Source: an uncultured Bacteriovoracaceae bacterium (GTDB lineage Bacteria > Bdellovibrionota > UBA1018). From it: a stretch of DNA of 64,000 bases. The stretch is from assembly GCA_964363305.1 (NCBI GenBank), contig CAYIHX010000015.1, positions 1,173 through 65,172 on the forward strand, read 5' to 3'. The notes below the pieces were generated by a model. It was given only the letters and a program-made list of their open reading frames with translations. It ran no database searches and was not told the DNA's origin. The position numbers and the translations under genes are program-made. This document shows positions 1-64,000 of the stretch, in pieces (within the stretch, counting starts at the first letter, position 1; each line of letters starts with the position of its first letter).

Positions 1-1920
1 GTCCTCTTCGGTGGGCGCGTCGTTGGTAACCAGTAGCCGGTCGTCGTCGCTGCAGACCAAGCGCCAGGCGCGTTGTGCGAATCGAGCAACGCCTTCAATG
101 GCTTGAGTCGACCAAGGTTTGTCGCGCTCCAATGGGCCCATGAACATTTCGTAGAGGCGTAGAGTATCTGCCCCGCTCTTCTTCACGACGTCATCCGGGT
201 TGATGACGTTTCCGCGAGACTTCGACATTTTCTCGCCGTCTTCACCCAGGATCATTCCCTGATGAATGAGTTTCTGAAAAGGTTCGTCGTGGCTGACGAG
301 GCCCGCATCGAAGAGCACCTTCATCCAAAAACGGGAGTAGAGGAGGTGCCCGACCGCGTGCTCGTCTCCGCCCAGGTAGAGGTCCACTGGCATCCAGTGC
401 TTCTCCTTCGCGGGGTCGCAAAATGTTTGGTCGTTCTTGGGATCGATGTAGCGCAGAAAATACCAGCTTGAGCCCGCACTGCCGGGCATCGTGTCGGTTT
501 CGCGCCGGGCCTTCTGGCCCCCGTGCCGAGTCTCAAGCCAATCCGTGATCGACGCGAGGGGACTTTCGCCCGTGCCGGTCGGTTCGTAGCTCTTCACATT
601 GGGGAGCGTGACGGGCAACTCGTTCGGATCAACGGCGTGCGCTTTGCCGTCGGCCGTATGAATGATCGGAAACGGCTCGCCCCAGTAACGCTGGCGCGAA
701 AATAGCCAGTCGCGAAGTTTGTACTGAACCGTTCGTCGGCCGATCTGCTTCTCTTCGGCCCAGAGGCCGACCGCTTCTTTCGCCTGCTGCGTCGTTTGCC
801 CCGTGATGAAACCGGAGTGGATCGCCTTGCCCTCGTCATCGATCACCTGAATGACAGGCAAGTGGAAGGTCCGAGCGAACTCGAGATCGCGCTCGTCATG
901 TGCTGGCACGGCCATGATGGCGCCGGTTCCGTATCCCATCATGACGTAATCCGAGATCCAGATCGGAATCTTGGCGCCATTGACCGGATTGAGGGCATGG
1001 GCGCCGGTGAACGCGCCAGTTTTCTCCTTGGTTTGATCTTGTCGGGACATCTCGGATTTTTGAGAGGACGCGACCTGGTAGGCGGTGACCTCCTTCTTTT
1101 GTTCGGGCGAGGTGATGGCCGAGATCAGCGGGTGCTCCGGGGCGAGCACCATGTAAGTCGCGCCCCACAGCGTATCGGGTCGCGTGGTGAAGATCTCGAT
1201 CTTCTCCGCATGCCCATCAAGCTGAAAGAAGAGCTTGAGCCCTTCACTTCGACCGATCCAGTTGCGTTGAAGCTCTTTTGTTCCTTCCGGCCAATCGAGC
1301 TTGTCGAGGTCGCGCAGCAGGCGCTCGGCGTAATCCGTGATCTTGAGCATCCATTGCTTCATCGGGACTCGAAACACGGGGTGCCCCCCGCGCTCTGACT
1401 TCCCGTCGACGACTTCCTCGTTGGCCAATACGGTTTTGAGTTCGGGGCACCAATTGACCGGCACCTCCTTCTGGTAGGCGAGGCCGCGCTCGTAGAGCTT
1501 GAGGAAGATGAACTGCGTCCATTTGTAGTAGTTCGGCTCGCAGGTCGAGATCTCGCGCTCCCAGTCGTAGCTGAAACCGAGGCTTTGCAGCTGGCGCCGA
1601 AAATTCTCGATCGCTTCCCCGGTGGTTTTGGCCGGATGCACTCCGGTTTTCAGAGCATACTGCTCGGCAGGAAGGCCGAACGCATCCCAACCCATCGGGT
1701 GCAGCACATTGAAGCCCTTCGCCCTCTTGTAGCGGGCGACGATATCGGTGGCCGTGTACCCTTCGGGATGGCCGACATGCAGGCCCGAGCTCGAAGGGTA
1801 TGGAAACATGTCGAGGATGTAGTATTTCGGCTTCGAAGAGTTCTCGGCCGTCTTAAATTCCTTTCGGTCGAGCCAACGCTTCTGCCACTTCGCTTCGATT
1901 TCCAGGTGAGGATACGCCAT
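1..1920 (-). CDS. leuS: Leucyl-tRNA synthetase. N-terminus is at 1920; the C-terminus lies beyond the window edge.
   Basis: Minus-strand frame reads from ATG at 1918-1920 as [16 protein letters not shown]..., continues through the class-I HIGH region ([13 protein letters not shown]) and the editing-domain motif [22 protein letters not shown] at ~901-960. No ORF-track entry lies in this frame, consistent with an open frame that leaves the window. Confidence 0.85.
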
Positions 1921-1961
1921 GATTCTCTTCTTCGTCGAAGCGCGCTACAGTTGCAAGAAGG

Positions 1962-2432
1962 ATGAAACCCTCACTCCAGGAACGCTTTGCAGCGAAGAGT
2001 ATCTGTTTCGGTTGCGGCCCCGCCAATTCGAAGGGTTTGCGCATTCGTAGCCTGGCACCGGATGATCCGGCCGGCGAGGTGACGGCGACCTGGAAGGCCG
2101 AGCTTCATCACGAGGCTTTCCCCGGAATCTTGAATGGCGGCATCATCGGCTCGCTTCTCGATTGCCACTCAAATTGGACGGCGGCCTGGCACCTCATGAA
2201 TCGAAACGGCCTGGACGAGCCACCTTGCACGGTGACCGCCGACTATTCGATTCAGCTGAAGCGGCCGACGTCGACGAACGAGACGATCCACCTGAGCGCG
2301 CGGGTTATCGATTCGAAAGAGGATCGAGCGACGATCGAGGCCACCTTGATCGCCGGGGGGAAGGTTTGCGCCACCTGCCGGGGTACGTTCGTGGCGGTCA
2401 AACCTGGTCATCCTGCCTATCATCGCTGGTAA
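1962..2432 (+). CDS. PaaI/4HBT-family hotdog-fold thioesterase
   Basis: 156 aa. CFGCG..N..GL N-terminal motif and GILNGGIIGSLLDCHSNW core typical of PaaI/YbgC-like thioesterases. Confidence 0.6.
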   Translation: MKPSLQERFAAKSICFGCGPANSKGLRIRSLAPDDPAGEVTATWKAELHHEAFPGILNGGIIGSLLDCHSNWTAAWHLMNRNGLDEPPCTVTADYSIQLKRPTSTNETIHLSARVIDSKEDRATIEATLIAGGKVCATCRGTFVAVKPGHPAYHRW

Positions 2433-2561
2433 GGTCGGTGCTCATTCGACACCGCTTGCCGCCTTCTGAGTTGTTTTCAGTGTCACTTTGATCCTGAAAA
2501 GAGGCTTTTGTGCTGGCACATAGATTGCTTAGGCAAAACTCCAGAGAGAGGAGCGAGTTTC

Positions 2562-2786
2562 ATGAGGTCCCGCAGAAAGAATCCCCAAAATACTTCAAAA
2601 TTCACCTGGCTGCTGCTCACTCTGAGCGTCCTGGTCGGAACGGTCCTGATTTCGGAGAGTATGCCGATCGAGCAACGAGTCAGTCATCGCCTGAATCAGA
2701 AATCTCTGGGGGTCATTCTTCAAGCAGAAGCGAGTGATTCCCCGGCTATGGAGTTGGAATCTGCCGGCGTTCCCATCGAACGATAA
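2562..2786 (+). CDS. Small hypothetical secreted/membrane protein (74 aa)
   Basis: Internal ATG at 2562 preceded by a GGAG ribosome-binding site. N-terminal hydrophobic stretch WLLLTLSVLVGTVLI. The two ORF-track entries at 2508/2510 are frame alternatives; this is the only one with a plausible start. Confidence 0.3.
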   Translation: MRSRRKNPQNTSKFTWLLLTLSVLVGTVLISESMPIEQRVSHRLNQKSLGVILQAEASDSPAMELESAGVPIER

Positions 2787-2922
2787 CTCTACACAGAACA
2801 AATTTTTCCTGATCTTCCTCACATCGGATCAGGAGCGGGCTCGGGGGGTGGTCCTCCGGGCCTGTTGTTTTTTGAGTGATAGACTCCGCCCGTTTACTTG
2901 CTCCTGATCAGCAATACTGCGC

Positions 2923-3453
2923 TTAATTTCGTACCCGTTTAACGAAAGTGCTAAATTGCTCCATCAATTTTTCTCTCTTTGACCATTTCTCGATGATGGA
3001 GAGATTGAAGGGATGGGCCTTCGCGACCATGACCGCTTGTTCGAGGCCTTGAGGATCGTTCCAGAAATAGAATGACGAAAGGCGATCCATCACGCAGTAG
3101 GTGGGAGTGAGGAGTTTGAGGAGGCCAGTTGAGGTTTTGATCTCACTGAACTCTCGAATGGGCTCATCGCCGATCGTAGCGGCGTTGCCTGGAAATTCGA
3201 CGAAAAATTCGGTGTTCGGGTGGAGAAAGTGGCGGCCCTTTTCTCGGTTGAAGCCGAGGGCAATCATTACTGTTTCGATCTTCTTGAAGTCGCCGTAGGT
3301 TATGAAATCGAGGTCATGGCTTTCGTAGCGGTTGGATGTGTAGATGGATACCACTGCGCCCCCGGACAGAAACACATCGATGCCCGCTTCCTTGAGGCGA
3401 GTGCAAACGAGGGCCCCGATTTCGAGAACGGTCATTTCTGGAGTGATTTTCAC
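2923..3453 (-). CDS. AbiEii-like nucleotidyltransferase (Pol-beta superfamily); putative type IV TA toxin, compact 176-aa form
   Basis: LSGGAVVSIYTSNRYESHDLDFI matches the GG-x(10)-R-x-S-x-D-x-D NTase signature of the AbiEii/DUF1814 family. Start overlaps the upstream winged-helix gene by 4 nt (ATGA), indicating translational coupling. Confidence 0.55.
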   Translation of the reverse strand: MKITPEMTVLEIGALVCTRLKEAGIDVFLSGGAVVSIYTSNRYESHDLDFITYGDFKKIETVMIALGFNREKGRHFLHPNTEFFVEFPGNAATIGDEPIREFSEIKTSTGLLKLLTPTYCVMDRLSSFYFWNDPQGLEQAVMVAKAHPFNLSIIEKWSKREKLMEQFSTFVKRVRN

Positions 3454-3779
3454 AGGGGCTTACCCGTTCGGCGTGGGCGGCGGCGCTCCATGAAGTAGGC
3501 GTCGATAATTTCTTTTGGCAAAAATTGGGTGATTCGCTTGAGAAGAGCCCTGAGTTCTTTGAGGTAGTAGCACCGAGGATTCCAGACAAATACCCTGGTT
3601 TTTCCCTTGAGCTGGCTGGCGAGAACGCCTGCCTTCTCAAAGCGAAGTAACTGGCGCTGAATTTGGCTGACGGGAAGTTTGAAGGTGCGAGCTATGCCGA
3701 GCGCGTATCCTTCTTCATATTGATTGAGGTAGAGGAGGACTTTGTCCGCAGTTGAGGTTGTGAAAAGTTCAGACCACAT
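3450..3779 (-). CDS. Winged-helix transcriptional regulator; AbiEi-like putative antitoxin/autoregulator
   Basis: 109 aa. YALGIARTFKLPVSQIQRQLLRFEKAGVL is a winged-helix recognition helix-wing. It sits first in a two-gene operon with the NTase gene, and tandem inverted repeats lie immediately upstream. Confidence 0.6.
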   Translation of the reverse strand: MWSELFTTSTADKVLLYLNQYEEGYALGIARTFKLPVSQIQRQLLRFEKAGVLASQLKGKTRVFVWNPRCYYLKELRALLKRITQFLPKEIIDAYFMERRRPRRTGKPL

Positions 3780-3782
3780 ATG

Positions 3783-3820
3783 TACCTTATATTAAGGTTA
3801 TATTACCTTTTTTCAAGGTA
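3783..3820 (-). promoter_or_regulatory. Two tandem inverted repeats (putative operator) directly upstream of the winged-helix gene start
   Basis: IR1 TACCTTA-tat-TAAGGTt at 3783-3799 and IR2 TACCTT-ttttc-AAGGTA at 3804-3820. They sit within a ~240-bp AT-rich intergenic region and overlap the ribosome-binding-site/promoter area. Confidence 0.45.
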
Positions 3821-4014
3821 TTTGAAGTGAGTGGGGATCAGCCGCCCAAAACTGTAGAACCTCTACCGAGGTGCTCACTTCATAGACAGTGAATCCGGCG
3901 GGATTTCTGAAATTATCAAATGATTTTATGTGGTTATTTCTGGTCCAAAAGATGCGCATTATCTCGATGAAAACTCATTCATATGAAATGTTTCACAGCG
4001 AAAGCTGACGATAT

Positions 4015-4305
4015 TCAGACCTTCTTGCGGTTACTCAACAACTCGGCAATGAGTGCCTTCACGTTTCTCGTTACGAGAGTGAGTTCATGGGCCTGTGCGA
4101 TGGCGGCGATCATCATGTCGTAGCTGCCGATCACTTTTTCGGATTGCTCGAGTAGCGTGCGCACGATCGCAAACTGCTCGGCCGCATCATCATCGAAAGG
4201 ATGCTCGGAAGTTCCGAAAGAAAGACCAAAAGGCGCTGTTCGTCTGCTGCTCGGTTTAGACTCTTTTTCAGCCCATGGAAAAGTTCTGCTTTTACGACCG
4301 AGCAA
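4015..4305 (-). pseudogene. PIN-domain (VapC-like) toxin remnant. Only the C-terminal half of the PIN fold is conserved.
   Basis: C-terminal PFDDDAAEQFAIVRTLLEQSEKVIGSYDMMIAAIAQAHELTLVTRNVKAL matches the VapC C-terminal consensus (..IG..D.mIAA.A......LVT.N...F). The N-terminal 35 aa after the TTG start is non-PIN. I translated the two alternative upstream frames and found no PIN N-terminus. Confidence 0.45.
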
Positions 4306-4494
4306 AGCGTTAGAGAATCGGCCGGAAGGTGTCGGATCTATGATTTCACCCCTAAGAAAATCTCGTGCTTACGGGGCTTTGCCCCAGTGCTCGCACCGCC
4401 GCCGATTTGAAAAAACAGCGACAATGCGGCTTCAACGCTCTCCGGCCCGGGCGGTGCACCGGTCAATGTCGCGCGGGTCACTTCCATCATTCTC

Positions 4495-4948
4495 ATGAAG
4501 GCTCTGGCCTACGTGAACCTCATCGGAGCGCAAGGAATGGAAGCTCATGCGGGGCGGCACGCTTCGGACATCATCCGCCTCTCCGGTGTTTTGAGAGAAT
4601 CCGATAGCATTCAGGTTGAGAACGAGCTTTACGCGCCCCTCGAAAAGCTGCTCGGCATGAAAGACTCAGCTTTCTCGAAAGAACGCGTCAAAATGGTTCG
4701 TGGCCGTGAAATTACCGCCGACCTCCGAGAAATCCCCGAAGCGGGCGCGATTTACGTTCGCGGAACGGATCAACGGCATCGCTTTGGATCTGGTCGAAGA
4801 TTTAGTGGACGCTCGTTATAGCAAGAATAAGGCGCTCATTCTCAGATCGGCCAACTTTCGCCTGGAGAAGCTGCGCGTTCTTATCCGGACGCCATTGGCA
4901 CTCGATGTAAAATACGCTAAGATGTGGGTGAATCTGCATCCAATGTAA
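4495..4948 (+). CDS. Hypothetical; two overlapping ORFs (108 aa and 82 aa) that may be one frameshifted gene
   Basis: ORFs 4495-4821 and 4700-4948 overlap in different frames. No recognisable domain. Located inside the AT-rich islet. Confidence 0.2.
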
Positions 4949-5021
4949 ATCTTAGCAAGATCTTCCGATATCTTGAAGGCAATGGTGAATTTCCGAGTCT
5001 CAATGCTAGAATCAACATGGC

Positions 5022-6065
5022 ATGGGCAAATACGGCGGCGGCCGAAAGGGCGCGGCTGAGGATTGGATGGATGACGAACACTCATCCATGCGCTCTCTGA
5101 AGTCGCAGACACGCAAAAAGAAAAAGGGCATCGGAGAGAAAGAGGCGCTTTCGCTCGAAGAGGGGAATGCCACGGTCTCTGAGGTGTACAAGAACCAGTG
5201 TCGCGTGGTCACGGACGACGGCAAAGAGCCGCTTTGCGCGTATCGGCGCACGCAGGTTTGGGCTCAGGCCAATAGCAGAAATGAGTTGAAAGAGCGCTCG
5301 CCCGTCGCGGTTGGCGACCGCGTGAAGATCAGTAGAATCACGGACCGCGACGGCATCGTCGAAGGTGTCTGCGAGAGGAAGAATCAGCTCGCCCGCCCAG
5401 CCCCTGACCGTGAGGAGGAGGCCATTCATGTCATCGTCGCGAACCTGGATTGCCTGGTGATCGTCGTGTCTGCGAAGAACCCCGAATTTTCACCCGGCAT
5501 TGTCGATCGTTTCTTGGTCGCAGCGGTCAGGCAGGGGATTCCGGTCGTGATCGCAGTGACGAAGACCGATTTGTTGGCGCCGGACGATGATCGACCCTGG
5601 GAGCTTTACCGTCAGCTGGGCTATGACGTTCACGAAATCGCGACCAAACGGCATGAGGGCGTCGAAAAGCTCCGAGCGAGTCTCGACGGTAAACACATCG
5701 CGTTCTGCGGGCATTCAGGGGTCGGTAAGACTTCCCTGCTGAGCGCCTTGACCGCGACGACGGTAGGCCAGGTTGCTGACGTGAATGAGTTCACGGGTAA
5801 GGGGCGGCATACGACCAGCAGCGCGCGCATCATCCGCACCGATCAGAATAATTTTTGGGTCGACACGCCTGGAGTGCGTGAATTTGGCCTGATTGGGGTT
5901 ACGCCTGAAAATCTGAAAGAGCACTTTCCCGAGATGGCCAACCTTCCGTGCGAGGCGTCCGGCTGCCTTCATGAAGAAGAGGCAGGATGCGCGGCTCGCA
6001 CCCTGCCTCGATATGTTGGATACGCCCGAATTCTTGCTTCGCTTCGCGAAGACGGGGCCGTTTAA
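5022..6065 (+). CDS. rsgA: Ribosome small-subunit-dependent GTPase A (circularly permuted GTPase)
   Basis: Permuted G4 (AVTKTDL), then G1 ([10 protein letters not shown]), G3 (DTPG), and a C-terminal zinc knuckle [14 protein letters not shown]. Confidence 0.9.
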
Positions 6066-7204
6066 CGCTCGAAGATCTCTTTTGAGATGATGAGCCGCTG
6101 AATCTGCGAGGTGCCTTCGTAGATCTGGTAGATCTTGGCGTCGCGCATGAGCTTCTCGACCGGATATTCGGAAGAATAACCATAACCGCCAAAGACCTGC
6201 ACGGCGTCGGTCGAGACCTTCATGGCTGTATCGGCCGCGAAAACCTTCGCCATCGCCGCCCATTTCGTATTGCGATGCCCGTGATCGATCAGCCATGCCG
6301 CTTTGTGCGTCAGCAACCGCGCGGCCTCGATGTCCTTGGCCATGTCGGCGATCATGAAACTGATCGCCTGATACGAGGCAATGGGCTGACCAAAGGTTTT
6401 GCGAGTCTTCGCGTACTCAATCGCCTCATCCATCGCCCGGCGAGAGAGTCCGACCGCACCGGCCGCGACCGGAGGACGAGTATGATCGAATGCCGCCATC
6501 GCGGTTCTAAACCCTTCTCCTTCTTTGCCGAGGAGGTAGCGCTTCGGGATGCGCACGTTCTCGAAGGTGATCCCACGCGTATCGCTCGCCTTTTGGCCCA
6601 TGTTCCATTCCTTCTTGCCCACCGAGATGCCGGGGGTTTTGGCGGGAACGATGAACCCACTCATGCCTTTGTGCTTGAGCGTGGGGTCCGTATACGCGAG
6701 CACGAAGTACCAATCGGCGACGCCGCCATTGGTGATCCACATTTTTGCGCCGTTGATGACGTAGTCATCGCCATCCTTTTTCGCAAGGGTACGAATGCCG
6801 CTGACGTCAGAGCCTGCGCCGGGTTCAGTGACGCAGTATGCGGCGAAGAGGGGTTCGGCGGTCAAACGTCCGAGAAATTCTTTTTTCTGCTCGTCATTGC
6901 CGGCGACGATGATCGGTGCAGCCGCGAGGGTGTTTGCCTCCATCGCGGTGGCAATTCCCGTGCAGCCATACGCAAGTTCTTCGGTGATGATGCATCCTTC
7001 GAGGACGCCCAGGCCGAGGCCACCGTACTCCGCGGGGATATGAGTATTCATCAGGCCCAATTCCCAGGCTTTCTTGGCGATTTCTCGCGGGAATTCACCC
7101 TTTTCGTCGTGATGAGCCGCCTTGGGGATGATTTCCTCCTTGGCGAATTTGCGGGCGAGGTCCTGGAGTTGCTTCTGTTCTTCCGAAAGGTCAAAGTCGA
7201 TCAT
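6062..7204 (-). CDS. Acyl-CoA dehydrogenase (short/medium-chain type)
   Basis: 380 aa with canonical ACAD motifs ([30 protein letters not shown]). Confidence 0.95.
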
Positions 7205-7283
7205 GTTGGGTTTGCTCCCTTGGGCTATGAGAGTACGTCAGATAGGCTGTGAAATCCAACTTCCTTCGGCTACAAGCCCGTCT

Positions 7284-8567
7284 ATGCCTGCACGTCCGCC
7301 TCACTATTCGGCTCCGGCCGGAACTTTGCCTGTCCTGACTCAGATCTGGCGCGATTTATTTACGAGTCGTGTTCATCTAGATTCCGCGATTTCGAAATTA
7401 CCGTCTTCGTCGAAGCCGGTCGTGTCTCGCTTGCTCCCCATCGTGTTGCGGCGTCCTGTCTCGCTCGCTAGCGCTTTGTACGTGCCTATCGGCGACGGAG
7501 AGCCCTGGTCCGTGCCCCTGGAGAAGAGGGTGAGCTGGAAGGGCGCCCGGGGGCTCTTCGTGAATCTGTTGCCGCAGATTGAGAAATTTGAGCGGAAGTC
7601 GGGCTCGGCGTCTGACTTCCCTCCTGAATTTTTCAACGAGTGGGAGAGAGATTGGGGGCGGGAGGCCGCGGAGGAGTTGGCGGCGACCCTTTCCAGTGAT
7701 CCGCCGATGAGTTTGCGAGCCGGGCGAAATCGGGGCGCGGAAAAATTACTGGAGGCCTTGCGGGAGGAAGTGGATTTTTCTCATGGGGGGCCGGCCCTTT
7801 CGGACGTCTCGCCGGTGGGCGTTCGGGTGGCGGGTTACGCGGCCATCGCCGAGAGCAGCCCCTTTCGCGAGGGATGGTGCGAGATTCAGGACGAGGGGTC
7901 GCAGTTCATGTCTCTTTTCGCCCTTTGGCCAGACCTCTATGCAAAATATCTGAATGAAAAACCTGGAGCGTGGAAGCATGCAGCGACTACCCAACCTCCG
8001 CGTGGGAGGAGCGCCGGCCTGACCGTGATCGATGCGTGCGCGGGCGCGGGAGGGAAGTCGCTCGCCATGGCGGATTTACTGGAAGGGCGCGGTCGAGCTT
8101 TTGCCTATGATGTGTCGCCGGTCAAGCTGAGTGCATTGAAGCGTCGGGCGCTTCGATGGGGTTTTAACAATATCCAGACGGTCGTCGTCCATTCAGGTGA
8201 AGAAGCCTCGCTCGAAGCGAAGTTCGGCGCGAAGGCGGATCGTGTTTTGATTGACGCACCTTGCTCGGGCTGGGGCGTTTTGAGGCGCAGTCCCGATATC
8301 AAGTGGAAGTGGGACTGCGCGGTCGGCGAGAGCGATTTGCCCGCGTTACAGCTTCGGCTTCTGAACGGTTATGCGAGGCTTGCCAAGCCTGGAGGGTTCG
8401 TCACCTTCGGGGTTTGTACCTTTCGCAGAGAAGAGACGGTCGAGGTGGTCCAAAAATTCTTGGATTCCACGACCGACTTTGAGTTGGTGGCGAAGGGTTT
8501 CGTCGGTCCGGGGCCCTGTGATGGGTTTTTCATGGCGGCGTTTCGCCGAAAAGGCGCCCCGGCATGA
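7284..8567 (+). CDS. RsmB/Sun-family SAM-dependent RNA m5C methyltransferase
   Basis: DACAGAGGKS SAM motif and DAPCSGWGVLRRSPDIKW catalytic motif. ATG at 7284 chosen because the ORF-track start at 7122 overlaps the acyl-CoA dehydrogenase gene. Confidence 0.8.
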   Translation: MPARPPHYSAPAGTLPVLTQIWRDLFTSRVHLDSAISKLPSSSKPVVSRLLPIVLRRPVSLASALYVPIGDGEPWSVPLEKRVSWKGARGLFVNLLPQIEKFERKSGSASDFPPEFFNEWERDWGREAAEELAATLSSDPPMSLRAGRNRGAEKLLEALREEVDFSHGGPALSDVSPVGVRVAGYAAIAESSPFREGWCEIQDEGSQFMSLFALWPDLYAKYLNEKPGAWKHAATTQPPRGRSAGLTVIDACAGAGGKSLAMADLLEGRGRAFAYDVSPVKLSALKRRALRWGFNNIQTVVVHSGEEASLEAKFGAKADRVLIDAPCSGWGVLRRSPDIKWKWDCAVGESDLPALQLRLLNGYARLAKPGGFVTFGVCTFRREETVEVVQKFLDSTTDFELVAKGFVGPGPCDGFFMAAFRRKGAPA

Positions 8568-9592
8568 TCTGGCGCGCCTTGAAGCGGCTCCTTTTTCTTT
8601 TTGATGCTGAATGGATTCATCATCTAGCGGTTCGGGCCCTGCTTCTTCTGCATCGCGTTTCTCCGTCTGGGGTCCGACTGCTTGCTGGGATTCGGGTGCC
8701 CGGTGCTCTCGAGGAGAGCGAGCGCACCTATATTGTGAGGCTCTGGGGGATGGAGTTTCTCAGCCCGGTGGGCCTAGCGGCGGGCTTCGACAAGGATGGA
8801 CGCCTGCTGAGAATCCTCCCCGATCTTGGATTTGGCTTTGCCGAAGTCGGTACGGTTACGCCGAGACCCCAGCCCGGGAACCCCAGGCCGCGCCTTTTTC
8901 GGGATCATGCCCGCCTCTCTCTCTTCAATCGCATGGGATTCAACTCCGCGGGGGCCCGTGCCGTTGCGGAGAATATTCGATCGGCTCGATCCGCGCTTCC
9001 GCCCCATTTTCGTGTCGGGATCAATATTGGCAAAAATAGAGACACCCCTCTCGAGCGCGCCTTCGAAGACTACCGAGATGCCGTGAAACCCTTTCGGGGG
9101 CTGGTCGACTATATCGTGGTCAATCTGAGTTCGCCGAATACCCCGGGCCTGAGAAGTCTGCAGAGTGTTGAGGCGATTCAACCGATCGTGGCGGCTGTCA
9201 CTGCAGAGATCTCATCTTGGCCGACGAATGCGCCCCCGATTTTGGTGAAGCTCGCGCCTGAAATCGGATCAGTTGAACTCCAAAATATTCTCATGGCGGG
9301 CTCGCAGATGGGAATTTCGGGTTGGATTCTCACCAACACCCGAGTGGGTGAGTATCACGGAGTGTCCGGAGGGTGGAGCGGCGCCTGTTTGACGGAAATT
9401 TCGCGGGAAAAGCTCTTGTTGGCTCGTACTGTTTCGAAAGCACCGATCGTCTCGGTGGGTGGGGTGATGGATGCGACTGAGGGTCGCCTTCGGAGGCGCT
9501 CTGGTGCTGATCTAGTGCAGCTCTACAGTGGGTGGATCTTTGCAGGGCCTCGGCTACCGGGCCAAGTTGCTCGAATGTGGATGATCCCCTAA
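8564..9592 (+). CDS. pyrD: Dihydroorotate dehydrogenase (quinone), class 2
   Basis: GLAAGFDKDG, EVGTVTPRPQPGNPRPRLFR and NRMGFNS motifs. Confidence 0.9.
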   Translation: MIWRALKRLLFLFDAEWIHHLAVRALLLLHRVSPSGVRLLAGIRVPGALEESERTYIVRLWGMEFLSPVGLAAGFDKDGRLLRILPDLGFGFAEVGTVTPRPQPGNPRPRLFRDHARLSLFNRMGFNSAGARAVAENIRSARSALPPHFRVGINIGKNRDTPLERAFEDYRDAVKPFRGLVDYIVVNLSSPNTPGLRSLQSVEAIQPIVAAVTAEISSWPTNAPPILVKLAPEIGSVELQNILMAGSQMGISGWILTNTRVGEYHGVSGGWSGACLTEISREKLLLARTVSKAPIVSVGGVMDATEGRLRRRSGADLVQLYSGWIFAGPRLPGQVARMWMIP

Positions 9593-9601
9593 GCTCTGGA
9601 T

Positions 9602-10408
9602 GTGGTGATCATTTCTTTTTTGCTGATGGTTTCGAGCGTTCAGGCTGCCCAAGACGGCCGAATCGTGTTGGACGAGGTGACGATTCACGAGGCACCCGAC
9701 TCTCGGAGCCCGGTATTGAATCGAATCGCGCACGGCAACGTACTGAGGATGGCCACGAGGTCGAGCAATGGATGGTATAAAGTCTCGCTCCCTCAGCCCA
9801 TTGGAACAACCGTGTTTGGGTACGTTGAAGCGTCGCAGGTAGTGGCTGATACGGTAGAGACGGACCTCAATAATGCCGGGATCGTTCACGCTGACCCGGT
9901 GGTTCGCGTCTCCGAGCGCAGGCATTGGCTGTTTCGCCCCTATTATGAGCTGCTGTTGCTCAATTCCACTCGGCTGGCTACGGCGGCTGGATCGGATCAG
10001 GGCATTGTGTTGGGGCACTCTTTCGGTGGAGAGTTTGGATATTTATATGACGGCGGGATCTCTTTAGGGCTGAGGGGCGGTTATTCGATCGCGACCGCAG
10101 TTGGAACGACTCAACTGAGCGTGTCGTCGGCTTTTACGGGACTGTTTTGTGATTACGAGTACTTTTTTCAATACCCCTTTTCGTTGGGTGTTGGATCCAC
10201 GATCGGGGCGGCCTTCATGGGGACCGTAGTCGCGCCCGAGGGTACCGTCAGGTTCTGGTTTGCTTACTGGCTCGGAAATGGCTTCGGCGTGTCGTTGGGC
10301 GGCGGCGTTCGGTACTTGAACCCTCAGGCGATTACCTTACAGGGCGAGAGTTCGGCACTTTGGCTCGGTGGTGGTTTCGCCCAGGTTATGCTGCTATTTC
10401 GAATGTAA
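9602..10408 (+). CDS. Secreted protein with N-terminal SH3b-like domain and C-terminal Gly/aromatic-rich beta-barrel-like region
   Basis: Signal-like N-terminus; SH3b-like VTIHEAPDSRSPVLNRIAHGNVLRM...GWYKV; C-terminal alternating Gly/aromatic strands. Confidence 0.45.
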   Translation: MVIISFLLMVSSVQAAQDGRIVLDEVTIHEAPDSRSPVLNRIAHGNVLRMATRSSNGWYKVSLPQPIGTTVFGYVEASQVVADTVETDLNNAGIVHADPVVRVSERRHWLFRPYYELLLLNSTRLATAAGSDQGIVLGHSFGGEFGYLYDGGISLGLRGGYSIATAVGTTQLSVSSAFTGLFCDYEYFFQYPFSLGVGSTIGAAFMGTVVAPEGTVRFWFAYWLGNGFGVSLGGGVRYLNPQAITLQGESSALWLGGGFAQVMLLFRM

Positions 10409-10427
10409 ATGTCATTCCCAAAAACAC

Positions 10428-10457
10428 GAAAGCCCCGGGTTTGCACCCGGGGCTTTC
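10428..10457. terminator. Bidirectional rho-independent terminator hairpin
   Basis: aaaGCCCCGGGT-ttgc-ACCCGGGGCttt, a 12-bp GC-rich stem. On the minus strand it is followed by UCGUGUUUUUGGG; on the plus strand by a weaker UUUCGUU. Confidence 0.6.
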
Positions 10458-10482
10458 GTTAACTACTTTCGCAAGTGAAGAC

Positions 10483-10554
10483 TTACTTCTTCTTCTTCTT
10501 TGCAACTTTCTTCTTCGCGACCTTCTTCTTTGCAGCTTTTTTCTTGGTAGCCAT
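10483..10554 (-). CDS. Micro-ORF encoding a 23-aa lysine-rich peptide, MATKKKAAKKKVAKKKVAKKKKK
   Basis: ATG at 10552-10554 with GGAGG 9 nt upstream; TAA at 10483-10485; strong intrinsic terminator ~30 nt downstream. Sits 115 nt downstream of the FecR-domain gene on the same strand. Not in the ORF track because it is too short. Confidence 0.4.
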   Translation of the reverse strand: MATKKKAAKKKVAKKKVAKKKKK

Positions 10555-10669
10555 TTTTCATTTCCTCCGTAAAAAGCGTCGTTCACCAACAACACCGTGA
10601 CGCTTACTTATTAATGTTACTCGGATCGAGCCGTAGATCAAGAACTCTACTAAACTTTTTTCGTTTTTT

Positions 10670-12874
10670 TTAGAGCGACCACCGGAGATGAAGAGAAACT
10701 CCCGCGCTCACATCGAGAGAGGAAGACGTGAAGCTCTTCAGCCAGCGATCGAGTGAAGCACGAAGATCCATCGAAGCATCGAGTGACCATCGTCCTGAAA
10801 TTGGGAACCTCCATGCAGTGCTCGATTCAAAAATTGCAATTGCAGGAGAGCCGTAGAGGAGCCCTGAGAGCGGCAGTGCGAGAGATGCCGTCGTACTCGT
10901 CGGCAGAAAAATAAGTTTAGAATCAAAATTAAAATTGAAGCTGGCGGAGGGTCCAATTGTGAATCCATATTCGGTTGAAAGCGATTGCGGACCCCCTTTT
11001 ACGAAACGAAAGGGGAGTTTCGCCATTCCTCCGAGCGACCAATTGCCCCATCGACGTTCGGCGCGAAGATGTCCTTGAATTGCTCGAATCGGGTCGGAAA
11101 ACGCCAAATTTGTCCCCGGCGGGGCTCGAAAAGCCCAAAGGTCGGCTTGGAGGTCGATCATCCAGCGTGTTTTGGTGCTCGTTCCGAGCTCAGTATCGAT
11201 CATTAGACTCTGGCGAAGGGCCGCCGAGCCGAGTGAGACACGTTCGACGATTGAACTTCCCCATTGCGCGCGAGTTCCGACTCCTGTGTACGCGGCGATT
11301 CGTGCGTTCCGAAAGACGAGCGGCTCTTTTTTTGTCGTCTCAGTCACGAGAATTGGAGATGGCGCGCTTGATTCCTGAGGTTCTTGATCACGCTGTTCCT
11401 GGTCGACCGCCCCGTAGATCTCATTTGCTTGAGGAAGACTGATTTTTTTCGCCGCGGAATAGCTTCCTGCTCTGCCATTCTCGCGGATCGAAGCGATTCG
11501 GTAGTAGTAGGTGCGCCGATTGCTCGGAGAATGTGAAAATCTCCACGTGAACTCGGGCGCTTCGACATCTTGGCGTTCGATCGTTTGTTTGAAGGATTGA
11601 GAATCAGAAATCTCGACGCGGTACCGAACGGCTCGTTTGACAGATTTCCATGTCAGGTGAATTTCGAGTGCCTCGGGCGGCTCCTCAGCCGCCCAAGCTT
11701 CCGAGATAAAGAGGCTAAGCCAACTCGTGCGTTTCTTTGGTTTGGCCGGGGGAATAGCGCTGGGGCCTGGCATCTTCTTTATTGTGATCTCAGCTTTGTC
11801 GAGATCGGGAGGGGGCAGCTCTTCTTCGGTCGGGTGACTTGGAATTCGACTGGAGACGGAATGTGCATCTGCGGAATTTTGAATTCTGAATGGTCGGCTT
11901 GGACTACTGCTTCCGCTACGAGCACCGCGGACGCGCCAATAGTACAATTCGACTCCGTTTGGAGGACCGAGACTCACCTTGGCTTGAACCTCCGCTCGCG
12001 GTGTAGGAGATTGCGCAATGGTTATCCGTTTGATGATTTCTGAGAAATGCTGGTTCTTGGCCACCTCAAGCACAAGGGGCTCGTCCGGATAAGCGGGGGA
12101 GGGAGAGCCCCTCCAAGAAAAATTGACTTCGGTCGTTGATGTTCGTGACTCAATCACTTCATTTACGTCCGGATATAGGGGCATGAATGGGGGGGTATCC
12201 ACTTGGGGGGCGAGTTGGGAGGTAGGATCGCTCGCGAGAACAACTTTCTCACCGCGTTTGAGATCGACGACCCCCGTGGGGGACACCACTTCCGCGGCTC
12301 CTTCGGATAGGTAGAACTGGGTTTCTCCGCTTTCGGCGACGCTGATGGAGAACTCAGCTGTCGCATTGGGGCGCAGATGCGCGCTCCCGACGATGAGTTC
12401 AAATGCTTTCTGTTGAGAACGCGGACTTTTCCGGAGGGTGCCCCTCAGTAAGCGAATTCGAACCGGGCCGCCGCGAGCGAAGGAGTCAGACCGTGAGACC
12501 TCGATCATGCTCTGAGGTCCGATGATGATCCCCAGCCCGTCATTGAATTGAACTTCCGCCTGTCCTGATTCGCCAGTCATCAGGTGGTCATATTCCCGGA
12601 GGTTGGTCTGCGATGGGGCCGATAGCCAGGCTAACTCTCCCTCGGACCGCAACCGCGTGTCTCGACTGCTGTCCACCAAGGAGGCGATTTCCGGTCTGTC
12701 CGAAAGTCGGCTGGACGCGTCCCCGGCGATCCAGTTCACCCATCGATCTAGATCAAAGAGAAGATAGATCTGGGCCGCCAGCACCAGCAGCGAAAGGCCG
12801 ACGAAAGTTGGCCACTTCTTATTTGTATTTTGTTGAACAGGTAGAGCATCCACCATTGTAGCTTTGTCGCCCAT
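10670..12874 (-). CDS. Large secreted FecR-domain protein with Pro-rich linker and two FN3-like (YYWRV) modules
   Basis: N-terminal TM/signal, then FecR-like domain (AEVQFNDGLGIIIGPQSMIEV...FELIVGSAHLRPNATAEF). FN3 hallmarks YYWRVRGARSG and YYYRIASIRENG. Start set at MGDK (12874) rather than the ORF-track 12952. Confidence 0.55.
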   Translation of the reverse strand: MGDKATMVDALPVQQNTNKKWPTFVGLSLLVLAAQIYLLFDLDRWVNWIAGDASSRLSDRPEIASLVDSSRDTRLRSEGELAWLSAPSQTNLREYDHLMTGESGQAEVQFNDGLGIIIGPQSMIEVSRSDSFARGGPVRIRLLRGTLRKSPRSQQKAFELIVGSAHLRPNATAEFSISVAESGETQFYLSEGAAEVVSPTGVVDLKRGEKVVLASDPTSQLAPQVDTPPFMPLYPDVNEVIESRTSTTEVNFSWRGSPSPAYPDEPLVLEVAKNQHFSEIIKRITIAQSPTPRAEVQAKVSLGPPNGVELYYWRVRGARSGSSSPSRPFRIQNSADAHSVSSRIPSHPTEEELPPPDLDKAEITIKKMPGPSAIPPAKPKKRTSWLSLFISEAWAAEEPPEALEIHLTWKSVKRAVRYRVEISDSQSFKQTIERQDVEAPEFTWRFSHSPSNRRTYYYRIASIRENGRAGSYSAAKKISLPQANEIYGAVDQEQRDQEPQESSAPSPILVTETTKKEPLVFRNARIAAYTGVGTRAQWGSSIVERVSLGSAALRQSLMIDTELGTSTKTRWMIDLQADLWAFRAPPGTNLAFSDPIRAIQGHLRAERRWGNWSLGGMAKLPFRFVKGGPQSLSTEYGFTIGPSASFNFNFDSKLIFLPTSTTASLALPLSGLLYGSPAIAIFESSTAWRFPISGRWSLDASMDLRASLDRWLKSFTSSSLDVSAGVSLHLRWSL

Positions 12875-14921
12875 CTGTGATTCTATATCTATGGTCGGCA
12901 GCGTGAAATACCCAATTCGCACAAAGATGGCGGCGCTGTGCGCTTTTCTCACTATTTTTGCGACCGGAGCCTATCTTGCGCTCGCCGTATCCGTGTTTCG
13001 TGCGGATAAACTCGAGCTCGTGTATGAATTGAACCACTCGACAGTCAGATCACTGACAGGTGAGTTAGATTCCTTCATTAGATCCGCCCGGGAGCAGATT
13101 CGCATTCTCGCCCAGGTGAGCTCGAATCGGGAAATCGTGGAAGGGCTGCTGGCTGGCGACAAGGATGTCCTTCATTTCGCTCTGTTCGAGAGGGCGAAAG
13201 AGTGGAAGCCGCTCGTTGAATTTTCAGGGCGGGATCAAAAACAGATGTCTATGGACCGAGCCTCCATCCCCTGGGCTCGAATCGAGAAGGAAGGACTGGT
13301 AACTTGGAATTCTTCTCGTGTGCCGGAAGATATGCCCGCAATTTCCGTGGCTGTTCGAATTCTGGCGGAAAATGATCGTGGTGCGGAACTTATTGGGGTT
13401 CTCGAGTATAAAGCTGATCTCATCCTTAGAGCGATGGGCGCACGATCGTTGGCGGAGGTCTTTGCCGTTGAATCTTCAGGTAGGGTGTATCTGCACCCCA
13501 GTTCAGACCATCTTTATGTGTCTAAGCTTTTACAGGAGGATCCGCTGATCAAAGAGGCGCTCCAGAGCCCTCTTCGGACTCAGGTTCGCAACTACAGGGA
13601 CGGAAACAAGGAGTGGCTTGCGGCCTTCTCAACGACGGAGCTGGGAGGGGTTAGGGTTCTGTCCCGTGTCGATTCTTCTCAGGCGTTGCGCGCAGCCAGA
13701 GGGCTCATCGCGCGGTCCGTAGTGTTTTTCGGCATCATCGTTACCTTGTCGATCATTCTAAGTACTTGGCTTGCGCGTCAGTTTACCCGCCCGTTGTCTT
13801 CCTTGGTTGAGGCTACGGAGCGGATATCGAAGGGTGACCTGAATGTAACTCTCCATGTCGATACCCGGGATGAGCTCGCAGTTTTAACGAGTTCGTTCAA
13901 TGTCATGGCGTTTGAACTCGCCAGACAACGCGCGGCGCTTGAACAGCAGCAGCATGAGTTGACGTTGAAGGTGAAAGAGCGGACGCAGTCGCTTGAGACG
14001 GAAAAAAGAAGTACGGCCGAGGCGCAGCAGAATCTCCTAAAAACCACGCGTCTAGCCACGCTAGGAGAGATGGCAGGCGTTACCGCACATGAAGTTTTAA
14101 ATCCGTTGAACAACATGAACATTCGAATTGAGAAATTCAAAGCGCAAACCGCGGCATTGAGAGAGTCAGACTTGCAGGTTTTAGGTCAGATTTTGTCCGG
14201 ATGGAGGGCCGCCGTGGCTGCGGGGGGGGTGAGTCAGCTGGCCTCGGAGCTTGCGAAATCCGTGAGCCCGGAAAAACGCCTCATTGATGAGGATCTCGAT
14301 AACCTCGATGGCATCGCGAAAGACTTTCAAGGGACGCTGTCGTCTTTCAGGGAAGATATGGTTTTTTTCTCCTCCCAGATCGCTCGTGTCACTCGCATCG
14401 TGAATAACATGCGCTCACTTTCTAGGGTCGGAGGTGAGCGACGGCCAATCGATGTTCACCGTCCTCTCGATGACACTCTTTTGACGCTTAAAGATGCTGC
14501 GCAGAAGAGGAAGGTCTCGTTGGTTTCTGAATATAGCCAAGACCCGAGAGAAAACTTCGTGATCATTGCTGACCACGATGAACTGATTCAGGTATTCTCT
14601 AATCTGGTGCGAAACGCGATGGATGCCCTCATGCAGACTCGGGAGCTTCGTGCGCCCGAGGTTCGGATTCGAACTTCTTGGGACGAAGGCCGAGTTATTG
14701 TACAAATTTGCGACAACGGACCCGGCGTTGATGCCGCGATTCGTGCCCGTCTTTTCGAGCCGAATGTCACGACGAAGAGCGCGGCCGATGGAACAGGTCT
14801 TGGTCTGAGCATTTGTAGGCGTATCATTCGGGCGTTTGACGGCGATATCGATGTCGTGGACCGAGAAGATGGACAGCCCGGTGCGGTATTCAGAGTCTGG
14901 TTACCGAGGGTGAGGTCATGA
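12864..14921 (+). CDS. Sensor histidine kinase (TM-sensor-TM, HAMP, HisKA, HATPase)
   Basis: HAMP region (SLVEATERISKGDLNVTL...ELAVLTSSFNVMAFEL), H-box AGVTAHEVLNPLNNM, G-boxes DNGPGVD/GTGLGLSICRRII. The true start is probably an internal Met (12891 or 12927) because the divergent FecR gene starts at ~12874. Confidence 0.85.
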   Translation: MSPICDSISMVGSVKYPIRTKMAALCAFLTIFATGAYLALAVSVFRADKLELVYELNHSTVRSLTGELDSFIRSAREQIRILAQVSSNREIVEGLLAGDKDVLHFALFERAKEWKPLVEFSGRDQKQMSMDRASIPWARIEKEGLVTWNSSRVPEDMPAISVAVRILAENDRGAELIGVLEYKADLILRAMGARSLAEVFAVESSGRVYLHPSSDHLYVSKLLQEDPLIKEALQSPLRTQVRNYRDGNKEWLAAFSTTELGGVRVLSRVDSSQALRAARGLIARSVVFFGIIVTLSIILSTWLARQFTRPLSSLVEATERISKGDLNVTLHVDTRDELAVLTSSFNVMAFELARQRAALEQQQHELTLKVKERTQSLETEKRSTAEAQQNLLKTTRLATLGEMAGVTAHEVLNPLNNMNIRIEKFKAQTAALRESDLQVLGQILSGWRAAVAAGGVSQLASELAKSVSPEKRLIDEDLDNLDGIAKDFQGTLSSFREDMVFFSSQIARVTRIVNNMRSLSRVGGERRPIDVHRPLDDTLLTLKDAAQKRKVSLVSEYSQDPRENFVIIADHDELIQVFSNLVRNAMDALMQTRELRAPEVRIRTSWDEGRVIVQICDNGPGVDAAIRARLFEPNVTTKSAADGTGLGLSICRRIIRAFDGDIDVVDREDGQPGAVFRVWLPRVRS

Positions 14922-16141
14922 GGAACAATACGATTCTCATTGTTGACGATGAACCTGAGACTTTGCAGGGCTACCGAGATTTTCTGTGTGAGAACCTTGG
15001 TGAGGCGCCGGCTTCTCGTAAGAGTTCACGCCAGGCGACGTCGAACAGTCCCCAGGAAGCGGTTCCCTCTCCTCGTTCGGGAGAAAGTTATCGTCTTCTC
15101 TCTGCGGCGTCCGGCGAGGAAGCGATCGCCTTGGTGAAACAGGAGTTGGCGGAGGGACGCCGGGTTGCAGCAGGATTTTTTGATGTCAAGCTTGAGGGCG
15201 GGATCGATGGTTTGACCACGATCCAGGAAATCAAGAAGTTGGACCCGGATCTTCGGTGTGTCGTGGTGACCGCCTATCATGATCGCTCGGTCGACGAGAT
15301 CAATACGCTCTTTGGCGAAGCATTTAAGGACCATTGGGACTACTTGAACAAGCCTTTTACTCGAGGGGAGATCGTCCAAAAAGCGCGCCAAATGGTGTCC
15401 GCCTGGAACAGGGAGAAGGAGGTTCATTTTCTCCATGAGCAGCTGATCCGGTCTGAGCGACTGGCAGCCATTGGACAGGTTGCTAGGGGCGTTGGCCATG
15501 AATTCGGAAATATTTTGTTAAGAATCATGGGAAAGGCCGATCTGGCCCTGAGCGAGACGGACATGTCGAAAGTGAAGGGCCATCTTGAAGTGGTCATCAG
15601 CGCTTCCGAGAGAGCCAGTGTGATCGTCCGAAATCTGCAGTCTTTTTCCAAGACAGAACCCGTATTTGAAGCGGGGAGTGTGAATACCGTGATTGAGGAG
15701 GCCCTGTCCCTAGTCGGTCATGAATATCAGAGGCAGACAATTTTGGTGGAGAGATTGTTGCCGGCCTTGCCCGACGTGAAGATGGACCGAGTGCGTATTG
15801 GGCAGGTCGTTCTCAATCTCCTTATTAATGCGATGCACGCAGTTGTCGCCAAAAACCCAAAGGGCGGAAAGGTGTCGATCTCGAGCCGATCTCTCGAGGC
15901 CGGTGGCATTGCGGGCGTCGAGGTTTCCGTGGCGGATTCGGGGACAGGGATTCCTTCCGAAGTGCTTCCGCGTATTTTTGATTTCGCGTTTACGACCAAG
16001 GGCGAGGGCGGTAGCGGATTGGGTCTTGCTGTGTCTAAGGAGATTATCAATGCTCATTCAGGCCAGATCGCAGTCAATACTCAGCTCGGTCAGGGCGCTG
16101 ATTTTCGGTTTTGGATTCCCTTAGGGGGGCCAGCTAGATGA
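14918..16141 (+). CDS. Hybrid response regulator-histidine kinase (REC-HisKA-HATPase)
   Basis: REC (ILIVDDEPETL...FFDVKLEGGIDGL), H-box LAAIGQVARGVGHEFGNIL, HATPase ADSGTGIP...GGSGLGLAVSKEII. ATGA overlap with the upstream kinase. Confidence 0.85.
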   Translation: MRNNTILIVDDEPETLQGYRDFLCENLGEAPASRKSSRQATSNSPQEAVPSPRSGESYRLLSAASGEEAIALVKQELAEGRRVAAGFFDVKLEGGIDGLTTIQEIKKLDPDLRCVVVTAYHDRSVDEINTLFGEAFKDHWDYLNKPFTRGEIVQKARQMVSAWNREKEVHFLHEQLIRSERLAAIGQVARGVGHEFGNILLRIMGKADLALSETDMSKVKGHLEVVISASERASVIVRNLQSFSKTEPVFEAGSVNTVIEEALSLVGHEYQRQTILVERLLPALPDVKMDRVRIGQVVLNLLINAMHAVVAKNPKGGKVSISSRSLEAGGIAGVEVSVADSGTGIPSEVLPRIFDFAFTTKGEGGSGLGLAVSKEIINAHSGQIAVNTQLGQGADFRFWIPLGGPAR

Positions 16142-17403
16142 GTGGTACAAAAAAGACTGACCCACATTTTTTAGTAGTGGATGACGATGATGCAAGCCGC
16201 GATACAATCATCGAGTATCTCTACTCAATGGGTTTTCCGCACGTACAACAAGCCAAGGATGGCCAACAGGCGTTGTTGATTCTCGACCGCGACCCGAGTA
16301 TCAATTTCATTATTTCAGACTGGGACATGCCAAAGCTGAATGGTTTGAATCTACTTCAGAAAGTCCGCTCGAGTCCCAAGAGGTTTAATATCCCGTTCCT
16401 TATCGCGACGTCCCCGGTTTCCCAGGAGACTGAAAAAATTGTCCTGGCGGCGGAGAACATGGTGTCGTCATATATTATCAAACCGTTTCGCGTGAAGACC
16501 TTTCAGGAGAAGGTACTCGCTCTCGTCAACGGAGAGAACAAGCAGCCAAAGGGGAGCGCGGTTGTCATTGACGATGATGATGATGCACGAGAGATGGTTG
16601 AGGAGTATCTTAGAAAGGAAAAATTTCAGGACGTGAAGACGTTCAAGGAGGGTCGATCGGCCCTTGCGTATCTAGAGACCGCTTTCGCCAAGGTTAGCTT
16701 GATTGTATCTGATTGGGAGATGCCTGAGATGAACGGCATCGAGCTCCTCAAAGCGTGCAAAGCGGATTCTAGAATTCGAGATATTCCGTTTCTCATGATC
16801 ACGTCTCAAACTTCTATTGAGCGGACCAAAGTGATGCAGGCCGCGCGTTCTAATGTCGACGATTACCTGCTGAAGCCATTCAGTAACGACGATCTCAAGA
16901 AGCGGATCGGATTTCTCATGGAGCGCACAACGGCTCGATCGAAAACCACGAAAGGGATTGTGGCAGCTCTCGATCATCTTGAACATGCTCATTACAACAA
17001 GGCTATTCAGCTTTTCGAGGAGAGCCTCATGATTGATCCACAGAGCGATGTCGCTCTTCGGGGTCTCGGCGATGCCCTTACCAAGACAAAGGGGTATGAC
17101 GCGGCTCTTCCGCATTATAAGAGGGCGGTCGAGGCGAATCCCGCAAATGCAAAGGGCTATATCAAGCTGGCTCAAACTTATGAGCAGCTCGGCCTTTTTG
17201 ATAAAGCGCAAGCGGTGCTGCAAGCGGGAGTCGGAGAGATCGGATTTAATGCCGATCTCCATTATCAGCTTGGGTGGATTTATCATAAACAGGGAAAGAA
17301 CGATTTGGCGCGTATGGAGTTCCAAACCACTCTTGAGATTCAACTCGGTCATCAGGAGGCCCGTTTGATGCTCGATCTTTTAGGCCAGGAGAAGCGGGAT
17401 TGA
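16138..17403 (+). CDS. Tandem-receiver response regulator with C-terminal TPR repeats
   Basis: Two REC domains (VVDDDDASRD...ISDWDMPKLNG and VIDDDDDARE...VSDWEMPEMNG), followed by three TPR-like repeats. Confidence 0.8.
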   Translation: MSGTKKTDPHFLVVDDDDASRDTIIEYLYSMGFPHVQQAKDGQQALLILDRDPSINFIISDWDMPKLNGLNLLQKVRSSPKRFNIPFLIATSPVSQETEKIVLAAENMVSSYIIKPFRVKTFQEKVLALVNGENKQPKGSAVVIDDDDDAREMVEEYLRKEKFQDVKTFKEGRSALAYLETAFAKVSLIVSDWEMPEMNGIELLKACKADSRIRDIPFLMITSQTSIERTKVMQAARSNVDDYLLKPFSNDDLKKRIGFLMERTTARSKTTKGIVAALDHLEHAHYNKAIQLFEESLMIDPQSDVALRGLGDALTKTKGYDAALPHYKRAVEANPANAKGYIKLAQTYEQLGLFDKAQAVLQAGVGEIGFNADLHYQLGWIYHKQGKNDLARMEFQTTLEIQLGHQEARLMLDLLGQEKRD

Positions 17404-18344
17404 ATCTGATGGAACTTAAATCAAGACGAATTTTGGTGGTCGAGCCTGGGCGTACGGCCTTTGAGCTGGCCAATGATATTCTCGTCCCGCTTGCCGCGCA
17501 CCTCACTCATGTTCCCGACATCGATACGGCCTTACATCGGGTACGAGCTTGGAAGCCGCATCTGATTTTGATCGACTGTGGGCTGATCGTGGACAGAAAT
17601 GACCGTGATTCCATTATTGATACGTTGAGGTCGATTTCTAGTGATGAATATGTCTCGGTGGTGTTGCTGTGCGAGGAAGGGTTTTCACCTGAGCTGTTGA
17701 AGATGCTCTCCGTAGGTGGCGATGATTTTTTAATTAAGCCCCTCAAGAAGAACGAGGTGATCGCGCGTCTCAGCTGTGCAGTACGTATGCGGGACCTTCA
17801 TGATCAGCTGAGGAGGTCTCAGCATCGCATTGAAGAGTTGACGGCTATCGATGATTTGACCGGTTTGCTGAACATGAAATATCTATACCGCCATGGCGAG
17901 GATGACGTCGCGCGATGTCGGAGATTTCGAAAGCCGGTGACGGCTGTCCTGGTTGATATTGACCATTTTTCGGCCATCAACGAGGCGCATGGCTTCCCTT
18001 TCGGTAGCTATGTAATCAAGGAGGTCGCCGGTTTGGTCCGCAGTTGCATTCGAAAGGTAGATCGGGTGGCCCGCGTGGGAGCAGACGAGTACTTTGTTCT
18101 CTTGCCGGAGACTGATTTGGCGGGAGCTGAGTTTGTCGCAGAGCGCATCCGCGATACGATTCAGAACCATGAACACCGCTCGGAGAAGGAGTTTGCAAAG
18201 GTGACTGTGTCTATCGGGGTGGCTGGGTTCGGAATCGGTGAGGAGATGGGATCTCTCAACGATTTTTTTAGGAATGCCAGCGAGGCCCTTCGTTCAGCAA
18301 AGGTGGCCGGAGCGAATCGAATCGAAGTCTTCTCATTCGCCTAG
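17400..18344 (+). CDS. Response regulator with GGDEF domain, degenerate active site (GADEY)
   Basis: REC-like N-terminus (LILIDCGL). GGDEF fold (DDLTGLLN...SIGVA). RKVD-x5-GADEY instead of RxxD-x5-GG(D/E)EF. Confidence 0.8.
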   Translation: MNLMELKSRRILVVEPGRTAFELANDILVPLAAHLTHVPDIDTALHRVRAWKPHLILIDCGLIVDRNDRDSIIDTLRSISSDEYVSVVLLCEEGFSPELLKMLSVGGDDFLIKPLKKNEVIARLSCAVRMRDLHDQLRRSQHRIEELTAIDDLTGLLNMKYLYRHGEDDVARCRRFRKPVTAVLVDIDHFSAINEAHGFPFGSYVIKEVAGLVRSCIRKVDRVARVGADEYFVLLPETDLAGAEFVAERIRDTIQNHEHRSEKEFAKVTVSIGVAGFGIGEEMGSLNDFFRNASEALRSAKVAGANRIEVFSFA

Positions 18345-18398
18345 CGGCTTCACTTGAGTCTTGCCCCTGATGCGTTGCAGTGATAGCGCGTATTTGCT

Positions 18399-19169
18399 TT
18401 GGGGGTTTTCTTGCGGACGATTGGGTTTGTCTTTTATTTTCAAAGGGTTGGGCTTGTTTTTGGGCTTATGGCATCGGCAAGCGCCTATGCTGCTCATCCC
18501 ACGAGGTTTCTCCAGGAGGACGACGAGCTGAGACTTACCCCCGCGGACGTGCGGCGGGTTGACCATCTTCCCGCCTCTGCAATTGCGATTTCGACCTGGC
18601 GATCGGGACTTCGGTTCACGACGGACGCGTCGATGCTCCTGACTGGGGCGGATTTTGATTCGATATTGAGAGATTCTCGTGCTTTTGGGCAATATCGGCA
18701 GATGCGCATGCCGAATCTCATCGCTAGCGATGTGGTAATCCCTGGCGCGAGCGATTTCGTGGTCTGGACCCACATGGAGACGCGGGTGTTGATTTTTAGC
18801 CAGGTATCAAAGCATTTCATTCAAGTGCGTTTGATGCCCGGGGAAAACGAACGGGGAGGGATAGGCCAGACTTGGGTCCTCTATCACCCCACAGAGGCGG
18901 AGAGGCGCGCACGTGGATTTAGTGCGGCTGCAAAGCCTGATTTCAGTGCCTTTAGCGATTTTTGGGGCGCCTGGTACATGGAGCCGCAACCCGACGGCTC
19001 TATCTATTGCCGATACGTGATCTCTGGCTTAGTCAGAAATCCCCTTGTGAATGGTGGCCCGGGCGCCTCCGTGGCTATGCGCCAGTTTGGCAATGGGGTA
19101 TATGGAGTGATGAGTCGTCTTTTCGAAAGAGCTCATCTTCGCGCCCAGGCGGTTCAACGGACACCCTAG
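18399..19169 (+). CDS. Hypothetical secreted protein (possibly SRPBCC/START-like)
   Basis: Signal peptide ending ASASAYA. No clear domain; secondary-structure pattern weakly suggests SRPBCC. Confidence 0.35.
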   Translation: MGVFLRTIGFVFYFQRVGLVFGLMASASAYAAHPTRFLQEDDELRLTPADVRRVDHLPASAIAISTWRSGLRFTTDASMLLTGADFDSILRDSRAFGQYRQMRMPNLIASDVVIPGASDFVVWTHMETRVLIFSQVSKHFIQVRLMPGENERGGIGQTWVLYHPTEAERRARGFSAAAKPDFSAFSDFWGAWYMEPQPDGSIYCRYVISGLVRNPLVNGGPGASVAMRQFGNGVYGVMSRLFERAHLRAQAVQRTP

Positions 19170-19203
19170 ACCTGGCAACCACGCTAGTTATACGCTGGGA
19201 TTC

Positions 19204-21486
19204 ATGAGCGAAAAATTGGCCCCGCTCGATGGGCAGGAGCACATTAAGCGGAAGCGGGAGTGGCTCGCTATCGTTTTGCTTGTCGGCCTGTTTGCAGGCC
19301 TGACGGCGCTTGAATTTCGTTTTACAAAAATTTCGAGCACCCTTCCGTTCGTTACTTCGATTTTTTTCTTCGGGTTGCTTAACATCAATCTTATTATCTT
19401 GATCGCGTTAGTTTGGCTGGTTTCACGTAATATCGGCAAACTTTTCATCGAACGTAGACGGCGCGTTCTAGGCTCGCGATTGAAAACTCGGTTGGTGATC
19501 GCTTTTCTCGGGCTGTCGATCACGCCAACTCTTGTTTTGTTTGTTGTCTCGGCGCTTTATATCAATTCGAGTTTCGACAAATGGTTTTCTTTGAAGATCC
19601 AGAATACGCTTCAAGCCTCGCTCGACATTACGCGCACTTATTATCGGAATGCCGAACAAACGACCACCCACTTCGCGGAGCACATGGCAAAGAGTCTGCA
19701 GAGGAGACTTCTAACGGAGCGGCAGGGCTTGGGGGCTGCCGGGGCGCCTCCCCTGCAGATTCCCTCGTGGCTTCCTGTTTTTCTTGAAGCGCAAAGGGAC
19801 CTCCTCGCTCTCGATGCGGTCGAATATTATTCCGGCCCGGTCGACGAACGTTCTATTGCGCAGCGCCCGTATAGCAAGGAGCGCCCAGATCATTTTCCTC
19901 GATTGAGCGTCGACCTTCTGGAGAAGGCATTTGCCGGCGAGACCATCTCTGCCATTCAGCACATCGGATCGGGAGATCTGATTCGAACGATCATACCAGT
20001 GCGAACTCCCGATCGAAGCGTTCTCGGGGTTGTTGCCGTCAATAGCTTCATTCTTGTCAGTTTGGTGAACAAGGTCGATGAAATTTCCAGTGTTTTTGAG
20101 GATTACAAAGACGTCAATCCGCTCAAATACCCGATGAAGACCACCTATTTGGTGATTCTGATCATGATCACACTCGTTTTGATCTTCGTCGCGATTTGGG
20201 TGGGGCTCTATATGGCGAGAGAGCTGACTGTTCCGCTCGAACGATTGGTCCAGGGAGCGCAGGCCGTGGGTGCGGGCAATCTCGATGTGCGAATCGCCGG
20301 GACGGGCCATGATGAAATCGCTGTTTTGGTAGAGTCTTTCAATCGAATGACAGCCGACCTGGGCGAAAACCGTCGTCGGCTAGTGCAGGCCAGCGCGGAT
20401 TTGGAAAAGCGACGCTTACAGCTCGAAGCGGTTCTGACGAATGTGGGTACCGGTGTGATCGTCGTGGACCAGGCCGGGGAGGTGACCACTTTCAACAGGT
20501 CGGCCTCCTCCTTGCTCTCCATCCCGTCTGCTTCGGCATTAGGTAAACCTTTTGAGGAGGTTTTGCCGCCTGAATGCGAGGACCTTGTCGCGTCCGTGAA
20601 GGATTCGTTGGCTACCCTGAATCAGGGTCGAGGGGGGGCGAGCTCTTCGCCTGAACCAGTGCAATGGGCGATGAGAATGGCAGACGAGGTGCGAACCTAT
20701 AATGCGGTATTGACGCCACTTCGAGATTTGCTGAGGGACACTCCTACCGGGGTCGTCATCGTCATTGACGATCTCACTCATCTGGTCAAGGGCCAACGCG
20801 AGATGGCTTGGCGCGAGGTCGCCAGGCGAATCGCGCATGAGATCAAAAATCCACTGACTCCGATCAAGCTTTCGGCGCAACGGCTCCAGCGCCGATTAGG
20901 AGATCTGCGAGGAAAAGACGCCTCTCTCCTCAAAGAGTGCACGGATACGATCATTCGCCATACGGACGAGTTGAAGGAGATGGTGAACGAATTTTCAAAT
21001 TTTGCTAGATTTCCAGAAATTTCCCCCGCCCCCCATGACTTGAATCACGCGTTGGCTGAGGTGGTCTCTCTGTATAGTCAGGCGCATCGGGAAATTCAGT
21101 TCCCTTTTGAGCCGGATACAAACCTACCGGTTTTCGATTTCGATCGAGATCAGGTGAAGAGAGTGTTGATCAACTTGATTGATAATGCTGTCGCCGTTTC
21201 ACCGCGTAGAATAAAAGTGGAGACTCATTTTAATGCGGATCTTCAGATGGCTGCCTTGGTGGTGACGGACGACGGTCCGGGGATGCCCGAGGAGGTCCGA
21301 ACTCGGGCGTTCGAGCCTTATTTTTCGACCAAGAGCGGTGGCTCCGGCCTTGGATTGGCAATTGCGAAGCGAATCATTAATGATCATGATGGTTTCATTC
21401 GGGTTCAGTCTTCTCCTGAGGAGGGGACCAAATTCCTCATTGAGTTACCCACTGGATCTCGGCAGAAGATGGTGAAGAGCAAATGA
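19204..21486 (+). CDS. NtrY-like sensor histidine kinase (TM, HAMP, PAS, HisKA, HATPase)
   Basis: Multi-TM N-terminus, HAMP (LERLVQGAQAVGAGNLDVRI), H-box RIAHEIKNPLTPIKLSAQRL, HATPase VTDDGPGMPEE...GGSGLGLAIAKRII. Confidence 0.85.
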   Translation: MSEKLAPLDGQEHIKRKREWLAIVLLVGLFAGLTALEFRFTKISSTLPFVTSIFFFGLLNINLIILIALVWLVSRNIGKLFIERRRRVLGSRLKTRLVIAFLGLSITPTLVLFVVSALYINSSFDKWFSLKIQNTLQASLDITRTYYRNAEQTTTHFAEHMAKSLQRRLLTERQGLGAAGAPPLQIPSWLPVFLEAQRDLLALDAVEYYSGPVDERSIAQRPYSKERPDHFPRLSVDLLEKAFAGETISAIQHIGSGDLIRTIIPVRTPDRSVLGVVAVNSFILVSLVNKVDEISSVFEDYKDVNPLKYPMKTTYLVILIMITLVLIFVAIWVGLYMARELTVPLERLVQGAQAVGAGNLDVRIAGTGHDEIAVLVESFNRMTADLGENRRRLVQASADLEKRRLQLEAVLTNVGTGVIVVDQAGEVTTFNRSASSLLSIPSASALGKPFEEVLPPECEDLVASVKDSLATLNQGRGGASSSPEPVQWAMRMADEVRTYNAVLTPLRDLLRDTPTGVVIVIDDLTHLVKGQREMAWREVARRIAHEIKNPLTPIKLSAQRLQRRLGDLRGKDASLLKECTDTIIRHTDELKEMVNEFSNFARFPEISPAPHDLNHALAEVVSLYSQAHREIQFPFEPDTNLPVFDFDRDQVKRVLINLIDNAVAVSPRRIKVETHFNADLQMAALVVTDDGPGMPEEVRTRAFEPYFSTKSGGSGLGLAIAKRIINDHDGFIRVQSSPEEGTKFLIELPTGSRQKMVKSK

Positions 21487-22880
21487 ATCACCGCGAAATT
21501 CTTATCATCGATGATGAAGCCTCGATTCGAACCACCCTCGCGGAGGCGCTGAAGGACGAAGGATACCGCGTCATCGTTGCGGCGGACGGCAAAGCCGGGT
21601 TGGAGAGTATCCGGGAGAACCATCCCGACGTAGTACTGCTGGATATTTGGATGCCTGGAATCGATGGGATTGAGACCCTGAAGCAGATCAAGGCGGGAGA
21701 TCCCGGACAGGTAGTCATTATGATGTCCGGGCATGGCACCATTGAAACGGCCGTGAGATCGACCAAATTTGGTGCTTACGATTTCATTGAGAAGCCCCTT
21801 TCGCTGGAAAAGCTACTGGTCACCTTGGCCAACGCTCTGAGCGCGCAGGACCTCGCCCGAGAAAACCGAGTTTTGCGCAAACAGGTGAGGAAGCAAAGGC
21901 TCCTCGTGGGGGAGAGTCCTCAAATGCGGCAGCTGATGGACTTGATACGTAGGGTGGCGCCGACCACCGGTTCAGTCCTCATTACGGGAGAGAATGGAAC
22001 GGGAAAAGAGTTCGTTGCTCATGGTATTCACTCGCACTCCTTGCGTTTCGTGAAGCCATTTGTCGAAGTGAACTGCGCGGCCATCCCTGAAGAGCTCATC
22101 GAGAGTGAGCTTTTTGGCCACGAAAAGGGCGCCTTCACCGGGGCGACCCACCTCCGTCGAGGAAAGTTTGATCTGGCGAACGGTGGTACGCTTTTTTTAG
22201 ACGAGATCGGCGACATGTCGTTGAAGACCCAGGCCAAGGTATTGCGCATCCTTCAGGAGCAGAAGTTCGAGCGGGTGGGCGGCACGCAAACTCTGTCGGT
22301 GGATGTTAGAATTGTTGCCGCCACGAACAAAGACTTGAAAGCCGAGATTGCTCGAAATCAGTTTCGTGAGGATCTCTATTACCGCCTCAACGTGATTCCC
22401 ATACAGGTGGCGCCTTTGCGGGAACGAGGCGGCGATGTCGCGCTCCTCGCGGCCCATTTTCTAGTGGAAAACGCCCAGGCCTATGGGCGGCGGCCGCGAG
22501 TGTTGAGCCCGGAAGCGTTGCGGGCGCTCGAAAACTATTCCTGGCCCGGCAATGTCCGAGAGCTGCGAAACTTGATCGAACGCATCATCATCCTGACCTC
22601 GGAGTCCGAGGAGGGCCAGCCCGTCTCGGCTGCGTCTATTTTGGCTTATCTCGAGCCAGACTCCTCCCGCGAGGAGGGGGTCGTCGCTTCTGACTCGGAG
22701 GGCTCTAGTCCAGCCGGGCCGCGAAATTTGCGAGACGCCCGAGTCGAGTTTGAGAAAGATTTCATCGTAAAATCGCTTAAAGAAAACGACTGGAATATCT
22801 CAAAGACGGCGGTCGCCATGGGAATTGAGCGTTCGTATCTCCACCGCAAGATCAAGTCATACGGAATTGAAAGCGAGTAG
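21483..22880 (+). CDS. Sigma-54-dependent response regulator (NtrX/NtrC family: REC, AAA+, Fis-HTH)
   Basis: REC (ILIIDDEASIR...LLDIWMPGIDG), sigma-54 activator GESPQMRQL...ITGENGTGKE...ESELFGHEKGAFTGA, and a C-terminal HTH. ATGA overlap with the kinase. Confidence 0.9.
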   Translation: MNHREILIIDDEASIRTTLAEALKDEGYRVIVAADGKAGLESIRENHPDVVLLDIWMPGIDGIETLKQIKAGDPGQVVIMMSGHGTIETAVRSTKFGAYDFIEKPLSLEKLLVTLANALSAQDLARENRVLRKQVRKQRLLVGESPQMRQLMDLIRRVAPTTGSVLITGENGTGKEFVAHGIHSHSLRFVKPFVEVNCAAIPEELIESELFGHEKGAFTGATHLRRGKFDLANGGTLFLDEIGDMSLKTQAKVLRILQEQKFERVGGTQTLSVDVRIVAATNKDLKAEIARNQFREDLYYRLNVIPIQVAPLRERGGDVALLAAHFLVENAQAYGRRPRVLSPEALRALENYSWPGNVRELRNLIERIIILTSESEEGQPVSAASILAYLEPDSSREEGVVASDSEGSSPAGPRNLRDARVEFEKDFIVKSLKENDWNISKTAVAMGIERSYLHRKIKSYGIESE

Positions 22881-22929
22881 CGGTGAAAGTTGCACACAGG
22901 GGGGGAGCTGACATACTGTTCCGCTCGCT

Positions 22930-24402
22930 ATGGCAGAAAAAATCACTCCCCGTGTCCAGGATTTCTCTCAATGGTACCAAGACGTCGTATTGCAGGCGAA
23001 GTTAGCCGACTATAGCCCGGTCAAGGGCTGCATGGTGATTCGGCCCAACGGCTACTCGATCTGGGAGCGAATCCAGAAGGATCTAGATGCGAAGATCAAG
23101 AAGCGGGGCGTTCGTAACGCTTATTTTCCGCTCTTTATTCCGGAGAGTTTTCTCAAAAAAGAAGCGGAGCATGTCGAGGGTTTCGCTCCCCAGTTAGCGG
23201 TGGTGACGCATGCCGGCGGCAAGGAGCTTGAGGAAAAGCTCGTGGTTCGTCCGACGTCCGAGACGATCATCAACAGCATGTTTTCAAAGTGGGTGCAGTC
23301 CTATCGCGACCTGCCGCTGCTGATTAATCAGTGGGCGAATGTGGTCCGGTGGGAAATGCGGACCCGGCTCTTTCTTCGGACGACCGAGTTTTTGTGGCAG
23401 GAAGGGCATACTTGTCACGCGACTGCCGAAGAAGCCGAGGAAGAAGCGCGAGAAATGCTTCGGGTATACACGCAATTTTCAGAAGAGACCTTGGCCATGC
23501 CGGTATTGGCTGGCCGTAAGAGCGAGAGCGAAAAATTCGCGGGGGCCCTGCGCACTTATTGCATCGAGGCAATGATGCAGGACAAGAAGGCGCTCCAGGC
23601 CGGAACCTCTCACAATCTTTCTACTCACTTCGCGAGCGCGTTCGAGACGAAGTTTCTCGACAAGGATGGCGTGCAAAAGTTCGTGCATCAGACGAGCTGG
23701 GGCGTGTCCACGCGTTTGATCGGCGGAATGGTGATGACTCACTCGGATGACAAAGGTCTGGTTTTGCCGCCCTCTTTGGCGACGACTCATGTCGCCATCG
23801 TGCCGATCATGGCGAATGCGGCAGCCAAGCCACAGGTTCTTGAGATGGCAGACCGGATTGCCGCGGAGATTCGGCGAGAGGCGGAGCGGGCGGGGTTCGC
23901 TTACGAGATTGGTGTGGTCGTCGATCGCGATGAATCTCGCCAGCCGGGTTGGAAGTTCCACGAGTACGAGCTCCTGGGTGTTCCGGTTCGCATTGAGGTC
24001 GGTCCGCGAGATCTCGAAAAAAATCAAGCCGTCTTGACTCGCAGAGATGACGGAAAGAAGGAATTTATTCCTCTGGACCAGTTGGCGGTGAAATGTATTG
24101 CGACCTTGAAGGCGCTGCAAAAGGACCTCCTCGAGCGGGCTCGTAGCCATCGCGAGGCAAATACTCATCGGGTCGACTCTTACGCTGATTTCAAGACACA
24201 GTTGGACGAGAAGGGTGGCTTCTTCCTGGCCTCTTGGTGCGGAACGAAAGAATCGGAGGCTCTTGTGAAGGAAGAGACGAAGGCCACTATTCGCTGCCTT
24301 CCTCTGGATGCGAATTTTCAACCTCAGAAGGATGATCGGCCCTGCATGATCACGGGTCAAAAAACCGGCAATGTGACCGCCATTTTCGCACGCAGCTATT
24401 GA
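22930..24402 (+). CDS. proS: Prolyl-tRNA synthetase, archaeal/eukaryotic-like type (no insertion editing domain)
   Basis: N-terminal [45 protein letters not shown] and class II motifs; 490 aa. Confidence 0.9.
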
Positions 24403-25130
24403 TCATGAAACCGATGAGTTCATCCATGCCAACTCGATTGATGGTGGCTCTTGATTATCCGACCTGGGCGGAGGCCCAGGCCCTGGTAACGAAGCTTCAG
24501 GGTTTGCCGGTTATTTTTAAGGTCGGTTTCGAACTTTTTGTCTCGGAAGGGCCTAGGAGTGTTGAGTCCTTGAAGGATCAGGGCTTTGAGGTTTTTCTTG
24601 ATCTGAAGCTGCACGATATTCCCCATACCGTCGCATCGGCCGTGAGGGCCGCGGGCCAGTTAAAGGTAGATTACCTCACTGTCCATCTCGGGGGTGGCCT
24701 GGAGATGCTTCTGGCGGCTAAGGCCGCGTGCGATGGGCCGGGGCCGAAGATTCTCGGTGTCAGCGTTCTCACCTCTTTTTCCTCGGAGGGTTGGAAGGGT
24801 GTCATCCAAGCGATGACTGGTGTCGATTGCTCCGTGATTTCTTCGGTCGAGGGTTTGGTTCGATTGGGAAAACAAGCAGGAATGGATGGAATTGTTTCTT
24901 CCGGCCAAGATCTCGCTGTCGTGAGGCGTGTATATCCGCGGGCGTTGACGGTTGTGCCTGGAATTCGACCACTGGGGACAGACGCGGGAGATCAGGCACG
25001 AATTATGAGCCCCTCGGAAGCAGCCCAGAATGGAGCCGGTGCTATCGTGGTGGGTCGTCCGATCAGTCGGGCGCAAGATCCGCGGTTGGCGGCGCAGAAC
25101 ATCCTTGCTGAGTTGGCGGCTGTCCGTTAG
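24399..25130 (+). CDS. pyrF: Orotidine 5'-phosphate decarboxylase
   Basis: VALDYP...FKVGFELF...DLKLHDIP motifs. Confidence 0.85.
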
Positions 25131-25142
25131 GCGACCGATATT

Positions 25143-25922
25143 GTGTCAGACTTACTCCATCTCAGAAATCCCCACAGTGCTTTAGCTGCTCTCGAAAATC
25201 GCCCGCAGGACTGCGAGCGGGTGATTGTTCCCGCTGCCCTGTTGCGTTCCGATCGAGGCGAGGGCCTGTTGGGTCGTGATGCTTGGCTCAAGGTCATGAA
25301 CCTGGCTCGCAAGAACAAGATCGAGGTATTTGAAGCAGCGCGAAAAGAGCGTGATCCCCGCGATCTGAAGGATGGCCGCCAAGGGGGAGCAGAACTCTGG
25401 GTCAAAGAGCGTGATCCCCTCTCCTTGGAAGAGCTGTTTGAGGGCGTGAAGGAAAACCCTGAAGATCGTGGGCTTTGGCTGGCCCTGGATCAGATTCAGG
25501 ATCCCCACAACCTCGGCGCGATTTTTCGAACTGCGGCATTTTTCGGCGTCCGAGGGATCATCACGACTTTTGAGCGCGCGGCTCCGCTCTCGGCCACGGT
25601 CTATGATGTTGCATGTGGAGGCGTAGATGCCGTTCCGTTTGCCATCGAGACGAATTTGGCGCGTTCTCTGGAGCGAGCGAAAGACATGGGCGTTTGGACC
25701 CTGGGTGCCTCTGAGCATGCTGACCAGAGCGTAGATCAGATTCCGCACGATCGGGCTTGGCTGCTTCTGGTCGGAAATGAGGAGCGGGGTCTTCGTCGGC
25801 TGACGCTCGAGAACTGCGACATGATCTGCCAGATTCCGCCTTTTGGGCACGTGGTCACTTCTTTGAATGTTTCGGTCGCCGCGGCAATTTTGATTTCGAA
25901 GCTTTCTTCGGCCTCAACTTAG
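25143..25922 (+). CDS. SpoU/TrmH-family RNA 2'-O-methyltransferase (RlmB-like)
   Basis: LALDQIQDPHNLGAIFRTAAFFGVRGII and C-terminal SLNVSVAAAI motifs. Confidence 0.8.
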   Translation: MSDLLHLRNPHSALAALENRPQDCERVIVPAALLRSDRGEGLLGRDAWLKVMNLARKNKIEVFEAARKERDPRDLKDGRQGGAELWVKERDPLSLEELFEGVKENPEDRGLWLALDQIQDPHNLGAIFRTAAFFGVRGIITTFERAAPLSATVYDVACGGVDAVPFAIETNLARSLERAKDMGVWTLGASEHADQSVDQIPHDRAWLLLVGNEERGLRRLTLENCDMICQIPPFGHVVTSLNVSVAAAILISKLSSAST

Positions 25923-26913
25923 CGGGGCCGATGGTTCGGATATAGTCGAGTCGAAAGGGCCAAAGCAGGGTCGTTTCTTCTTTGAGAACCAAAAACTCGC
26001 CATCTGGCAGGCTAAAGCTTCCGAGGGCATGACCTCTTAATTGACAGATTTTCCGATTGGACCCTTCAAAAACGATATCCAGCGACGTTTTGTCCTCAGT
26101 CCATTGGTCAAGTTTCGCTCTCCATCGGTCGATTCGGGGATGGAGCGAGGGCTGATACGGCCGCACCTGAAAGAGCTGGCCGATTCCCGCGACGATTCGA
26201 AGACTCGCCTTTTCACCCTCGGCAGCGAGATTTCTTTGCGTTTCGCGATCCTGGATCGTGCTCCCGCCAAAAGTCCGAATCGCAGATTCAATATGTTCTT
26301 CAATGTCGTCTTCCGTGAGCCACTCGCCGATGAGTTGATGGTCCGCTTCGGGGTGAAACTGAAAGCCGTAGATTTGGCTTCCGATTCGATAAGCCTGGTG
26401 TGCACAGGCGCCTGAGCTGGCGAGCAGCGTGGCGCTGGGTGGGAGTTGAAAAGTGTCGAAATGCCAGTGGTAGACCAGAGGATCTGCCCCCGCCGAACCG
26501 ATAATCCGGTCTTCCGCGCCTGACGGATTGACTCGGATGGGATGCCAGCCGATTTCAGGGCGGGGATTTTTTTCGACTTTGGAGCCGAGGGCTCTGGCCA
26601 GAAGCTGGCCTCCGAGACAGATTCCTACGATGGGCAACTGGTTCGCCACTGCGGCGCGTAGGAGTTCGCACTCCTTGGGGATCCATGAGTGATCGTCATG
26701 GTCGTTGGCTCCCATGGGTCCGCCGAGCGAGAGGACGCCCCGAATATTTTCAACATCCGGATAGGTCTCATTTTCGTAGGGGTGAATCACCTGCGTCTCA
26801 ATCCCCTGGCTCTCCAGCGCGCGACGAATCGCGGCGGCGTGTTCGTAAGGGGTATGTTGAATAATGAGTACGGGCCGTCTTCGATTGGGTCCGAGGTAGC
26901 GTTTTTGACTCAT
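25855..26913 (-). CDS. Class I glutamine amidotransferase-like protein with long C-terminal extension
   Basis: GATase1 triad context: GICLGGQLLARALG (Cys), FQFHPE (His/Glu). Start set at MSQKRYLG. Confidence 0.7.
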   Translation of the reverse strand: MSQKRYLGPNRRRPVLIIQHTPYEHAAAIRRALESQGIETQVIHPYENETYPDVENIRGVLSLGGPMGANDHDDHSWIPKECELLRAAVANQLPIVGICLGGQLLARALGSKVEKNPRPEIGWHPIRVNPSGAEDRIIGSAGADPLVYHWHFDTFQLPPSATLLASSGACAHQAYRIGSQIYGFQFHPEADHQLIGEWLTEDDIEEHIESAIRTFGGSTIQDRETQRNLAAEGEKASLRIVAGIGQLFQVRPYQPSLHPRIDRWRAKLDQWTEDKTSLDIVFEGSNRKICQLRGHALGSFSLPDGEFLVLKEETTLLWPFRLDYIRTIGPAKLRPKKASKSKLPRRPKHSKK

Positions 26914-26992
26914 CCCTACCACTACGACGGAGTTTGAATTAATTGACAACCCAGAAAAGAGTTCTAAAGTCCTCACCTAAGGAGACTTACCT

Positions 26993-27595
26993 ATGAACAT
27001 GAAATTATTGAGTCCTTTGGCTTTGATCTTGATCGCCTCTTCGCCGGTTTTCGCGGCGGAGCGGAATGCTAAGATGAATCACGATGTCGTTCGCACCTCG
27101 AGCGCGGCTACGAGGTCGAACGTCAACATGTCGGATGTGGATGTCGGTTTTGGTCTGACCACCGTGGGTCAGTCGGGGCTCAGCTTGAACCTCGATATGT
27201 CTCAGACCACGAATCTGCAGATTATTTTCGGGATGGGTGTGGGCTCGAGTTCTTCCTCTTCTGCCGCCGCCATTGCGGCGGCACTTGCCGGGGTGCCTGC
27301 TAGCAGTTCGACCGTGACGCTTGGGGGCGGTGGTATTTTTCGTTACACTCTCATCGGTGACCGGAAGTTAGGCTTTCATGCCGGTGGTGGTACGGTTCTC
27401 GGAACCAATGGCGCGAACTTCTTCATCAAGATCATTCCTACCGTGGGCTTCCATTGGGTCTTCTTGGAGCACATCGGTGTTCATGTGGATATGGGACCGA
27501 ATTTCCAGATCCTGGCCTCGAGCCCCGCGGCGTTCAGTTTCAGCTTGGGCGAGCATGGCAGTCCGTTCGGCTTGAGCTTGCATTACTACTTCTAA
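26993..27595 (+). CDS. Small outer-membrane beta-barrel protein
   Basis: Signal peptide (AAERNA cleavage region), Gly/Ser-rich alternating strands, C-terminal aromatic end ...LHYYF. Confidence 0.5.
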   Translation: MNMKLLSPLALILIASSPVFAAERNAKMNHDVVRTSSAATRSNVNMSDVDVGFGLTTVGQSGLSLNLDMSQTTNLQIIFGMGVGSSSSSSAAAIAAALAGVPASSSTVTLGGGGIFRYTLIGDRKLGFHAGGGTVLGTNGANFFIKIIPTVGFHWVFLEHIGVHVDMGPNFQILASSPAAFSFSLGEHGSPFGLSLHYYF

Positions 27596-27657
27596 GACAA
27601 ATCCCTGCAATTTGGCTTGCCGGTGGGCCCGGGGTAGTATTACCTCGGGCCCATTCT

Positions 27658-27733
27658 GCTGAAGTAGCTCAGTTGGTAGAGCAACGGTTTTGTAAACCGT
27701 AGGTCGCGGGTTCGAGTCCCGCCTTCAGCTCCA
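27658..27733 (+). tRNA. tRNA-Thr (anticodon UGU)
   Basis: Cloverleaf: acceptor GCTGAAG/CTTCAGC; anticodon arm ACGGT-ttTGTaa-ACCGT; T-loop TTCGAGT; CCA encoded. Confidence 0.9.
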
Positions 27734-27797
27734 TTTTCCCTCTTCTCAATCGGAGACCCCCCTGTTACAAGCAGGGGCCCTAAAAGACATATTTGAT

Positions 27798-27883
27798 GGA
27801 GAGATACCCAAGTGGCCAACGGGACCAGACTGTAAATCTGGCGGCGAATGCCTTCGAAGGTTCGAATCCTTCTCTCTCCACCA
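27798..27883 (+). tRNA. tRNA-Tyr (anticodon GUA), long variable arm
   Basis: Acceptor GGAGAGA/TCTCTCC; anticodon arm CCAGA-ctGTAaa-TCTGG; long extra arm; CCA encoded. Confidence 0.9.
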
Positions 27884-28005
27884 TTTTATTTCGTAGGTCA
27901 GGCTGCAAATGCCCCTAAAGAAGGCATTGCGGAACTCCTGATTTTAGGGGAAGTTCCCGGTGCTAGATCAGCTCCGGGCCAGTTTTTTGGTTTTTAGGGG
28001 TAGGT

Positions 28006-28082
28006 GCGGGCATAGCTCAGTTGGCTAGAGCGTCAGCTTTCCAAGCTGAGGGTCGAGGGTTCGAGTCCCTCTGCCCGCTCCA
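28006..28082 (+). tRNA. tRNA-Gly (anticodon UCC)
   Basis: Acceptor GCGGGCA/TGCCCGC; anticodon arm TCAGC-ttTCCaa-GCTGA; T-loop TTCGAGT. Confidence 0.9.
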
Positions 28083-28083
28083 G

Positions 28084-28159
<76 letters not shown>

Positions 28160-28223
28160 TTTTTTTAACAACAGCTAAAGACCCCAGGAAGGTCAATAGC
28201 ACTTAGCGGAGGCCAGTAGGTAT

Positions 28224-29414
28224 ATGTCGAAAGAGAAGTTTGACCGTTCAAAACCCCACGTCAATATCGGGACGATCGGGCACGTCGACCACGGGAAGAC
28301 GACCCTGACCGCCGCTATTACAACCGTTCTCGCGAAGAAGGGCCTGGCTCAGGCTCGCGGGTACGATCAGATCGATAACGCGCCTGAAGAGAAAGAGCGC
28401 GGGATTACGATCAATACGACGCACGTAGAGTATTCGACCGTAAATCGTCACTATGCGCACGTCGACTGCCCGGGCCACGCCGACTATGTCAAAAACATGA
28501 TCACCGGCGCCGCCCAGATGGACGGAGCCATTCTTGTGGTTTCCGCAGCGGATGGCCCGATGCCGCAGACACGTGAGCACATTCTTCTGGCTCGCCAGGT
28601 CGGCGTTCCGGCGGTCGTGGTGTTCATGAACAAGTGCGACATGGTGGATGATGCCGAACTTCTGGACCTTGTCGAAATGGAAGTTCGTGAACTCCTCACT
28701 ATGTACAAGTACCCTGGTGATTCGATTCCGATCATTAGAGGTTCTGCCTTGAAGGCGATGGAAGGCGATGTGGGCGACCTCGGCGAGTCGGCGATTATGA
28801 AGCTGATGGAAGCTTGTGACAGTTACATCCCGCAGCCTAAGCGTGAGAAGGACAAGCCGTTCCTCATGCCGATCGAAGACGTCTTTTCGATTTCGGGTCG
28901 TGGAACTGTTGTCACCGGCCGTGTGGAGCGCGGTGTGATTAAGGTTGGCGAAGAGTGCGAAATCATTGGCCTTCGTCCGACGGTTAAAACGGTTGTTACT
29001 GGTGTTGAAATGTTTAGAAAGCTGCTCGATCAGGGCGAGGCTGGCGATAACATCGGCGCACTTCTTCGGGGTACGAAAAAAGAAGATGTTGAGCGTGGTC
29101 AGGTTCTGGCCCATGTTGGAACGGTTACTCCTCATAAAAAGTTCAAAGGCTCGGCGTATATCCTCACCAAGGAAGAAGGGGGTCGTCATACTCCGTTCTT
29201 CAAGGGATATCGGCCGCAGTTCTACTTCCGCACGACGGATGTTACCGGCGTTGTGACCCTTCCTCCGAATGTGGAGATGGTCATGCCTGGCGATAATATT
29301 CAGATCGAAGTCGAGTTGATCACTCCGATCGCGATGGAAAAGGAACTGCGTTTCGCAATTCGTGAAGGTGGCCGTACGGTCGGCGCCGGAGTGGTTGCGG
29401 AAATCGTCGAGTGA
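28224..29414 (+). CDS. tuf: Elongation factor Tu
   Basis: [22 protein letters not shown] motifs; 396 aa, near-canonical EF-Tu throughout. Confidence 0.99.
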
Positions 29415-29506
29415 GGCAGATTCAATAGGTTCCTTCGGGGTTCATTCTCGGGGAGGAGGGCGAGTCGCTTTCTTCCCCGCTTTTTGAGTTTTGAGGGTAT
29501 TAGGTT

Positions 29507-29582
29507 AGGGCAGTAGCTCTAATGGTAGAGCGGCGGATTCCAAATCCGTAGGTTGTGGGTTCGAGTCCCTCCTGCCCTGCCA
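29507..29582 (+). tRNA. tRNA-Trp (anticodon CCA)
   Basis: Acceptor AGGGCAG/CTGCCCT; anticodon arm GCGGA-ttCCAaa-TCCGT; T-loop TTCGAGT; CCA encoded. Confidence 0.9.
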
Positions 29583-29612
29583 AACTTCAATTCAATCTTT
29601 TCGGGATAGGCC

Positions 29613-29990
29613 ATGGAAAATCAGCATCAAAAATGGGTCAATCTCAGTCTCGTTGCTGCAGGCGTGTTGCTTGCGTATATTTTTTACGAGCTCGTGATGC
29701 GCCTTGTAGCGGCATATGATCTTGAGACGCGTGTGCGGGAAATTGATTTTGTCGTTCAGGTCGGAGCCATCGGCTTAGGTGCGGTGACGGGGTTGGTGTT
29801 TCGGTACTTGGTGCCGCAGGCCAATCAGTTCCTGAATGAGGTTGTAGAGGAGCTTTCGCGAGTCACTTGGCCGACACAGAAGGAGACTTCTTCGGCTACG
29901 GTCGTAGTGATTATCATGGTTCTTCTCTCTGGGTTGATTCTGGGTGCATTTGACTATCTTTGGACCCGGGTGGTTCAGTGGGTCCTGTAG
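29613..29990 (+). CDS. secE: Preprotein translocase subunit SecE
   Basis: 125 aa with TM helices, positioned between tRNA-Trp and nusG. Confidence 0.8.
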   Translation: MENQHQKWVNLSLVAAGVLLAYIFYELVMRLVAAYDLETRVREIDFVVQVGAIGLGAVTGLVFRYLVPQANQFLNEVVEELSRVTWPTQKETSSATVVVIIMVLLSGLILGAFDYLWTRVVQWVL

Positions 29991-30018
29991 TTTGCTTGCA
30001 AGATAAGGAGTTTACGTC

Positions 30019-30576
30019 ATGACGGAAGCCAATCCCGAACCACAGAGTGAGATGTCGTGGTATGTGGTGCACACCTATTCTGGCTATGAAAATAAGGCCA
30101 AATTGGCACTTGAGGACCGGATTAAGACTCACAAAAAGGAGCCTTTTTTTAGTGAGGTCATTGTCCCCGAGGAGAATGTTGTTGAGCTCGTCAAGGGTCA
30201 GAAGAAAACGACGAAGCGTCGCTTCTTTCCAGGGTACATCCTTGTGAAGATGATTTTGACCGACGAAACCTGGCACATTGTTAAAAACACCCCCAAAATT
30301 ACTGGCTTTGTCGGCGACAAGGTTCGTCCGGTTCCGGTTCCGGAGTCGGAAGTTCAGAAGATGACGAATCGTATAGCAGAGGGGCAGGTTAAGCCGCGTC
30401 CGCGCGTTTCATTTACTGAGGGTGAGAATGTTCGGGTGGTGGACGGGCCGTTTGCAAACTTTAATGGCACGGTTGAAGACGTCAATCCAGACAAGGGCAA
30501 GGTAAAGGTGCTAGTGAGTATCTTCGGTCGGTCGACACCGGTGGAGCTCGATTTTATTCAGGTTGAAAAGATCTAA
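30019..30576 (+). CDS. nusG: Transcription termination/antitermination factor NusG
   Basis: NGN domain (WYVVHTYSGYENKAKLALEDRI) and KOW (KVKVLVSIFGRSTPVELDFIQVEKI). Confidence 0.95.
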   Translation: MTEANPEPQSEMSWYVVHTYSGYENKAKLALEDRIKTHKKEPFFSEVIVPEENVVELVKGQKKTTKRRFFPGYILVKMILTDETWHIVKNTPKITGFVGDKVRPVPVPESEVQKMTNRIAEGQVKPRPRVSFTEGENVRVVDGPFANFNGTVEDVNPDKGKVKVLVSIFGRSTPVELDFIQVEKI

Positions 30577-30601
30577 ATTAGCGTGTTAACGGGAGCCGCT
30601 T

Positions 30602-31024
30602 ATGGCGAAAAAAGTTACAGGTCAGATTAAGTTGCAGATTCCAGGTGGACAGGCCAATCCGGCCCCGCCTGTTGGCCCAGCACTCGGTCAGCGTGGTGTT
30701 AACATCATGGAGTTCTGTAAAGCATTCAATGCTCGAACGCAGGACCAGAAGGGTACCGTGATTCCGGTGATTATCACCGTCTATTCGGATCGCTCTTTTA
30801 CCTTCATTACGAAGACTCCTCCTGCCTCGGTTTTGTTGTTTAAGGCAGCGAAAGTAGAGAAGGGATCTGGCGAGCCTAATAAGAAAAAGGCTGGTCAGGT
30901 CACCAAGAAGCAGGTCGAAGAGATTGCAAAACTCAAGATGCCTGATTTGAATGCAGGCAGTGTTGAGGCAGCGATGCGGACGATTGAAGGTACCGCGCGT
31001 AGTGCAGGTATTACGGTCGTATAA
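30602..31024 (+). CDS. rplK: 50S ribosomal protein L11
   Basis: [44 protein letters not shown]. Confidence 0.97.
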
Positions 31025-31088
31025 ATCAATTCAAACAAAAAGTGGGAGTTCGGGCTTGTACCGAACGCTTGAACCACGGAGGACGGAT

Positions 31089-31823
31089 ATGGGCGACAGC
31101 TCAAAGAAGACAAAGGGTCGTAATACAAAGAAATATGCGATCGCCCAGGCAAAGATTAAGGTGGGACATCCTTATTCCGTGAAAGAGGCGTTTAGTCTGA
31201 TTCCGGAAGTTGCCTTTGCAAAGTTTGACGAGACTGTGGACGTTGCTTTCAGTCTGGGTGTGGATCCTAAGCATGCTGACCAGATGGTTCGTGGTGCCTT
31301 GGTTCTTCCGCACGGTACCGGAAAAAAAGTTCGGATTGCCGTTCTAGCCAAGGGAGACAAGGCTCGTGAGGCCGAAGCGGCTGGGGCTGATACTGTGGGT
31401 TCTGAGGATCTCATCGAGAAGATCACCGGTGGTTGGCTGGATTTTGATAAAATGATCGCGACCCCTGATCAAATGGTTGCTCTCTCGAAGGTAGCTAAGA
31501 TTCTCGGTCCTCGGGGACTCATGCCGAACCCTAAGACGGGGACGGTGACGATGGATGTAGCGAAGGCCGTGAAGGACCAGAAGCTTGGCAAGGTGGATTA
31601 CCGCACCGAGAAGACGGGCATTATTCACGTTGTTATTGGCAAAAAATCTTTCGGTGCCGAGAAACTGATCGAAAATTTTCTTGCGATTGCAAACGCCATC
31701 ATACGTGCGAAGCCGCCGACCAGCAAAGGTGCGTACATGAGGAATGTCGTGGTTTCGGCCACGATGAGCCCAGGGATCAAGGTTGATTCGGCTGATATTT
31801 TATCCGCAACTGGCAACGGTTAA
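31089..31823 (+). CDS. rplA: 50S ribosomal protein L1
   Basis: Start at ATG 31089 ([23 protein letters not shown]...). The ORF-track upstream extension 30951-31088 was rejected. Confidence 0.95.
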
Positions 31824-31840
31824 TCAGGAGTAGGTGAATT

Positions 31841-32368
31841 ATGAATCGCGACACTAAAGTCGAAATGACGAAGGCGCTCAAAGACAAATTCTCCAGGGCA
31901 AAAGTCGCTATTTTTGCCGACTACAAGGGGCTGAAGTCGTCGCAGGCGGACGAGCTTCGGCGAGCTTTGCGGACGACTCAGACCGAAGTGAAGGTTCTGA
32001 AAAATAATATTGCCCGCCTCGTGATGAAGGATGGGTCGCCAGATCAAAAGCTGGTGGTTGACGCCACGGTTGGCCCAACCTTAGTAGCGTTTGCTTATGG
32101 CGACATGGCAAACGCGGCCAAGGTGATGGCCAAGTTTGCGAAGGAAAATGAGGCGCTCAAGCTGAAGGATAGCTTGATGGGTGATCGTCGAATTAACGTC
32201 GCAGAGGTGAATGAGCTCGCAAGTCTCCCCCCTCGTGAGGTTTTGTTGGCGAAAGTGTTGGGCACGATGATCGCGCCCGTCAGTAGTTTTGTGGGTGTTC
32301 TTGCTGCGGTTCCGCGAAGTCTGGTCACGGTTCTGTCTGCAATTGAAAAAAAGAAAACCAATTCCTGA
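31841..32368 (+). CDS. rplJ: 50S ribosomal protein L10
   Basis: 175 aa, typical L10, position in cluster. Confidence 0.95.
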   Translation: MNRDTKVEMTKALKDKFSRAKVAIFADYKGLKSSQADELRRALRTTQTEVKVLKNNIARLVMKDGSPDQKLVVDATVGPTLVAFAYGDMANAAKVMAKFAKENEALKLKDSLMGDRRINVAEVNELASLPPREVLLAKVLGTMIAPVSSFVGVLAAVPRSLVTVLSAIEKKKTNS

Positions 32369-32506
32369 GCGTAGGTGCAACGCACTTAGGTTTGGATTCG
32401 ACTAGTGACCAGGAAAGTGACTAGGGAATGAAGATCGACGATGTCGGTCTCAACGCTTTGAGGTTAGGAAGGCCGAGAGCGAAAGAAGTAGGGTGAGGTA
32501 ATTAAG

Positions 32507-32884
32507 ATGTCGGCTATTACTAAAGAAAACGTAGTTTCGTTTATCGAAAACATGAGTGTACTCGAGTTGTCTCAGCTCGTGAAGGAGCTGGAACAGAAGT
32601 TCGGTGTCTCGGCTGCGGCTCCAGTTGCGGTCATGGCTGGAGGCGCTGCTGGCGCTGCTGCTGCTGAAGTGAAGACTGAATTCACTGTTGTTCTCGCCGC
32701 GGCGGGTGACAAGAAGATCAACGTCATCAAGGTGGTTCGCGAACTTACGGGTCTGGGCCTGAAGGAAGCGAAGGATCTGGTCGAGGCTGCTCCGAAGGCT
32801 GTGAAGGAAGGCATTTCAAAGGCAGATGCGGAAGAAATGAAGCGGAAGCTTGAAGGCGAAGGCGCTAAGGTCGAGCTGAAGTAG
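32507..32884 (+). CDS. rplL: 50S ribosomal protein L7/L12
   Basis: Ala-rich hinge and C-terminal [28 protein letters not shown]. Confidence 0.97.
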
Positions 32885-32904
32885 GTGATTGTACGTTTTG
32901 ATCG

Positions 32905-32941
32905 CAGACCTGGAGCACCGGGAGCCGACGCTCCCGGTCTG
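32905..32941 (+). promoter_or_regulatory. Stable hairpin in the rplL-rpoB intergenic region (candidate attenuator)
   Basis: CAGA-[bulge]-CCGGGAGC-cgac-GCTCCCGG-TCTG. Position is analogous to the known rplL-rpoB attenuator of other bacteria. No clear U-tract follows. Confidence 0.3.
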
Positions 32942-33150
32942 CGACTCTTGGCGTCATCCTCCTCTTTGTAGTTTCTGCAAGAAAAATACCGCAAAGGTCT
33001 TGTCATACCTGAAAAAATGGGTAGTCTCGGCCGTCGCGGGTGAAATCCAAAGTTTTGTCTTGATTTTGATCGTCTGGGGGTCAGTTAACTTCTTCCGAAG
33101 GTAGCTGGCTTGTTCGCGCGTTTGTATTGAGCGCTCTCTAAGGAGTCAGC

Positions 33151-36100
33151 ATGCCTAGTTTTTTCTCTGAGAATCGTCGTATTCGGAAAGAATTTTCTCG
33201 AATCGCAACCCCGGTAGAAATTCCGAATCTGATTGAGCTTCAGAGAAAATCCTACGAAAAATTCCTTCAGGCTGAAGTGCCGCCGCAAAAGCGAGACAGT
33301 TCTGGTTTGCAGGCGGTCTTTAAGTCGGTGTTTCCGATTGAAGACTTTAATAAGACTGCGTCGCTCGAATTTGAGAGCTATACTTTGGAGCGTCCAAAGT
33401 ACGATGTCGGTGAGTGTCGGCAGCGAGGAATGACCTTTGCCGCACCGTTGAAGATTACGGTTCGCTTGGTCGTGTACGATGTTGATGAGGAAGCTGGTAC
33501 TCGCAATATCCGCGATATTAAAGAGCAAGAAGTGTACATGGGGGAAATTCCCCTGATGACTGAGGCTGGTTCCTTTATCATTAATGGGACTGAGCGTGTC
33601 ATCGTCAGTCAGTTGCATCGCTCGCCTGGTGTTATTTTTGATCACGACCAGGGAAAGAGTCATTCCAGTGGAAAAATTCTCTATTCCGCTCGGGTGATTC
33701 CGCATCGCGGTTCTTGGCTTGATTTTGAGTTTGACCATAAGGACATTCTCCATGCTCGCATCGATCGGAAGCGGAAGCTTCCGGCGACTATTCTTTTGCG
33801 TGCAATCGGAATGACCACAGAAGAGGTGCTGAAGTACTTCTATCGAACCGAGCGCATCGTTCTGGAAGCGAATGCGAAATTTTCTAAGATGGTTGACCTT
33901 GAGATTCTCTCGGGTCAGCGTGCCGAGGACGATATCGTCGACCCGAAATCGGGCGAGGTGATCGTTCGTAAAAATCGCAAGTTCACCAAAGCTGTGGTGA
34001 AGAAGATTGAAGAAGCTGGGATCAAGAAGCTCGAAGTGCCGATCGAGGCTGTTGTCGGGCGCGTGGCCTGCGAAGATTTGGTTGATAAGAAAACCGGCGA
34101 AGTTCTCGTTGAATGTAACGAGGAGTTGACCGAGGCGAAGTACGAGGTACTGCGCGGTAAGGGGATCAAGGAAGTGAAGGTCATCTTCACTGATAATCTG
34201 ACCCATGGTCCTTTTGTTCGAGATACGCTTTCGCTGGATAAGATCAATACACCTGAAGAGGCTTTGATCGAGATTTACAAGCGGATGCGCCCTGGTGATC
34301 CACCGACTGTTGAGGCGGCTAAGCAGCTGTTTGAGAACCTCTTTTTCAACCCAGAGAGATACGATCTCTCGAAGGTGGGTCGGCTCAAGTTGAACTATAA
34401 GTTCCCTGAGAACAACCTGCCTACGGATTGTTTGATTTTGACGAAGGAAGACATTCTTTCGACGTTGTATTACCTCTGCGAGCTGAATAATGGGCGCGGA
34501 ACGATCGATGATATCGATCACCTGGGTAATCGACGGGTTCGGCCGGTCGGCGAGTTGATTGAGAACCAGTACCGTATTGGGTTGGTTCGCATGGAGCGCG
34601 CGATTAAAGAGCGCATGAGCATTCAGGAAATTGAAACACTGATGCCACATGATCTCATTAACCAGAAGCCGGTATCGGCTGTGGTGAAGGAGTTCTTTGG
34701 TTCGAGTCAGCTTTCTCAGTTCATGGATCAGACGAATCCGCTCTCCGAAGTGACGCACAAGCGTCGGCTTTCGGCCCTTGGGCCCGGCGGCCTGACTCGA
34801 GAGCGTGCGGGCTTCGAGGTTCGCGACGTGCACAACACGCACTATGGTCGGATTTGCCCGATTGAGACCCCTGAAGGTCCGAACATCGGTTTGATCGCGA
34901 GTCTTTCGACTTATGCTCGGGTAAACGAGTTCGGCTTTATTGAGACGCCTTACCGAGTGATTGATGCTCGGAAAGTATCGGATGAGATTCGTTTCTTCAC
35001 TGCGACAGAAGAAGAGAACAAGATCATCGCGCAGGTTTCCCCAGAGGCGTTGCGTTCGAAAAAGCTACCAGATCATGCGATCGATGCTCGCCGTCGTGGT
35101 GAGTATGCGCTCGTTAATCCTGACGAAATTGAGTTGATGGACGTATCCCCCAATCAGCTCGTTTCGATCGCGGCATCCTTGATTCCTTTTTTGGAGCACG
35201 ACGACGCAAATCGAGCTCTCATGGGTTCGAACATGCAGCGCCAGGCAGTTCCACTATTGCGTACTCATGCGCCGTTAGTCGGAACAGGGATTGAGCGCGT
35301 GGTGGCACGCGACTCAGGTCAGATTATTGTGAATCGCCATGAAGGTGATGTCATTATGGTTGATGGCACCAAGATTGTGGTGCGGCGTTCGAAGAGTGCG
35401 ATCGAGGAGTCGGATGTCGACATCTACAATCTCACTAAATATCAGCGTTCCAATCAGAATACCTGTATCACCCAGCGTCCGGTCGTAAAGGTCGGGGAGA
35501 AGGTGAGGGCTGGTGATATTCTGGCGGATGGTCCTGGGACAGACGCGGGTGAGCTCGCGTTGGGCCAGAATATCCTCGTCGCGTTCATGCCTTGGCAGGG
35601 ATATAATTTCGAAGATTCGATCTTGATCTCGGAACGTTTGATCAAGGAAGACACCTTCACTTCGATTCACATTGAAGAGTTTGAGTGTGTCGCTCGCGAT
35701 ACCAAGCTCGGCAAAGAAGATATCACTCGTGATATTCCGAATGTCGGAGAGGAGGCTCTGAAGGATCTTGATCAGAGCGGAATTATTCGAATTGGCGCGG
35801 AAGTGAAGCCGGGCGATATCTTGGTGGGTAAAGTAACGCCTAAGGGCGAGACCCAGCTTTCTCCCGAGGAGAAGCTTTTGCGGGCGATCTTTGGTGAGAA
35901 GGCCGGAGATGTACGGGACACTTCGCTTCGCGTTCCGTCTGGGGTGCAGGGAATTGTCATTAACGCTCAGGTTTTTGCTCGTGAAGGGACTGAGCCTGAC
36001 GAGCGGACTAAGTCGATTCTTGAAGAGCACATTGCGAAGATTCGACGCGACGAAAAGATTGAAATCGATGCAATTCGTGTTTCGTCTCTGAACAAGATTG

Positions 36101-37278
36101 GTGGCCTCCTCGATGGTGCTGTGACGACAGGGAAGCTTCTTTCGGAGGACGGCTCGGAAGAAATTCTGAAGAAGTCCCAGAAGCTTGACCGGAGCATCCT
36201 AGAAGGCATTTCTTTTGATCTTTTGGCCTTTATTCCTGTGAAGGATGACCTGGAAGAACAGGTCACCGCGATCATGAAGAAGGCGAAGGAGAAGATTGAA
36301 GCCATTCGGTACGTGTTCAAGGAGAAGACGGATAAGCTGAAGCGGGGCGATGAGCTTGCTCCAGGCGTTATCAAGATGGTGAAGGTGCAGATCGCCATTA
36401 AACGACGGCTGCAAGTCGGCGATAAAATGGCAGGACGACACGGAAACAAGGGGGTAATTTCCCGCATTGTTCCCGCTGAAGACATGCCTTTTATGGCCAA
36501 CGGAACACCGGTAGATATGGTGCTGAATCCGTTGGGCGTTCCTTCTCGAATGAATATTGGGCAGTTGCTTGAAGTGATGTTGGGTTGGGCTGCGTGGGGT
36601 GTGGGCGAGAAGGTTCAGGCCTATCTCGAGCAATTCCAGCCGGAAAAGCTGCGAAAGGTCCTCAAAGAGACCTACGCAAACGTCGAGCTTGATAAGTATA
36701 TTGATAAGGCTTCGGATGATGAGATCAAGAAGATGGCGCAGTTTCTCAAGAGGGGCGTCCATTTTGCAACTCCGGTATTCGATGGGGCGACGGAAGAAGA
36801 CATCACTCGAATGTTGAAGACGGCAGATCTTCCGGAACGTGGGCAAGCCATTTTGTTCGACGGCATTTCGGGCGAGGCATTTACTGAAGAGGTCACTGTT
36901 GGGGTGATGTATATGCTTAAGCTTCACCATCTGGTTGAAGAGAAGATTCATGCACGGAGCATCGGTCCATACAGCTTGGTTACTCAGCAGCCGTTGGGCG
37001 GCAAGGCGCAGTTCGGCGGTCAGCGGCTTGGGGAAATGGAAGTCTGGGCGCTCGAAGCTTACGGCGCGGCATATGCTCTTCAGGAGTTTCTGACTGTGAA
37101 GTCGGATGACGTCACCGGACGGAATCGAATGTACGAGGCAATTGTAAAGGGCGAACAGATTCTTGAACCGGGTCTGCCCGAGTCTTTCAACGTTTTGATT
37201 AAGGAACTTCAAAGCTTGGCTTTGAATGTGGAATTGATTGAAGACGATGAAAAGGAACTCAAAGGATCGGTTCTTTAA
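33151..37278 (+). CDS. rpoB: DNA-directed RNA polymerase subunit beta
   Basis: 1375 aa, canonical throughout. Confidence 0.99.
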
Positions 37279-37296
37279 GAATCACGCGAAGAGGGA

Positions 37297-41448
<4,152 letters not shown>

Positions 41449-41551
41449 TCTCGGTCCCAGATAATAGTAGAGGTGATCTGGGTCGTTCGGTAGATATCGA
41501 GCGGCCCGGAAAATAAAAGCAGAACAAGGTTCCAGGTTCGGTTTTTAAATC

Positions 41552-41626
41552 GGGCGCATAGCTCAGTGGTAGAGCAGGGTCTTTACACGGCCAAGGTCCA
41601 AGGTTCAATCCCTTGTGCGCCCACCA
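41552..41626 (+). tRNA. tRNA, most likely tRNA-Val (anticodon UAC)
   Basis: Acceptor GGGCGCA/TGCGCCC; D-arm GCTC-agtggta-GAGC; anticodon arm GGGTC-ttTACac-GGCCA (one G.A mismatch at 27-43); T-arm CAAGG-ttcaatc-CCTTG; CCA encoded. Confidence 0.75.
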
Positions 41627-41632
41627 TTTTCC

Positions 41633-41872
41633 ATGCGAAGTATGCAGCTTGATCCCTTCATAAGAGCGCGTCTCCTGCGGTTCATCGATGACTTCCGGCA
41701 TCGGCATGGGCAACTCCCCACTCTACAGAATTTTGATGACGTCAATATCAGCCGAGATTGGGTTGAGCGAGCAGTTCGGTCTGGGTTGATTGAGAAATTT
41801 TACGTCACTTTGACCAACGGAGTGGTCGTAAAAGGCTATAAAATTAAGTACTCAAGGGCGTCCGCCATCTAA
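41633..41872 (+). CDS. Stand-alone LexA-like winged-helix DNA-binding protein (no peptidase domain)
   Basis: LDPFIRARLLRFIDDFRHRHGQLPTLQNFDDVNISRDWVERAVRSGLIE parallels the LexA N-terminal domain. ATG at 41633 used because the GTG start at 41615 in the ORF track overlaps the tRNA. Confidence 0.5.
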   Translation: MRSMQLDPFIRARLLRFIDDFRHRHGQLPTLQNFDDVNISRDWVERAVRSGLIEKFYVTLTNGVVVKGYKIKYSRASAI

Positions 41873-42004
41873 TGTGATATAATGCGTTGTGACGTGATTT
41901 TCTGTCTCTCTTTGGTAGACCTCGAGGGCAATGCGGATGGACCGCTCAAGGGAATCGTTTCTGGTAAAGAAACCTTTCCAAGGGATGGGCTTGACTCATG
42001 AGGT

Positions 42005-43711
42005 ATGGCTTGGGGATTAGAGGGTTCGATGAAGTTGAAGTTTACACATGTATTGAGCCCCACCAGTAACCTCGTATTAATGGTCTACGGCTTTTTCTCG
42101 CTCTTTCTTCTTTTTTCACCCAGTCTTTCGCAAATCGGAATGGTGGTTGCCGCCGACACGATTTCGCTTTTTTTCTTCATGTTGGTTGATCGGTATTTGT
42201 TTCTGGCTATTTTTCCGGAGGCAAGGTCGATCTTTCCTGTCTTGGATTCCACCGCGTTTGACGGCGCTATCGCAGAGTGTAGAAAGTTGATGGTGCGCTC
42301 GATCTATACATTTCCTCAAAGCAGAGCGCTCTACTTATGGACCATCAGTCTTGTTAAGGTTCTTCCTGGCGCCTGTATTGTCCTTCTGGTTTGGCCACAT
42401 GAAAATCTCGGTATCGCACTGGCGAAGATGGTATTTTTCGAGTTGTCGCTCATTACCTGCTTTTCAGTTCTGGCATTTTTTGAAATTCATGAGGTTGCTT
42501 CTTCGGTCATAGATCAGTTGTTTGCTCATACGCGAGACGCCGATGTTTTCTTGGCTGTTGAGCCGTCGGACAGTGGGTCCTCTCTCATGAAGGTCGAGGG
42601 CCTCGCTCATATCTCCGTGATGTCCCTCAGTTTTGGGTTGATGTTGACCTTGGCGATCAGCACATTTGTGGGGGAGGAGCCTACGCAGCGGGTCGGGTTT
42701 CGATTTGCAGCTCTTTTTCTATTGTCTTGTCTCGTCCTCGGTCGGCTGTTCTGCACGAATCGGATGATACAGGTGCGGGCCAATCGAGATATTTTGCACT
42801 ACTTGGGAAAAATCGATCTCAGTCGTGAAACTCCCATCTTGCCTCTTCATACGTCGGTTGAGCTGAATGCTTTACAACGGGCTTTCAACCTCATGTCTGG
42901 GCGATTGCGCGATTCTCAGGACGAGCTTTCAGATTTAATTCGTTACGAAAGTGATCAGAGCCGTTTTAGGACACTTGGAGAAGTTGCGGGCTTGGTCGTC
43001 CATGATCTCAGTTCTCCCCTTCATGTGGTCAAATATTGTACTGATTTGATTCGAGGCGATCCGCAGAAAGTGACTGACGGGACGCTTTTTTTGCGGATCG
43101 AGAGGAGCTTGGACAAGGCTGTGAACTTGGTTCAATCTCTGCGGGCCTACTTGAAAGATGGTCAGAATGGCGCGTCACTCATTCGTTTCGCTGAGGCTCA
43201 CGACTATGTTCTCCAGGTTCTGGGCTTGGAATTTCAATCGAAGCTTCCGCGGCAGTTGAATGAGGTCATCAGCGTCAGGGAAGGCGTGGGAAGTGTCGCA
43301 TTGCGTTGCTACCGGATCGACCTGATTCAAATTCTCGATAACCTTTATCGGAATAGCTTGGACAATATGATCGAGACAGGCAAAGAAACCCCTCAGATCC
43401 AGGTTGCCCTGGAAGGCGTGGGGGATGGATACGCAGTGTTGTCGCTAGAGGATTCGGGGAGTGGCTTGAGCGTGGACGATTTTGAAGCGATGACATCGGG
43501 AAAGGTGTCAAAAGGGGGGTTTAGCGATCGCCGGGCTCAAAAAGGATTGGGTCTGCGGCTGACTCGACGTTTGATTGAGAGATTGGCCGGCTCTTTGTCG
43601 GTCGTGCCAGCGAAAGATGGAGCAGCTGGAACCCGAATGTTGCTGACGTTGCCACTTGCCGATACAAAACATGAAGAAGCTAGTGCGGAGGCTGCAACGC
43701 ATGGAACATGA
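42005..43711 (+). CDS. Membrane sensor histidine kinase (multi-TM N-terminus, HisKA, HATPase)
   Basis: ~7 predicted TM helices, then the dimerisation/phosphoacceptor (HisKA) region (DQSRFRTLGEVAGLVVHDLSSPLHVV), then the ATP-binding (HATPase) region (LEDSGSGLS...GLGLRLTRRLI). Confidence 0.8.
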   Translation: MAWGLEGSMKLKFTHVLSPTSNLVLMVYGFFSLFLLFSPSLSQIGMVVAADTISLFFFMLVDRYLFLAIFPEARSIFPVLDSTAFDGAIAECRKLMVRSIYTFPQSRALYLWTISLVKVLPGACIVLLVWPHENLGIALAKMVFFELSLITCFSVLAFFEIHEVASSVIDQLFAHTRDADVFLAVEPSDSGSSLMKVEGLAHISVMSLSFGLMLTLAISTFVGEEPTQRVGFRFAALFLLSCLVLGRLFCTNRMIQVRANRDILHYLGKIDLSRETPILPLHTSVELNALQRAFNLMSGRLRDSQDELSDLIRYESDQSRFRTLGEVAGLVVHDLSSPLHVVKYCTDLIRGDPQKVTDGTLFLRIERSLDKAVNLVQSLRAYLKDGQNGASLIRFAEAHDYVLQVLGLEFQSKLPRQLNEVISVREGVGSVALRCYRIDLIQILDNLYRNSLDNMIETGKETPQIQVALEGVGDGYAVLSLEDSGSGLSVDDFEAMTSGKVSKGGFSDRRAQKGLGLRLTRRLIERLAGSLSVVPAKDGAAGTRMLLTLPLADTKHEEASAEAATHGT

Positions 43712-44366
43712 TCATTCAGTTTGGGTTCTTGATGATGAGGAAGATTGTCTCTTCGTGGCGGAGCAGAGTCTCTCAGACGCGTACAACGTGAGGACTTTTT
43801 CTTCTTTGGCCCAACTTAAAGGCGCGCTCGATCAGAATCTCGATACCTTGCCGGTCGCATTGGTCGCAGATCTGAGGTTGGCGGATGGAAATTTTCTTCA
43901 GTTCTTGGATCTAGAGGCCTCTGATTTAGCCAAAATTTTTCCGATCGTTATTACTTCTTCCCTTTATGACTCGGAAACCATCCGGGGTGGTTATCATCGT
44001 GGGAGTTATGACTATTTAGTGAAGCCTTTTCGTCCGTCTGAGCTCAAGGTCAAGGTTGAGCAGGCATCTCAGAAGTTTGTTTCTGACCGAAGTAGGCGGG
44101 TTGCAAGTCAGCTGGAGTTGACCCCAAAAGAGGCGCGACTGTTCGAGTACATGCATCGGTTTGCTCCACGGGCGGTTTCCAGACAAGAGCTCCTCGCTGA
44201 GGTTTGGGCAGATATGAAGATCCATCCGAAGACGATCGATGTTCATATTCATAACCTGAAGAAGAAAATTGTCGTGGCCGGATGGATCATCGTTTCGTCT
44301 AAACTTGGGTTTTGGTCCATCACTTCAGCAGGGAGTTCAGGGGATGGGGTGCCACCATCTTGCTGA
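43656..44366 (+). CDS. OmpR-family response regulator (REC plus winged-helix)
   Basis: REC (VWVLDDEEDCLF...VADLRLADGNF), C-terminal OmpR winged helix (RQELLAEVWADMKIHPKTIDVHIHNLKKKI). Real start probably at the internal Met at ~43701. Confidence 0.8.
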   Translation: MPIQNMKKLVRRLQRMEHDHSVWVLDDEEDCLFVAEQSLSDAYNVRTFSSLAQLKGALDQNLDTLPVALVADLRLADGNFLQFLDLEASDLAKIFPIVITSSLYDSETIRGGYHRGSYDYLVKPFRPSELKVKVEQASQKFVSDRSRRVASQLELTPKEARLFEYMHRFAPRAVSRQELLAEVWADMKIHPKTIDVHIHNLKKKIVVAGWIIVSSKLGFWSITSAGSSGDGVPPSC

Positions 44367-45314
44367 GTTGTTGGGCAGCCACTTGAGTACTGTCTGAGGT
44401 TGCGAGCCAAAGACCAGGGGAAGGGCGTTCGGGTGGGAAGCTTTGCATACGAACAATGTGTTTCTGGCCTCGGCGATTTGCGATAGTGGCGTACTGTAGA
44501 TCTCGACCGAACATTCCCTAAGGAGGGGTTTGGGCGTAGGGATCTCGAGTCCCAGGGAGAGATCGCCCGAGGTCCAGGCAATGAGCTTTTTTTGACCGAG
44601 TGGGGAAAGAAGATAGTCCTGGTGAAAGTCGGGCGTGTTTGTCTGGTTCTGGTTGCCGGGTTCGGCACATTCTTCATAGAGAAACGCCCATCTCTGTATC
44701 GTCTCTCGACAGGCGGAGGCAATGGCCGCCTCTAGATCGAGGCCGGCGCCGAACCCATGAACGATAAATCGTGGGTCGCTATTCGGTCTGGGCACGATTG
44801 CTGCCATGCAGACTTCGGCATCAGAATGGGGGTCGGGGAGCGAGTAAAGCTGCATTCGATTTCCGACGCTGTCAGGTAGTTCGACGGGCCAAAACGGCAG
44901 GAGGTCCTTCGAAAGGGGTTTCGGCTTTCGCCCGGAGTACCAGTAGCGAAGAACTCTGTCTCTCTCAAGAAGCTCAAGGCACGCGCTGGCTTTTGCATTC
45001 GCGAGGTCAGGATGTGCGGCCCAACCATTCGAGCGTGAGATCGTGCAATTCGGGTCCTTAAGGGAATGGCTGGTTTTGCCTGAATGGATCAACTCCACGA
45101 TGGTCATTCGCTCGCAGAGCTCGGATCGGGCCTTTTCGAGAGCAATTTTTTCAATGAAGTCGAAACTGCTGCCTGTTACTTCGGTGGCGCTAGCGGTGTG
45201 GGTAGCCGCGAGTCCCACGAGATGTCCGGTGAGCCCCTCTTTTTGAAAGTGTTCAAAAAACGGATCAGTGAATTTCCATCTGGATTGCTGGCGTTGTGCT
45301 TCTATTTGGTGCAT
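44337..45314 (-). CDS. Compact YcaO-domain protein (325 aa)
   Basis: Two YcaO ATP-binding signature blocks: NGWAAHPDLANAKASACLELLERDRV and HGFGAGLDLEAAIASACRETIQRWAF. Compare E. coli YcaO GKGATKKAALASALGEYFERL and SAGNTRNEARVQGLSEVFERY. Last gene of a 3-gene minus-strand operon. Confidence 0.55.
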   Translation of the reverse strand: MHQIEAQRQQSRWKFTDPFFEHFQKEGLTGHLVGLAATHTASATEVTGSSFDFIEKIALEKARSELCERMTIVELIHSGKTSHSLKDPNCTISRSNGWAAHPDLANAKASACLELLERDRVLRYWYSGRKPKPLSKDLLPFWPVELPDSVGNRMQLYSLPDPHSDAEVCMAAIVPRPNSDPRFIVHGFGAGLDLEAAIASACRETIQRWAFLYEECAEPGNQNQTNTPDFHQDYLLSPLGQKKLIAWTSGDLSLGLEIPTPKPLLRECSVEIYSTPLSQIAEARNTLFVCKASHPNALPLVFGSQPQTVLKWLPNNSARWWHPIP

Positions 45315-45981
45315 ATGTTTTTTTGTTTTCGAAAATTTCTGACATGAGTTCGTTCGTGAACGTGGCGCAACGCTCTATCGAGCTGAAAATTTTATTCTGA
45401 ACATGTGGCTCGGCAGCCGTCTCGGCGAGCCAGGAGATCCAAGGGAGGATTTCATCGGCATGTTGACCGTCAATGTCCGCGTGCTTGGCGAGTACCGTCG
45501 ACCGGTCTCGAGCGATGCCTGTATTTTTTTCGACGAGCGCTAAAAATTTAGGACCAAGATACCCCGTAATATATTCGACTGAATAAATGTACGTGAGATA
45601 GCTGATCAGGTCGTTTCGGGCGACGTCATAGATCCAGAGCAAAAACGATTTCACCGCAGGAGAGTTTATGGTTTCAATTTGGAGATCGTTTCCACGATCA
45701 AGAGCAGCGAGGTCTGATCGTGCCCACTGATCATGCCCAGTTTCTTCGATTTTCTTTTGTTTGAGAAAATTTTCGAGAACATCAAGACCATCTCGCTTGG
45801 CTGTATTGATCGCGGCTGAAATATGCTCGGGCGAGTAAAGGATGAGATGTCCAACTGCGGCAATGTAGAGCGGAAAATTTTCCGCCGTGATCGAGGAAGA
45901 GGTACCATCGGCGAGCGCTGGGTGTGTTTTCCAGAGTTCGTCGCACTCATTTTTTGTTTTGACTTTGATGCTTTCGATCAT
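45265..45981 (-). CDS. Haem-oxygenase-like diiron oxidase/oxygenase (HDO; CADD/PqqC/TenA fold)
   Basis: AKHADIDGQHADE has the H-x3-D-x2-H ligand motif of CADD-type HDOs, plus upstream candidate Glu ligands (SVEYITGY). Strong SD (AAGGAGG) before ATG 45981. Confidence 0.5.
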   Translation of the reverse strand: MIESIKVKTKNECDELWKTHPALADGTSSSITAENFPLYIAAVGHLILYSPEHISAAINTAKRDGLDVLENFLKQKKIEETGHDQWARSDLAALDRGNDLQIETINSPAVKSFLLWIYDVARNDLISYLTYIYSVEYITGYLGPKFLALVEKNTGIARDRSTVLAKHADIDGQHADEILPWISWLAETAAEPHVQNKIFSSIERCATFTNELMSEIFENKKTYAPNRSTTPAIQMEIH

Positions 45982-45998
45982 AAATCCTCCTTCGAGGG

Positions 45999-46028
45999 CC
46001 GGGCCCGCATTTTTTAATGCGAACCCGG
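45999..46028 (-). promoter_or_regulatory. Strand-specific hairpin between the GNAT and HDO genes
   Basis: On the minus-strand transcript: CCGGGUUCGCAU-uaaaaa-AUGCGGGCCCGG gives a 12-bp stem with two G.U pairs. On the plus strand these become C.A mismatches. Lies between the GNAT stop and the HDO ribosome-binding site; no U-tract. Confidence 0.35.
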
Positions 46029-46070
46029 CGTAGGTAATTAATTAGAAACAGATGCGTGCAAATTTCTTCT

Positions 46071-46805
46071 TCATGATCGCTCTCCTTGGTGATGCGCGGT
46101 TAGCGCGGTTGGTGGGCAGTACCTGATCCGAAATGACTCGAGATGCTCTTGTTTGAGATGTGCTGTCATTCGGATCAGGCCTCCCAGCTTGTCAGAGAGG
46201 TAGTGTCCGGTTACGCGATAGCCGAAATGAGCATAGCGGGTCGGATTGGCTGGGTCGTCGGGGACCACGTCCAGATCTATTCTCTCAATGCTTGGTACGG
46301 AGCTGAGTTTTCTAGTGATGGTTTCAATGAGTTTTCCATAGATTCCAGAACCTCGAAACTGAGGTTGGAGGAAGACGTAACGAAGGTAGTAGGTAGTTGG
46401 GTCGGACGGGTTTGCTATCATAGCGCCGAAGAGCACGCGGTCGCCGTGCTCGTTTCGGCGATAGAATGCGAACGCGTCGCACACGTCCCCGTAAAAGATA
46501 GATCGGATGTGGAACAGCGGGTCCGTTTCTGGCGTTGTCAAAAAGTGGGCGACGTTCTCGTAATGTGTGTGTTCGACCCACTGTGATTGGTCTGCGCTGA
46601 AGATCGGGAGGCAGGTGCTCCAATCGACGCCCCAAAGGCGCGTTGACAGAGTGGGCAAAGCACAGGCTGTTACTCCCGTGGGCCCCAGAGTGTCAGCCCG
46701 TTCATGGTTTACGGCGGTATTCACGGCGACTCCTTCCTTCGAAATGAATTTTTTGATTGTTGTGGAAAAAAGGCGAGGAAAGATTTCTTTACTGCGACTC
46801 ATTGC
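46071..46805 (-). CDS. GNAT-family N-acyltransferase
   Basis: YVFLQPQFRGSGIYGKLIETITRKL is the GNAT motif A (Q/R-x-x-G-x-G/A). Start at MSRSKEIF (46805) is preferred; the ORF-track start 46886 is possible. Confidence 0.6.
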   Translation of the reverse strand, partial: AMSRSKEIFPRLFSTTIKKFISKEGVAVNTAVNHERADTLGPTGVTACALPTLSTRLWGVDWSTCLPIFSADQSQWVEHTHYENVAHFLTTPETDPLFHIRSIFYGDVCDAFAFYRRNEHGDRVLFGAMIANPSDPTTYYLRYVFLQPQFRGSGIYGKLIETITRKLSSVPSIERIDLDVVPDDPANPTRYAHFGYRVTGHYLSDKLGGLIRMTAHLKQEHLESFRIRYCPPTALTAHHQGERS

Positions 46806-46930
46806 GTCATCCTGGTGTTTCGCGGACTGAGAAATGTGTCGTGCATTATGCGATGCGTCAGATTGATGCAGCGAAGAATGCTGCATCGAATTAAGGCACT
46901 CACCGGTGCAACGGCTGAAACGGGAGGCTT

Positions 46931-47542
46931 ATGAATTTATTCGGTCAATGGATGGGGCTAAGTATTGTTTTTGGATTGCTGGTTTTCCAAGGGTCCGCAT
47001 TCGCGGATGAGATGAGGGTTGAAACTCGAGTGGTGGGCGAAAAGGATCATTGGAATGGCGCCAATATGCCCGAGAATTTAAATCGGGACTATGAGCGGAA
47101 TTTTTCGCGTCTGCCTCTGAAGGCCCGGCTATCTGACGACAAGACACCCTGGTCCGACAGCTATTGGCCGAGCCGCCGTGCGAGTATAGCGAACCGTTGG
47201 CAGACAGATGAGGGATATAGCCGCTATCGGCTCGCTTCTCTCGCGCAGCTTCGCGGTATGGATCGTGGGCAGATCGCCCGCATGTCCCCAGCGGAAAAGT
47301 ACGACATTGCAGTCGGAGATTATAACTACCGGGTGACACACATGGCTTGGGGGAGCAGCTCCCCCCGCGCCAGTGACTGGGCTGGCATCTGTAACGGCTG
47401 GTCTCAGGGGGCGCTGACCTACGACGAGCCTCGGCCGACGGATTTTGTGAATCCAGACGGTATTGTGGTTCCGTTTGCATCGAGCGACGTGAAGGGATTG
47501 ATCAGCTTTTTTACGCGCTGGGGGATAGCGACGCGGAGGTGA
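46931..47542 (+). CDS. Hypothetical secreted protein (203 aa) with AGICNGW cysteine motif
   Basis: Signal peptide MNLFGQWMGLSIVFGLLVFQGSAFA. GGGAGG ribosome-binding site. Divergent from the YcaO operon. Confidence 0.45.
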   Translation: MNLFGQWMGLSIVFGLLVFQGSAFADEMRVETRVVGEKDHWNGANMPENLNRDYERNFSRLPLKARLSDDKTPWSDSYWPSRRASIANRWQTDEGYSRYRLASLAQLRGMDRGQIARMSPAEKYDIAVGDYNYRVTHMAWGSSSPRASDWAGICNGWSQGALTYDEPRPTDFVNPDGIVVPFASSDVKGLISFFTRWGIATRR

Positions 47543-48057
47543 GTCAGATGGGTTCGCGTTGCAGTGGGCTCGGGAGCGTGTTCGGAAGTGCGGGTTGCAG
47601 CGACATTCATCCGGGGGCCTTTCACCTTGCGCTTACCAACCAAATTGGCCTTATGAACCAGGGATTTGTCGCGGATGTCGACTCGGGCTCTGAAGTCTGG
47701 AATCAGCCCGTATTCGGATATGAGTCGAGGATCTTGCAAGAGTCTTCTAGTCGAAGAGGAGCAGCGCGTGGAACGGTTCGGGAAGTGATGGTGGAGACTC
47801 GAATGTTGTTTGCGCTCGAGAGTCCGCAACAGTGGGAGCCGGTACTTGGAACCGATAAATTCGGCCAGGACTCGAAAGTCTACACCTACTGGCTCGAGCT
47901 CTCGTCGACAGGTGAGGTACTGGGCGGAAGCTGGGTCACGTCGAGTCGTCCTGATTTTATTTGGACCACGACGAAATCAGAATTCAGGGGGGCTTTCGAG
48001 GGTCTGAGGCAAATCTATCGCCCACTGGGTAGGCAGCCTGGAGTCCCGTTTCCTTAG
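47539..48057 (+). CDS. Hypothetical protein (172 aa), translationally coupled to 46931-47542 (GTGA overlap); may be the C-terminal half of one disrupted gene
   Basis: GTG start overlaps the upstream stop. No domain recognised. Confidence 0.35.
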   Translation: MSQMGSRCSGLGSVFGSAGCSDIHPGAFHLALTNQIGLMNQGFVADVDSGSEVWNQPVFGYESRILQESSSRRGAARGTVREVMVETRMLFALESPQQWEPVLGTDKFGQDSKVYTYWLELSSTGEVLGGSWVTSSRPDFIWTTTKSEFRGAFEGLRQIYRPLGRQPGVPFP

Positions 48058-48464
48058 ATCCTCTGCTCTCGAGGGTTGGACCTCGAGATGACTAGGATTT
48101 CTAACGTTCGAACTGTAATAGATACGGCCTTCTCCCATTGAGTTGAGAGGAGGTCGTCTTGCATTCCTTCGCTGATGGTTTTCCAGTCGCTGGGGCGGAT
48201 CCACGCATCCCATGCGATATCGGCCACAATGGAAAATTTGTGGGTCCTTTTGTTGAGGTAGATCAACAGTCCTGCACGATTCCCTATTTTATCGAGGCCG
48301 TGCCGATAAAACCAGCGGAGAGCTTCCCTTCTGGAATCGCGAACCCCTGGTTTGACGGAGCTGTGCACGTGAATTTCTAGCCCTGCTCGAGTTTTCGCTT
48401 CGGCCAGGGCTTCGATAAGGGGCGAGATGGGTTGTTTACCAGCTTCCATCGATTCCTCCAGCAT
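48054..48464 (-). CDS. TPM-domain protein
   Basis: EALRWFYRHGLDKIGNRAGLLIYLNKRTHKFSIVADIAWDA matches the TPM (TLP18.3/Psb32/MOLO-1) core. Start trimmed to an internal Met. Confidence 0.5.
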   Translation of the reverse strand: MLEESMEAGKQPISPLIEALAEAKTRAGLEIHVHSSVKPGVRDSRREALRWFYRHGLDKIGNRAGLLIYLNKRTHKFSIVADIAWDAWIRPSDWKTISEGMQDDLLSTQWEKAVSITVRTLEILVISRSNPREQRI

Positions 48465-49125
48465 CTGCCCCGGCTTTGCCGAGTCGTCCATAGGTAGCCA
48501 CTTTGATCCAGCCGATGGGCGTATAGTAGGCATCTCTTCTGCTCAATAGGTAGATGATCAGAGTTAATAGGGCTGTTATTCCGATCATCAGAAATACGAA
48601 GAGGGCGGGCGAGCTGAGGGTATTGCTTGGGGTTACGGAGGGGGGGGTGGGCGTTATTTTAATACGAGCAGATTTGAATTCCTGCGACTCGGCGACCGGG
48701 CTGGCCTCGTTTTCTAGTCGGTCCAGGAGCGTTTTTGCGATGAAGGTCGCATCTCCCTCCCCTGTGAACGTCAGCGCATCGGTCAACGGGGTGTCGGTCG
48801 CCGCCCATGCAAGACGCTTTCTCGACAGATCGATGACGAGAAGCTGACCGTGGGGGGCGCCGGCAGCCCCGATTCTCCACCAGCGGCTGAGGCTTGCGGC
48901 GAATGCACTGATGTCTTTATGTGGAATTTGCTGGAAGACGCCGACCAGGGTTTCTTCGCCCGTCTCGCTTTCATGGGCGATCAGGAGGGGGCCAATATCG
49001 CGGGCTAGCAGCTTGGGAGTTTCTCCCTGGCTATACCAAAACGCCGAGACGGGACGGTCGGGAAGAGTGGCAGAGGAGGACGCTGCCGCAAGGGCGATGC
49101 TCGTGAAAAGCGCGAAGACGTTCAT
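48436..49125 (-). CDS. TPM-domain membrane protein (signal, TPM, Pro-rich linker, TM)
   Basis: Start at MNVFALFTSIALAAASS (49125); TPM-like core; TM helix ALFVFLMIGITALLTLIIYLL. Confidence 0.5.
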   Translation of the reverse strand: MNVFALFTSIALAAASSSATLPDRPVSAFWYSQGETPKLLARDIGPLLIAHESETGEETLVGVFQQIPHKDISAFAASLSRWWRIGAAGAPHGQLLVIDLSRKRLAWAATDTPLTDALTFTGEGDATFIAKTLLDRLENEASPVAESQEFKSARIKITPTPPSVTPSNTLSSPALFVFLMIGITALLTLIIYLLSRRDAYYTPIGWIKVATYGRLGKAGADAGGIDGSW

Positions 49126-49150
49126 CTTGCCTTCAGTGTAGACTGAAATC

Positions 49151-49729
49151 ATGAAGGCAGCCACCCGCTGGAAGGAATCGTTTTTGAGTCTGCAGTTGAC
49201 CTGGGGAGCGCGATTTGAGCGCTTGCTGACCGGGGCGGTCAATCGCCTGAATATTCGAGGAGCTAAATTCGTCCAGCCGTCTTTTCAGCTGAAGATGATC
49301 GGATTCACTTTCTGTGTCTCGTTGATAACGCTAGTGCTCTCGTTTTTGGGTTTGAGGTATGGATTTTTTCGGACATACGAAATTCTCGGATCCGAGGGAT
49401 TTATGCCCTCTCATCCGGTCTATCGTTTCATTGCCGGCCAAGAATTGCTGATGTCTTCGATTTTTTTCTCGGTGCTCATGATCAGTTCGCTCCTGAGTTT
49501 CGTGGGCGGGTTGGTCTATTCACATAAAATTGTTGGTCCCATCTATCGAATGCGAAAACACCTTCTGGCGGCCGCGGGAGGTCGAGCCCCCTCGCCGCTT
49601 CGATTTCGTCAGGGGGACTTTTTTCAGGAACTAGCGGATGCATATAATGAGGAGCTTTATTCTCGGGGACGGTTGCGTCGGCCGGGTTCGCAGGTGGAGA
49701 GAGATTATCGCGAGGGTTTGAAGGAGTGA
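49151..49729 (+). CDS. Hypothetical membrane protein
   Basis: Two or more TM helices; no domain recognised. Confidence 0.35.
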   Translation: MKAATRWKESFLSLQLTWGARFERLLTGAVNRLNIRGAKFVQPSFQLKMIGFTFCVSLITLVLSFLGLRYGFFRTYEILGSEGFMPSHPVYRFIAGQELLMSSIFFSVLMISSLLSFVGGLVYSHKIVGPIYRMRKHLLAAAGGRAPSPLRFRQGDFFQELADAYNEELYSRGRLRRPGSQVERDYREGLKE

Positions 49730-49747
49730 ATCTTCGAGGTACGGTCC

Positions 49748-51487
49748 GTGTTCATGATCGCTCTCATTATTCTGGGGCTCTGGACTTCGGCAGTTCAAGC
49801 GGACGAGGCTGAGTTTTGGGCCCCGCCGATCGATGTGATTGGATTTCCTTCAAGCGCCGAGGAGGCGGACTCTCGCAAGCCGGTTGGCGAGGGAGAAGTG
49901 ACCAGTCAGTCGGCCTCAGGCGGCATCCAAAGGGATCTCTTTCGATCGCTCCCGGTGTCGATTCAGGATGGTTCCCGCCCAGGTGCGGCATCTTCTCTGA
50001 TCGGCTTGGGTCGCTCGGCCGAAGAAACGGAGATTGAGGCTCTCGGTGTCCCATTAAATTCAGTGCAGGGTGGAGGATTTGACCTCTCTCTTTTTCCTCA
50101 GTTTCTCTGGAGTGGGTTTTCATTTTATCTGGGGCCGTCTGCCGGGGGGCTCGACCCCAAAGCATCGTCTGGGGTTCTTCGGTTACGTACGCGAACGGAA
50201 GAGCTATTGACTCGCTCCGGCGACAACTGGGGCGGTCAGGTGCTTTATTCGTCGGCTCATCTCGTCCAAATAGCGGCGCATTTTGCGAAGAAGGGTGAAA
50301 TCGCTATCGTCGCGGGCGGAAATTTTGGGTCTTCGCGTGGGCCGGCGGTAGGGCTGAGTGGTCGCTGGGCATCGGGCAGGATTCGGGGGAGCTACCACTT
50401 ACTGGCGGCGCACGTGGAGAGTGACATATTCGGATCGCAAAGCCTCCCGACTCCTGGAGCGTCGCAGCGCTCCTCCCGCCTGATTCCGGTCACGCAGGTG
50501 GTTGTTCCCTTCGTGGGCGGAAGTTATCAAAGCAGCTTTTTTTATGATTGGAGCCGTCTCGACTATTTAAATCCTGATCCGCCGTCCTTTCGGTACACGA
50601 GCCGTTCATTTCAGTTTGGCCTCGACCAAGTGCTTCGGTTACGTCTCTGGAGGTTGGCGTTAAATCTGAGGCAGGTCGGATTTGACCAAGATACCTATGT
50701 CGCCCCGGCGGAGAGTACTCTCCAGGCTCAAGTGGGCTATGTTTTTCAGCTGGGATCCAGTTCGACTCTCGAGCCCGCCGTCCGTCTTACGGCTCTTTCT
50801 CGGTACGGGGCAAGGCCTGGATTTTCGGTGGCTGCGACCCAAGAGGGGGCCGGGCTGGAGTGGAGTGAGCGGATCTCATGGCTTCCTAGGTTTCCTTCTC
50901 TTTTGAATCGCTATTATGTGGGTCCGTTCTTTGAGGGAAATCCAGGGCTGCAGCCGGAAGAGGTTACTACGGTGCAGGGAGGGGTAGCTCTGCATCGGGT
51001 TCATGGTTTTCGTGCGGCCTTGGATACCATGGCGCAGTACCGGCAGAATGCCTTGGTGGCGACAGGCGTGGTTCGGCCCTACAACTCGGGCTGGGCCGCA
51101 TCCCTGGGGGTGCTGCCGAGTCTGAGTTGGAATGCCGGAGGTTTCAGCGCTGAGGAGCAGGTGGGCTGGGCAGTGAGCCGCGTCTCGGCCTCGGGCCGGG
51201 GATTTCCCTTGGTGCCTGCGTTGACCTCGACGACGGCTCTCCGATTTGCATGGAGTGGGCTTCGCACTGCGATTCAGTGCCGCGCAGCAACACAAATGGA
51301 GGGAGCGGGCGGAGAGCGGGTATCTGGGTATGGAGTTTTTGATGTTTCGCTGGGGTGGGTGTGGAACTCAGATGTTGAGTTCTTTGCTCGGATTGATGAC
51401 GTTCTGGACCGCAAGCCATCATTTTTTCCAGATTTTCCGACGGTAGGACGAGTCATTTCTCTAGCCTTTCGGGCCTCCTTTGAATAG
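49748..51487 (+). CDS. TonB-dependent receptor-like outer-membrane protein (plug plus beta-barrel), short form
   Basis: Signal peptide; plug-like region (GEVTSQSASGGIQRDLFRSLPVSIQDG...GVPLNSVQGGGFDLSLFPQFLW); long beta-strand-rich C-terminus. Confidence 0.55.
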   Translation: MFMIALIILGLWTSAVQADEAEFWAPPIDVIGFPSSAEEADSRKPVGEGEVTSQSASGGIQRDLFRSLPVSIQDGSRPGAASSLIGLGRSAEETEIEALGVPLNSVQGGGFDLSLFPQFLWSGFSFYLGPSAGGLDPKASSGVLRLRTRTEELLTRSGDNWGGQVLYSSAHLVQIAAHFAKKGEIAIVAGGNFGSSRGPAVGLSGRWASGRIRGSYHLLAAHVESDIFGSQSLPTPGASQRSSRLIPVTQVVVPFVGGSYQSSFFYDWSRLDYLNPDPPSFRYTSRSFQFGLDQVLRLRLWRLALNLRQVGFDQDTYVAPAESTLQAQVGYVFQLGSSSTLEPAVRLTALSRYGARPGFSVAATQEGAGLEWSERISWLPRFPSLLNRYYVGPFFEGNPGLQPEEVTTVQGGVALHRVHGFRAALDTMAQYRQNALVATGVVRPYNSGWAASLGVLPSLSWNAGGFSAEEQVGWAVSRVSASGRGFPLVPALTSTTALRFAWSGLRTAIQCRAATQMEGAGGERVSGYGVFDVSLGWVWNSDVEFFARIDDVLDRKPSFFPDFPTVGRVISLAFRASFE

Positions 51488-51708
51488 AAGGTCATGAAAC
51501 TACGCACACTTCGATCACGTGGTGCTGAACGATGGACCCGACAGGGTTCTTGGTTTGGTTTTCGGAGTGGAGGGAAGACGCCTTTGTGAATCAGGTTTCG
51601 GTGTTCGGGACCGGGTGTTCTTCAGTAACCGCGGTGAGCACATTCTGAAATCCGGCGTTCGCCGGCAGTCTTGCCCCCGCATTCGCAACGAATAAGGAAA
51701 AACAAAAC

Positions 51709-52656
51709 ATGCCTCAGGTCACAATGCGTGAACTGCTCGAAGCCGGTGTTCATTTCGGTCATCAGACTCGCCGGTGGAATCCCAGAATGAAGCCCTATGT
51801 TTTCGGTGCCCGTAACGGCATCTATATTATCGACCTTCAGAAGACGGTCGATCAGACCCGCGCCGCTTGTGATTTCGCCACCAAGGTGACTGCTGAAGGC
51901 AAGAAGCTGCTTTTCGTCGGAACGAAGAAGCAGGCAAAGGATGTTGTCGAAGAAGAAGCGCGTCGTGCTGGTCAGTATTTTGTGACCAATCGTTGGCTCG
52001 GCGGCATGTTGACCAATTACCAGACCGTGAAGAGCTCGATTGATCGGTTGAAAAAAATTGAAGCCCTCAAGGGATCATCGGAATGGACGGACGTCCCCAA
52101 GAAGGAGCAGTCCCGTTACGACCGAGAGTATGAAAAGCTCAAGCGGTCGCTCGGTGGGATTGAGGATATGAAGAAACTTCCCGGCGCGATCTTTGTGATC
52201 GATACCGAGAAGGAGCATATTGCAGTGAAGGAAGCGAAGAAGTTGGGTATCCCGACGATCGCGGTCGTGGATACGAATTGCGATCCTGCGAATATCACCC
52301 ATGTTATTCCGGGCAATGATGATGCGATCCGCAGCGTGCGGTTGTTTGCTCGCCTGATTGCGGACAGTTGCATGGAAGGTCAGCAGATTTTCCAAGAAAA
52401 GCTCCGTGCTCAGGATTCCGCCGGGGACAAACGCGAAGGTGATGTTGAGGAGAAGAAAGTTTCTCGCTTCGAAGGTGATATTGATCTTCAGGGTGTTGAT
52501 GAGGCTGATCTCGAGGCTGCAGAAGCCGAGGAAGACCCGGCTGCAGTGGCGACCGAAACTCCAGTGGTGGCGGCTGAAGCAGTGGCTGCGGTGGCTAAGG
52601 TTGCAGGCACAAAGGCTGCGGGAGCTAAGTTGGCGGCGACGAAGGCAGCCAAGTAA
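51709..52656 (+). CDS. rpsB: 30S ribosomal protein S2 with Ala/Lys/Glu-rich C-terminal extension
   Basis: [27 protein letters not shown]...; 315 aa, compared with ~240 aa for typical S2. Confidence 0.95.
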
Positions 52657-52688
52657 TTCATCGGTCGAGTTTCCGAGAGGAATAGAAC

Positions 52689-53312
52689 ATGGAAATTACA
52701 GCAAATCTGGTGAGAGACCTGCGCGAAAAAACGGGCGCCGGGATGATGGACTGCAAGAAGGCCTTGGTTGAGACTTCGGGCGATTTTGAGAAGGCGATCG
52801 AGTATCTTCGAAAGAAGGGTATCGCTGCAGCCTCGAAAAAAGCAGGGCGTACTACCCGTGAGGGTGCGGTGACCTCCTATATTCATGGCGAAGGCCGTGT
52901 GGGTGTGTTGCTAGAGGTAAATTGCGAGACTGATTTTGTGGCTCGTACCGATCAGTTTCGGAATTTCGTGAAAGACGTGGCGATGCATGTCGCTGCGGCC
53001 TCTCCTCAATGGGTTCGCTCGGAAGAGGTGCCGGCCGAAATCATTGCGAAGGAAAAAGAGATCGCAGTCGCGCAGATGCAGAGTCAGAACAAGCCTCAGG
53101 CCGTCCTTGAGAAGATTGCCGAAGGTAAGGTCAAGAAGTTCTACGAGGACACTTGCCTGCTGCATCAGGTTTTTGTGAAAGATCCGAGCAAGACGATTGA
53201 GCAGCTTCAAAAAGAGACGATTGCGGTGCTTGGAGAGAACATTTCGATTCGTCGTTTCGCGCGTTTTGTTTTGGGCGAAGGCTTAATTCAATCTGAAGCG
53301 GCAGAAGGCTGA
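52689..53312 (+). CDS. tsf: Elongation factor Ts (short ~200-aa form)
   Basis: ITANLVRDLREKTGAGMMDCKKAL N-terminal UBA-like motif. Confidence 0.9.
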   Translation: MEITANLVRDLREKTGAGMMDCKKALVETSGDFEKAIEYLRKKGIAAASKKAGRTTREGAVTSYIHGEGRVGVLLEVNCETDFVARTDQFRNFVKDVAMHVAAASPQWVRSEEVPAEIIAKEKEIAVAQMQSQNKPQAVLEKIAEGKVKKFYEDTCLLHQVFVKDPSKTIEQLQKETIAVLGENISIRRFARFVLGEGLIQSEAAEG

Positions 53313-53328
53313 GAGGGGTATCATCGAT

Positions 53329-53886
53329 ATGTCTAAAGTGATTATCGATACTATGGCTCAGGTGATGGATAAGAGCATCCAGTCGTTGAAGGGCGAGTTC
53401 GCAAAGCTTCGCACAGGACGGGCCTCGACGGCTTTGGTGGATACGGTGCATGCGGACTATTATGGTTCAAGCGTACCGTTGAATCAGGTCGCGAACGTGA
53501 CGACCCCCGATGCCCGCACCATTCAGGTCGCCCCTTGGGAGCCCAATATGGTCGGTGCCATCGAGAAGGCGATTCTTGCTGCCAATATTGGGCTGACTCC
53601 TCAGAACGATGGAAAGGTCATTCGGATCAATCTTCCAGCTATGACGGAGGAGCGCCGCAAGGAGCTCGCGAAGCTAGTCAAGAAGATGGGCGAAGAGGCG
53701 AAGGTGGCTATTCGGAACTGTCGTCGTGACGGGAACGAAGAAGTGAAGAAAGCGGAGAAGAACAAGGTTCTCTCCGAAGACGAGGCCAAGAAGGTTCTTG
53801 AGCTCGTTCAAAAGAAGACAGACGAGAAAGTCGCGGAAGTCGACAAGGTCGTCGCCGGCAAGGAAAAGGAGATCATGACGGTCTAG
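53329..53886 (+). CDS. frr: Ribosome recycling factor
   Basis: 185 aa; KSIQSLKGEFAKLRTGRASTALVD typical of RRF. Confidence 0.9.
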   Translation: MSKVIIDTMAQVMDKSIQSLKGEFAKLRTGRASTALVDTVHADYYGSSVPLNQVANVTTPDARTIQVAPWEPNMVGAIEKAILAANIGLTPQNDGKVIRINLPAMTEERRKELAKLVKKMGEEAKVAIRNCRRDGNEEVKKAEKNKVLSEDEAKKVLELVQKKTDEKVAEVDKVVAGKEKEIMTV

Positions 53887-53891
53887 TCCGC

Positions 53892-54629
53892 ATGACTCAT
53901 GAATCGATTCCCCAGCATGTAGCAATCATAATGGATGGTAACGGTCGTTGGGCTCAGCGCCGCCACCATCCTCGGGTTTTTGGGCACGTACGTGGCTCAT
54001 CCCGAGTGAAGGCCATCGTCAAAGAGGCGGATCGCCTAGGGGTCAAAGCGTTGACTCTCTATGCTTTCTCGACGGAGAATTGGCGTCGCCCTGATGCCGA
54101 GCTCGACGTGCTTTGGCGGCTTCTCAAGAAGTACCTGGTGAGAGAAGCGGCTGATCTGAATCGGGAAAATGTCCGCCTTCGAGTCATCGGCGAGATCGAG
54201 CGTCTCCATCCCGAACTGCGTGCTACTCTGGATAGCACCATCGACATGCTTTCCAAAAATACCGGTCTCCAGCTGACATTTGCGCTTTCTTACGGTTCCC
54301 GGCGGGAACTTGTGCGGGCCGCGCAGCTTTTTGCGATGGATTGCCTGGATGGAAAGCGGCGTCCCGAGGAAATGTGCGAGGAGGTCATGAATGAGTATCT
54401 TTGGACCCAGTCATTGGGTGCGCTCGCGGAAGTCGATCTTGTGATTCGAACCAGTGGCGAAAAGCGAATTAGCAATTTCTTGCTGTGGCAGTCCGCCTAC
54501 GCGGAATATTATTTCACAGATGACTGTTGGCCGGATTTTACGGCTGAGCACTTGAAGCGCGCGGTCGCCGACTACTCGAGCCGAACGCGTAGGTTTGGGG
54601 GGGTTTTGGCCCCAGGAGGAACAAATTGA
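53892..54629 (+). CDS. uppS: Undecaprenyl-diphosphate synthase (cis-prenyltransferase)
   Basis: HVAIIMDGNGRWA and FSTENWRRP motifs. Confidence 0.9.
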   Translation: MTHESIPQHVAIIMDGNGRWAQRRHHPRVFGHVRGSSRVKAIVKEADRLGVKALTLYAFSTENWRRPDAELDVLWRLLKKYLVREAADLNRENVRLRVIGEIERLHPELRATLDSTIDMLSKNTGLQLTFALSYGSRRELVRAAQLFAMDCLDGKRRPEEMCEEVMNEYLWTQSLGALAEVDLVIRTSGEKRISNFLLWQSAYAEYYFTDDCWPDFTAEHLKRAVADYSSRTRRFGGVLAPGGTN

Positions 54630-55459
54630 GCGCAACTCGTGCGACAGAATTACAGAAGCGTGTGATGACTGGAGTTTTTGGAGGCGCAGCCCTGGTCGCT
54701 CTGATTTGGTTCGGCGGTCGATTCGGGATTTCTGTTCTTGCCGTACTTTTGTCTTTGCTCCTTCAGTGGGAATACTTGGCGATCATTTTTCATCTTCCGG
54801 ACCGTCAAGAAAAACGGTGGGTTCTTTTGGGAGCCACTTGGATGGTGACGTTTGTGAACTTCTGGATGCCTCGAACTGAGTTCGAGCTTCTCGTGATTTG
54901 CTTCATGGGTCTTTTTACGTATTTTCTTTTTACCTCTCGTCGCCATCAGGGGCCAAGCTTTGAGAGTCACTTTCGTGAGTTTGTCTTCGCGCTTTTCGGC
55001 CTTTTCTATCTGGTTTTCCTGCCTCTTTATTTTCCGCTTCTCAGCGACTCGGGTTACAGCATTCACTGGACCCTCCTTTTTCTCTTTATTGTGTGGGGTG
55101 GGGATACGGGGGCCTATTTTGTGGGTAGGGCGTATGGGCGGAGGAAGCTATTTCCGACCATTAGCCCTCAGAAGACTTGGGAGGGGTTCGCCGGTGGTCT
55201 TGTGACGGGACTAGTCATCACGATCATCTACAAGCTCCTGTTTTTTCAGAAGTTGGGCTGGGGCGGAGCGATTGTAACCCCCTTGCTGGTGGGGGCCATT
55301 GCTCCGGTCGGAGATCTGGCGGAAAGTTTTATGAAACGGGCGTATGATCTAAAAGATTCCGGCACGATTCTTCCTGGCCATGGTGGGGTGCTCGATCGTT
55401 TTGACGCAGTCTTGTTTGGGTTGCCGGTGATGTACGCCTGCATCCGCATCTTCGGATAG
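54626..55459 (+). CDS. cdsA: Phosphatidate cytidylyltransferase
   Basis: Multi-TM; C-terminal GDLAESFMKRAYDLKDSGTILPGHGGVLDRFD signature. Confidence 0.85.
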   Translation: MSATRATELQKRVMTGVFGGAALVALIWFGGRFGISVLAVLLSLLLQWEYLAIIFHLPDRQEKRWVLLGATWMVTFVNFWMPRTEFELLVICFMGLFTYFLFTSRRHQGPSFESHFREFVFALFGLFYLVFLPLYFPLLSDSGYSIHWTLLFLFIVWGGDTGAYFVGRAYGRRKLFPTISPQKTWEGFAGGLVTGLVITIIYKLLFFQKLGWGGAIVTPLLVGAIAPVGDLAESFMKRAYDLKDSGTILPGHGGVLDRFDAVLFGLPVMYACIRIFG

Positions 55460-55472
55460 GGGGTTCCCGCAC

Positions 55473-57116
55473 GTGCTTTCGATTCTGGGATTTATGGTGG
55501 TCTTGGGGCCATTGGTTGTTGTTCATGAGTTCGGTCACTTTCTTTTTGCGCGAATTTTTGGCGTGAAGGCCGAGGTGTTTTCAGTGGGTTTCGGCCCGAC
55601 TCTTTTTAAGAAGCAATGGGGCGAGACGGAGTACCGTTTGTCTTGGTTGCCGCTTGGGGGCTACGTGAAGCTGTTAGGCGCTGAGCCTGACGAGGAGCTG
55701 AGCGAGGCGGATCTGAAGCGTGCCCTTTATCGCCAAGCGCCCTGGAAAAGATTTTTTATTTTCTTTGGTGGCCCGCTGTTCAATTTTGTTTTTGCGGTCT
55801 TCGCTTTTATGGCGATTCTCATCATCGGAGAGCAACAGATCGCAAGCGTCGTGGGCCGTGTCATTCAGAGTTCCGCCGCTGAGATTGCCGGTTTTCGTCA
55901 GGGTGATCGTATTGTCGAGGTCCAGGGCAAGGCTGTTACCAAGTTTGAGGAAGTGGCGACGGCCCTTCATGATCTACCGAATCAGAGGGTGCAAATTGGC
56001 GTGATTCGAGAGGGTGCACCGAGAGATTCTCGTCCCGAAGTGCTTCAGGTGGAGACCAAGCCTGAAGCGGGCTTTTCGGTCTATGGCGAGGAAAAATCGA
56101 TTGGCACGATCGATGGGATTTTCCCCACGGCACGTTCGACCGAATTGGGGGTGTCGGATCCGCGATTGAAGGCCGGTGAATCGGGCTTGAAGACGGGGGA
56201 TAAAATCCTTGCGTTCAATGGCGTGGAGGTGAAGACCTGGGAGCAGCTTGAGCAGCGGGTCCGCAATATGCCGGTCGGCGAGTCTTTTCGCCTGACTATA
56301 CAGGCGAAGGAAGCTCTTTCTACCCCCCAGGCGATCGAGTTGCAGAAGACTTCGATGCGCGATGATCTTGGAACGCTTGCGGGGATATACTCGTCCGAAA
56401 TGTTTGTCGAAAAGACGCTTGAAGGTTCCCCTGCGGATCAGGCGGGATTAAAGGCTGGCGATCGGCTCATTTCGATCGACGGAAAGCAGCTGAGGAGTTT
56501 TTTTGAGTTGAAGGACGCCATCCAACATGGCGGAGAGAAGAATGGCAAGGTTCAAGTAAAGTGGCAGCGAAACGGCGAAATTTTTGATCGCGAAATTGCG
56601 CCGACGGCCACTCAGTCTCGGGATCCGTTGTTGAAGAAGCAGGTCGCTTTTACTATCGGGGTCGTGCCGCAGCTATTTTGGGCTGAGCCAGAATTTGTGG
56701 TGGAGCGGGTTTTTAATCCTTTCAAGCTCGTTTACCTGGCGACGGAGAGGATGGCCGTATTTTCGTGGCGTAATCTGGTTTCCATTCGGAAGATGTTTAC
56801 CGGGGATGTTTCCGTAGCGACGTTGGGTGGGCCGATTTTAATCGGCAAGATCGCGGGGGAATCGCTTTCTCGGGGTTTGATTGCGGTTCTGACGACGATG
56901 GCGGTCTTGTCCGTGGGACTAGGCGTGCTCAATATTTTGCCGGTGCCGGTTCTCGATGGTGGACACCTTCTTTTGCTGGGTATTGAGATGGTGCGAGGCA
57001 AGCCCTTGACCCTGAGGCAGATGGAGATCGTCCAGCAGGTGGGACTTTCTCTGATCGTCCTGCTGATGGTCGTGGTGATGAAGAATGACCTTTCCCGGTT
57101 ACCCATTTTTAACTGA
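55473..57116 (+). CDS. rseP: RIP site-2 zinc metalloprotease RseP with two PDZ domains
   Basis: HEFGHFLFARIFGV (HExxH), PDZ regions, C-terminal LDGGH. Confidence 0.9.
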   Translation: MLSILGFMVVLGPLVVVHEFGHFLFARIFGVKAEVFSVGFGPTLFKKQWGETEYRLSWLPLGGYVKLLGAEPDEELSEADLKRALYRQAPWKRFFIFFGGPLFNFVFAVFAFMAILIIGEQQIASVVGRVIQSSAAEIAGFRQGDRIVEVQGKAVTKFEEVATALHDLPNQRVQIGVIREGAPRDSRPEVLQVETKPEAGFSVYGEEKSIGTIDGIFPTARSTELGVSDPRLKAGESGLKTGDKILAFNGVEVKTWEQLEQRVRNMPVGESFRLTIQAKEALSTPQAIELQKTSMRDDLGTLAGIYSSEMFVEKTLEGSPADQAGLKAGDRLISIDGKQLRSFFELKDAIQHGGEKNGKVQVKWQRNGEIFDREIAPTATQSRDPLLKKQVAFTIGVVPQLFWAEPEFVVERVFNPFKLVYLATERMAVFSWRNLVSIRKMFTGDVSVATLGGPILIGKIAGESLSRGLIAVLTTMAVLSVGLGVLNILPVPVLDGGHLLLLGIEMVRGKPLTLRQMEIVQQVGLSLIVLLMVVVMKNDLSRLPIFN

Positions 57117-57134
57117 AGTGCTGAAGCGAAGAAA

Positions 57135-57959
57135 ATGCGCCTAATAGCTTGGGATAGCTCAACCAAATCCGGTGTTATCGTCGCGACCGAGTGGGACGAG
57201 AATGCAAAGGGCGAAGCGTCTTTGCCTCGCCTTGTTTCGGAATGGACCCTGAATGTCGATGCCGCTCATAGTGATCGCTTGCTTTGGGGGATACACCAAA
57301 CACTCGAGGCGGCCCGGTGGCGACTCGGGGACGTCGATTTATTTGGAGTGGGGGTTGGGCCGGGCAGTTTCACTGGTTTGAGAATTGGTGTAACAACCGC
57401 GCGGACTCTTTCTTTGGTCCAGAAGAAGCCTTTGGTCGGCGTCTCGAGTTTGGCGGCGGCGGCGCGTCCCGCCGCTGCTTGGGCATCTGCCATGGGCCGC
57501 AAGACCCTGATTGTCGCCGCGAATGACGCCTGCAAGAATGAGGTTTTTGCTCTGTGGGGAAGCGCGCGATCTGTCGTTGACTGCGTGGCCATGGCAGATG
57601 GCGATCGCCCGGGGATCTGGAAGCGTGGAGTAGAGGAAAAGGTGATTTCTCCTGGGGAGCTCGCGCTTGCCCTGAAGAAAAAATACGGGGAAGAGATGGA
57701 TGGCTGGGTCTGTATCGGAGATGCCTGGACTCGGTACCCGGACATCTGGAAAGCGCTGCCGGCTCGTCGACGAATCGTGGCCCCTCTTCCGGGGTCAGCG
57801 TTGGTTCAGGGCCGGGCGTTGGGTATTCTGGTGTGGGAAGCCCATCAGGCGGGCCTGGGGAGGCCTCCACAGGAGGTGAAGCCCCGTTATCTTCGCGCGT
57901 CAGACGCAGAGATGAAACTCAAGGCGGGACTTCTTCCCAAGGGACCTACTCGAGGGTAA
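57135..57959 (+). CDS. tsaB: tRNA threonylcarbamoyladenosine biosynthesis protein TsaB (YeaZ-like)
   Basis: MRLIAWDSSTKSGVIVA...GPGSFTGLRIGVTTARTL. Confidence 0.75.
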   Translation: MRLIAWDSSTKSGVIVATEWDENAKGEASLPRLVSEWTLNVDAAHSDRLLWGIHQTLEAARWRLGDVDLFGVGVGPGSFTGLRIGVTTARTLSLVQKKPLVGVSSLAAAARPAAAWASAMGRKTLIVAANDACKNEVFALWGSARSVVDCVAMADGDRPGIWKRGVEEKVISPGELALALKKKYGEEMDGWVCIGDAWTRYPDIWKALPARRRIVAPLPGSALVQGRALGILVWEAHQAGLGRPPQEVKPRYLRASDAEMKLKAGLLPKGPTRG

Positions 57960-58013
57960 GAAACTTGAATCAAACCCAAGTTCCGCCCGAATGGAAAACG
58001 AGGCTCATGCGTT

Positions 58014-58781
58014 ATGAGAAAAATTTATATCGTTCCCAACATCGTTACGACCGCAAACATGTTCTGCGGCTTCTTCTCGGTCCTCGCGTCGATACGCGGG
58101 GACTTCCAGACGGCGTCGTGGTCTATTCTTGCTGCCGCAGTATTTGACATGCTGGATGGCCGCATCGCTCGTTTGGCGAGGGCGACTAGTCAGTTTGGAG
58201 TCGAGTATGACTCTCTTTCCGATCTGATTTCGTTTGGATTTGCGCCCGCCATTCTACTGTACCAGTGGGCGCTGGATCCATTCGGACGCCTCGGAGGGGT
58301 GGCTGCTTTTCTTTACCTCGCCTGTGCGGCGCTGAGACTGGCTCGCTTTAACGTAACGTCGTCCGTGTTACCCAAGGCTTATTTTCAAGGGGTAGCCAGC
58401 CCCATCGCTGCCGGAACGATCGCGACTTTCGTCATTTTTAATCAGGCGACCGGTTTGCCCAACGCGTGGGAGCCTTCGGTTTTTAGTCGCGAAAACATGT
58501 CGTTGATTCTCGCCTTTGGGTTGGCGGCGCTCATGGTGAGCACGTTGAGGTTTCCGTCCTTCAAGGAGCTCAATTGGCGCTCGCGAGCTAGTTTCGGGTA
58601 CCTCATGATCGGCGTCCTCGCGATGGTCTTCGTAGCGATTCGCCCTGAGATCACCCTGTTCTTGCTGTGCTTTGGCTATGTGATCGGTGGTTTGTTTATG
58701 AATTTGTATCGGCTGTTCCCATCGAAGGCTCGTCGCGCGGAAATTGAACGCGCGGAAGCGGAAGAGGAGGCGTCACATTGA
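58014..58781 (+). CDS. pssA: CDP-diacylglycerol--serine O-phosphatidyltransferase (CDP-alcohol phosphatidyltransferase family)
   Basis: PNIVTTANMFCGFFSV...AAVFDMLDGRIAR...DSLSDLISFG (D-x2-DG-x2-AR...G-x3-D-x3-D). Confidence 0.85.
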   Translation: MRKIYIVPNIVTTANMFCGFFSVLASIRGDFQTASWSILAAAVFDMLDGRIARLARATSQFGVEYDSLSDLISFGFAPAILLYQWALDPFGRLGGVAAFLYLACAALRLARFNVTSSVLPKAYFQGVASPIAAGTIATFVIFNQATGLPNAWEPSVFSRENMSLILAFGLAALMVSTLRFPSFKELNWRSRASFGYLMIGVLAMVFVAIRPEITLFLLCFGYVIGGLFMNLYRLFPSKARRAEIERAEAEEEASH

Positions 58782-59839
58782 AAGTAGCAGTGGTCGGTGC
58801 AACGGGGGCGGTCGGCCAGCAGCTCCTTTCAATATTGGCGCAAAGAAAATTTCCGGTGTCCGAGCTGCTTCTGTTCTCCTCGTCTCGCTCTGTCGGGAAG
58901 GTGATTTCCTTCGCGGGACGTAATCATTCCTGTCGAGAGCTTGCTCCTGGGTGCTTCGAGGGGGTCGCTTTCGCCTTTTTCGATGCTTCCGATGCCGTTT
59001 CGAAGGAATGGGTGCCTCAGGCGGCCCGCTCGGGTGCCTGGGTGGTCGATAATTCGGCGACGTTTCGCGCTCATCCGGAGGCTTTGTTGATTGTGCCCGA
59101 GGTGAATGGCGAACTGCTGGATCGGAGGGTGGCCGAGGGGCTGCCCGGGAAGACGGAGCTTGCTCGGGTGATCGCAGGGCCGAATTGCTCGACGGCTCAA
59201 CTGGTGGTCGCGCTCAAGCCGCTCCACGATCGCTTCGGACTCAAGCGGGTGGTGGTTTCCTCCTATCAGAGTACGAGTGGAGCAGGCGCGGCAGCGATGA
59301 AAGAGCTAGTGGACCAGCTTCGCGCCGCCCTGGACGGAAAGCCGCTGATTACGCAGGCCTTTGCTCACCAGATTGCGTTTAATTGCATCCCGCAGATCGG
59401 TGGGGTGAAGGAAGACGCTTACACCAGCGAGGAGCAGAAAATTCATCAAGAGAGCCGAATTTTGCTCGGATTACCTAAGCTTCGCATTACGGCAACGGCG
59501 GTACGGGTGCCGACCTTGGCATGCCACGGCGAGTCAGTAAATGTTGAGTTTGAACGACCCTGTGCTGTGGATGTGGCCCGTGAAGTGTTGCGTGGGCATC
59601 CTGGCGTCATTGTGCAGGATGAGCCAGAAAAGGGGGTTTATCCGATGGGTCAGACCGCGCCGGGTTCAGCCGTCGAGTGTGGCGCAGGGCGTGATGGCGT
59701 CTATGTTGGCAGGATTCGGCAGGATGCCTCTGTCGATTCAGGACTGAATTTTTGGGTGGTTTCAGATAACCTAAGGAAAGGTGCAGCTCTTAACGCGGTT
59801 CAGATTGGAGAACGGATTCTCTTGGCTGTTCGGCGCTAG
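58778..59839 (+). CDS. asd: Aspartate-semialdehyde dehydrogenase
   Basis: MKVAVVGATGAVGQ...GPNCSTAQLVVAL (active-site Cys). Confidence 0.9.
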   Translation: MKVAVVGATGAVGQQLLSILAQRKFPVSELLLFSSSRSVGKVISFAGRNHSCRELAPGCFEGVAFAFFDASDAVSKEWVPQAARSGAWVVDNSATFRAHPEALLIVPEVNGELLDRRVAEGLPGKTELARVIAGPNCSTAQLVVALKPLHDRFGLKRVVVSSYQSTSGAGAAAMKELVDQLRAALDGKPLITQAFAHQIAFNCIPQIGGVKEDAYTSEEQKIHQESRILLGLPKLRITATAVRVPTLACHGESVNVEFERPCAVDVAREVLRGHPGVIVQDEPEKGVYPMGQTAPGSAVECGAGRDGVYVGRIRQDASVDSGLNFWVVSDNLRKGAALNAVQIGERILLAVRR

Positions 59840-61283
59840 CCTCTTAACCGGGGGGCTCGCGTCTGGCGATGCTTGGGCCCAGACCGTTACGCCTTCCCCT
59901 AGTCCTACTACGGCGCTGACGACTTTTATTGATCCTCCGGCGCCCTATACTTGGACCCGAGAGACGGGAAATGTTTATTTTGCGGCCTTAAGCGACGCGG
60001 GATTCGCGGTCAATACGGCCCTCAGTTTTAAAAATTGGGATCTCGCGGCTACCTCGGATCTTCCGACAGACGATGGTTTGGTCTATTTCGATTTTCGAAT
60101 CGAAAAGAGTGTCACAGCGACTGCTGGAAAAAAGCTGGTTCTCGTGGTCGAGACCGATTTGCGAGAGGGGAGTCCTCGCCATGCGTACATCCCCCTCTAT
60201 TCAGCGGGAAATACCTTGTGCTCGGCGGGCGCGAGCTGCCTTTTCCCGTATCTGAAACCGAGCCAAGATCCGACTGCGTTGCCGGCTCCGACCCCCAATT
60301 CGATCGTCTACCAGGCGGTCGATTTTGGATCGGCGCCGCGGACGCTCCGAGTGGGGTTTTTTCTCGCGGATATATGCGCGAATATCGGAGACGGTACGAT
60401 ACGCCCCTACGGCTGCCAAGACGGCTCGGCGACTTCGATCGATACACCGACGAACGGAGTGCCTGCGGTATTCTCCCTCAAGTTTCAGATTCGCGAAGTG
60501 GCGCTGGCTGCGACCGAGGTACTGCTCGGCGATACGAAAAAAGAGGAACTCAAGGTCGTTCTAAATGTTCAGTCGAACGGTCCTACGGTGTCTTGTAGCG
60601 TGTCGGAGATCTATTTTCCTGGAGACGGGCAGATTCTCTTGAATTCGGACAAGGTAGTCGGCGCACGGCAGACAGGAACCGCTCCGATCGCAAAAGTCGT
60701 TGTCCTGGGAGAGAAGCTGCCCGGCAGCCCGGATACGGGTATTCCGCCTTCTGTCAGCAACGACATTGTGGCCTACGTGTTACCGACCGGATCGAATGTC
60801 GTCTCCGGTTTTGAGAATACGACGGACGGCTCCGACAATCAGTACGTTTTGGCTTTCAATGTGATGGACGAAGCAGGTGTCATGCCGCTTCAGGCATCGT
60901 CTTGTCGCCTCGGAGATGGAGCCGGTGAGATCGGCGTTCAAACGTCAGCGGTTCAAGGTTTTTTAGGTGGAAATTCGTGTTTCGTCGCGACCGCCGCTTT
61001 TGGCTCGACTGAGCACGAAGTAGTGAAGGAGCTCCGTCGCTTCAGGGATCAGTTTTTGGCTCGCTCGCGCTTGGGTCGGAGCATGATTGAGCTTTATTAT
61101 TTTTGGTCGCCCGGGGCGGCCGCTTGGGTCGATGCGAACGCTCTGATGAGATTGCCGGCGCTTTTTTTTCTTATTCCATTCGAATTCGCCGCGTGGCTAT
61201 TGCTGCGACCGGGTCTGCTTCTCGTATTGTTCCTGATGACCGCCTGTGGTTCGGGTCTCCTTGTTTTAGGGAGGAGGGTTTGA
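59781..61283 (+). CDS. Large secreted protein with conserved C-terminal CFVATAAFGS...LRRFRD module plus hydrophobic tail
   Basis: Signal-like N-terminus (LFGASLLTGGLASGDAWAQ). C-terminal CFVATAAFGSTEHEVVKELRRFRDQFLARSRLGRSMIELYYFWSP followed by TM-like LLLRPGLLLVLFLMTAC. Start uncertain (overlaps asd end). Confidence 0.5.
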   Translation: MQLLTRFRLENGFSWLFGASLLTGGLASGDAWAQTVTPSPSPTTALTTFIDPPAPYTWTRETGNVYFAALSDAGFAVNTALSFKNWDLAATSDLPTDDGLVYFDFRIEKSVTATAGKKLVLVVETDLREGSPRHAYIPLYSAGNTLCSAGASCLFPYLKPSQDPTALPAPTPNSIVYQAVDFGSAPRTLRVGFFLADICANIGDGTIRPYGCQDGSATSIDTPTNGVPAVFSLKFQIREVALAATEVLLGDTKKEELKVVLNVQSNGPTVSCSVSEIYFPGDGQILLNSDKVVGARQTGTAPIAKVVVLGEKLPGSPDTGIPPSVSNDIVAYVLPTGSNVVSGFENTTDGSDNQYVLAFNVMDEAGVMPLQASSCRLGDGAGEIGVQTSAVQGFLGGNSCFVATAAFGSTEHEVVKELRRFRDQFLARSRLGRSMIELYYFWSPGAAAWVDANALMRLPALFFLIPFEFAAWLLLRPGLLLVLFLMTACGSGLLVLGRRV

Positions 61284-62231
61284 ATGCTTGCCCTCATGCT
61301 GTGTGGCTCGCTGTTGGCGGCAAATGGGCGAGCGATTGAAACGGTTCAGCAGCCCTATATTGATGGCCTCTTAACCGAAATGAGGGAGGAGGACCCGGAT
61401 AGTTTCAAAACGCCGAACGAAGCGCTCAAGGTTGACGGTGTGGCCCCCCAGGGGAGCTATCTGGAGGAGCTGAAGGAAGACGAGCCGAATATTTTTTCGC
61501 ATACCGAGGGGCCGCTCAAGCCGGTCGATCCCGAGCCTCCGGCGGTGAGTCCGATCGCGGATACCTTGGCTGGACGAACAAGGAAATCTACCGAGAAGAG
61601 AGGAACGACGCTTAACGCGTTCGGAATGAGGTTTAACGCGTTCGCGACGAGGGGTTTCTCGGCTACGAGTTCCGCTCGCGTATTCTCTGAAATCTACTCC
61701 TCCAGCTGGTATCCGGAAATCATGCTGTTCTACGAGCGTCAGCTTTTTCATAGCGAGAACTGGGGCAGCGTGGGTCTGGTCGGTACTGTGGGCTTTGGTT
61801 ATTTCTACGGTAAGGGTGTTTTCGCATTCGAGCTGAACAAGGCTTGGGATCCTGCAAGTTCGTTCGGGTCCGTGTCCCAAACGTCGTTCTCGTTTCTTTC
61901 TTTTCCGGCATTTGTCGGTCTCAATTACCGATTGAATCTTTTACGAATGTTTCGTCCGTATGCACAGGCCATGGTCGGAGGTCTGGGCGCGGCAGAAACT
62001 CGCAACGACAACCATCCCACGACCTTTGGGTACGGTTTGGCGTTCGCCTTCGGAGGCGGCGTGAATTTTCTCCTCGACTGGCTGAATCCCGGTACGAGTT
62101 TTGAGCTCTATGATGCAACCGGAGTTCAGCGCTATTTTCTTACCGGAGACATGACCGTGCAAACCCCTCTGTTCGGGGGTATCCGATATTCCAACGTAGC
62201 TTTCAGCTTTGGAATGACTTACGAGTTCTAG
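61284..62231 (+). CDS. Outer-membrane beta-barrel protein (hypothetical), co-transcribed with the upstream gene
   Basis: Signal peptide, alternating aromatic/Gly strands, C-terminal ...MTYEF. ATG is immediately after the upstream TGA. Confidence 0.45.
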   Translation: MLALMLCGSLLAANGRAIETVQQPYIDGLLTEMREEDPDSFKTPNEALKVDGVAPQGSYLEELKEDEPNIFSHTEGPLKPVDPEPPAVSPIADTLAGRTRKSTEKRGTTLNAFGMRFNAFATRGFSATSSARVFSEIYSSSWYPEIMLFYERQLFHSENWGSVGLVGTVGFGYFYGKGVFAFELNKAWDPASSFGSVSQTSFSFLSFPAFVGLNYRLNLLRMFRPYAQAMVGGLGAAETRNDNHPTTFGYGLAFAFGGGVNFLLDWLNPGTSFELYDATGVQRYFLTGDMTVQTPLFGGIRYSNVAFSFGMTYEF

Positions 62232-62234
62232 CCG

Positions 62235-63071
62235 ATGCAAAGATATGCGGCTTTGATTGCTTTCGAGGGCACTTCATTCTGTGGTTGGCAGAAGCAGAAA
62301 ATCGAGGGAGGCGGCCCGAAGGCTGAGCGGAGTATTCAGCTCACGATCGAGAAGGCCTTGAGTCGCATGACTGGGGAAAAGGTCAAAGTGGTGGGTAGCG
62401 GACGCACGGACGCGGGTGTGCATGCGACCGGCTTGGTTTGTCATTTCTCTATCGAGACTAAGGACTGGAATCCGGACGTGTTGCATCGGGGGATGAATGC
62501 GCTGTTGCGGCCGGCGATTCGAGTTTTAGGGGTTCAGCGGGCCTCGATTGATTTTCATGCGCAGCGGAGCGCGGTAAAAAAGCAGTACTCGTACTACTTT
62601 CAGCAGGGTCCCTGCCCCCTCCCTCATCTCGAACCGTATAGTTGGTGGATTCGAAAGCGGTTGGATCTTGCGGCCATGAGGCAGGGCCTTGCTCACTTGA
62701 AGGGACGGCATGACTTCAAGCCATTTCAGGCAGCTGGATCTTCAGTAACGACGACGGTCCGAGAGATTCTCGAGGCCGAACTTTGCATGGAAAAAATAGC
62801 GTTTCCAGCTTTACCGACCTTGGGAACGTTTGCGCACTCTGGCTCCATGAACGAGTTTTTTTTGGTTCGGATTCGTTTGGTCGGCACGGGCTTTCTGAAG
62901 CAAATGGTGCGGAGCATTTCAGGTACTTTGCTTGAAATCGGGGAGGGGCGCCGGCACCCGGATTCAACGGCCGACATTCTCTTGAGGCAGGAGCGTAAGG
63001 CCGTTGGGGTGACGGCCCCAGGTCGCGCTCTCTGGCTGGAGGAGGTAATGTATACCGGACTAAATTGGTAA
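62235..63071 (+). CDS. truA: tRNA pseudouridine(38-40) synthase
   Basis: YAALIAFEGTSFCGWQKQ...GSGRTDAGVHATGLV (catalytic Asp). Confidence 0.85.
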   Translation: MQRYAALIAFEGTSFCGWQKQKIEGGGPKAERSIQLTIEKALSRMTGEKVKVVGSGRTDAGVHATGLVCHFSIETKDWNPDVLHRGMNALLRPAIRVLGVQRASIDFHAQRSAVKKQYSYYFQQGPCPLPHLEPYSWWIRKRLDLAAMRQGLAHLKGRHDFKPFQAAGSSVTTTVREILEAELCMEKIAFPALPTLGTFAHSGSMNEFFLVRIRLVGTGFLKQMVRSISGTLLEIGEGRRHPDSTADILLRQERKAVGVTAPGRALWLEEVMYTGLNW

Positions 63072-63110
63072 TTTGATTTAGGGCGCTGGATCGCATAGTT
63101 CTGACCCCCT

Positions 63111-64000
63111 ATGGAATTACAGGTTCAGGTAGAAAAAACGTCGAACGTACATCGTAAGCTGATGATTCGGGTGCCCGCGCAGACGGTTGCACGCCGCTTT
63201 GAGCAGAGTCTTCAGGAGCTTTCACGCACCGTAAAACTCAAGGGGTTTCGTCCGGGGCATGTTCCCCTGCAGGTCGTTAAGCAATACTACGGGGAAGACG
63301 TACGACATCGCCTCTTTCACAACCTGATCGATGAGAGTTTTCAGCAGGCGCTTCGTTCTGAGAAAATTCGGGCAGTGGGTCGGCCACAAATTGAGACGCC
63401 GGAACATCAGACGGGCAAGGGTGAGCATGATCACGCATTAAGCGAAACTCAGGATTTGAGTTTTACGGCAACGGTTGAAATTCTTCCCGAGATTGAAATC
63501 AAGGGCTACACGGGCCTTTCCGTGTCGCGCGGTAAAGCGGATGTGACCGATGAGGACATGAAGAAGGTCATCGATGGCTTGCGTGACGCTCAAGCGGAGC
63601 TGCGGCCTGTCGAGGAGGCGCGCGCCGTGAAAATGGGCGATCATGTTGATCTAAAATTCAAGGGCGGCATCGTCACTCCTGCTGGAATCGAAGAAAAGGA
63701 AGGAATGAGCGGCGCCCGCGTTCTCGAGGTGGGTTCCAACAGCTTGATTCCAGGCTTCGAAGAGGAGCTGGTTGGAATGAAGGCGGGGGAAACGAAAACT
63801 TTTCGAATCCACTTTCCGAAGGAATACCACGCGGAATTTGCGGAGAAGGAAGCGGAATTCACCGTGACGACCGAGTCGCTGAAGGAAAAAGTAGTGCCCG
63901 AGCTGAACGACGATCTCGCCAAGAACCTCGGGTATGAGGGTTTGGAAGATATGCGTTCGAAAGCGCGCGAGCATCTGGTGGTCGAACGCGCTCAGGAAGT
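63111..64000 (+). CDS. tig: Trigger factor (partial; C-terminus beyond the window)
   Basis: MELQVQVEKTSNVHRKLMIRVPA...FRPGHVPLQVVKQYYG; PPIase region GDHVDLKFKG; no stop before the window end. Confidence 0.85.
   Translation, partial: MELQVQVEKTSNVHRKLMIRVPAQTVARRFEQSLQELSRTVKLKGFRPGHVPLQVVKQYYGEDVRHRLFHNLIDESFQQALRSEKIRAVGRPQIETPEHQTGKGEHDHALSETQDLSFTATVEILPEIEIKGYTGLSVSRGKADVTDEDMKKVIDGLRDAQAELRPVEEARAVKMGDHVDLKFKGGIVTPAGIEEKEGMSGARVLEVGSNSLIPGFEEELVGMKAGETKTFRIHFPKEYHAEFAEKEAEFTVTTESLKEKVVPELNDDLAKNLGYEGLEDMRSKAREHLVVERAQE

Follow-up and report, generated by a model that had tools for sequence, protein, structure and literature searches.

A conserved Bdellovibrionota micro-gene for a predicted oligolysine peptide, a possible DNA-binding analogue of the histone H1 tail

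The 64,000-nucleotide stretch of DNA analysed here (the window) carries on its minus strand a 23-codon, lysine-rich micro-ORF that is very probably a real, translated gene. Its lysine reading frame is under purifying selection, and it belongs to a wider conserved family that annotation has missed or mis-called. As judged from the sequence, the micro-gene appears to possess its own promoter, Shine-Dalgarno (SD) sequence and terminator, and is predicted to be transcribed as a monocistronic RNA of about 190 nt. The reading that we favour, with a probability of about 45%, is that this strongly signalled micro-gene makes a polycationic peptide that acts on DNA in the manner of an H1 tail.

Results

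The micro-ORF and its reading frame

The micro-ORF extends from an ATG at 10554-10552 on the minus strand through 23 codons, encoding MATKKKAAKKKVAKKKVAKKKKK, to a TAA at 10485-10483; the frame is bounded by this TAA at the 3' end and by a stop two codons 5' of the ATG. Direct reading of the sequence agreed with an earlier note on this DNA in the position of the ATG, the GGAGG 9 nt 5' of it, the number of codons and the stop (Table 1). The 23 amino acids include 14 Lys, 5 Ala, 2 Val and 1 Thr. After removal of Met the peptide has a computed mass of 2467 Da (2598 Da with Met retained), with a pI of 11.1 and a charge of about +14. No other ORF in the 64-kb window reaches 9 Lys within 20 residues. 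A hydrophobic stretch is missing from the peptide, as are Pro, the KPAA unit and a structured domain. Its predicted tryptic products are ATK, AAK, VAK and free K only.

Table 1. Features of the micro-gene (positions in the window)
Feature	Position	Strand	Description	Basis
A-rich tract	10646-10671	-	UP-element-like, AAAAAAAACGAAAAAAGTTTAG, 5' of the -35 element; begins inside the stop codon of the FecR-domain gene	
Putative promoter	10614-10641	-	sigma70-type; -35 TTGATC 10641-10636, 16-nt spacer, -10 TAACAT 10619-10614	
5'-terminal stem-loop	10571-10603	-	at the 5' end of the predicted mRNA; SD left single-stranded	ViennaRNA
Shine-Dalgarno sequence	10564-10568	-	GGAGG, A-rich 9-nt spacer to ATG	direct reading
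Micro-ORF	10483-10554	-	23 codons and TAA	codon-level conservation over aligned loci
Pyrimidine-rich tract	10470-10482	-	GTCTTCACTTGCG, immediately 3' of the stop	predicted pairing with last Lys codons
Intrinsic terminator	10420-10459	-	15-bp stem 10459-10426, 10 GC pairs, 4-nt GCAA loop, then GTTTTT	

Two other ways of reading this segment were rejected. An out-of-frame ATG further upstream, at 10561 (32-aa ORF), is located 2 nt from the SD and is missing in relatives. Coding on the antisense strand (LLLLLLCNFLL...) was discarded because the variable sites of the codon alignment (GCN wobble, there NGC) would mean radical amino-acid changes in that frame.

Loci for comparison were brought in via pyrD matches that were 45-66% identical to the queries. 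The micro-ORF was present in every fetched Bdellovibrionota locus reaching past pyrD, i.e. in the window and in 10 further distinct sequences (L163, L002, L164, L166, L168, L083, L087, L005, L006 and L086). Locus L001, which comes from the same population, was excluded, being uninformative because its sequence is identical to that of the window. When about 150 non-Bdellovibrionota pyrD loci (about 2 Mb, both strands) were scanned for ORFs that start with ATG, span 15-40 aa and consist of Lys to at least 50%, none was found.

In the codon-level alignment it is the reading frame that is conserved, beyond the nucleotides alone, a distinction on which the earlier note had made its proposal depend. 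A-A is fixed at codon positions 1-2 of the 12 all-Lys columns, with AAA and AAG mixed in 11/12 of them, and all 150 Lys codons are AAR. Of 26 columns, 8, 6 and 21 vary at codon positions 1, 2 and 3, and the nucleotide differences are distributed over the three positions as 217:112:578. In the spacer codons (GCN, ACN or GTN) position 3 varies freely, indels comprise whole codons, and the stop is TAA in all aligned sequences. Pairwise identity averages 0.70 in the ORF, 0.77 in the SD with its spacer, and 0.31-0.36 in the UTRs.

Signals for transcription and translation

The TTGATC-N16-TAACAT element between the upstream gene and the micro-ORF, which had been noted before as promoter-like, occurs once in the window, compared with 0.01 matches expected by chance, and it is conserved in relatives. 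Across the 11 aligned loci CTTGA is invariant and GTAACAT is kept in 8/11; mean pairwise identity of the element is 0.60, as against 0.31 in the neighbouring 5'UTR. Because it matches only 8/12 consensus positions, the element was left unflagged by a generic promoter scan, and the putative promoter assignment is supported by conservation and not by consensus match. In mis-called metagenome ORFs the same element appears in translation as 'LLDL...GNI'. A-rich tracts occupy the equivalent position in the alignment of the other Bdellovibrionota loci, and the tract of the window may function like an UP element. Transcription probably starts near 10607.

In 11/11 loci ViennaRNA folding gave a hairpin that starts at most about 5 nt from the predicted 5' terminus of the mRNA and always 5' of the SD (dG -6 to -20 kcal/mol; z -0.4 to -4.7). 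It is conserved in structure only, the sequences being unrelated between lineages, and the modelled hairpin may act as an mRNA stabiliser or as an operator. Downstream of it, GGAGGA is invariant in 11/11 loci, at a distance of 8-10 nt from the ATG. On the other side of the ORF, the pyrimidine-rich tract is predicted to form a hairpin with the last Lys codons that puts the stop codon in the loop. A comparable stop-codon hairpin was predicted in 9/10 loci, with z values of -1.3 to -3.9 relative to shuffled 3'UTRs, and a CTTCTCTTC tract is also found in the 68% GC contig L174.

The stem of the terminator begins 23 nt past the stop of the micro-ORF. In the 11 loci 87.9% of the alignment cells are paired and 6/9 pairs show compensatory changes; the covariation score was reached by 0/500 shuffles, and slid controls were only 17-58% paired. 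The earlier note had placed a 12-bp GC hairpin with a T-run about 30 nt downstream of the ORF and had let it serve the convergent plus-strand gene as well. The hairpin and the T-run are there, but the 12 bp (10457-10428) are the core of a 15-bp stem and the distance is shorter. Termination of the convergent gene by the same hairpin could occur; on the plus strand, however, what comes after the stem is TAACTACTTT, which makes a poor T-tract, and for this reason we regard the hairpin as primarily the terminator of the micro-ORF.

Neighbouring genes

In all Bdellovibrionota loci the micro-ORF is convergent to the 3' end of pyrD, with 0-1 genes between the two. In the loci L164-L169 it is the sole gene on its strand between pyrD and a histidine kinase gene. 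No locus has a same-strand gene 3' of the micro-ORF; the gene that comes next converges on it or is encoded on the opposite strand. In the window the convergent plus-strand gene ends at 10408. On the 5' side lies a 760-aa ORF (10670-12952, minus strand) that carries a FecR domain (Pfam E=6e-7), and the distance from the end of this gene to the ATG is 115 nt, as had been stated. The FecR-domain protein is classed as an orphan because searches for relatives returned only the protein itself. No linkage of the micro-ORF to a ribosomal-protein operon was found: it adjoins pyrD and two-component genes, and the tuf-rplKAJL-rpoBC cluster of the window is at 28-41 kb, 18 kb away.

The source organism belongs to an uncultured groundwater lineage. 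The closest syntenic relative is a contig (P0006) with a 64% identical pyrD and the order RsmB-pyrD-SH3-(258-nt gap)-748 aa; this contig is outside both scanned locus collections and is included in no count.

Family members in other genomes

The family was searched for with a concatenated-peptide query and then with an HMM of mis-called ORFs. The HMM search, of 1.84 billion proteins, yielded 64 representatives at E<=1e-3, most of them mis-called ORFs of 38-85 aa with a C-terminal M-A-x-KKK-xx-KKK-xx-KKK peptide of 20-26 aa. Such a C-terminal end was present in 57/67 retrieved sequences, which contained 45 distinct peptides. Gene callers either omit the micro-gene or call ORFs of 34-110 aa that translate the promoter and the SD.

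Lys makes up 58% of the residues in the family and Ala 25%, followed by Thr (10%), with Arg at 0.4%; high-GC genomes are included in this. Spacer residues and length vary, Pro is tolerated in the middle of the peptide, aromatic residues are absent, and only the K triplets are fixed; a few members carry a single KKPAAKKK. By analogy, such a composition would be that of an H1 tail rather than that of an Arg-rich, rRNA-binding protein. Members on contigs of 64-70% GC have other neighbours and the same layout of SD, ATG-GCN, TAA, CTTCTT and terminator, and some of the high-GC members have a sigma54-type promoter beside an NtrC-type activator. In high-GC contigs, as in a Gammaproteobacteria MAG, the family members do not adjoin pyrD. 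Viral contigs gave one distinct match only, to a longer phage protein whose N-terminus is rich in Lys, and no micro-ORF.

Searches with six family peptides gave no Pfam or NCBIfam match at E<=10, and no paper containing any of the six peptide strings was found in the literature search. There were 0 phmmer matches at E<=10 among PDB chains of at least 20 residues, ribosomal micro-proteins included. The micro-ORF locus matched no Rfam family at threshold. A PyrR-site match beside pyrD (23.8 bits, gathering score 54, E=0.36) was rejected as a chance hit because it is sub-threshold.

Discussion

In the mechanism that we propose, the sigma70-type promoter with its A-tract, a protective 5' hairpin, the consensus SD and the intrinsic terminator would drive a monocistronic mRNA of about 190 nt, to be translated into a 22-23-residue oligolysine peptide of the form (KKK-xx)4, where x is Ala, Thr or Val. 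We infer that the micro-ORF is translated in vivo and highly expressed. The peptide itself would be the functional product, a flexible polycation of about +14 without a hydrophobic core, which would bind a polyanion electrostatically and neutralise its charge. We consider it likely that the product is a polycation that binds a polyanion. Chromosomal DNA would be the preferred target, the peptide being a free-standing analogue of the Lys/Ala C-terminal tail of H1 that condenses or coats the nucleoid. This binding mode and this target may apply, although DNA or the nucleoid as the main target is put forward more tentatively than the polycation as such.

The earlier note had already thought of an H1-like protein. 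In Lys/Ala composition and in the near absence of Arg the comparison holds; membership of the AlgP, Hc1 or Hc2 families does not, as there is no Pfam or NCBIfam match. The resemblance to H1 tails lies in composition and does not amount to homology. In Coxiella, small basic proteins that bind DNA (Hq1 and ScvA; PMC4766238) are known to be enriched in a cell form with condensed nucleoid, and the G1 cells of B. bacteriovorus have an unusually compact, unexplained nucleoid (PMC8445325). DNA is a plurality choice only, because disordered regions rich in Lys and Ala are able to bind RNA or to associate with polyphosphate granules as well: the Lys/Ala-rich, disordered C-terminal domain of PhaF binds RNA (PMC12818456), and the H1-like, Lys/Ala/Pro-rich AlgP is associated with polyphosphate granules, which it spaces (PMC9239181; PMC12818456).

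The promoter of the Bdellovibrionota micro-gene is sigma70-like and not of the FliA type. FliA-type promoters drive most attack-phase genes in B. bacteriovorus. Eight attack-phase-specific sRNAs have been reported for strain HD100 (PMC3627812), and in the accessible part of that report the micro-gene transcript is not among them, APsRNA1-5 and the merRNA start being different from it. Provided that HD100 carries the micro-gene, its absence from this set weakens a specifically attack-phase role in nucleoid condensation. In B. bacteriovorus true histones serve as major chromatin proteins. It is with considerable doubt that we mention a bolder version of the proposal, a bacterial 'protamine', i.e. 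an abundant, stand-alone linker-histone-tail analogue of about 22 residues that would be a principal agent of DNA charge neutralisation and condensation in Bdellovibrionota and several other, high-GC lineages.

Association with the ribosome or with RNA is a rather unlikely alternative, in which the product would be either a lineage-specific tiny ribosomal protein, of the type of bS22, bL37, bL38, Thx or eL41, or a free Lys-rich RNA binder modulating translation in the way of the PhaF KPAA region. The housekeeping-like unit, with its sigma70-type promoter, A-tract, consensus SD, TAA and strong terminator, would suit such a role, as would the tight length window of 20-26 aa and the occurrence of the family in several lineages. 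Tiny basic ribosomal proteins confined to certain lineages are an established phenomenon, discovered through cryo-EM alone (PMC7797042, PMC11851116, PMC10081302), no solved ribosome structure from Bdellovibrionota was found in the databases searched, and the Lys/Ala/Pro region of PhaF binds mRNAs 5' of the SD and activates translation (PMC12818456). On the other hand, a peptide with so little Arg (0.4%), no aromatics and nothing fixed but its K triplets is unlike the proteins that fill defined rRNA pockets, and it matched no PDB chain at E<=10. The gene is unlinked to ribosomal-protein operons, the nearest cluster in the window being 18 kb off, and the sigma54-type promoter beside an NtrC-type activator in high-GC members suggests expression that is conditional and not coupled to growth rate.

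It is improbable that the polycation serves some other polyanion or surface, for instance polyphosphate granules (as AlgP does) or anionic membrane lipids, or that it works as a general polyamine-like counter-ion in the cytoplasm. Polyphosphate kinase, CHAD or membrane-related genes are not consistently adjacent, the neighbours varying by lineage. The periodic KKKxx design, built on charge only and without a specific motif, would be compatible with such targets, for which AlgP on polyphosphate granules provides the precedent (PMC9239181; PMC12818456), but by sequence this kind of binding is indistinguishable from DNA or RNA binding.

A function of the RNA itself is very unlikely. The transcript would then be an sRNA of about 190 nt acting through its (AAR)n repeats and U-tail, either by binding Hfq or some other protein or by base-pairing with targets of the CUUCUU type, and the ORF would be incidental or the RNA dual-function. 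AAR triplets conform to the A-R-N rule of the Hfq distal face; size, 5' hairpin and intrinsic terminator are sRNA-like, and the conserved post-stop pyrimidine tract is able to pair with the Lys codons. However, in 150/150 Lys codons the third base is A or G, never C or U, and the second base is always A. Restriction of the third base to A or G is required by Lys codons and not by A-R-N. Moreover, GCN, ACN and GTN codons interrupt the repeats every 9 nt and so break A-R-N, no Rfam family was matched at threshold, and ATG-GCN, GGAGG at 8-10 nt, in-frame indels and the TAA after the K run are kept, genomes of 64-70% GC included.

Least probable of all is a cis-acting sensor or leader peptide; translation of its 14 Lys codons would read out the supply of Lys-tRNA or the sliding of ribosomes and control a neighbour, e.g. 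pyrD, which is convergent, through transcriptional interference. It is known that elongation is disturbed by runs of Lys codons, and all Bdellovibrionota loci keep the micro-ORF linked to the pyrD 3' end; yet the high-GC and Gammaproteobacteria MAG members are away from pyrD, the PyrR-site match is at chance level, there is no downstream gene on the same strand, and the strong covarying terminator has no alternative anti-terminator fold. The 'regulatory peptide' of the earlier note is unlikely because a same-strand gene following the micro-ORF is absent in every context. A type I toxin or membrane micro-protein was rejected for want of a hydrophobic segment, and a secreted antimicrobial peptide for want of a signal peptide and export genes.

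Should the peptide reach the abundance that its expression signals imply, then the proteomes and annotations of these organisms all lack a major cellular polycation. A 'protamine' of this kind would stay invisible because gene callers skip or mis-call the gene and trypsin leaves pieces of 1-3 residues. The micro-peptide is a testable candidate for the unexplained extreme compaction of the nucleoid in Bdellovibrio (PMC8445325), and it would be a minimal natural model for the organisation of nucleic acids by oligolysine tails. The family also illustrates that a gene as short as 20-26 codons, transcribed on its own, can stay under purifying selection across very divergent genomes. For annotation, the succession of SD, ATG-GCN, (AAR)3-NNN-NNN repeats, TAA and terminator offers a signature that rescues the gene and removes dozens of spurious 'hypothetical proteins'.

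Comparison with other small basic proteins

The H1-like proteins (Pseudomonas AlgP and PhaF C-terminal region, chlamydial Hc1/Hc2 and Coxiella Hq1) share with the micro-peptide a low-complexity Lys/Ala sequence with almost no Arg, and both are predicted to be disordered and to bind polyanions through lysine. KKPAAKKK, present in some family members, is similar to the KPAA repeats found in AlgP/PhaF and in H1 tails (PMC12818456). The H1-like proteins are, however, 100 to more than 300 aa long and mostly contain a structured or oligomerising domain, whereas the micro-peptide is the repeat alone, encoded by its own gene. Its family consists of peptides of 20-26 aa with four to five KKKxx pentads and does not match the Pfam Hc1 or HC2 models.

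ScvA of Coxiella burnetii, of about 30 aa, is rich in Arg and Gln and is not an oligolysine repeat; no sequence relationship to the micro-peptide is to be expected. Like the micro-peptide it is very small, basic and stand-alone, and it is reported to bind DNA and to be enriched, like Hq1, in the small-cell variant, a developmental form with compact nucleoid (PMC4766238).

The ribosomal micro-proteins bS22, bL37, bL38, Thx and eL41 (about 24-50 aa) resemble the micro-peptide in that several are strongly basic and in being often missed by annotation, lineage-restricted and found late. The known strongly basic ones are Arg-rich with defined conserved positions, in contrast to the micro-peptide family, which is Lys-only, periodic and variable in length. 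bL38 is encoded in the bL28-bL33 operon (PMC7797042, PMC11851116, PMC10081302); unlike it, the micro-gene lies outside ribosomal-protein operons.

The tpr gene is another tiny, basic ORF, annotated as protamine-like, the function of which was never established (PMC3141248). It forms part of a tRNA operon transcript. Its product is Arg-rich and narrowly distributed, whereas the micro-gene, predicted to be monocistronic, encodes a Lys-only peptide and is conserved across divergent lineages under purifying selection.

The micro-ORF and its transcription unit

The minus strand reads ...ACGGAGGAAATGAAAA ATG GCT ACC AAG AAA AAA GCT GCA AAG AAG AAG GTC GCG AAG AAG AAA GTT GCA AAG AAG AAG AAG AAG TAA, and the product is MATKKKAAKKKVAKKKVAKKKKK. 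By direct reading the GGAGG, the ATG, the 23 codons and the TAA were all found where the earlier note had placed them, as were the 115 nt between the end of the FecR-domain gene and the ATG, and the promoter-like element in this spacer, which has a single match in the window. The hairpin and T-run described downstream are present, but lie 23 nt and not 30 nt from the stop codon. Their proposed second role, as terminator of the plus-strand gene, was borne out only in part, the plus-strand side having no good T-tract. After Met removal the computed peptide has 22 residues, a mass of 2467 Da, a charge of about +14 and a pI of 11.1. No other ORF in the 64-kb window is Lys-dense.

Features of the micro-ORF region (window coordinates) and peptides encoded at the comparison loci
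Feature	Position	Strand	Remark
Promoter TTGATC-N16-TAACAT	10641-10614	-	unique in window; 0.01 matches expected by chance
5' hairpin of mRNA	10571-10603	-	structure kept, sequence not, in window and 10 other loci
Shine-Dalgarno (SD) GGAGG	10568-10564	-	9 nt before ATG
Start codon ATG	10554-10552	-	
Stop codon TAA	10485-10483	-	
Pyrimidine tract	10470-10482	-	directly after TAA; predicted pairing with last Lys codons
Terminator-like site	10459-10426 (stem)	-	15-pair stem, then GTTTTT
FecR-domain ORF	10670-12952	-	760 aa (734-760 aa); upstream of micro-ORF
pyrD	8564-9592		quinone-dependent dihydroorotate dehydrogenase; adjacent
L163 peptide			MAAKKKAAKKKATKKKATKKKKK
L002 peptide			MATKKKATKKKATKKKATKKKTAKK
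L164/165 peptide			MATKKKATKKKAAKKTATKKKKK
L166-169 peptide			MATKKKATKKKTAKKKTAKKKKK
L083 peptide			MAKKKAAKKKTAKKKSTKKKKK
L087 peptide			MAKKKVAKKKTAKKKVAKKKAKK
L005 peptide			MAKKKAAKKKTAKKKTAKKKAKK
L006 peptide			MAKKKAAKKKTAKKKTAKKKK
L086 peptide			MAKKKAAKKAKKRPSKKKKK

Nucleotide alignment showed that the whole transcription unit is conserved across Bdellovibrionota loci. The conserved order is an A-rich tract, then CTTGATC (-35) and GTAACAT (-10) separated by 16 nt; the translation start consists of (C/T)GGAGGA, 8-10 A-rich nt and ATG GCN. The 5' hairpin begins at most about 5 nt from the predicted 5' end and folds in 11/11 loci by structure prediction. Its sequence is wholly different between lineages, and the SD is predicted to stay unpaired. 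The hairpin looks like a 5' stabiliser, and it could also be an operator for autoregulation. The terminator stem covaries, with compensatory changes in 6 of 9 pairs and 87.9% of cells paired; none of 500 shuffles reached the observed covariation score, and slid controls dropped to 17-58% paired. Since at loci L164-L169 the unit sits between pyrD and a kinase gene with no other gene on its strand, it is monocistronic.

The pyrimidine tract after the TAA (CTTCTT or CTTTTT) was also seen in L163, L164, L166, L083, L087, L005 and L006, and in a family member of 68% GC (L174, 3625-3633). It is predicted to pair with GAAGAAG of the last Lys codons, which would put the stop codon into the loop of a hairpin; all but one of 10 Bdellovibrionota loci gave such a predicted hairpin (z -1.3 to -3.9). 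Protection of the mRNA, or a part in termination or recycling, are possible roles.

Conservation next to pyrD

Loci containing pyrD were taken from metagenomes, GTDB genomes and assemblies and scanned for ORFs that start with ATG, span 15-40 aa and consist of at least 50% Lys. Every Bdellovibrionota locus reaching past pyrD had exactly one such ORF (see table for the peptides). Without exception it lay past pyrD and on the other strand, separated by 68-120 nt from the end of pyrD or, where one gene intervened, from the end of that gene (9 of 10 loci; the pyrD end is undefined in L087). In about 150 loci of other phyla (~2 Mb) the same scan detected no Lys-rich micro-ORF. A near-identical 6.1-kb contig from Hainich groundwater (ENA ERZ1292616) was uninformative for conservation because its micro-ORF region is identical.

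The best pyrD matches were 64-66% identical, those named being Bdellovibrionota or Bdellovibrionales MAGs; by these homologues the organism belongs to Bdellovibrionota. A genome-collection scan with pyrD of the syntenic contig P0006 gave Bacteriovoracaceae and Bdellovibrionia MAGs as top matches. The FecR-domain protein had no homologue among 5.8 billion proteins except itself and a 99% identical copy, and a genome scan with it yielded zero relatives; it looks like a rapidly evolving protein with an envelope or signalling role. The same place on P0006 is occupied by a 748-aa gene with no Pfam match on record. Two-component genes lie near the micro-ORF in Bdellovibrionota loci (window region 12864-22880 (+)); an NtrY-like kinase and a sigma54 activator are among them in L002 and L164-L169, and in the window only the first gene is confirmed, as a HAMP histidine kinase (12864-14921 (+)). 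The proximity may reflect ancestral synteny or a regulatory link.

Selection on the reading frame

In the codon alignment both AAA and AAG occurred in 11 of the 12 all-Lys columns, and all 150 Lys codons were AAR, while the wobble position of the spacer codons (GCN, ACN, GTN) varied freely. Variable columns were distributed 8/6/21 (of 26) over codon positions 1/2/3, and pairwise nucleotide differences 217:112:578. Indels comprised whole codons, and TAA ended all ORFs. The ORF had a mean pairwise identity of 0.70 and the SD plus spacer one of 0.77; the values for the 5'UTR and the 3'UTR spacer were 0.31 and 0.36. To judge from the alignment, this pattern is the signature of purifying selection on the Lys-encoding frame, the opposite of the frame loss in relatives that the earlier note had named as counter-evidence. 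An A-R-N (Hfq-type) RNA motif would allow third-position pyrimidines and need no ATG, SD or stop. Antisense coding was rejected, since in that frame the wobble changes seen here would become radical amino-acid replacements. The micro-ORF is very probably a real translated gene.

Mis-called relatives and members elsewhere

A query of concatenated peptides returned 'hypothetical proteins' of 56-72 aa whose C-termini are the micro-peptide and whose N-termini are translated promoter and SD (LLDL = CTTGATCT, GNI = GGTAACAT, NGG = AACGGAGG). A profile of these ORFs gave 64 matches at E<=1e-3 among 1.84 billion representative proteins. Among 67 retrieved sequences 57 ended in a 20-26 aa M-A-x-KKK... 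peptide (45 distinct peptides), preceded in 50 of the 57 by GG/EE-type residues, the translated SD. Pooled composition was K 58%, A 25%, T 10% and R 0.4%. In some L164-L169 assemblies gene callers produced a 34-aa protein from an AUG within the 5' hairpin.

Over-long calls were also seen in L166/L167/L169 (6137-6241 (-)) and in P0124-P0130 and P0135-P0194, 'hypothetical proteins' of 34-110 aa running upstream through SD, 5'UTR and promoter; their motifs LLDL, GNI and NGG/RGGD/MEE come from translation of the -35, -10 and SD elements. The 34-110 aa entries are artefacts, with the true 20-26 aa gene at the 3' end. A 385-aa protein, P0196 (Logan and ENA; 6 contigs), clustered at 90% identity with the 56-aa mis-call P0144; a clustering artefact could explain this grouping, as could a call that reads through or fuses ORFs.

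Family members were also found away from pyrD and in high-GC DNA. In L172 (66-70% GC) a near-consensus sigma54-type -24/-12 element, TGGCACGCAATCTGCA (2781-2796), stands immediately 3' of an NtrC-type activator gene; next come a hairpin, GAGGAGG, MAAKKKAAKKKGTKKKAAKKKK and TAA. The element is translated as 'WHAxC' in three independent representatives (P0151, P0154, P0171). The L172 member directly follows a kinase-activator pair. Since high-GC members carry this promoter type whereas Bdellovibrionota carry TTGATC-N16-TAACAT, the same peptide is under regulation that differs by lineage. In L174 (64-70% GC, from soil) the encoded peptide is MAAKKKAAKKPAAKKKAAKKK; the gene has AAGGAGG, TAA as stop, a CTTCTCTTC tract and a terminator, and its neighbours are unrelated to those in the window. 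L170 (6196-6333 (+)) and L171, from MAGs labelled Gammaproteobacteria, have a 45-aa Lys/Ala/Pro-rich ORF (MAAKKKSAKKKSAAKKKAAPKKK...KKKK). GGAGG precedes this ORF by 7 nt, a terminator is present, and the flanking genes are an EVE-domain gene and ilvA; the ORF is a longer relative or analogue in another phylum.

Proposed action and comparison with known systems

Since the peptide has no hydrophobic core and nothing is fixed beyond the KKKxx periodicity, it could act only as a flexible polycation on a polyanion. We put the probability of such a polyanion-binding product at roughly 0.7. DNA is the tentative choice as main target. DNA or chromatin is favoured over rRNA because Arg is nearly excluded even where GC pressure should favour its codons, because Lys/Ala/Thr(/Pro) composition is typical of H1 tails and bacterial H1-like proteins, and because length and spacer variation are tolerated. 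Hq1 and ScvA, small basic proteins that bind DNA in compact cell forms, are precedents (PMC4766238), and the nucleoid of Bdellovibrio G1 cells is exceptionally dense, a compaction that is so far unexplained (PMC8445325). Against DNA count the sigma70-type promoter, which disfavours attack-phase-specific expression, the binding of RNA by Lys/Ala-rich regions (PhaF; PMC12818456) and their association with polyphosphate granules (AlgP; PMC9239181), and the genuine precedent of tiny ribosomal proteins confined to certain lineages. A ribosome or RNA target is less likely than DNA.

Other candidates were rejected: a leader peptide (no same-strand gene follows, and the one terminator is strong), a type I toxin or membrane peptide (no hydrophobic segment), and phage origin (among 2.9 million viral contigs the one distinct match is to the N-terminus of a longer protein). 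The phage protein in IMG/VR contigs L178/L179 (3380-3444 (-)) begins MATKKKAAKKKAAKKTPPKPP... and runs on into a longer ORF; its Lys-rich N-terminal tail is similar in sequence to the micro-peptide. Pfam, NCBIfam, PDB chains and Rfam gave no matches. A sub-threshold Rfam PyrR binding site adjoining pyrD (10422-10580 (-); 23.8 bits, gathering score 54, E=0.36) was judged a chance match, its score being below the gathering threshold. The transcript matched none of the readable B. bacteriovorus HD100 attack-phase sRNA sequences, six family peptide strings had zero occurrences in the literature searched, and no description of a conserved stand-alone 20-26-codon oligolysine gene was found in the literature and databases searched. 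The family gene is systematically missed or mis-called in annotation, and tryptic proteomics cannot detect the peptide.

The family peptide resembles two known kinds, the H1-like Lys/Ala-rich nucleic-acid binders and the tiny basic peptides. What appears to be new is a stand-alone oligolysine gene of 20-26 codons kept with its entire expression cassette across divergent lineages.

Follow-up and report, generated by a model that had tools for sequence, protein, structure and literature searches.

A REC-GGDEF protein with a decayed A-site and an intact inhibitory site, encoded in a four-gene signalling operon of an uncultured Bdellovibrio-type bacterium, is a putative c-di-GMP effector

A GGDEF protein encoded at the end of a set of signalling genes may make a cyclic dinucleotide or may sense one, and the locus described here raises the question of which applies to its last product. 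The window, which is the whole 64,000-nucleotide stretch of DNA that was analysed, contains four forward-strand open reading frames (12864/12891-14921, 14918-16141, 16138-17403 and 17400/17409-18344 in the window ORF list), here termed P1 to P4. Pfam matches for each of P1, P2, P3 and P4 bore out the four-gene composition and the domains that had originally been proposed. The P1-P2-P3-P4 order was identical in 12 other loci, with genes that overlap or nearly abut on the same strand, and from this gene layout the locus is a real four-gene signalling operon. The genes of the locus and its surroundings are as follows.

10670..12952, reverse strand: divergent gene for a FecR-domain protein of 760 amino acids (Pfam FecR, E=6e-07)
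12891..14921, forward strand: P1, membrane sensor histidine kinase (Pfam HAMP, 2.1e-15; HATPase_c, 2.6e-22; weak dCache_1)
14918..16141, forward strand: P2, receiver-kinase (Pfam Response_reg, HisKA and HATPase_c)
16138..17403, forward strand: P3, two receivers and a C-terminal TPR region (Pfam Response_reg, 1.4e-39, in two stretches; many TPR models)
17409..18344, forward strand: P4, REC, long linker helix and degenerate GGDEF domain, 311 amino acids (Pfam, database copy, AlphaFold2)
18399..19169, forward strand: P5, 256-amino-acid open reading frame with a signal-peptide-like N terminus, a variable element separating P4 from the NtrY-like gene
19204-21486, forward strand: NtrY-like kinase (Pfam NtrY_N, HAMP, PAS, HisKA and HATPase)
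21483-22880, forward strand: NtrX/NtrC-type sigma-54 activator (Pfam REC, Sigma54_activat and HTH_8; GAFTGA present)

An ATGA overlap had been expected at every junction and was found at P1/P2 (14918-14921) and P2/P3 (16138-16141). The P3/P4 junction (...GGGATTGAATCTGATGG...) is different, and comprises a TGA stop at 17401-17403, a 5-nucleotide spacer and an ATG at 17409. Initiation at TTG 17400 would instead give a TTGA overlap with P3 and a P4 protein of 314 amino acids; ATG 17409 is favoured because the database copy of P4 and its two closest homologues begin with MELK/MELR. The longest P1 frame opens at TTG 12864. Translation probably starts later, at ATG 12891 or 12927, since the TTG overlaps the divergent upstream frame and the closest relative's orthologue is 674 amino acids long.

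The three upstream proteins retain the residues of a phosphotransfer system. P1 is laid out as a transmembrane segment, a periplasmic region of ~250 amino acids, a second transmembrane segment, HAMP, an H-box (AHEVLNPL, with its His at 14088-14090) and HATPase; its H, N and G boxes were conserved across six loci, and the Pfam dCache_1 match that is weak in the window copy was clear in orthologues. P2 carries the receiver residues DD, D89, T and K together with the HisKA residue H194, and these phosphotransfer residues were invariant in six loci. It can be called a hybrid REC-kinase only insofar as a receiver is fused N-terminally to a kinase core. P3 has two canonical receivers, with acceptors D61 and D192, followed by TPR repeats (nucleotides 16963-17343), and both receiver quintets were invariant in 6-7 loci. 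The full quintet is thus found in P2 and in both receivers of P3. The FecR-domain protein accompanies the P1-P3 cassette across loci, with homologues divergently upstream of P1 at L001, L002 and L010 and faint FecR matches at L027 and L029.

The AlphaFold2 model of P4 (mean pLDDT 91.5) shows two domains linked by a helix at residues 114-145, and its best structural matches in Foldseek were WspR, DgcR and PleD. The C-terminal domain matched PF00990 at residues 149-307 with 104.8 bits against a cut-off of 23.8 (E=5e-30), and TIGR00254 with 129.8 bits against 37.4. The following sites were located in P4, with conservation counted over 105 family clusters.

17430..17771, forward strand: degenerate receiver (Pfam Response_reg, 26.5 bits, below the 30.2 cut-off)
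17844..18320, forward strand: GGDEF domain (Pfam PF00990; PDB matches DgcR, PleD, GcbC and GacA)
17913-17915, forward strand: I-site partner R172 (PleD R313), kept in 97/105
18006..18008, forward strand: S203, base-selectivity position (PleD D344, GacA S348), Hypr-type (alignments)
18051..18062, forward strand: primary I-site R218-K-V-D221 (PleD R359 and D362), Arg and Asp in 105/105
18078..18092, forward strand: A-site motif G227-A-D-E-Y231, GADEY (ORF translation and alignment)
18144-18146, forward strand: I-site partner R249 (PleD R390), kept in 100/105

The string RKVD-x5-GADEY was present as predicted, R218-K-V-D221 and G227-A-D-E-Y231 being separated by five residues, and it is no chance occurrence because it lies within a strong GGDEF-domain match. 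The inhibitory-site RxxD therefore stands at its correct spacing, and the partners R249 and R172 are present too, which gives window P4 all four I-site residues (R218, D221, R249 and R172). The A-site had been called degenerate on account of its second Gly and its Phe. The first of these changes stands: the accepted signature of active cyclases is [G/A/S]G[D/E]E[F/Y] (PMC6456294), and P4 departs from it by an Ala in place of the second Gly. The Tyr in place of Phe is not a sign of decay, because Hypr GGDEF enzymes with a Ser/Thr selectivity residue naturally carry GGDE[F/Y] (PMC6456294), and P4 has that Ser.

Comparison with PleD positions added further A-site losses. Beyond G369A, window P4 lacks K332 (S191) and R446 (A305), while K442 (K301), D327 (D186), an acidic residue at the E370 position (D229), N335, E230 and R225 are kept. 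In PleD, D327 and E370 bind metal, N335 and D344 the base, and K442 and R446 the phosphates, K332 acts as a transition-state stabilizer, and D327, N335 and D344 are reported to be essential (PMC7288161; PMC12943098). Four Vibrio fischeri cyclases were drastically impaired in function when the Gly at motif position 2 was replaced by Ala (PMC10402110), and the equivalent G287A exchange in Vibrio cholerae CdgA abolished function (PMC3359988).

These states recur throughout a family of roughly 105 clusters, found only in Bdellovibrionota metagenome genomes and for which no description was found in the searchable literature. In the census of 105 clusters (PleD numbering), position 369 was Ala in 96, Gly in six and Ser in three, and position 332 was Ser in 92 and never Lys or Arg. 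Position 446 was Pro, Ala, Thr, Ser or Asn, with Arg or Lys in only three clusters; position 327 was Asn in 98 and Asp in seven, the window copy retaining the Asp. The rest of the A-site was near-invariant (D370, E371 and N335 in 105/105; K442 and R366 in 103/105), with Phe in 92 and Tyr in 13 at the last motif position. Members with Gly at motif position 2 all still lacked K332, and R446 was absent from them except in the AGDEF/SGDEF members P0091 and P0103, which argues that the family background, and not one residue, is non-catalytic.

One interpretation of these data, and on balance the favoured one, is that P1-P3 constitute a multi-step two-component module and that P4 is an inactive REC-GGDEF pseudo-enzyme acting as a c-di-GMP-binding effector. 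A sensor is the most likely role for P4 because catalytic residues have been lost and the nucleotide-binding regulatory site has been kept. The original prediction of a c-di-GMP receptor rather than a cyclase is thus strengthened on the side of catalysis by the extra A-site losses, and the four retained I-site residues are consistent with binding, which is itself a prediction from residue states. Gene order, domains, residue states with their conservation, and the covariation of receiver state with the kinase cassette (below) are observed; loss of catalysis, ligand binding, the phosphotransfer partners and the output are deduced from them.

Some observations run against the pseudo-enzyme reading. 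Conservation of the A-site could mean residual or altered catalysis, or ligand binding at that site; and the basal members L010, L011 and P0091 carry AGDE[F/Y] and D327, with P0091 (the copy at L010) also keeping R446. It could be, therefore, that P4 is still an enzyme, namely a non-canonical Hypr-like cyclase producing cGAMP, c-di-AMP or c-di-GMP, slow or dependent on activation, in which RxxD would mediate product feedback. Retention of the metal, base and general-base residues (D229/E230, N335, K442 and R366, at the frequencies given above) would fit this, as would D327 in the window copy and the Hypr 'Goldilocks' pairing of a Ser/Thr selectivity residue with Asp at motif position 3 and Phe or Tyr at position 5. 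The Ala at position 2 in 96/105 clusters looks more like selection than drift, enzymes with the non-canonical motifs AGDEF and SGDEF can be active (PMC3974145), and the natural GADEF motif of XOC_2335 is functionally required. Such an enzyme is nevertheless considered unlikely: Gly to Ala at position 2 inactivated five tested cyclases (PMC10402110; PMC3359988), K332 is never basic in the family and R446 is so in only three clusters, the reportedly essential D327 is Asn in 98/105, and family members in which the GGDEF motif is restored have not regained K332 or R446.

The near-invariant A-site remainder would also be unusual for a pure I-site receptor, and may leave room for a second nucleotide-binding role. 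In the extreme case, the half A-site would be the functional ligand site, P4 would sense GTP, ATP, (p)ppGpp or a bound dinucleotide, and the I-site would be secondary. The pattern of losses could be read in this way, as N335, S/T/N at position 344 and the acidic pair are invariant where phosphate and transition-state residues are gone. The Asp-Glu of the XOC_2335 GADEF motif is needed in vivo, PleD structures with ppGpp or pppGpp are in the PDB (9g85 and 9g86), and other nucleotide roles are known for degenerate GGDEF domains, for example the YybT ATPase (PMC3974145). However, loss of the R446 and K332 side chains should weaken triphosphate binding, and the I-site is conserved even more strictly than the A-site, which makes this proposal improbable.

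The selectivity residue raises the matter of ancestry. Under the Hypr rule, the selectivity residue is Ser/Thr, motif position 3 is Asp and position 5 is Phe or Tyr (PMC6456294), the role of the selectivity residue having been described elsewhere (PMC9140294; PMC6456294). P4 has S203, D229 and Y231 at these positions, and across the 105 clusters the selectivity residue was Ser in 65, Thr in 20 and Asn in 20, never Asp. At the cross-dimer position (PleD R300, GacA Y304), where canonical control cyclases have Arg, the window copy has M159 and the family Met in 75, Phe in 21 and Leu in five, never Arg. The best full-length single-REC matches outside the family, P0126 and P0129, are Hypr-type by signature, and identity to P0126 was 35% for window P4 and 41% for the basal member P0091. 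Taken together, this suggests a Hypr-type origin, or at least a close Hypr affinity, for the P4 GGDEF domain. In a neighbour-joining tree, a sister position of the P4 family to the Hypr group was not resolved, so Hypr descent is suggested by the signatures but unproven. P4 has GA, S191 and A305 in place of the residues of an intact Hypr enzyme, and the Hypr-type matches P0106-P0119, P0126 and P0129 keep GG, Lys and Arg there. The GADE[F/Y] family could conceivably be a pseudo-enzyme offshoot of Hypr synthases in which the cross-dimer residues and a purine-promiscuous half of the active site have been retained. It would then serve as a protein receptor that senses 3'3'-cGAMP or the balance of ATP and GTP, or as a partner that alters the product of an active Hypr monomer, but this reading is given a low probability.

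Whether P4 is addressed by the upstream kinases was approached through its receiver. The window quintet reads E-P-D-C-K (E15-P16, 17442-17447; D59, 17574-17576; C91; K113), which retains the acceptor Asp and the Lys but neither the second acidic residue nor the Thr/Ser, and the Pfam REC score falls below the cut-off. With a receiver so degenerate, phosphorylation of P4 in this genome is doubtful. Even the acceptor Asp is gone in the 67%-identical relative; relatives without it despite the presence of P1-P3 are P0003 and L001. Across loci, the P4 quintet was intact in 10 of 13 with P1-P3 upstream, in one of five with a single kinase and in none of 10 without an upstream kinase (Fisher p ~3e-4, uncorrected for phylogeny, the loci being phylogenetically non-independent), and receiver state was correctly predicted from the cassette pattern at all nine new loci. 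This covariation supports a functional tie of P4 to the kinases encoded upstream of it. The notion of a phosphorelay ending in P4 therefore gains ground as a cascade link in the family but is doubtful for this genome, given E15-P16 and C91.

It could also be that P4 works with the downstream NtrY/NtrX-like pair, as a second response regulator or a kinase modulator, and not with P1-P3. The two genes overlap each other by ATGA; the kinase matched NtrY_N with 37.6 bits (cut-off 23.2), and the activator scored 486.3 against the NCBIfam NtrX model, below its cut-off of 600. The pair lies directly 3' of P4, or one gene further, in the window and in 24 of 26 relatives' loci. P5, which intervenes in the window, had no Pfam or NCBIfam match; relatives have an open reading frame of similar size at this position, one with a weak Polyketide_cyc match. 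In 17/17 genome loci and most other loci, P4 stands directly 5' of the pair and is read in the same direction, the gaps often being 25-100 nucleotides. However, the P4 quintet is intact in 0/10 loci where only NtrY/X is adjacent, which argues against NtrY being its kinase, and at L027 and L029, where NtrY/X is absent or lies in inverted orientation, P4 stays with P1-P3. Because the RsmB-PyrD...ProS-PyrF region is syntenic across these genomes, P4 and the pair may be neighbours through inheritance of gene order, and a functional tie to NtrY/X is quite improbable.

Under the favoured effector reading, P1 would sense the periplasm and would form, with the receiver-kinase P2 and the two-receiver TPR protein P3, a multi-step module of which P4 is the conserved operon partner. 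Without triphosphate-holding and transition-state residues (G369A, K332S and R446A here; D327N in most relatives), P4 most likely makes no cyclic dinucleotide. Its I-site would bind one instead, most probably c-di-GMP, and binding may cross-link or re-orient the coiled-coil dimer and so alter the binding partners of P4, the adjacent P3 being a candidate. In most cassette-bearing lineages the P1/P2 kinases probably also phosphorylate the P4 receiver, so that phosphorylation and nucleotide signals would be integrated; in the window lineage the nucleotide input is probably dominant, because only three of the five signature residues survive in the receiver.

Sensing of c-di-GMP by degenerate GGDEF proteins is well documented, and P4 adds a new family to an established class of protein, not a new kind of system. 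What is new is the coherence of the family, in which catalysis seems to have been lost through an orderly fixation of changes (G369A, K332S, R446x and D327N), with strong constraint maintained on the inhibitory site and on part of the active site. New also are its signature of the rare, cGAMP-making Hypr GGDEF enzymes and the tracking of receiver state with a specific three-gene kinase cassette across genomes, a natural experiment on the decay of response regulators after kinase loss. The family also supplies a candidate sensor protein for a phylum whose predation is controlled by cyclic-dinucleotide signalling. The Bd0367 paper gives GGDEF-made cGAMP no protein receptor, and the words 'receptor' and 'effector' are absent from its main text; if P4 binds cGAMP rather than c-di-GMP, a real gap would be filled. 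Were the Hypr offshoot reading true, a dedicated kinase cascade would govern the Hypr pathway.

Among known proteins, PopA has the same REC-GGDEF architecture. PopA of Caulobacter, PelD of Pseudomonas and SgmT of Myxococcus are degenerate, RxxD-bearing GGDEF proteins that serve as c-di-GMP receptors (PMC3974145), and CdgA (Bd3125) of Bdellovibrio, from the same phylum as P4, binds c-di-GMP with a Kd of about 2 uM and lacks cyclase activity (PMC3271064). CdgA places RxxD exactly five residues before its non-canonical motif, as P4 does, and interacts with the receiver protein RomR and a TPR protein, an arrangement echoed by the REC-REC-TPR neighbour P3. The motifs differ (GVNEF in CdgA, GADE[F/Y] in the P4 family), and in contrast to CdgA the P4 family keeps the Asp-Glu pair, N335 and K442 almost invariantly, together with the Hypr-type selectivity residue. 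No GVNEF protein was found among the best 120 word-indexed matches or the best 150 of an exhaustive family-profile search, and neither GVNEF nor GV[DN]E[FY] occurred among 267 retrieved proteins, which included the best 150 of 1.84 billion representatives. P4 was therefore rejected as a close CdgA orthologue; the two may be distantly related.

The Hypr cGAMP synthases GacA of Geobacter (GSU1658, PDB 6d9m) and Bd0367/DgcA of Bdellovibrio share with P4 a single REC, a linker helix and GGDEF, the selectivity Ser (S203 in P4, S348 in GacA, S214 in Bd0367), Asp at motif position 3, Phe or Tyr at position 5 and an RxxD I-site. The I-site of GacA is apparently c-di-GMP-specific. The cross-dimer residue is not Arg in either P4 (Met) or GacA (Y304). 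Unlike these enzymes, P4 has Ala for the second Gly, Ser for the Lys at K332 and Ala for the Arg/Lys at R446, and most family members additionally have D327N. By sequence, the best matches of P4 were DgcR of Leptospira biflexa (6zxm, E=3.7e-34) and PleD of Caulobacter (about 1e-32), which, like WspR of Pseudomonas, have its REC, coiled-coil and GGDEF layout and its I-site residues. P4 nonetheless scored 180.5 against a cut-off of 474 for the NCBIfam PleD family and 135.7 against 500 for DgcR, and it differs from these three active enzymes, in which GGEEF, D344, K332, R446 and R300 are intact and the receiver is canonical.

Four ORFs were found head to tail on the + strand, encoding a HAMP histidine kinase (P1), a receiver-kinase (P2), a protein with two receivers and TPR repeats (P3) and a REC-GGDEF protein (P4).

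ORF calls in the operon, with Pfam domains
12864 (TTG; likelier ATG 12891 or 12927) to 14921, + strand: P1, with HAMP, HATPase_c and a weak dCache_1 match
14918-16141, + strand: P2, with Response_reg, HisKA and HATPase_c
16138-17403, + strand: P3, with two Response_reg domains and TPR repeats
17400 (TTG) or 17409 (ATG) to 18344, + strand: P4, with a GGDEF match of 104.8 bits and a Response_reg match of 26.5 bits, which is below the cut-off of 30.2

P1 overlaps P2, and P2 overlaps P3, by ATGA. An ATGA had originally been predicted at every junction, which is correct for two of the three only: the P3/P4 junction, GGGATTGAATCTGATGG, consists of a TGA stop codon, five bases and an ATG or, alternatively, of a TTGA overlap with a TTG start. 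The ATG is favored as the P4 start because an MELK/MELR N terminus is present in the database copy and in the two closest homologues. A scan of nucleotides 12000-24000 detected promoter-like sites at chance level (5 found versus 6.6 expected), and the only terminator-like element 3' of P4 in the same scan was a hairpin at 18370-18391; since this hairpin is weak, it does not mark a clear operon boundary. Within the P2 receiver, a Ser/Pro/Gln-rich insertion of ~ 30 residues separates the first helix from the second strand (residues about 27-56), and Pfam aligned the receiver model to residues 57-156 only.

The window is chromosomal and carries leuS, rsgA, rsmB, pyrD, proS, pyrF and tuf, together with secE-nusG-rplKAJL-rpoBC and rpsB-tsf. 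GC skew was positive in every 2-kb bin of 1-64000 and nearly all genes share the + strand, in keeping with a leading-strand stretch. An identical P4 was located on one 5-kb ENA metagenome contig, Hain_H52_01um. When species-representative genomes were scanned, all P4 relatives (the closest at 52% identity) belonged to the Bdellovibrionota, being found in 16 metagenome-assembled genomes, labeled Oligoflexia, Bacteriovoracaceae, Bdellovibrionia, Bdellovibrionales or 'bacterium', and in Bdellovibrionota bacterium FG-1. The backbone gene order of the group is RsmB, PyrD, P4, NtrY-like kinase, NtrX-like sigma-54 activator, ProS; in the window and a subset of relatives, a block comprising an SH3-like gene, a divergent FecR-domain gene, P1, P2 and P3 lies between PyrD and P4. 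A 67%-identical relative displayed exactly the gene order of the window, including an extra ORF, P5, after P4.

The FecR-domain protein (760 aa; 10670-12952, - strand) is encoded divergently from P1, and the longest ORFs of the two overlap. Its homologue accompanies the P1-P3 cassette in L001, L002, L010, L027 and L029, and so the protein may belong to the same system. P5 is a 256-aa ORF (18399-19169, + strand) between P4 and the NtrY-like kinase, with a signal-peptide-like N terminus and without a Pfam or NCBIfam match; the same slot in several relatives holds an ORF of similar size (268, 232 or 224 aa, the last with a weak Polyketide_cyc/SRPBCC match) and is empty in others. The genes for the NtrY-like kinase and NtrX-like regulator (19204-22880, + strand) share an ATGA overlap at 21483-21486, and the regulator should be a working sigma-54 activator, given its intact GAFTGA motif. 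The regulator scored 486 against the NCBIfam NtrX cut-off of 600, and none of the seven proteins reached an NCBIfam equivalog cut-off. Further along the window, a kinase gene (HATPase_c) overlaps that of an OmpR-type regulator (42005-44366, + strand), the receiver of which fell below the Pfam cut-off (27.4 versus 30.2). A YcaO-domain gene (44337-45314, - strand; Pfam E=5e-15) adjoins several small ORFs without assigned function, with which it could form a peptide-modification cluster. Six tRNA genes, at 27658-29579 and 41552-41623, were the sole Rfam matches in the window, where neither c-di-GMP/cGAMP riboswitches nor other Rfam families were detected.

The best solved relatives of P4 were DgcR (6zxm, E=3.7e-34) and PleD. 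A confident AlphaFold2 model (pLDDT 91.5) comprised a REC domain, a long helix (residues 114-145) and a GGDEF domain, and its top structural matches were WspR, DgcR and PleD. The P4 family, represented by 105 clusters (E no worse than 1e-59), was aligned with PleD, DgcR and nine proteins of the Hypr type, GGDEF enzymes that make 3'3'-cGAMP. Functional columns were taken in PleD numbering, and residue roles from two reviews (PMC7288161, PMC12943098) and the GacA structure paper (PMC6456294). The predicted motif RKVD-RVARV-GADEY was recovered at residues 218-231 of the 314-aa P4 ORF, the window having G-A-D-E-Y at G368-G369-E370-E371-F372. Across the family, the second motif position is Ala in 96 clusters, Gly in 6 and Ser in 3, the last position is Phe in 92 and Tyr in 13, and all 105 have the D and the E. 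Of the metal/base residues, N335 is invariant in the family; the window retains D327 as D186, a position that is Asn in 98/105 members. D344 corresponds to S203 in the window and is Ser (65), Asn (20) or Thr (20) in the family, never Asp. Of the phosphate/transition-state residues, K442 is kept; K332 is replaced by S191 in the window, no family member having Lys or Arg there, and R446 is replaced by A305, with Arg or Lys in only 3/105. The cross-dimer R300 is M159 in the window and never Arg in the family. The inhibitory site (I-site) is complete (R359 and D362 in 105/105, R390 in 100/105, R313 in 97/105).

Judged by these columns, catalytic loss extends beyond the motif, with K332 and R446 gone from the window and the family and D327 from most members; even family members with a GGDEF motif are without K332 and R446. 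A Gly-to-Ala change at the second motif position is a standard way of killing a cyclase. Four Vibrio fischeri cyclases carrying it had 'drastically reduced' effects (PMC10402110), and Vibrio cholerae CdgA lost its function (G287A; PMC3359988). The accepted active signature allows G/A/S variation at the first motif position only (PMC6456294). Taken together, the second-Gly change with this precedent, the loss of K332, R446 and D327, and the complete I-site, which is stricter in conservation than almost anything else in P4, support the reading that the P4 GGDEF domain is inactive and would still bind a cyclic dinucleotide, as had been proposed initially from two residues.

It could be that P4 is a still-active non-canonical cyclase, an AGDEF/AGDEY-type arrangement being active in VCA0965. 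With Ala at the second motif position and with K332 and R446 replaced, activity of the window's P4 is considered unlikely. Basal family members with AGDEF or AGDEY were observed at L010 (10001-10927; the copy is P0091) and L011 (10001-10936), two relatives' loci in which the P4 receiver is intact and the P1-P3 cassette present. Both copies keep D327, and P0091 also keeps R446. These basal members look like an intermediate stage of catalytic loss, and may be still-active intermediates toward a pseudo-enzyme. P4 might otherwise be a sensor using the conserved half of the active site (A-site), in which case the constant D and E of the motif would be of note; this is regarded as improbable.

The Phe-to-Tyr change, originally taken as decay, does not reflect decay and belongs to a Hypr GGDEF signature, since natural Ser/Thr enzymes exclusively combine Asp at motif position 3 with F/Y at position 5 (PMC6456294), and the P4 family shows the same pairing. 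P4 also has a Ser at the selectivity position, like GacA S348 and Bd0367 S214 (PMC6456294, PMC9140294), and a non-Arg cross-dimer residue, like GacA Y304. P4 resembles Hypr enzymes in these residues but lacks an intact catalytic set. The next-best database matches beyond the family were Hypr-type by signature. An exhaustive profile search covering 1.84 billion representatives returned roughly ten P4-family clusters at 50% identity, and the top matches below these included the Hypr-type single-REC proteins P0126 (GGDEY) and P0129. Full-length identity between the window's P4 and P0126 is 35%; P0091 is 41% identical to P0126, as close as family members are to one another. In a BLOSUM62 neighbor-joining tree of GGDEF domains the P4 family was monophyletic and its placement as sister to the Hypr-type group was not recovered; descent from Hypr enzymes as a tree-based claim was consequently dropped, and signature residues and pairwise identity were used instead. 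By signature, the P4 family is Hypr-like.

An NtrY/NtrX-like pair follows P4 in 17/17 genome loci, and P1-P3 are present in only six. One reading of this arrangement is that P4 belongs to the NtrY/X system. Upstream gene context was compared with the state of the five signature residues in the P4 receiver (acidic pair, acceptor Asp, Thr/Ser and Lys). The receiver was intact (D-D-D-S-K) in 10/13 loci with P1-P3 upstream, in 1/5 with a single kinase and in 0/10 with PyrD directly upstream (Fisher's exact p about 3e-4, the loci being phylogenetically non-independent). After the first 19 loci, the context of nine new ones was predicted from receiver residues alone, correctly in 9/9. At two of these, L027 and L029, P4 stays with P1-P3, and NtrY/X is either inverted or missing. 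Across the six or seven loci compared, P1, P2 and both P3 receivers showed no variation in their phosphotransfer residues. The covariation of receiver and cassette, the L027 and L029 loci and these invariant residues indicate that the four-gene unit is real, and it probably feeds the P4 receiver in most lineages. Phosphorylation of P4 by the NtrY-like kinase was rejected, as the receiver is never intact where NtrY/X alone adjoins and P4 is kept with P1-P3 when NtrY/X is rearranged. This kinase evidently does not keep the P4 receiver functional, and a literature search for a link between NtrY/NtrX and a GGDEF protein returned nothing relevant. Membership of P4 in the NtrY/X system is thus considered improbable. 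At L003, L005, L017, L025 and L031, a single kinase-like gene (233-402 aa) replaces P1-P3 upstream of P4; at least three of the five resemble P2, and these loci look like a partly decayed cassette.

The three exceptions among cassette loci were the window (E-P-D-C-K), the 67%-identical relative (D-T-N-L-K, without the acceptor Asp) and L001 (E-Q-N-S-K). Phosphorylation of the window's P4 is doubtful, given a Pro at the second acidic residue and a Cys in place of Thr/Ser. The former position corresponds to the Mg-binding Asp13 of CheY. The GGDEF-domain columns listed here are equally conserved with and without an intact receiver, which places the core function in the GGDEF domain. GacA still functioned after mutation of its acceptor Asp and was controlled chiefly by I-site occupancy (PMC6456294).

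In the favored interpretation of these data, P1 would sense a signal outside the cytoplasm, and P1 and P2 would relay phosphate between the P2 receiver, the P3 receivers and, where intact, that of P4. P4 would be a dimeric, non-catalytic REC-GGDEF protein binding a cyclic dinucleotide at its I-site. The ligand is most probably c-di-GMP, since the related GacA has an I-site that appears specific for it (PMC6456294). Binding would change the conformation or partners of P4, the TPR protein P3 being a candidate partner. This mechanism as a whole is judged moderately probable. The operon is real, and the core of the original prediction is sound, having been sharpened and partly corrected.

The interest of the system lies in an orderly, family-wide catalytic loss in a Hypr-like background, in the receiver-cassette covariation and in a small chance that P4 is a protein sensor for cGAMP. 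A literature search found no paper on the P4 family or on a GADEF/Hypr-type receptor. Orthology of P4 with the receptor CdgA, judged by motif, was rejected: CdgA has its own motif, GVNEF, and no protein of this type was present among the retrieved homologues, those of the exhaustive profile search included. Note that Bd3126, the neighbor of cdgA, is reported to be a histidine kinase, which is suggestive with regard to CdgA orthology. Although a member of none of their families, P4 may be likened to the degenerate GGDEF receptors CdgA, PopA, SgmT and PelD (PMC3271064, PMC3974145).

Follow-up and report, generated by a model that had tools for sequence, protein, structure and literature searches.

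The window, which is the whole 64,000-nucleotide stretch of DNA analyzed here, contains a locus that appears to encode a minimal, hitherto undescribed system for peptide maturation, of a kind usually linked to a sensor kinase. We consider it reasonably likely that this locus is a leaderless minimal RiPP cassette composed of a GNAT, a 10-codon precursor, an HO-like diiron protein (HDO), and a small YcaO; a two-component sensor is conserved alongside it. The original prediction of a peptide-modifying system is plausible. A literature search found no published description of the cassette, the nearest precedent being the thiovarsolin cluster.

Results

Gene order is shared by related loci in two phyla

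The three enzyme genes lie on the minus strand, and an ORF check placed them where the original prediction had (Table 1). The longest GNAT ORF begins at 46886, and independent gene calls take 46805 as the start. The reported 50-nt overlap of the HDO and YcaO genes and the ribosome-binding site before the HDO gene (AGGAGG, 7 nt 5' of the ATG) were also found. When 97 related loci from Bdellovibrionota and Myxococcota MAGs and untyped metagenome contigs were compared, the order GNAT, micro-ORF, HDO, YcaO was recurrent. In approximately 20 of the 26 genome loci, as in most of those from metagenomes, GNAT, HDO, and YcaO keep an identical order and strand, supporting the claim that the triad is a conserved functional unit. 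This layout was reached independently when HDO was the starting point and again in metagenomes, and a comparison of gene boundaries showed the HDO and YcaO genes abutting or overlapping at every locus.

Variants of the cassette were also present. At six loci a B12-radical-SAM enzyme stands in place of HDO and the micro-ORF is retained with YcaO, and at two others the GNAT is missing and the micro-ORF still lies beside YcaO. Six further loci carry YcaO relatives without the peptide, GNAT, and HDO, which counts against the cassette reading.

As predicted, Pfam searches and the neighborhoods of related loci revealed no E1-like, TfuA, or FMN-dehydrogenase gene nearby; specifically, no E1-like/Ocin-ThiF domain or FMN dehydrogenase was found within 8 kb of cassette loci. 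Pfam and a neighborhood survey found no leader peptide, RRE, protease, or exporter, and the survey found no immunity, export, or uptake gene conserved around the cassette. Of the accessory segment in which the operon had been placed, the tRNA-Val gene is present, but the segment does not stand out clearly in base composition. The secreted protein pair proposed as a substrate (46931-48057) is not supported in that role, since it is not co-conserved beside the cassette; it consists of two halves of one transglutaminase-elicitor homologue in different frames (Pfam profile positions 11-156 and 192-333).

TABLE 1 Features of the locus and the evidence on which each rests
Feature	Coordinates	Strand	Evidence
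tRNA-Val gene	41552-41626		
Sensor histidine kinase	42005-43711	+	Pfam, hydropathy
OmpR-type response regulator	43656-44366	+	Pfam Trans_reg_C, Response_reg
YcaO, stand-alone minimal, 325 aa	44337-45314	-	Pfam PF02624, motifs, AlphaFold/Foldseek
HDO family protein, 238 aa	45265-45981	-	phmmer, family profile, AlphaFold, Foldseek, PF14518
14-bp stem-loop (GCCGGGUUCGCAUU-AAAA-AAUGCGGGCCCGGC)	45998-46029	-	Folding and shuffles
Micro-ORF MKKKFARICF, 10 codons + TAA, unannotated	46042-46074	-	Conservation, position, Shine-Dalgarno
Shine-Dalgarno AAGGAG, 7 nt 5' of micro-ORF ATG	46082-46087	-	Sequence
GNAT-fold acyltransferase, 244 codons from ATG 46805	46071-46805	-	Pfam PF00583, PDB profile matches

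A conserved micro-ORF and hairpin separate the GNAT and HDO genes

The earlier statement that no precursor micro-ORF was evident does not hold. A 10-codon ORF that no gene caller lists is conserved in approximately 70 related loci, one per locus and at the same position, whereas the chance expectation for this pattern is 0.003 per locus; it was found in approximately 35 of the 37 metagenome loci having GNAT upstream. Its start codon and the GNAT stop codon overlap as ATGA, its Shine-Dalgarno sequence sits within the 3' end of the GNAT gene, and an AAGGAG/GGAGG motif precedes it in other loci too. The amino acids are preserved across synonymous codon changes. All 59 distinct 9- to 10-residue peptides fit (K/R)2-3-F/Y-A/S-x-x-[C/S/T]-hydrophobic-stop, with F/Y-A/S at a fixed distance and a hydrophobic last residue in each. 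The penultimate residue, counted without constraint on the C-terminal half of the peptide, is Cys in 22, Ser in 19, and Thr in 18. These three residues are the nucleophiles used by YcaO cyclodehydratases. We regard MKKKFARICF as a candidate precursor (core) peptide that is probably modified by the three enzymes.

The stem-loop lies 12 nt past the micro-ORF stop, directly 5' of the HDO gene's Shine-Dalgarno sequence, and has no U-tract. The 121-nt hairpin segment has a minimum free energy of -44.8 kcal/mol (z = -5.2), and none of 200 shuffles folded equally well. Analogous stems of different sequence occur at 16 of 26 loci at z < -2, with U-runs after the stem at some low-GC loci. The hairpin matched no Rfam family. 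Stem-loops 3' of precursor genes are typical of RiPP operons.

The three enzymes have the predicted folds

A profile search supported the YcaO assignment, with a PF02624 score of 56.1 bits (cut-off, 25.7) from a match limited to profile positions 103-240. The ATP/Mg motifs in the expected signature blocks (E65/E68/R69, S95-N96-G97, E114/E117/R118, and E204/Q207) show little or no variation within the family. For the AlphaFold model (pLDDT, 90.4; pTM, 0.90), YcaO structures made up all of the best 41 Foldseek matches in the PDB, and PDB matches of the YcaO profile include the McrA-type YcaOs 6ci7 and 6pe3. The protein had been called unusually small, but 325 aa is normal in its family, where nearly all of the 302 cluster representatives at E <= 1e-10 are 300-350 aa long. 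Known YcaOs that form azolines usually depend on an E1-like/Ocin-ThiF partner together with an FMN dehydrogenase, and the absence of both counts against azoline formation by the cassette YcaO. So does the C-terminus (WWHPIP in the window), since HPIA/HPIP resembles the cyclodehydratase PxPxP motif only partly.

For HDO, the predicted H-x3-D-x2-H motif corresponds to H167-x3-D171-x2-H174, and all six putative metal ligands (E80, H83, E136, H167, D171, and H174) are invariant in the family. A phmmer search of the PDB identified 3DDE (E = 6.5e-8); the family profile matched 3DDE (4e-17), UndA, and CADD, and 13 of 19 family members matched PF14518. The AlphaFold model (pLDDT, 88.8; pTM, 0.87) has the anticipated HO-like diiron fold, with 3DDE, CtCADD, UndA, TenA, HrmI, BesC, and PqqC as top Foldseek matches.

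The GNAT scored 22.9 bits against PF00583 (Acetyltransf_1; cut-off, 20.7), in line with its earlier assignment, and 22 of 23 family members match this profile. Its own profile matched PDB sequences of YqjY, a polyamine acetyltransferase, YpeA, Naa30, EctA, and RimI. The N-terminal region of approximately 100 residues is family specific (LWGxDW...LP). In many family members the CoA-binding motif (Q/R-x-x-G-x-G/A) is degenerate, which counts against our preferred reading.

The cassette is linked to sensor kinases

The histidine kinase/OmpR pair had been noted beside the operon as mere context; it is present, but it belongs to the conserved neighborhood. The response regulator gene is convergent with YcaO and overlaps its 3' end by 30 nt. 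Its orthologues lie directly after YcaO at four loci and nearby at two, and in Bdellovibrionota loci the regulator is conserved together with the cassette. The kinase has approximately six N-terminal transmembrane (TM) helices (residues 23-250) followed by HAMP-like, HisKA, and HATPase_c domains, and full-length orthologues (residues 12-555; 25-33% identity; TM sensor included) lie beside the cassette at the same six loci. Of 64 loci, at least 42 have a kinase directly downstream of YcaO; among loci with sequence downstream, roughly one in three has no adjacent kinase. In Myxococcota the kinase is a cytoplasmic Ser/Thr-kinase-STAND-TPR-GAF-histidine-kinase rather than the 6-TM histidine kinase of Bdellovibrionota. 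Its gene is on the same strand and directly 3' of YcaO, with which it probably forms one operon. The Myxococcota regulators are of the LuxR/GerE type and that of the window is of the OmpR type; both are DNA binding. The two kinase architectures have no sensor domain in common, so a common ligand is not obvious.

Discussion

Relation to known systems

A YcaO-HDO-GNAT triad had been thought undescribed, but a YcaO with an HO-like oxidase has a precedent in the thiovarsolin cluster of Streptomyces varsoviensis, which encodes varA, VarY (YcaO), VarT (TfuA), and VarO (HO-like) (PMC6511847). In a March 2026 review of HDOs, thiovarsolin is the sole example of HDO-mediated modification of a ribosomal peptide (PMC13108848). 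Both systems combine these enzymes with a very small ribosomal peptide, and the thiovarsolin products are N-acetylated; however, thiovarsolin is actinobacterial, requires TfuA to make a thioamide, derives from a long repeat protein, and is acetylated by a host enzyme encoded outside the cluster (PMC6511847), whereas the cassette has no TfuA, a single 9- to 10-mer with an invariant Cys/Ser/Thr, its own GNAT, and a YcaO of approximately 330 aa from a distinct clade. The cassette HDO shares its fold, 3-His/3-carboxylate set, and H-x3-D-x2-H motif with 3DDE (Shewanella; unknown function), UndA, and CADD/4-aminobenzoate synthase at a sequence identity of only 14-18%. Known members of this group act on free fatty acids, amino acids, or their own side chains and are not known to act on a YcaO-paired peptide.

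Bottromycin biosynthesis uses stand-alone YcaOs (BotC/BotCD) without an E1-like/RRE partner, B12-radical-SAM methyltransferases, and a precursor with no N-terminal leader, and it introduces a thiazoline near the C-terminal end of the core before an oxidative enzyme acts. The cassette resembles it in its stand-alone YcaO, leaderless precursor, and, in the radical-SAM variants, B12-radical-SAM tailoring. Bottromycin differs in having a follower peptide of approximately 35 aa that recognition requires and dedicated hydrolases later cleave off, two YcaOs (one making the macroamidine), a P450, and no GNAT; the cassette has only one residue after the nucleophile and an HDO instead of a P450. LAP, TOMM, and cyanobactin enzymes (McbBCD, LynD/TruD, SagBCD) share the YcaO fold, ATP/Mg motifs, and Cys/Ser/Thr nucleophile class, with moderate structural similarity (TM-score about 0.5), but they are fused to or partnered with a leader-binding E1-like/Ocin-ThiF domain and use an FMN dehydrogenase for azoles; the cassette has neither. 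Biarylitides are minimal actinobacterial RiPPs made from a 5-codon precursor gene and one P450, with an N-acetylated product. They are similar in their leaderless, extremely short precursor gene, which adjoins a tailoring enzyme and is easily missed by gene callers, and in their small N-acylated products, but the P450 forms a biaryl cross-link and the cluster has no YcaO, HDO, or GNAT.

Alternative explanations

A regulatory leader peptide would likewise appear as a 9- to 10-codon ORF with a hairpin after it, which counts against the RiPP reading. Such a peptide would control HDO and YcaO in cis by stalling or attenuation at the hairpin, and the enzymes would act on a small molecule, for example by ectoine-like chemistry in which an amino compound is N-acylated, closed to an azoline or cyclic amidine by ATP-dependent cyclodehydration, and then oxidized. 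This would fit the strong stem-loop 4-24 nt on, before the next gene's Shine-Dalgarno sequence, the terminator-like U-runs at some low-GC loci, the weak GNAT match to EctA diaminobutyrate acetyltransferase, and the absence of a leader peptide, RRE, protease, and exporter. We judge it rather unlikely, since ribosome stalling leaves unexplained why the penultimate residue belongs to the cyclodehydratase nucleophile set in 59/59 peptides. Peptide length and register are fixed, and conservation exceeds that of the enzymes (20-33% identity); the window's hairpin lacks a U-tract and matches no known RNA element, and stem-loops accompany RiPP precursor genes as well. It is very improbable that the enzymes modify a protein such as the adjacent kinase or regulator, as YcaO/TfuA thioamidates McrA, and that the micro-ORF is incidental. 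In its favor, the kinase linkage is kept across two phyla, the two kinase types have only HisKA, HATPase, and receiver domains in common, and protein-modifying YcaOs (6ci7, 6pe3) and protein-acetylating GNATs (RimI, Pat) exist and are among the PDB matches of the cassette enzymes. That explanation cannot account for a Shine-Dalgarno-bearing ORF of fixed length with an invariant C/S/T linked to YcaO in approximately 70 loci; moreover, roughly one in three loci with sequence downstream lacks an adjacent kinase, and no conserved candidate target motif was identified in the kinases.

In the agrBDCA and comQXPA systems, the genes for a short ribosomal peptide, the enzyme(s) modifying it, a histidine kinase with approximately six TM helices, and a response regulator lie together, and the cassette places the same kinds of genes side by side. 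The cassette possibly makes a signal, but it has no AgrB- or ComQ-like enzyme or exporter, its regulator is of the OmpR type, and the Myxococcota kinase is cytoplasmic; the lack of a conserved protease or exporter weakens the case for an extracellular signal. There is a modest chance that the product is instead an antibiotic, toxin, or metal-binding compound, possibly serving Bdellovibrionota and Myxococcota in predation or competition, with the kinases merely regulating its production. This shares the RiPP evidence, antibiotics and metallophores are common among azol(in)e peptides, the DNA-binding regulators could simply control the operon, and kinase sensor domains that differ wholly between phyla are easier to reconcile with regulation than with the sensing of a shared ligand. 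Arguing against it are the absence of a conserved immunity, export, or uptake gene from the neighborhood, the probable location of the Myxococcota kinase in the YcaO operon, which would be unusual for a mere regulator, and the small size of a single-heterocycle 9- to 10-mer compared with known azole antibiotics.

Proposed pathway

Under the leaderless RiPP reading, the ribosome would make the 9- to 10-mer, and the amide carbonyl on the N-terminal side of the penultimate Cys/Ser/Thr would be O-phosphorylated by YcaO at the expense of ATP. Attack by the Cys/Ser/Thr side chain would form a thiazoline or (methyl)oxazoline ring, with a single residue left on its C-terminal side. We propose that an E1-like/RRE partner is unneeded because there is no leader peptide. 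The translationally coupled HDO may then carry out an O2-dependent oxidation, either converting azoline to azole or acting on the hydrophobic C-terminal residue by desaturation, hydroxylation, or oxidative decarboxylation, and in some lineages the B12-radical-SAM enzyme would take this tailoring slot. The GNAT would acylate the N-terminal amine or one of the conserved lysines. More speculatively, the resulting small cationic peptide could be the signal or ligand of the linked kinase; alternatively, the kinase could control peptide production. Unmodified MKKKFARICF has a computed monoisotopic mass of 1270.704 Da.

The cassette enzymes

The ORF listing gave the three minus-strand genes of the cassette, encoding the GNAT, the haem-oxygenase-like middle protein, and the YcaO protein, at the positions originally predicted. 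The predicted 50-nt overlap between the middle gene and the YcaO gene was read in the window sequence. The middle gene was also predicted to have a strong ribosome-binding site, which was found as AGGAGG, 7 nt 5' of the ATG. The coordinates of these and other features are listed in the table.

Coordinates of the cassette, its neighbours, and features of related loci (locus identifiers begin with L; all other positions are those of the window)
Feature	Location	Strand	Basis or note
GNAT	46071-46805 (start also 46886)	-	ORF, PF00583
Micro-ORF, MKKKFARICF	46042-46074 (ATG 46074-46072, stop 46044-46042)	-	read in GNAT-HDO spacer
Stem-loop	45998-46029	-	14 bp, z = -5.2, 3' of micro-ORF
HDO (middle gene)	45265-45981	-	ORF, fold, ligand set
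YcaO	44337-45314	-	ORF, PF02624, fold
tRNA-Val	41552-41626		
Long frame antisense to rpoC	39751-41241	-	496 aa
Transglutaminase-elicitor homologue, first half	46931-47542	+	PF16683 positions 11-156
Transglutaminase-elicitor homologue, second half	47539-48057	+	PF16683 positions 192-333
TPM-domain ORF	48054-48533	-	weak PF04536 match
TPM-domain ORF	48436-49242	-	weak PF04536 match
B12-rSAM enzyme	L006:5323-7053		
B12-rSAM enzyme	L017:4607-6337		
B12-rSAM enzyme	L016:5361-6968	-	
B12-rSAM enzyme	L042:194-1957		
B12-rSAM enzyme	L053:3-389		
B12-rSAM enzyme	L043:996-2669	-	
Giant kinase	L013:8982-14261	same as YcaO	
Giant kinase	L009:9041-14572	same as YcaO	
Giant kinase	L017:8285-13807	same as YcaO	
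Giant kinase	L029:8325-13883	same as YcaO	
Giant kinase	L032:5378-10882	same as YcaO	
GTG-start micro-ORF	L019:7197-7226		within called GNAT, other frame
GTG-start micro-ORF	L025:7155-7184		within called GNAT, other frame
GTG-start micro-ORF	L026:7155-7184		within called GNAT, other frame

The 325-aa YcaO protein scored 56.1 bits against PF02624 (cut-off, 25.7), the match being limited to profile positions 103-240, and the NCBIfam SagD and McrA-type models scored far under their cut-offs on the same protein. When its AlphaFold model (pLDDT 90.4, pTM 0.90) was compared with the PDB by Foldseek, the best 41 matches were all YcaOs, with E values down to 6e-9 and TM scores of 0.5-0.56. The YcaO fold proposed for this protein is thus borne out both by an above-threshold profile match and by the predicted fold of the whole protein. 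The family was also tested for the ATP/Mg2+ motif set E-x2-E-R, S-N-G, E-x2-E-R-D, and E-x2-Q. In alignments of 40 and 17 sequences, residues E65/E68/R69, S95-N96-G97, E114/E117/R118/D119, and E204/Q207 were invariant or at least 90% conserved. We take these motifs to be equivalent to the published ATP/Mg2+ motif of Escherichia coli YcaO, also by way of alignments to TruD and LynD. The family profile matches TruD, LynD, MusD, McbD, and two methanogen McrA-type YcaOs. The window protein ends in WWHPIP and the family consensus in HPIA, with H322 and P323 invariant; this C-terminal tail is conserved, yet falls short of the complete PxPxP motif of cyclodehydratases.

When the YcaO and the middle protein were each used as query, word-indexed homologue searching returned the query alone; only exhaustive HMMER and profile searches revealed relatives. 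Exhaustive HMMER searches yielded 558 YcaO relatives, including 302 cluster representatives at E <= 1e-10, nearly all of 300-350 aa. The small size of the window protein, originally considered unusual, is thus typical of the family.

The middle protein of the window had no match in Pfam or NCBIfam, and none in Pfam even at E <= 10, so its identity was drawn from PDB sequence and profile searches together with its predicted fold. In a phmmer search of PDB sequences, residues 20-221 matched 3DDE (E = 6.5e-8), which comes from structural genomics and has a haem-oxygenase-like fold. The family profile also matches UndA and CADD/4-aminobenzoate synthase, and PF14518 is detected in 13 of 19 members (best, 1.2e-8). 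Foldseek matched the AlphaFold model (pLDDT 88.8) to 3DDE (TM 0.75), CtCADD, UndA, TenA, HrmI, BesC, PqqC, and HO-1, in agreement with the predicted haem-oxygenase-like diiron fold. Residues E80, H83, E136, H167, D171, and H174 were invariant in two independent family alignments. These putative ligands, three His and three carboxylates, include H-x3-D/E-x2-H on a single core helix, and the H-x3-D-x2-H motif already noted in the window protein (H167, D171, H174) is invariant across the family. W86, D90, and Y131 are likewise invariant, and K76 is invariant in one alignment (A3) and at least 90% conserved in the other (A4). Taken together, the database matches, the invariant residues, and the structural neighbours of the model indicate that the middle protein is a member of the haem-oxygenase-like diiron oxidase (HDO) family with a complete putative ligand set.

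The GNAT assignment was supported by a weak but above-threshold PF00583 match in the window protein (22.9 bits; cut-off, 20.7) and by matches in 22 of 23 family members (best E, 2.7e-12). The CoA pyrophosphate loop, Q/R-x-x-G-x-G/A, reads Q-F-R-G-S-G in the window and is degenerate in about half of the aligned family members (e.g., YRDRRV and YRERRF). The closest solved structures are small-molecule and N-terminal acetyltransferases, and an N-terminal region, about 100 residues long, is peculiar to this family.

A conserved micro-ORF precedes the HDO gene

Direct reading of the variable GNAT-HDO spacers revealed a micro-ORF of 10 codons in the window. Its ATG overlaps the TGA of the GNAT gene, and AAGGAG lies 7 nt 5' of the ATG. 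The position, length, and sequence of this ORF are conserved in about 70 of the 97 loci examined, which overturns the earlier view that the operon had no evident precursor. When small ORFs of 30 codons or more were clustered, only antisense artefacts in large GC-rich genes emerged (c5 and c15); the real micro-ORF is shorter than this limit and lay outside that clustering. If the micro-ORF is indeed a precursor gene, it shows that such genes, when only about 10 codons long and overlapping a preceding stop codon, can escape both gene callers and RiPP miners.

Under a strict pattern, exactly one micro-ORF per locus was found at a constant position in 22 loci, against 0.003 expected by chance per shuffled locus, and a relaxed pattern allowing GTG starts added six more. 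In this set, both patterns failed only in L004, which is cut at a contig end, and in L012. The micro-ORF was also present in about 35 of the 37 metagenome loci with a GNAT gene upstream of YcaO. Codon changes between loci are synonymous where they leave the encoded amino acids intact, which is a coding signal. A scan without the constraint on the C-terminal half of the peptide gave 61 distinct peptides, 59 of them with 9-10 residues. All 59 have Cys (22 peptides), Ser (19), or Thr (18) as the penultimate residue. Ala occupies position -5 in 54 of the 61 peptides and Phe occupies position -6, also in 54 of 61, the alternatives being Ser and Tyr, respectively; nearly every peptide ends in a hydrophobic residue. 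The two remaining peptides differ from the others in length and position and look like chance matches. The whole ORF comprises only 9-10 codons, with neither leader nor follower, and no RRE protein was found among the window genes or conserved neighbours.

The micro-ORF is followed by a strong hairpin in the window, and stems of unrelated sequence with z < -2 were found in 16 of 26 loci. The spacer had no Rfam match, and a known riboswitch or RNA element was rejected. In three loci (L019, L025, and L026), the called GNAT extends far at its C terminus, and the micro-ORF falls within this extension; either the GNAT truly ends sooner or the two genes overlap substantially. The spacer length in locus L003 is unreliable: a duplicated segment, about 60 nt long, flanks a run of masked bases (N) there (about 7100-7110).

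Conservation, variants, and kinase linkage

A scan of species-representative genomes with a 5-sequence YcaO alignment gave 26 loci, all from MAGs labelled mainly as Bdellovibrionota/Oligoflexia and Myxococcota. By local phmmer, about 20 of the 26 genome loci share one gene order, GNAT, HDO, and YcaO, all on one strand, and an independent start from the HDO family, followed by contig look-up, led to the same layout. A metagenome scan with a 17-sequence alignment contributed another 71 loci showing this pattern. The triad predicted from the window thus co-occurs in related genomes and in the metagenome loci. The HDO and YcaO genes abut or overlap in every case, an arrangement that suggests translational coupling.

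Six loci lack the HDO gene and retain the micro-ORF and YcaO; in these, a B12-binding radical-SAM (B12-rSAM) enzyme of 535-576 aa adjoins the GNAT. This enzyme might stand in for the HDO without requiring oxygen, or it could perform a different tailoring step. In two other loci (L020 and L022), the GNAT is absent and the peptide, HDO, and YcaO are kept. Because the peptide and YcaO are retained when either the HDO or the GNAT is missing, these two are the core pair.

In the window and the Bdellovibrionota loci, YcaO is followed by a convergent OmpR-type regulator and by a histidine kinase with about six transmembrane (TM) segments. These kinases align over their full length, membrane sensor included, at 25-33% identity. 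In Myxococcota, the same-strand gene straight after YcaO encodes a giant kinase of 1,760-2,000 aa that has no TM segment and has the architecture Pkinase-AAA_16(STAND)-TPR-GAF-HisKA-HATPase_c-receiver. Two annotated contigs of this type (L029 and L032) carry a divergent LuxR/GerE-type regulator upstream. One or the other kinase type is present in at least 42 of the 64 loci with enough downstream sequence, which is an undercount because the coordinate filter skipped L019 and L024. As originally predicted, no E1-like, TfuA, or FMN-dependent dehydrogenase partner was found among the window genes or the conserved neighbours of 27 loci, and no protease or exporter is conserved in the neighbourhoods of related loci.

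Several side observations were made among these loci. Some genomes carry two neighbouring cassettes (L049, L072, L075/L076, and the pair L050 and L097, both on contig JADMIO011305994.1): either another set of GNAT, micro-ORF, and HDO starts 1-2 kb past the first YcaO, or about 9 kb separates two YcaO loci. Such paired copies encode different peptides (e.g., MKKKFAHCCI and MKKRFSLGTM). The YcaO relatives at L012, L041, L045, L054, L056, and L058 have no detectable upstream micro-ORF, GNAT, or HDO and may form a separate subfamily with another substrate. Locus L020 lies on a 2.0-Mb contig (JBLHVN010000001.1) labelled as Sulfitobacter sp., an alphaproteobacterium. It carries the HDO, YcaO, and a micro-ORF encoding MKKFALISL, together with an orthologue of the 6-TM kinases of Bdellovibrionota, which suggests horizontal transfer or a mislabelled MAG.

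Proposed function

The original observation is largely correct, though the decisive feature, the micro-ORF, had been overlooked. The original prediction of a conserved unit stands, and the cassette probably modifies a peptide; the proposals that a secreted protein is the substrate and that a precursor is missing do not. The genes, their motifs and predicted folds, the micro-ORF, the synteny, and the kinase linkage are observations; the chemistry that follows is our inference. The substrate would be the 9-10-mer encoded by the micro-ORF. The YcaO would cyclodehydrate its penultimate Cys, Ser, or Thr onto the preceding carbonyl to form an azoline, and would need no partner because the peptide has no leader. 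The HDO would then oxidise the product, either to an azole or by desaturation, hydroxylation, or oxidative decarboxylation of the C-terminal hydrophobic residue; the nearest precedents for such a step are UndA-type decarboxylation and VarO-type desaturation. The GNAT would acylate the peptide N terminus or a conserved lysine.

The main rival explanation is that the micro-ORF encodes a regulatory leader peptide, with a small molecule as the substrate of the enzymes. A hairpin 3' of a short ORF would fit such a leader, as would the U-runs found 3' of the stem in some loci of low GC content. The window hairpin has no U-tract, and a simple terminator scan found nothing there. The strict Cys/Ser/Thr rule makes the rival explanation less likely. 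If the micro-ORF is indeed the substrate gene, the modified peptide may be a signal for the linked kinase, as the gene linkage suggests. Two points weaken this idea: the kinase types have unrelated sensor domains, and an exporter is absent. We regard it as possible, but rather doubtful, that the cassettes define a new RiPP class, in which acylated azol(in)e mini-peptides made from ribosomal 9-10-mers by a partner-independent mini-YcaO, HDO (or B12-rSAM), and GNAT would serve as dedicated ligands of the co-encoded kinases, namely, the 6-TM histidine kinase of Bdellovibrionota and the STAND/TPR Ser/Thr-histidine hybrid of Myxococcota. Pending biochemical proof, the locus is classified as a minimal, leaderless, YcaO-based RiPP-like cassette.

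If modification of the micro-ORF peptide holds, the cassette would be a compact and widespread YcaO system (micro-ORF in about 70 of 97 loci; 302 representatives at E <= 1e-10). With a leaderless 9-10-mer as the substrate, it would be among the simplest systems in which to study how a YcaO activates an amide when no recognition partner is involved. Bdellovibrionota and Myxococcota are known for predatory and social behaviour, and a peptide-maturation cassette tied to their sensor kinases would suggest an unrecognised signal or regulated effector. Were the doubtful ligand reading true, it would mean unknown peptide signalling in two phyla that include predators and new HDO chemistry on a peptide. 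The hypothesis is directly testable with a synthetic decapeptide and the three recombinant enzymes.

Comparison with known systems

Minimal RiPPs without a leader peptide exist. Bottromycin combines stand-alone YcaOs and B12-rSAMs with the absence of a leader, and biarylitides derive from a 5-codon precursor; these two are closest in logic to the cassette. Like LAP, TOMM, and cyanobactin systems, the cassette has Cys, Ser, or Thr in the peptide of an adjacent candidate precursor gene (59 of 59 distinct 9-10-mers). Those systems differ in having a fused or adjacent E1-like/Ocin-ThiF (RRE) partner, which the cassette lacks, and an FMN-dependent SagB/McbC-type dehydrogenase, whereas the cassette has an HDO or B12-rSAM in the tailoring slot. 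McrA, thioviridamide, and thiovarsolin systems have an adjacent or fused TfuA, and none occurs in the window or its conserved neighbours.

The combination of YcaO, HDO, and GNAT had been thought undescribed. In thiovarsolin biosynthesis, tiny ribosomal peptides are already the target of a YcaO and a haem-oxygenase-like oxidase and are N-acetylated (PMC6511847), so calling such a pairing unprecedented is too strong. Unlike the cassette, the thiovarsolin system requires TfuA, makes a thioamide, and uses a long repeat precursor (PMC6511847). A March 2026 review of HDOs gives thiovarsolin as its sole example of ribosomal-peptide modification (PMC13108848). If the proposed function holds, the cassette would be a second, mechanistically different case of an HDO in ribosomal-peptide maturation. 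A full-text literature search found no description of the cassette, with thin coverage of subscription journals that leaves novelty unproven.

Surroundings of the cassette

The segment is flanked by rpoC and tRNA-Val on one side and by rpsB on the other. Its description as a tRNA-proximal accessory segment is right as to the tRNA; its base composition does not differ clearly from that of the flanks. Identical genes are present on Hainich groundwater metagenome contigs, where gene callers annotated nothing in the interval between the GNAT and middle genes. A promoter and terminator scan was uninformative as to the cassette: it found 1 promoter-like site (5.7 expected) and 16 terminator-like sites (13.9 expected), every one of the latter on the plus strand. 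An anti-phage defence system was rejected, as PADLOC gave no match. Long frames antisense to rpoC and rpoB have no independent support and are typical for GC-rich coding DNA.

The secreted neighbours at 46931-49242 were rejected as the substrate, since they are not conserved beside the cassette in related loci; this includes the pair at 46931-48057 that the original prediction had suggested. The two overlapping TPM-domain ORFs, the second of which has a hydrophobic stretch at its C terminus, were not found next to the cassette in related-locus neighbourhoods. The two ORFs of the suggested pair encode the N- and C-terminal halves of a single transglutaminase-elicitor (PF16683) homologue, in different frames and overlapping by 4 nt. 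The split could reflect a frameshifted pseudogene, programmed frameshifting, or an assembly error. On an independent contig (L001), the N-terminal part of the homologue is split in another way.

Follow-up and report, generated by a model that had tools for sequence, protein, structure and literature searches.

The 64,000-nt stretch of an uncultured Bacteriovoracaceae bacterium that was analysed here (the window; GCA_964363305.1 CAYIHX010000015.1:1173-65172) contains two adjacent genes, ORF1 and ORF2, with the following features.

59781..61283, plus strand: ORF1, 500 aa, GTG start, a Cys-rich protein, predicted to be exported and all-beta, that carries a CFI-box-CTERM anchor at its C-terminus.
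59781..59879, plus strand: predicted Sec signal peptide of ORF1, aa 1-33 (ending in GDAWA, followed by QT), read from the sequence.
59880..60968, plus strand: N-terminal "passenger" region of ORF1, aa 34-396, for which an all-beta and probably tandem Ig/FN3-like fold is predicted.
60978..61154, plus strand: CFI-box-CTERM signature of ORF1 (NF041770), aa 400-458, with CFVATAAFGS, LRRFRD, and YYFWSP.
61143..61205, plus strand: hydrophobic helix C of ORF1, aa 455-475 (LMRLPALFFLIPFEFAAWLLL), from hydropathy, with the conserved pattern P..E...AW (P466, A471, W472).
61209..61280, plus strand: putative transmembrane (TM) anchor of ORF1, aa 477-497 (Kyte-Doolittle peak 2.37), and basic tail RRV, aa 498-500.
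61269..61286, plus strand: junction in the sequence, with the Shine-Dalgarno motif GGGAGGAGGG (61269-61278), the TGA of ORF1 (61281-61283), and the ATG of ORF2 (61284-61286).
61284..62231, plus strand: ORF2, 315 aa, ATG start, ending in GMTYEF, a predicted outer-membrane protein in which a short signal peptide and a periplasmic linker precede an 8-stranded barrel.
61284..61334, plus strand: signal peptide of ORF2, aa 1-17 (MLALMLCGSLLAANGRA, followed by I), read from the sequence, without a basic n-region.
61335..61610, plus strand: extension at the N-terminus of ORF2, aa 18-109, charged and rich in Pro, in which the motif x[PS]Y[IL][DE]xL[KL] occurs twice (aa 23-30 and 57-64).
61611..62228, plus strand: predicted 8-stranded beta-barrel of ORF2, aa 110-315, a divergent relative of the Bd0486 and MXAN_2562 families.

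The layout agrees with the first-pass annotation, which had described a protein of about 500 aa with YYFWSP and a hydrophobic tail, followed right after its stop by a barrel gene ending in YEF. The first 59 nt of ORF1 lie within the upstream asd gene (58778..59839); an overlap of a similar kind and the N-terminus MRFKSENGFS are kept among its relatives, which have RF(K/R)xENGFS in common with ORF1. Read by eye, the signal peptide of ORF1 comprises a basic n-region (R6, R8), a hydrophobic core, and an AWA-Q site; the protein ends in NSCFVATAAFGSTEHEVVKELRRFRDQFLARSRLGRSMIELYYFWSPGAAAWVDANALMRLPALFFLIPFEFAAWLLLRPGLLLVLFLMTACGSGLLVLGRRV before the stop codon.

The C-terminal module, initially recognized as a recurrent Cys-containing element without a family name, is CFI-box-CTERM. 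A profile scan of the C-terminal region, as the annotation had proposed, places aa 400-458 in NCBIfam NF041770 with 62.7 bits (cutoff 40, E 2e-17, profile positions 1-59 of 69), and the arrangement of ORF1 is that of the family, with a signal peptide, a module starting at aa 400 of 500, a hydrophobic helix, and the basic RRV. The proposed motif census returned one copy in the 64-kb window (ORF1) and 12,898 cluster representatives elsewhere (50% identity clusters, E <= 0.001) from many bacterial phyla, including Firmicutes and Chloroflexi, and some archaea. Across phyla, the C, F, A, L, R, D, Y, and P of the box are invariant.

The passenger region is present in 82 of the 171 collected proteins, and its family was found only among Oligoflexia/Bdellovibrionota-like metagenome sequences. 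The ORF1 family was defined by an exhaustive HMMER search, while a word-indexed homologue search gave just 5 matches. Neither ORF1, ORF2, nor any of 55 ORF1-family members has a Pfam match, and a profile of the family found no match for the N-terminal 396 aa among PDB sequences. AF2 modelling of ORF1, based on a 5-sequence alignment, gave an all-beta but poor model (pLDDT 47.8); its Foldseek matches are chaperone-usher chaperones and other tandem Ig-like proteins with TM-scores of 0.15-0.35, a hint from modelling that the N-domain may be all-beta and Ig-like. Comparison by hhalign with the N-domains of SgmI-like Myxococcota proteins and of Bdellovibrionales yielded nothing significant (best E 0.008 and 0.017); the best alignments fall at the last FN3-like strands and the linker, and similarity to other proteins with a partner barrel is weak and confined to these strands. 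Invariant or near-invariant Cys residues of the family are C147, C153, C199, C212, C272, C375, and C400 (alignment A8, 55 sequences). Because seven is an odd number, the Cys of the CFI-box has no obvious partner.

The predicted structure of the ORF2 barrel comprises 8 strands in about 200 residues and is OmpA/NspA-like. Together with the signal peptide and the aromatic C-terminal beta-signal, this corresponds to the class of small 8-stranded barrels (OmpA-TM/NspA/OmpW). The best-scoring family is that of Bd0486 from Bdellovibrio (NF053801; 44.8 bits, E 9.2e-12, below the cutoff of 370 and covering only profile positions 171-356, the barrel half), followed by that of MXAN_2562 (NF040596; 30.7 bits, E 2.3e-7, aa 129-315, below the cutoff of 100). 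ORF2 is thus only distantly related to both families and, by curated cutoff, a member of neither. The N-terminal extension is helical or disordered in the predicted structure (low to medium pLDDT), and its motif occurs in two copies in ORF2 and in 2-4 copies in relatives.

ORF1 and ORF2 share one reading frame and are separated by a lone TGA, with the ATG of ORF2 on the next base. The junction codons GTT TGA ATG of the window correspond to GTT TGG ATG in the closest fused relative (L097). A promoter and terminator scan of positions 57000-64000 found nothing above shuffled expectation.

The gene order pssA-asd-[CFI protein]-[barrel]-truA-tig is kept at many related loci (L001-L006, L015, L017, L032, L034, L035, L078, and L098); L017 is an Oligoflexia MAG. 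In all relatives examined, the barrel gene is adjacent to or overlaps the gene of the CFI-box protein. Since most linked loci lie in this one housekeeping synteny, linkage by itself is weak evidence of a functional connection. A pair in a different context is found in a Nitrospirota MAG (L024), where a gene encoding fn3 and a CFI-box precedes a barrel gene (125 bits to the MXAN_2562 family) next to NHL and ABC-transporter genes.

Fusions of the two genes provide a second line of evidence. Among the best 150 CFI-box matches, at least 14 are single proteins combining ORF1-like and ORF2-like parts, to which Myxococcota versions are to be added; the nearest relative is unfused in 13 of 14 cases, and in-frame fusions recur in at least two phylum-level lineages. 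Three fusions (L053, L080, and P0007) join an MXAN_2561-like N-terminus, a CFI-box, and an MXAN_2562 barrel in one ORF. P0007 is present on 13 contigs, with its ORF unbroken under table 11. The possibility that fusions are artefacts of gene callers reading through TGA (genetic code 4) was rejected, because the junction of L097 has a genuine TGG and the ORFs of P0007, L097, and L098 are free of internal stops under table 11. The dedicated barrel of the first-pass annotation is therefore borne out by linkage, frequent fusion, and the pair in a different context. As the motif is widespread and the barrel linked in relatives, neither of the findings that would have spoken against that proposal (a motif unique to ORF1, a barrel unlinked in relatives) was obtained.

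The order of elements at all fusion junctions is CFI-box, helix C, TM helix, basic cluster, a signal-like helix with a small-x-small site, and barrel. The basic cluster behind the TM helix occupies the equivalent place in all relatives and fusions, and the segment equivalent to the signal peptide of ORF2 follows it and ends in an AXA-type site. Because the fused relatives require an even number of crossings between passenger and barrel, we infer that helix C is interfacial rather than membrane-spanning, and that the TM anchor is oriented N-out/C-in.

The barrel is not a general requirement of the CFI-box motif: in a sample across phyla, about 80% of CFI-box genes lack an adjacent barrel. It is nonetheless the only neighbour that recurs across lineages at 80 CFI-box loci. 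Further barrel types are fused or adjacent to the CFI-box (PF13557 in L096, PF13505 in L091, and weakly TraB-like barrels in L088 and L044).

A close counterpart among known systems is SgmI (MXAN_2561)/MXAN_2562 of Myxococcus xanthus. ORF1 and ORF2 occupy the same slot, between asd or tsaB and truA, and in both cases an exported, beta-rich, Cys-tagged protein precedes a co-transcribed small outer-membrane barrel; L080, L053, and P0007 represent intermediates. MXAN_2562 lies downstream of sgmI, is apparently co-transcribed with it, and its insertion mutants share the fitness profile of sgmI (bioRxiv 10.64898/2026.08.28.747804). The tags differ, with CFI-box-CTERM on ORF1 and MYXO-CTERM on SgmI, and no homology was detectable between the N-domain of ORF1 and SgmI (hhalign probability 1-2%). 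ORF2 falls short of the MXAN_2562 family (30.7 bits against a cutoff of 100) and carries an additional repeat-bearing N-terminal extension of about 90 aa. Since ORF1 also has no match to the MXAN_2561/SgmI family (NF045522) at E <= 1, orthology rests on gene position and the common chassis of CFI-box and barrel. The occupation of the same slot suggests that the CFI-box stands in for MYXO-CTERM in a conserved cassette consisting of a tagged surface protein and its cognate barrel.

In Bdellovibrionales, the genes of CFI-box proteins are followed directly, within the same synteny, by those of barrels that score 166-286 bits against NF053801 and likewise carry an N-terminal extension, but the N-domains of these CFI-box proteins are unlike that of ORF1. 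Resemblance extends to TraA/TraB, whose genes overlap by 4 nt and have identical phenotypes (PMC3325183), and to MXAN_5598, an adhesin with an internal MYXO-CTERM followed by an outer-membrane barrel (PMC11980579). In each case, an adhesin-like, Cys-tagged protein is either encoded by a gene that overlaps a barrel gene or fused to the barrel with an internal tag, and the L088 and L044 barrels weakly match that of TraB. By contrast, TraB is larger and has an OmpA peptidoglycan-binding domain that ORF2 lacks, whereas TraA has PA14 and Cys-repeat domains and a different tag than ORF1; Pfam scans of ORF1 and ORF2 returned no match to any domain, OmpA/MotB, PA14, and Cys-repeat included. The likeness to TraA/TraB therefore appears to be one of architecture only, and not of outer-membrane exchange.

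The CFI-box shares with the classic tripartite Cys tags an invariant Cys, a TM helix behind it, and a cytoplasmic basic cluster, and both are located at the C-terminus of signal-peptide proteins and function when internal (bioRxiv 10.1101/2023.06.07.544157). What sets the CFI-box apart is a signature of about 60 residues, in which several positions are invariant, and an extra hydrophobic helix between Cys and TM. A MYXO-CTERM-type signal consists of a short Cys motif right before a TM helix and an Arg cluster, with a cognate CPBP-family protease in the genome; ORF1 has the Cys, TM helix, and basic tail, but about 75 residues separate its Cys from the downstream TM helix. The scan of 36 window ORFs revealed no candidate for a sorting enzyme, whether CPBP/Rce1-like or of another type (CPBP, rhomboid, and sortase-like genes were absent from Pfam scans of 34 further window ORFs), and none adjoins CFI-box genes elsewhere (all-against-all neighbour clustering, 80 loci). 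The CFI-box is not known to have a cognate protease.

Taken together, ORF1 and ORF2 probably form a two-protein cassette of the cell envelope, composed of a variable, disulfide-rich, all-beta exported protein, tethered by the Cys-bearing anchor or sorting module at its C-terminus, and its cognate small 8-stranded outer-membrane barrel, as the local counterpart of SgmI/MXAN_2562. Judging from their signal peptides, both proteins would be exported by Sec. ORF1 would be held at the outer face of the inner membrane, with CFI-box and helix C in the periplasm, a single TM helix, and the basic tail in the cytoplasm, because natural fusions place the basic cluster before a signal-peptide-like segment with an AXA site and the barrel. 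The barrel, freed by its own signal peptide here and by an internal one in the fusions, would presumably insert into the outer membrane. Tight translational coupling or literal fusion may ensure 1:1 synthesis at one translocon, with a subsequent association of ORF1 and ORF2 that is suggested by gene fusion and linkage, and the barrel would serve as a docking or anchoring partner in the outer membrane rather than as a translocation pore. More speculatively, and by analogy to MYXO-CTERM, the invariant and apparently unpaired Cys of the CFI-box is probably a site of modification or processing that hands ORF1 toward the outer membrane or the cell surface.

A less likely alternative, though one to be taken seriously, is a permanent tether across the envelope, in which the CFI-box-CTERM is not cleaved, ORF1 stays anchored in the inner membrane, and its beta-rich ectodomain reaches across the periplasm and binds the periplasmic extension of ORF2 (about 90 residues with PYIDxLK repeats); the product would then be a bridge between inner and outer membrane instead of a protein displayed at the surface. 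The conserved region of about 60 aa and the distance of about 75 residues between Cys and TM helix indicate that the CFI-box may be a folded domain instead of a cleavage signal, and the module, which is highly conserved, helix-rich, and followed by a hydrophobic helix and a TM helix, resembles a membrane-proximal domain. A tether would also agree with the apparent lack of a sorting protease nearby, with the conserved, repeat-carrying periplasmic extension of ORF2-type barrels, and with fusions that would put both parts at one site. However, SgmI, the positional counterpart, uses a MYXO-CTERM, which is cleaved by myxosortase for surface display (PMC11980579), partner barrels of the Myxococcota type have no periplasmic extension, and an invariant Cys is typical of modified tags.

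The first-pass annotation had left open whether the two-partner arrangement serves sorting or anchoring. Sorting in the sense of TpsA/TpsB, with a barrel that exports the passenger of ORF1 across the outer membrane in the manner of TpsB or an autotransporter, is very improbable. Although the genes are adjacent and translationally coupled, and fusions with an N-terminal passenger and a C-terminal barrel look superficially like autotransporters, two-partner secretion involves a 16-stranded, Omp85-type transporter that carries POTRA domains and a cargo that begins with a TPS domain, whereas ORF2 has 8 predicted strands and searches of Pfam and NCBIfam returned no POTRA, ShlB, or TPS match. The pair also differs from type V autotransporters, in which a 12-stranded C-terminal barrel is joined to its passenger via a linker spanning the lumen. 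With 8 strands, about 200 residues, and no POTRA domains, the predicted barrel is too small a channel for a folded passenger, so that an anchoring or docking partner appears to be the better reading. Mere adjacency of unrelated envelope genes in the housekeeping string rseP-tsaB-pssA-asd-...-truA would account for the single syntenic block that holds the majority of linked loci and for a tight co-directional string without detected internal promoters or terminators, but it is hardly credible given that in-frame fusions recur in at least two phylum-level lineages and have unfused forms as nearest neighbours, that the L024 pair lies outside the block, that unrelated barrel families are fused to the same CFI-box module, and that sgmI and MXAN_2562 insertions in M. 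xanthus share one fitness profile.

A broader and distinctly doubtful reading would be that CFI-box-CTERM is a widespread Cys-dependent sorting or modification signal of bacteria and archaea, whose substrates in diderms are passed to dedicated small 8-stranded or TraB-like outer-membrane barrels. Such a barrel-assisted path to anchoring or surface display would differ from Lol, type II secretion, Slam, and type V systems. Cargo and barrel genes could then switch freely between the split and the fused state, since cleavage at an internal signal peptidase site yields the same products either way. In the window, the split depends on one in-frame TGA, at which low-level read-through might occur as well.

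CFI-box-CTERM (NF041770) is very common yet goes unmentioned in the literature searched, and the locus offers a functional handle on it. In one conserved gene slot, the CFI-box is interchangeable with MYXO-CTERM, whose processing and surface sorting have been shown experimentally; small outer-membrane barrels repeatedly adjoin it or are fused to it; and natural fusions fix its membrane topology. Tractable relatives exist in Bdellovibrio (the neighbourhood of Bd0486) and Myxococcus (sgmI/MXAN_2562). These observations suggest that the combination of a tagged surface protein and a cognate barrel is a general design of Myxococcota and Bdellovibrionota rather than a peculiarity of TraAB.

ORF1, which encodes an exported protein, and ORF2, which encodes a predicted small outer-membrane barrel, are co-directional, and the ATG of ORF2 directly abuts the TGA of ORF1.

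Features of the gene pair (window positions)
59781..61283, + strand: ORF1, GTG start, 500 aa, ending in CFVATAAFGSTEHEVVKELRRFRDQFL...YYFWSP and then a hydrophobic tail
61284..62231, + strand: ORF2, ATG start, 315 aa, ending in ...GMTYEF

The first-pass annotation had described this region accurately, including the end of ORF1 with its hydrophobic tail and the adjacent ORF2 ending in YEF. Because the two genes share one reading frame, they are separated only by a lone TGA (61281–61283); a strong Shine-Dalgarno sequence (GGGAGGAGGG, 61269–61278) is located upstream of ORF2. The start of truA follows 3 nt past the stop codon of ORF2, and the start of ORF1 overlaps the end of asd by 59 nt (59781–59839); conserved overlaps are rarely of such length. 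A comparable overlap with asd (~50–60 nt) is called in relatives (L001–L006), and the N-terminus of ORF1 is conserved in relatives, suggesting that the GTG start is likely real. No promoter or terminator signals exceeding shuffled expectation were found between these genes in a scan of the local sequence.

The Cys-containing C-terminal module of ORF1, previously recognized as recurrent but left unnamed, belongs to the family CFI-box-CTERM (NF041770; residues 400–458, 62.7 bits vs. a cutoff of 40, E = 2e-17). Pfam has no model matching ORF1 or ORF2, and no mention of the CFI-box-CTERM domain or motif was found in the literature searched. The module is not unique to ORF1; when its last 111 residues served as the query of an exhaustive HMMER search, 12,898 cluster representatives matched at E ≤ 0.001, of which 691 reached E ≤ 1e-10, and a pattern scan of species-representative genomes recovered at least 600 stretches (at least 591 confirmed), with one copy in the 64-kb window. 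The best 80 loci stem from many lineages, comprising Bdellovibrionota/Oligoflexia, Myxococcota, Desulfobacterota-type “delta” lineages, Gammaproteobacteria, Nitrospirota, Omnitrophota, Chloroflexi, Firmicutes, and one Hadesarchaeon, and in nearly all of them the CFI-box is C-terminal, with 15–55 residues beyond the profile. This placement and the broad spread indicate that the CFI-box is a general membrane-proximal module and not a specific feature of ORF1. In ORF1, the signature is followed by hydrophobic segments at aa 455–475 and aa 477–497 and then by RRV.

Some proteins contain two CFI-box modules (P0024, P0032, P0045, and P0134), and in some genomes CFI-box genes stand in tandem (L059, L072, L084, and L094), which suggests a polyprotein-like concatenation of tagged units. 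In a protein of the gamma proteobacterium HdN1 (FP929140.1; L043 3267–6089), an internal CFI-box is accompanied by a TM helix and a signal-like segment, and located downstream is no barrel but the RHS core C-terminal motif PF03527 with a presumable toxin tip. Evidently, the module can also precede exported cargo other than barrels.

The N-terminal 396 residues of ORF1 have no sequence match in Pfam, NCBIfam, or PDB, and among the best 80 genome loci, this N-domain family occurs only in an Oligoflexia MAG (L017). The same MAG is the nearest relative at the genome level, and together with the gene order and the barrel families it suggests a Bdellovibrionota-like origin of the window. The AF2 model of ORF1 is all-beta but of low confidence; its Foldseek matches point only loosely to tandem Ig-like domains. 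A 55-member alignment of the family has seven invariant or near-invariant cysteines (C147, C153, C199, C212, C272, C375, and C400), a pattern that would fit a periplasmic disulfide-bonded protein. C400, which lies in the CFI-box, appears to be the odd one out among them.

The C-terminal 190 residues of ORF2 match the barrel half of each of the curated NCBIfam models Bd0486 (NF053801; 44.8 bits, E = 9e-12, cutoff 370) and MXAN_2562 (NF040596; 30.7 bits, E = 2e-7, cutoff 100). Because these scores are below the cutoffs, ORF2 is a distant relative of both families but a curated member of neither. The motif x[PS]Y[IT][DE]xL[KR] is present in ORF2 at aa 23–30 and 57–64 (61350–61475). Barrels of the ORF2 type, among them the homologs P0011 and P0012 and the fusion proteins, have 2–4 copies of it in their periplasmic extension, with acidic, Pro-rich spacers in between. 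The repeat-bearing extension resembles that of the Bd0486 type; Myxococcota-type barrels lack the repeats.

In every examinable relative of ORF1, whether close or moderately distant, the gene order pssA-asd-[CFI protein]-[barrel]-truA-tig is kept; the genes of the CFI protein and the barrel usually overlap by 4 nt. Since the entire neighbourhood is conserved, this adjacency alone is weak evidence; the link is strong because there are fusions, an independent genomic context, other barrel types, and no other recurrent partner. The pairing with a dedicated barrel, as proposed initially, thus extends to all ORF1 relatives examined and is also encountered in fused form and outside the asd-truA context. 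In an all-against-all comparison of the neighbours in the best 80 loci, the barrel is the sole partner that recurs across lineages. Among the 74 assessable CFI-box genes in our census, 11 have an adjacent or fused barrel of the ORF2/MXAN_2562 type, and about four more have another barrel type, indicating that the association is recurrent but limited to certain diderm subfamilies and not universal.

The independent context is that of a Nitrospirota MAG (L024), in which the gene downstream of an fn3-containing CFI-box gene encodes a barrel (125 bits to the MXAN_2562 family) and the pair is flanked by NHL-repeat and ABC-transporter genes instead of asd and truA. The frame of this CFI-box gene (L024 3536–5342) shifts just before the CFI-box, which is either an assembly error or the mark of a pseudogene. 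Other barrel types comprise a PF13557-type barrel fused to the CFI-box in Nitrospirota (L096 491–2146), a PF13505 OmpA-like barrel directly downstream of the CFI-box gene in Syntrophus (L091 2965–3603), and two barrels with weak matches to TraB (E = 6e-5 and 1e-4), one fused in Omnitrophota (L088 1683–6227) and one downstream in Vermiphilus (L044 1731–2696). In Bdellovibrionales, barrels with 166–286 bits to Bd0486 are located directly after CFI-box proteins.

An ORF1-like part is fused to a full ORF2-like part in 14 of the 150 best matches to the ORF1 C-terminus (600–859 aa). For 13 of these 14, the nearest N-domain relative is unfused, so that fusion and fission must have occurred repeatedly. 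The homolog P0007 (653 aa; 13 contigs in several runs), a single ORF with no internal stop under table 11, combines an MXAN_2561-like body with a CFI-box (78 bits) and an MXAN_2562-family barrel (189 bits, above the cutoff). The same architecture is present at loci L053 and L080, and further fusions are P0016 and L013; the latter is a 1x long-read contig with a frameshift within its fused barrel, similar to that of L024. In the fused relative closest to the window (L097), the junction (~nt 954–983 of the locus) reads GTT TGG ATG, as opposed to GTT TGA ATG in the window (61278–61286), so that one G/A change toggles between a single fused gene and two genes.

All fusion junctions have the same organization: the CFI-box signature leads into helix C, which is hydrophobic and has a conserved P..E...AW; next come a second hydrophobic helix and a basic cluster, then a third hydrophobic segment that resembles a signal peptide and ends in a small-x-small site, and finally the barrel. 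As both the N-terminal domain and the barrel are bound for the periplasm, the number of membrane crossings between them should be even. A cytoplasmic basic cluster, as required by the positive-inside rule, would make the second helix a stop-transfer anchor and the third an internal signal peptide, and would place helix C and the CFI-box at the periplasmic face. The split genes of the window represent the same two halves, with ORF1 stopping at the basic cluster GRRV and ORF2 opening with a signal peptide. Should signal peptidase I cleave the fusions internally, the fused and split states would give identical mature products, which would explain their ready interconversion. The signal peptide of ORF2 (MLALMLCGSLLAANGRA, 61284–61334) has no basic n-region; in the fused relatives, that of the signal segment is supplied by the basic cluster of the upstream anchor, whose equivalent in the window is GRRV, the final codons of ORF1.

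Precedents for this architecture exist in Myxococcus xanthus. In NCBIfam, MXAN_2561 (SgmI) is named a “MXYO-CTERM-anchored protein”, and MXAN_2562 is named as an outer-membrane barrel; the latter is located downstream of sgmI and apparently co-transcribed, and insertions in either gene have the same fitness profile (bioRxiv 10.64898/2026.08.28.747804). In the adhesin MXAN_5598, MYXO-CTERM lies internally, with an outer-membrane barrel and an OmpA domain after it; this protein has been likened to TraA plus TraB with overlapping ORFs (PMC11980579). The overlap of traA with traB is 4 nt, and the two genes give identical phenotypes (PMC3325183). By these precedents, the window pair is a further case of the “tagged surface protein plus cognate barrel” design. 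It differs from the Myxococcus pairs in the tag of ORF1, which is the uncharacterised CFI-box, in the N-domain, which belongs to a different family, and in the divergent barrel with its repeat-bearing extension. The tripartite MYXO-CTERM tag contains an invariant Cys; the tag is cut by the CPBP-family myxosortase MrtX and required for surface anchoring via type II secretion (PMC11980579). Myxococcota fusions and split pairs with an MXAN_2561-like body in the genomic slot of SgmI carry the CFI-box instead of MYXO-CTERM, suggesting that the two tags are interchangeable within one conserved cassette.

A functional link between ORF1 and ORF2 is highly probable. The more specific model, in which both are functional partners made in fixed proportion and the barrel is the outer-membrane docking or anchoring component, is probable to a lesser degree. 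A MYXO-CTERM-like processing of the CFI-box at its Cys is favoured by the exchange of the tags and by the invariance of this residue, although such processing in ORF1 would be a speculative step on which the model does not rely; both points also speak against the less likely alternative that the CFI-box is a permanent inner-membrane anchor and that ORF1 and ORF2 form a periplasm-spanning tether. This tether would agree with the length of the conserved signature and with the additional helix, and also with the result that no sorting enzyme was found among the scanned window ORFs or the neighbours of CFI-box genes in the 80 loci. The docking model retains the anchoring part of the “sorting or anchoring two-partner arrangement” postulated in the first pass, based on fusions and linkage. 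By contrast, a translocator of the TpsB or autotransporter kind is improbable, because the predicted ORF2 barrel has only eight strands, POTRA and TPS domains are absent, and in the fusions passenger and barrel are separated by a TM anchor plus another signal peptide. The fusions, together with the independent setting of L024, effectively rule out that the two genes are merely syntenic and share no function.

Elsewhere in the window, a YcaO-domain gene (44337..45314, – strand) is followed by same-strand ORFs without Pfam match (45265..45981, 46071..46886, and 46929..47480) and adjoined by a transglutaminase-elicitor-like domain protein (region 44337–47480 –, 47539–48057 +); this region may be a small peptide-modification cluster. 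A dense signalling block (12864–22880) comprises a HAMP histidine kinase, a hybrid kinase/receiver, a double receiver with TPR, a receiver-GGDEF protein, an NtrY-like PAS kinase, and a sigma-54 activator; a FecR-domain protein (760 aa, 10670..12952) is encoded on the opposite strand.

The pair is not categorically new, since a curated NCBIfam model is available for each piece and experiments in Myxococcus provide precedents for the architecture. Three points are undescribed in the literature searched: CFI-box-CTERM is systematically associated, and widely fused, with small outer-membrane barrels; it replaces MYXO-CTERM in the SgmI slot; and the fusions imply a topology for it. Low-level read-through of the TGA in the source organism, if present, would restore the fused product.
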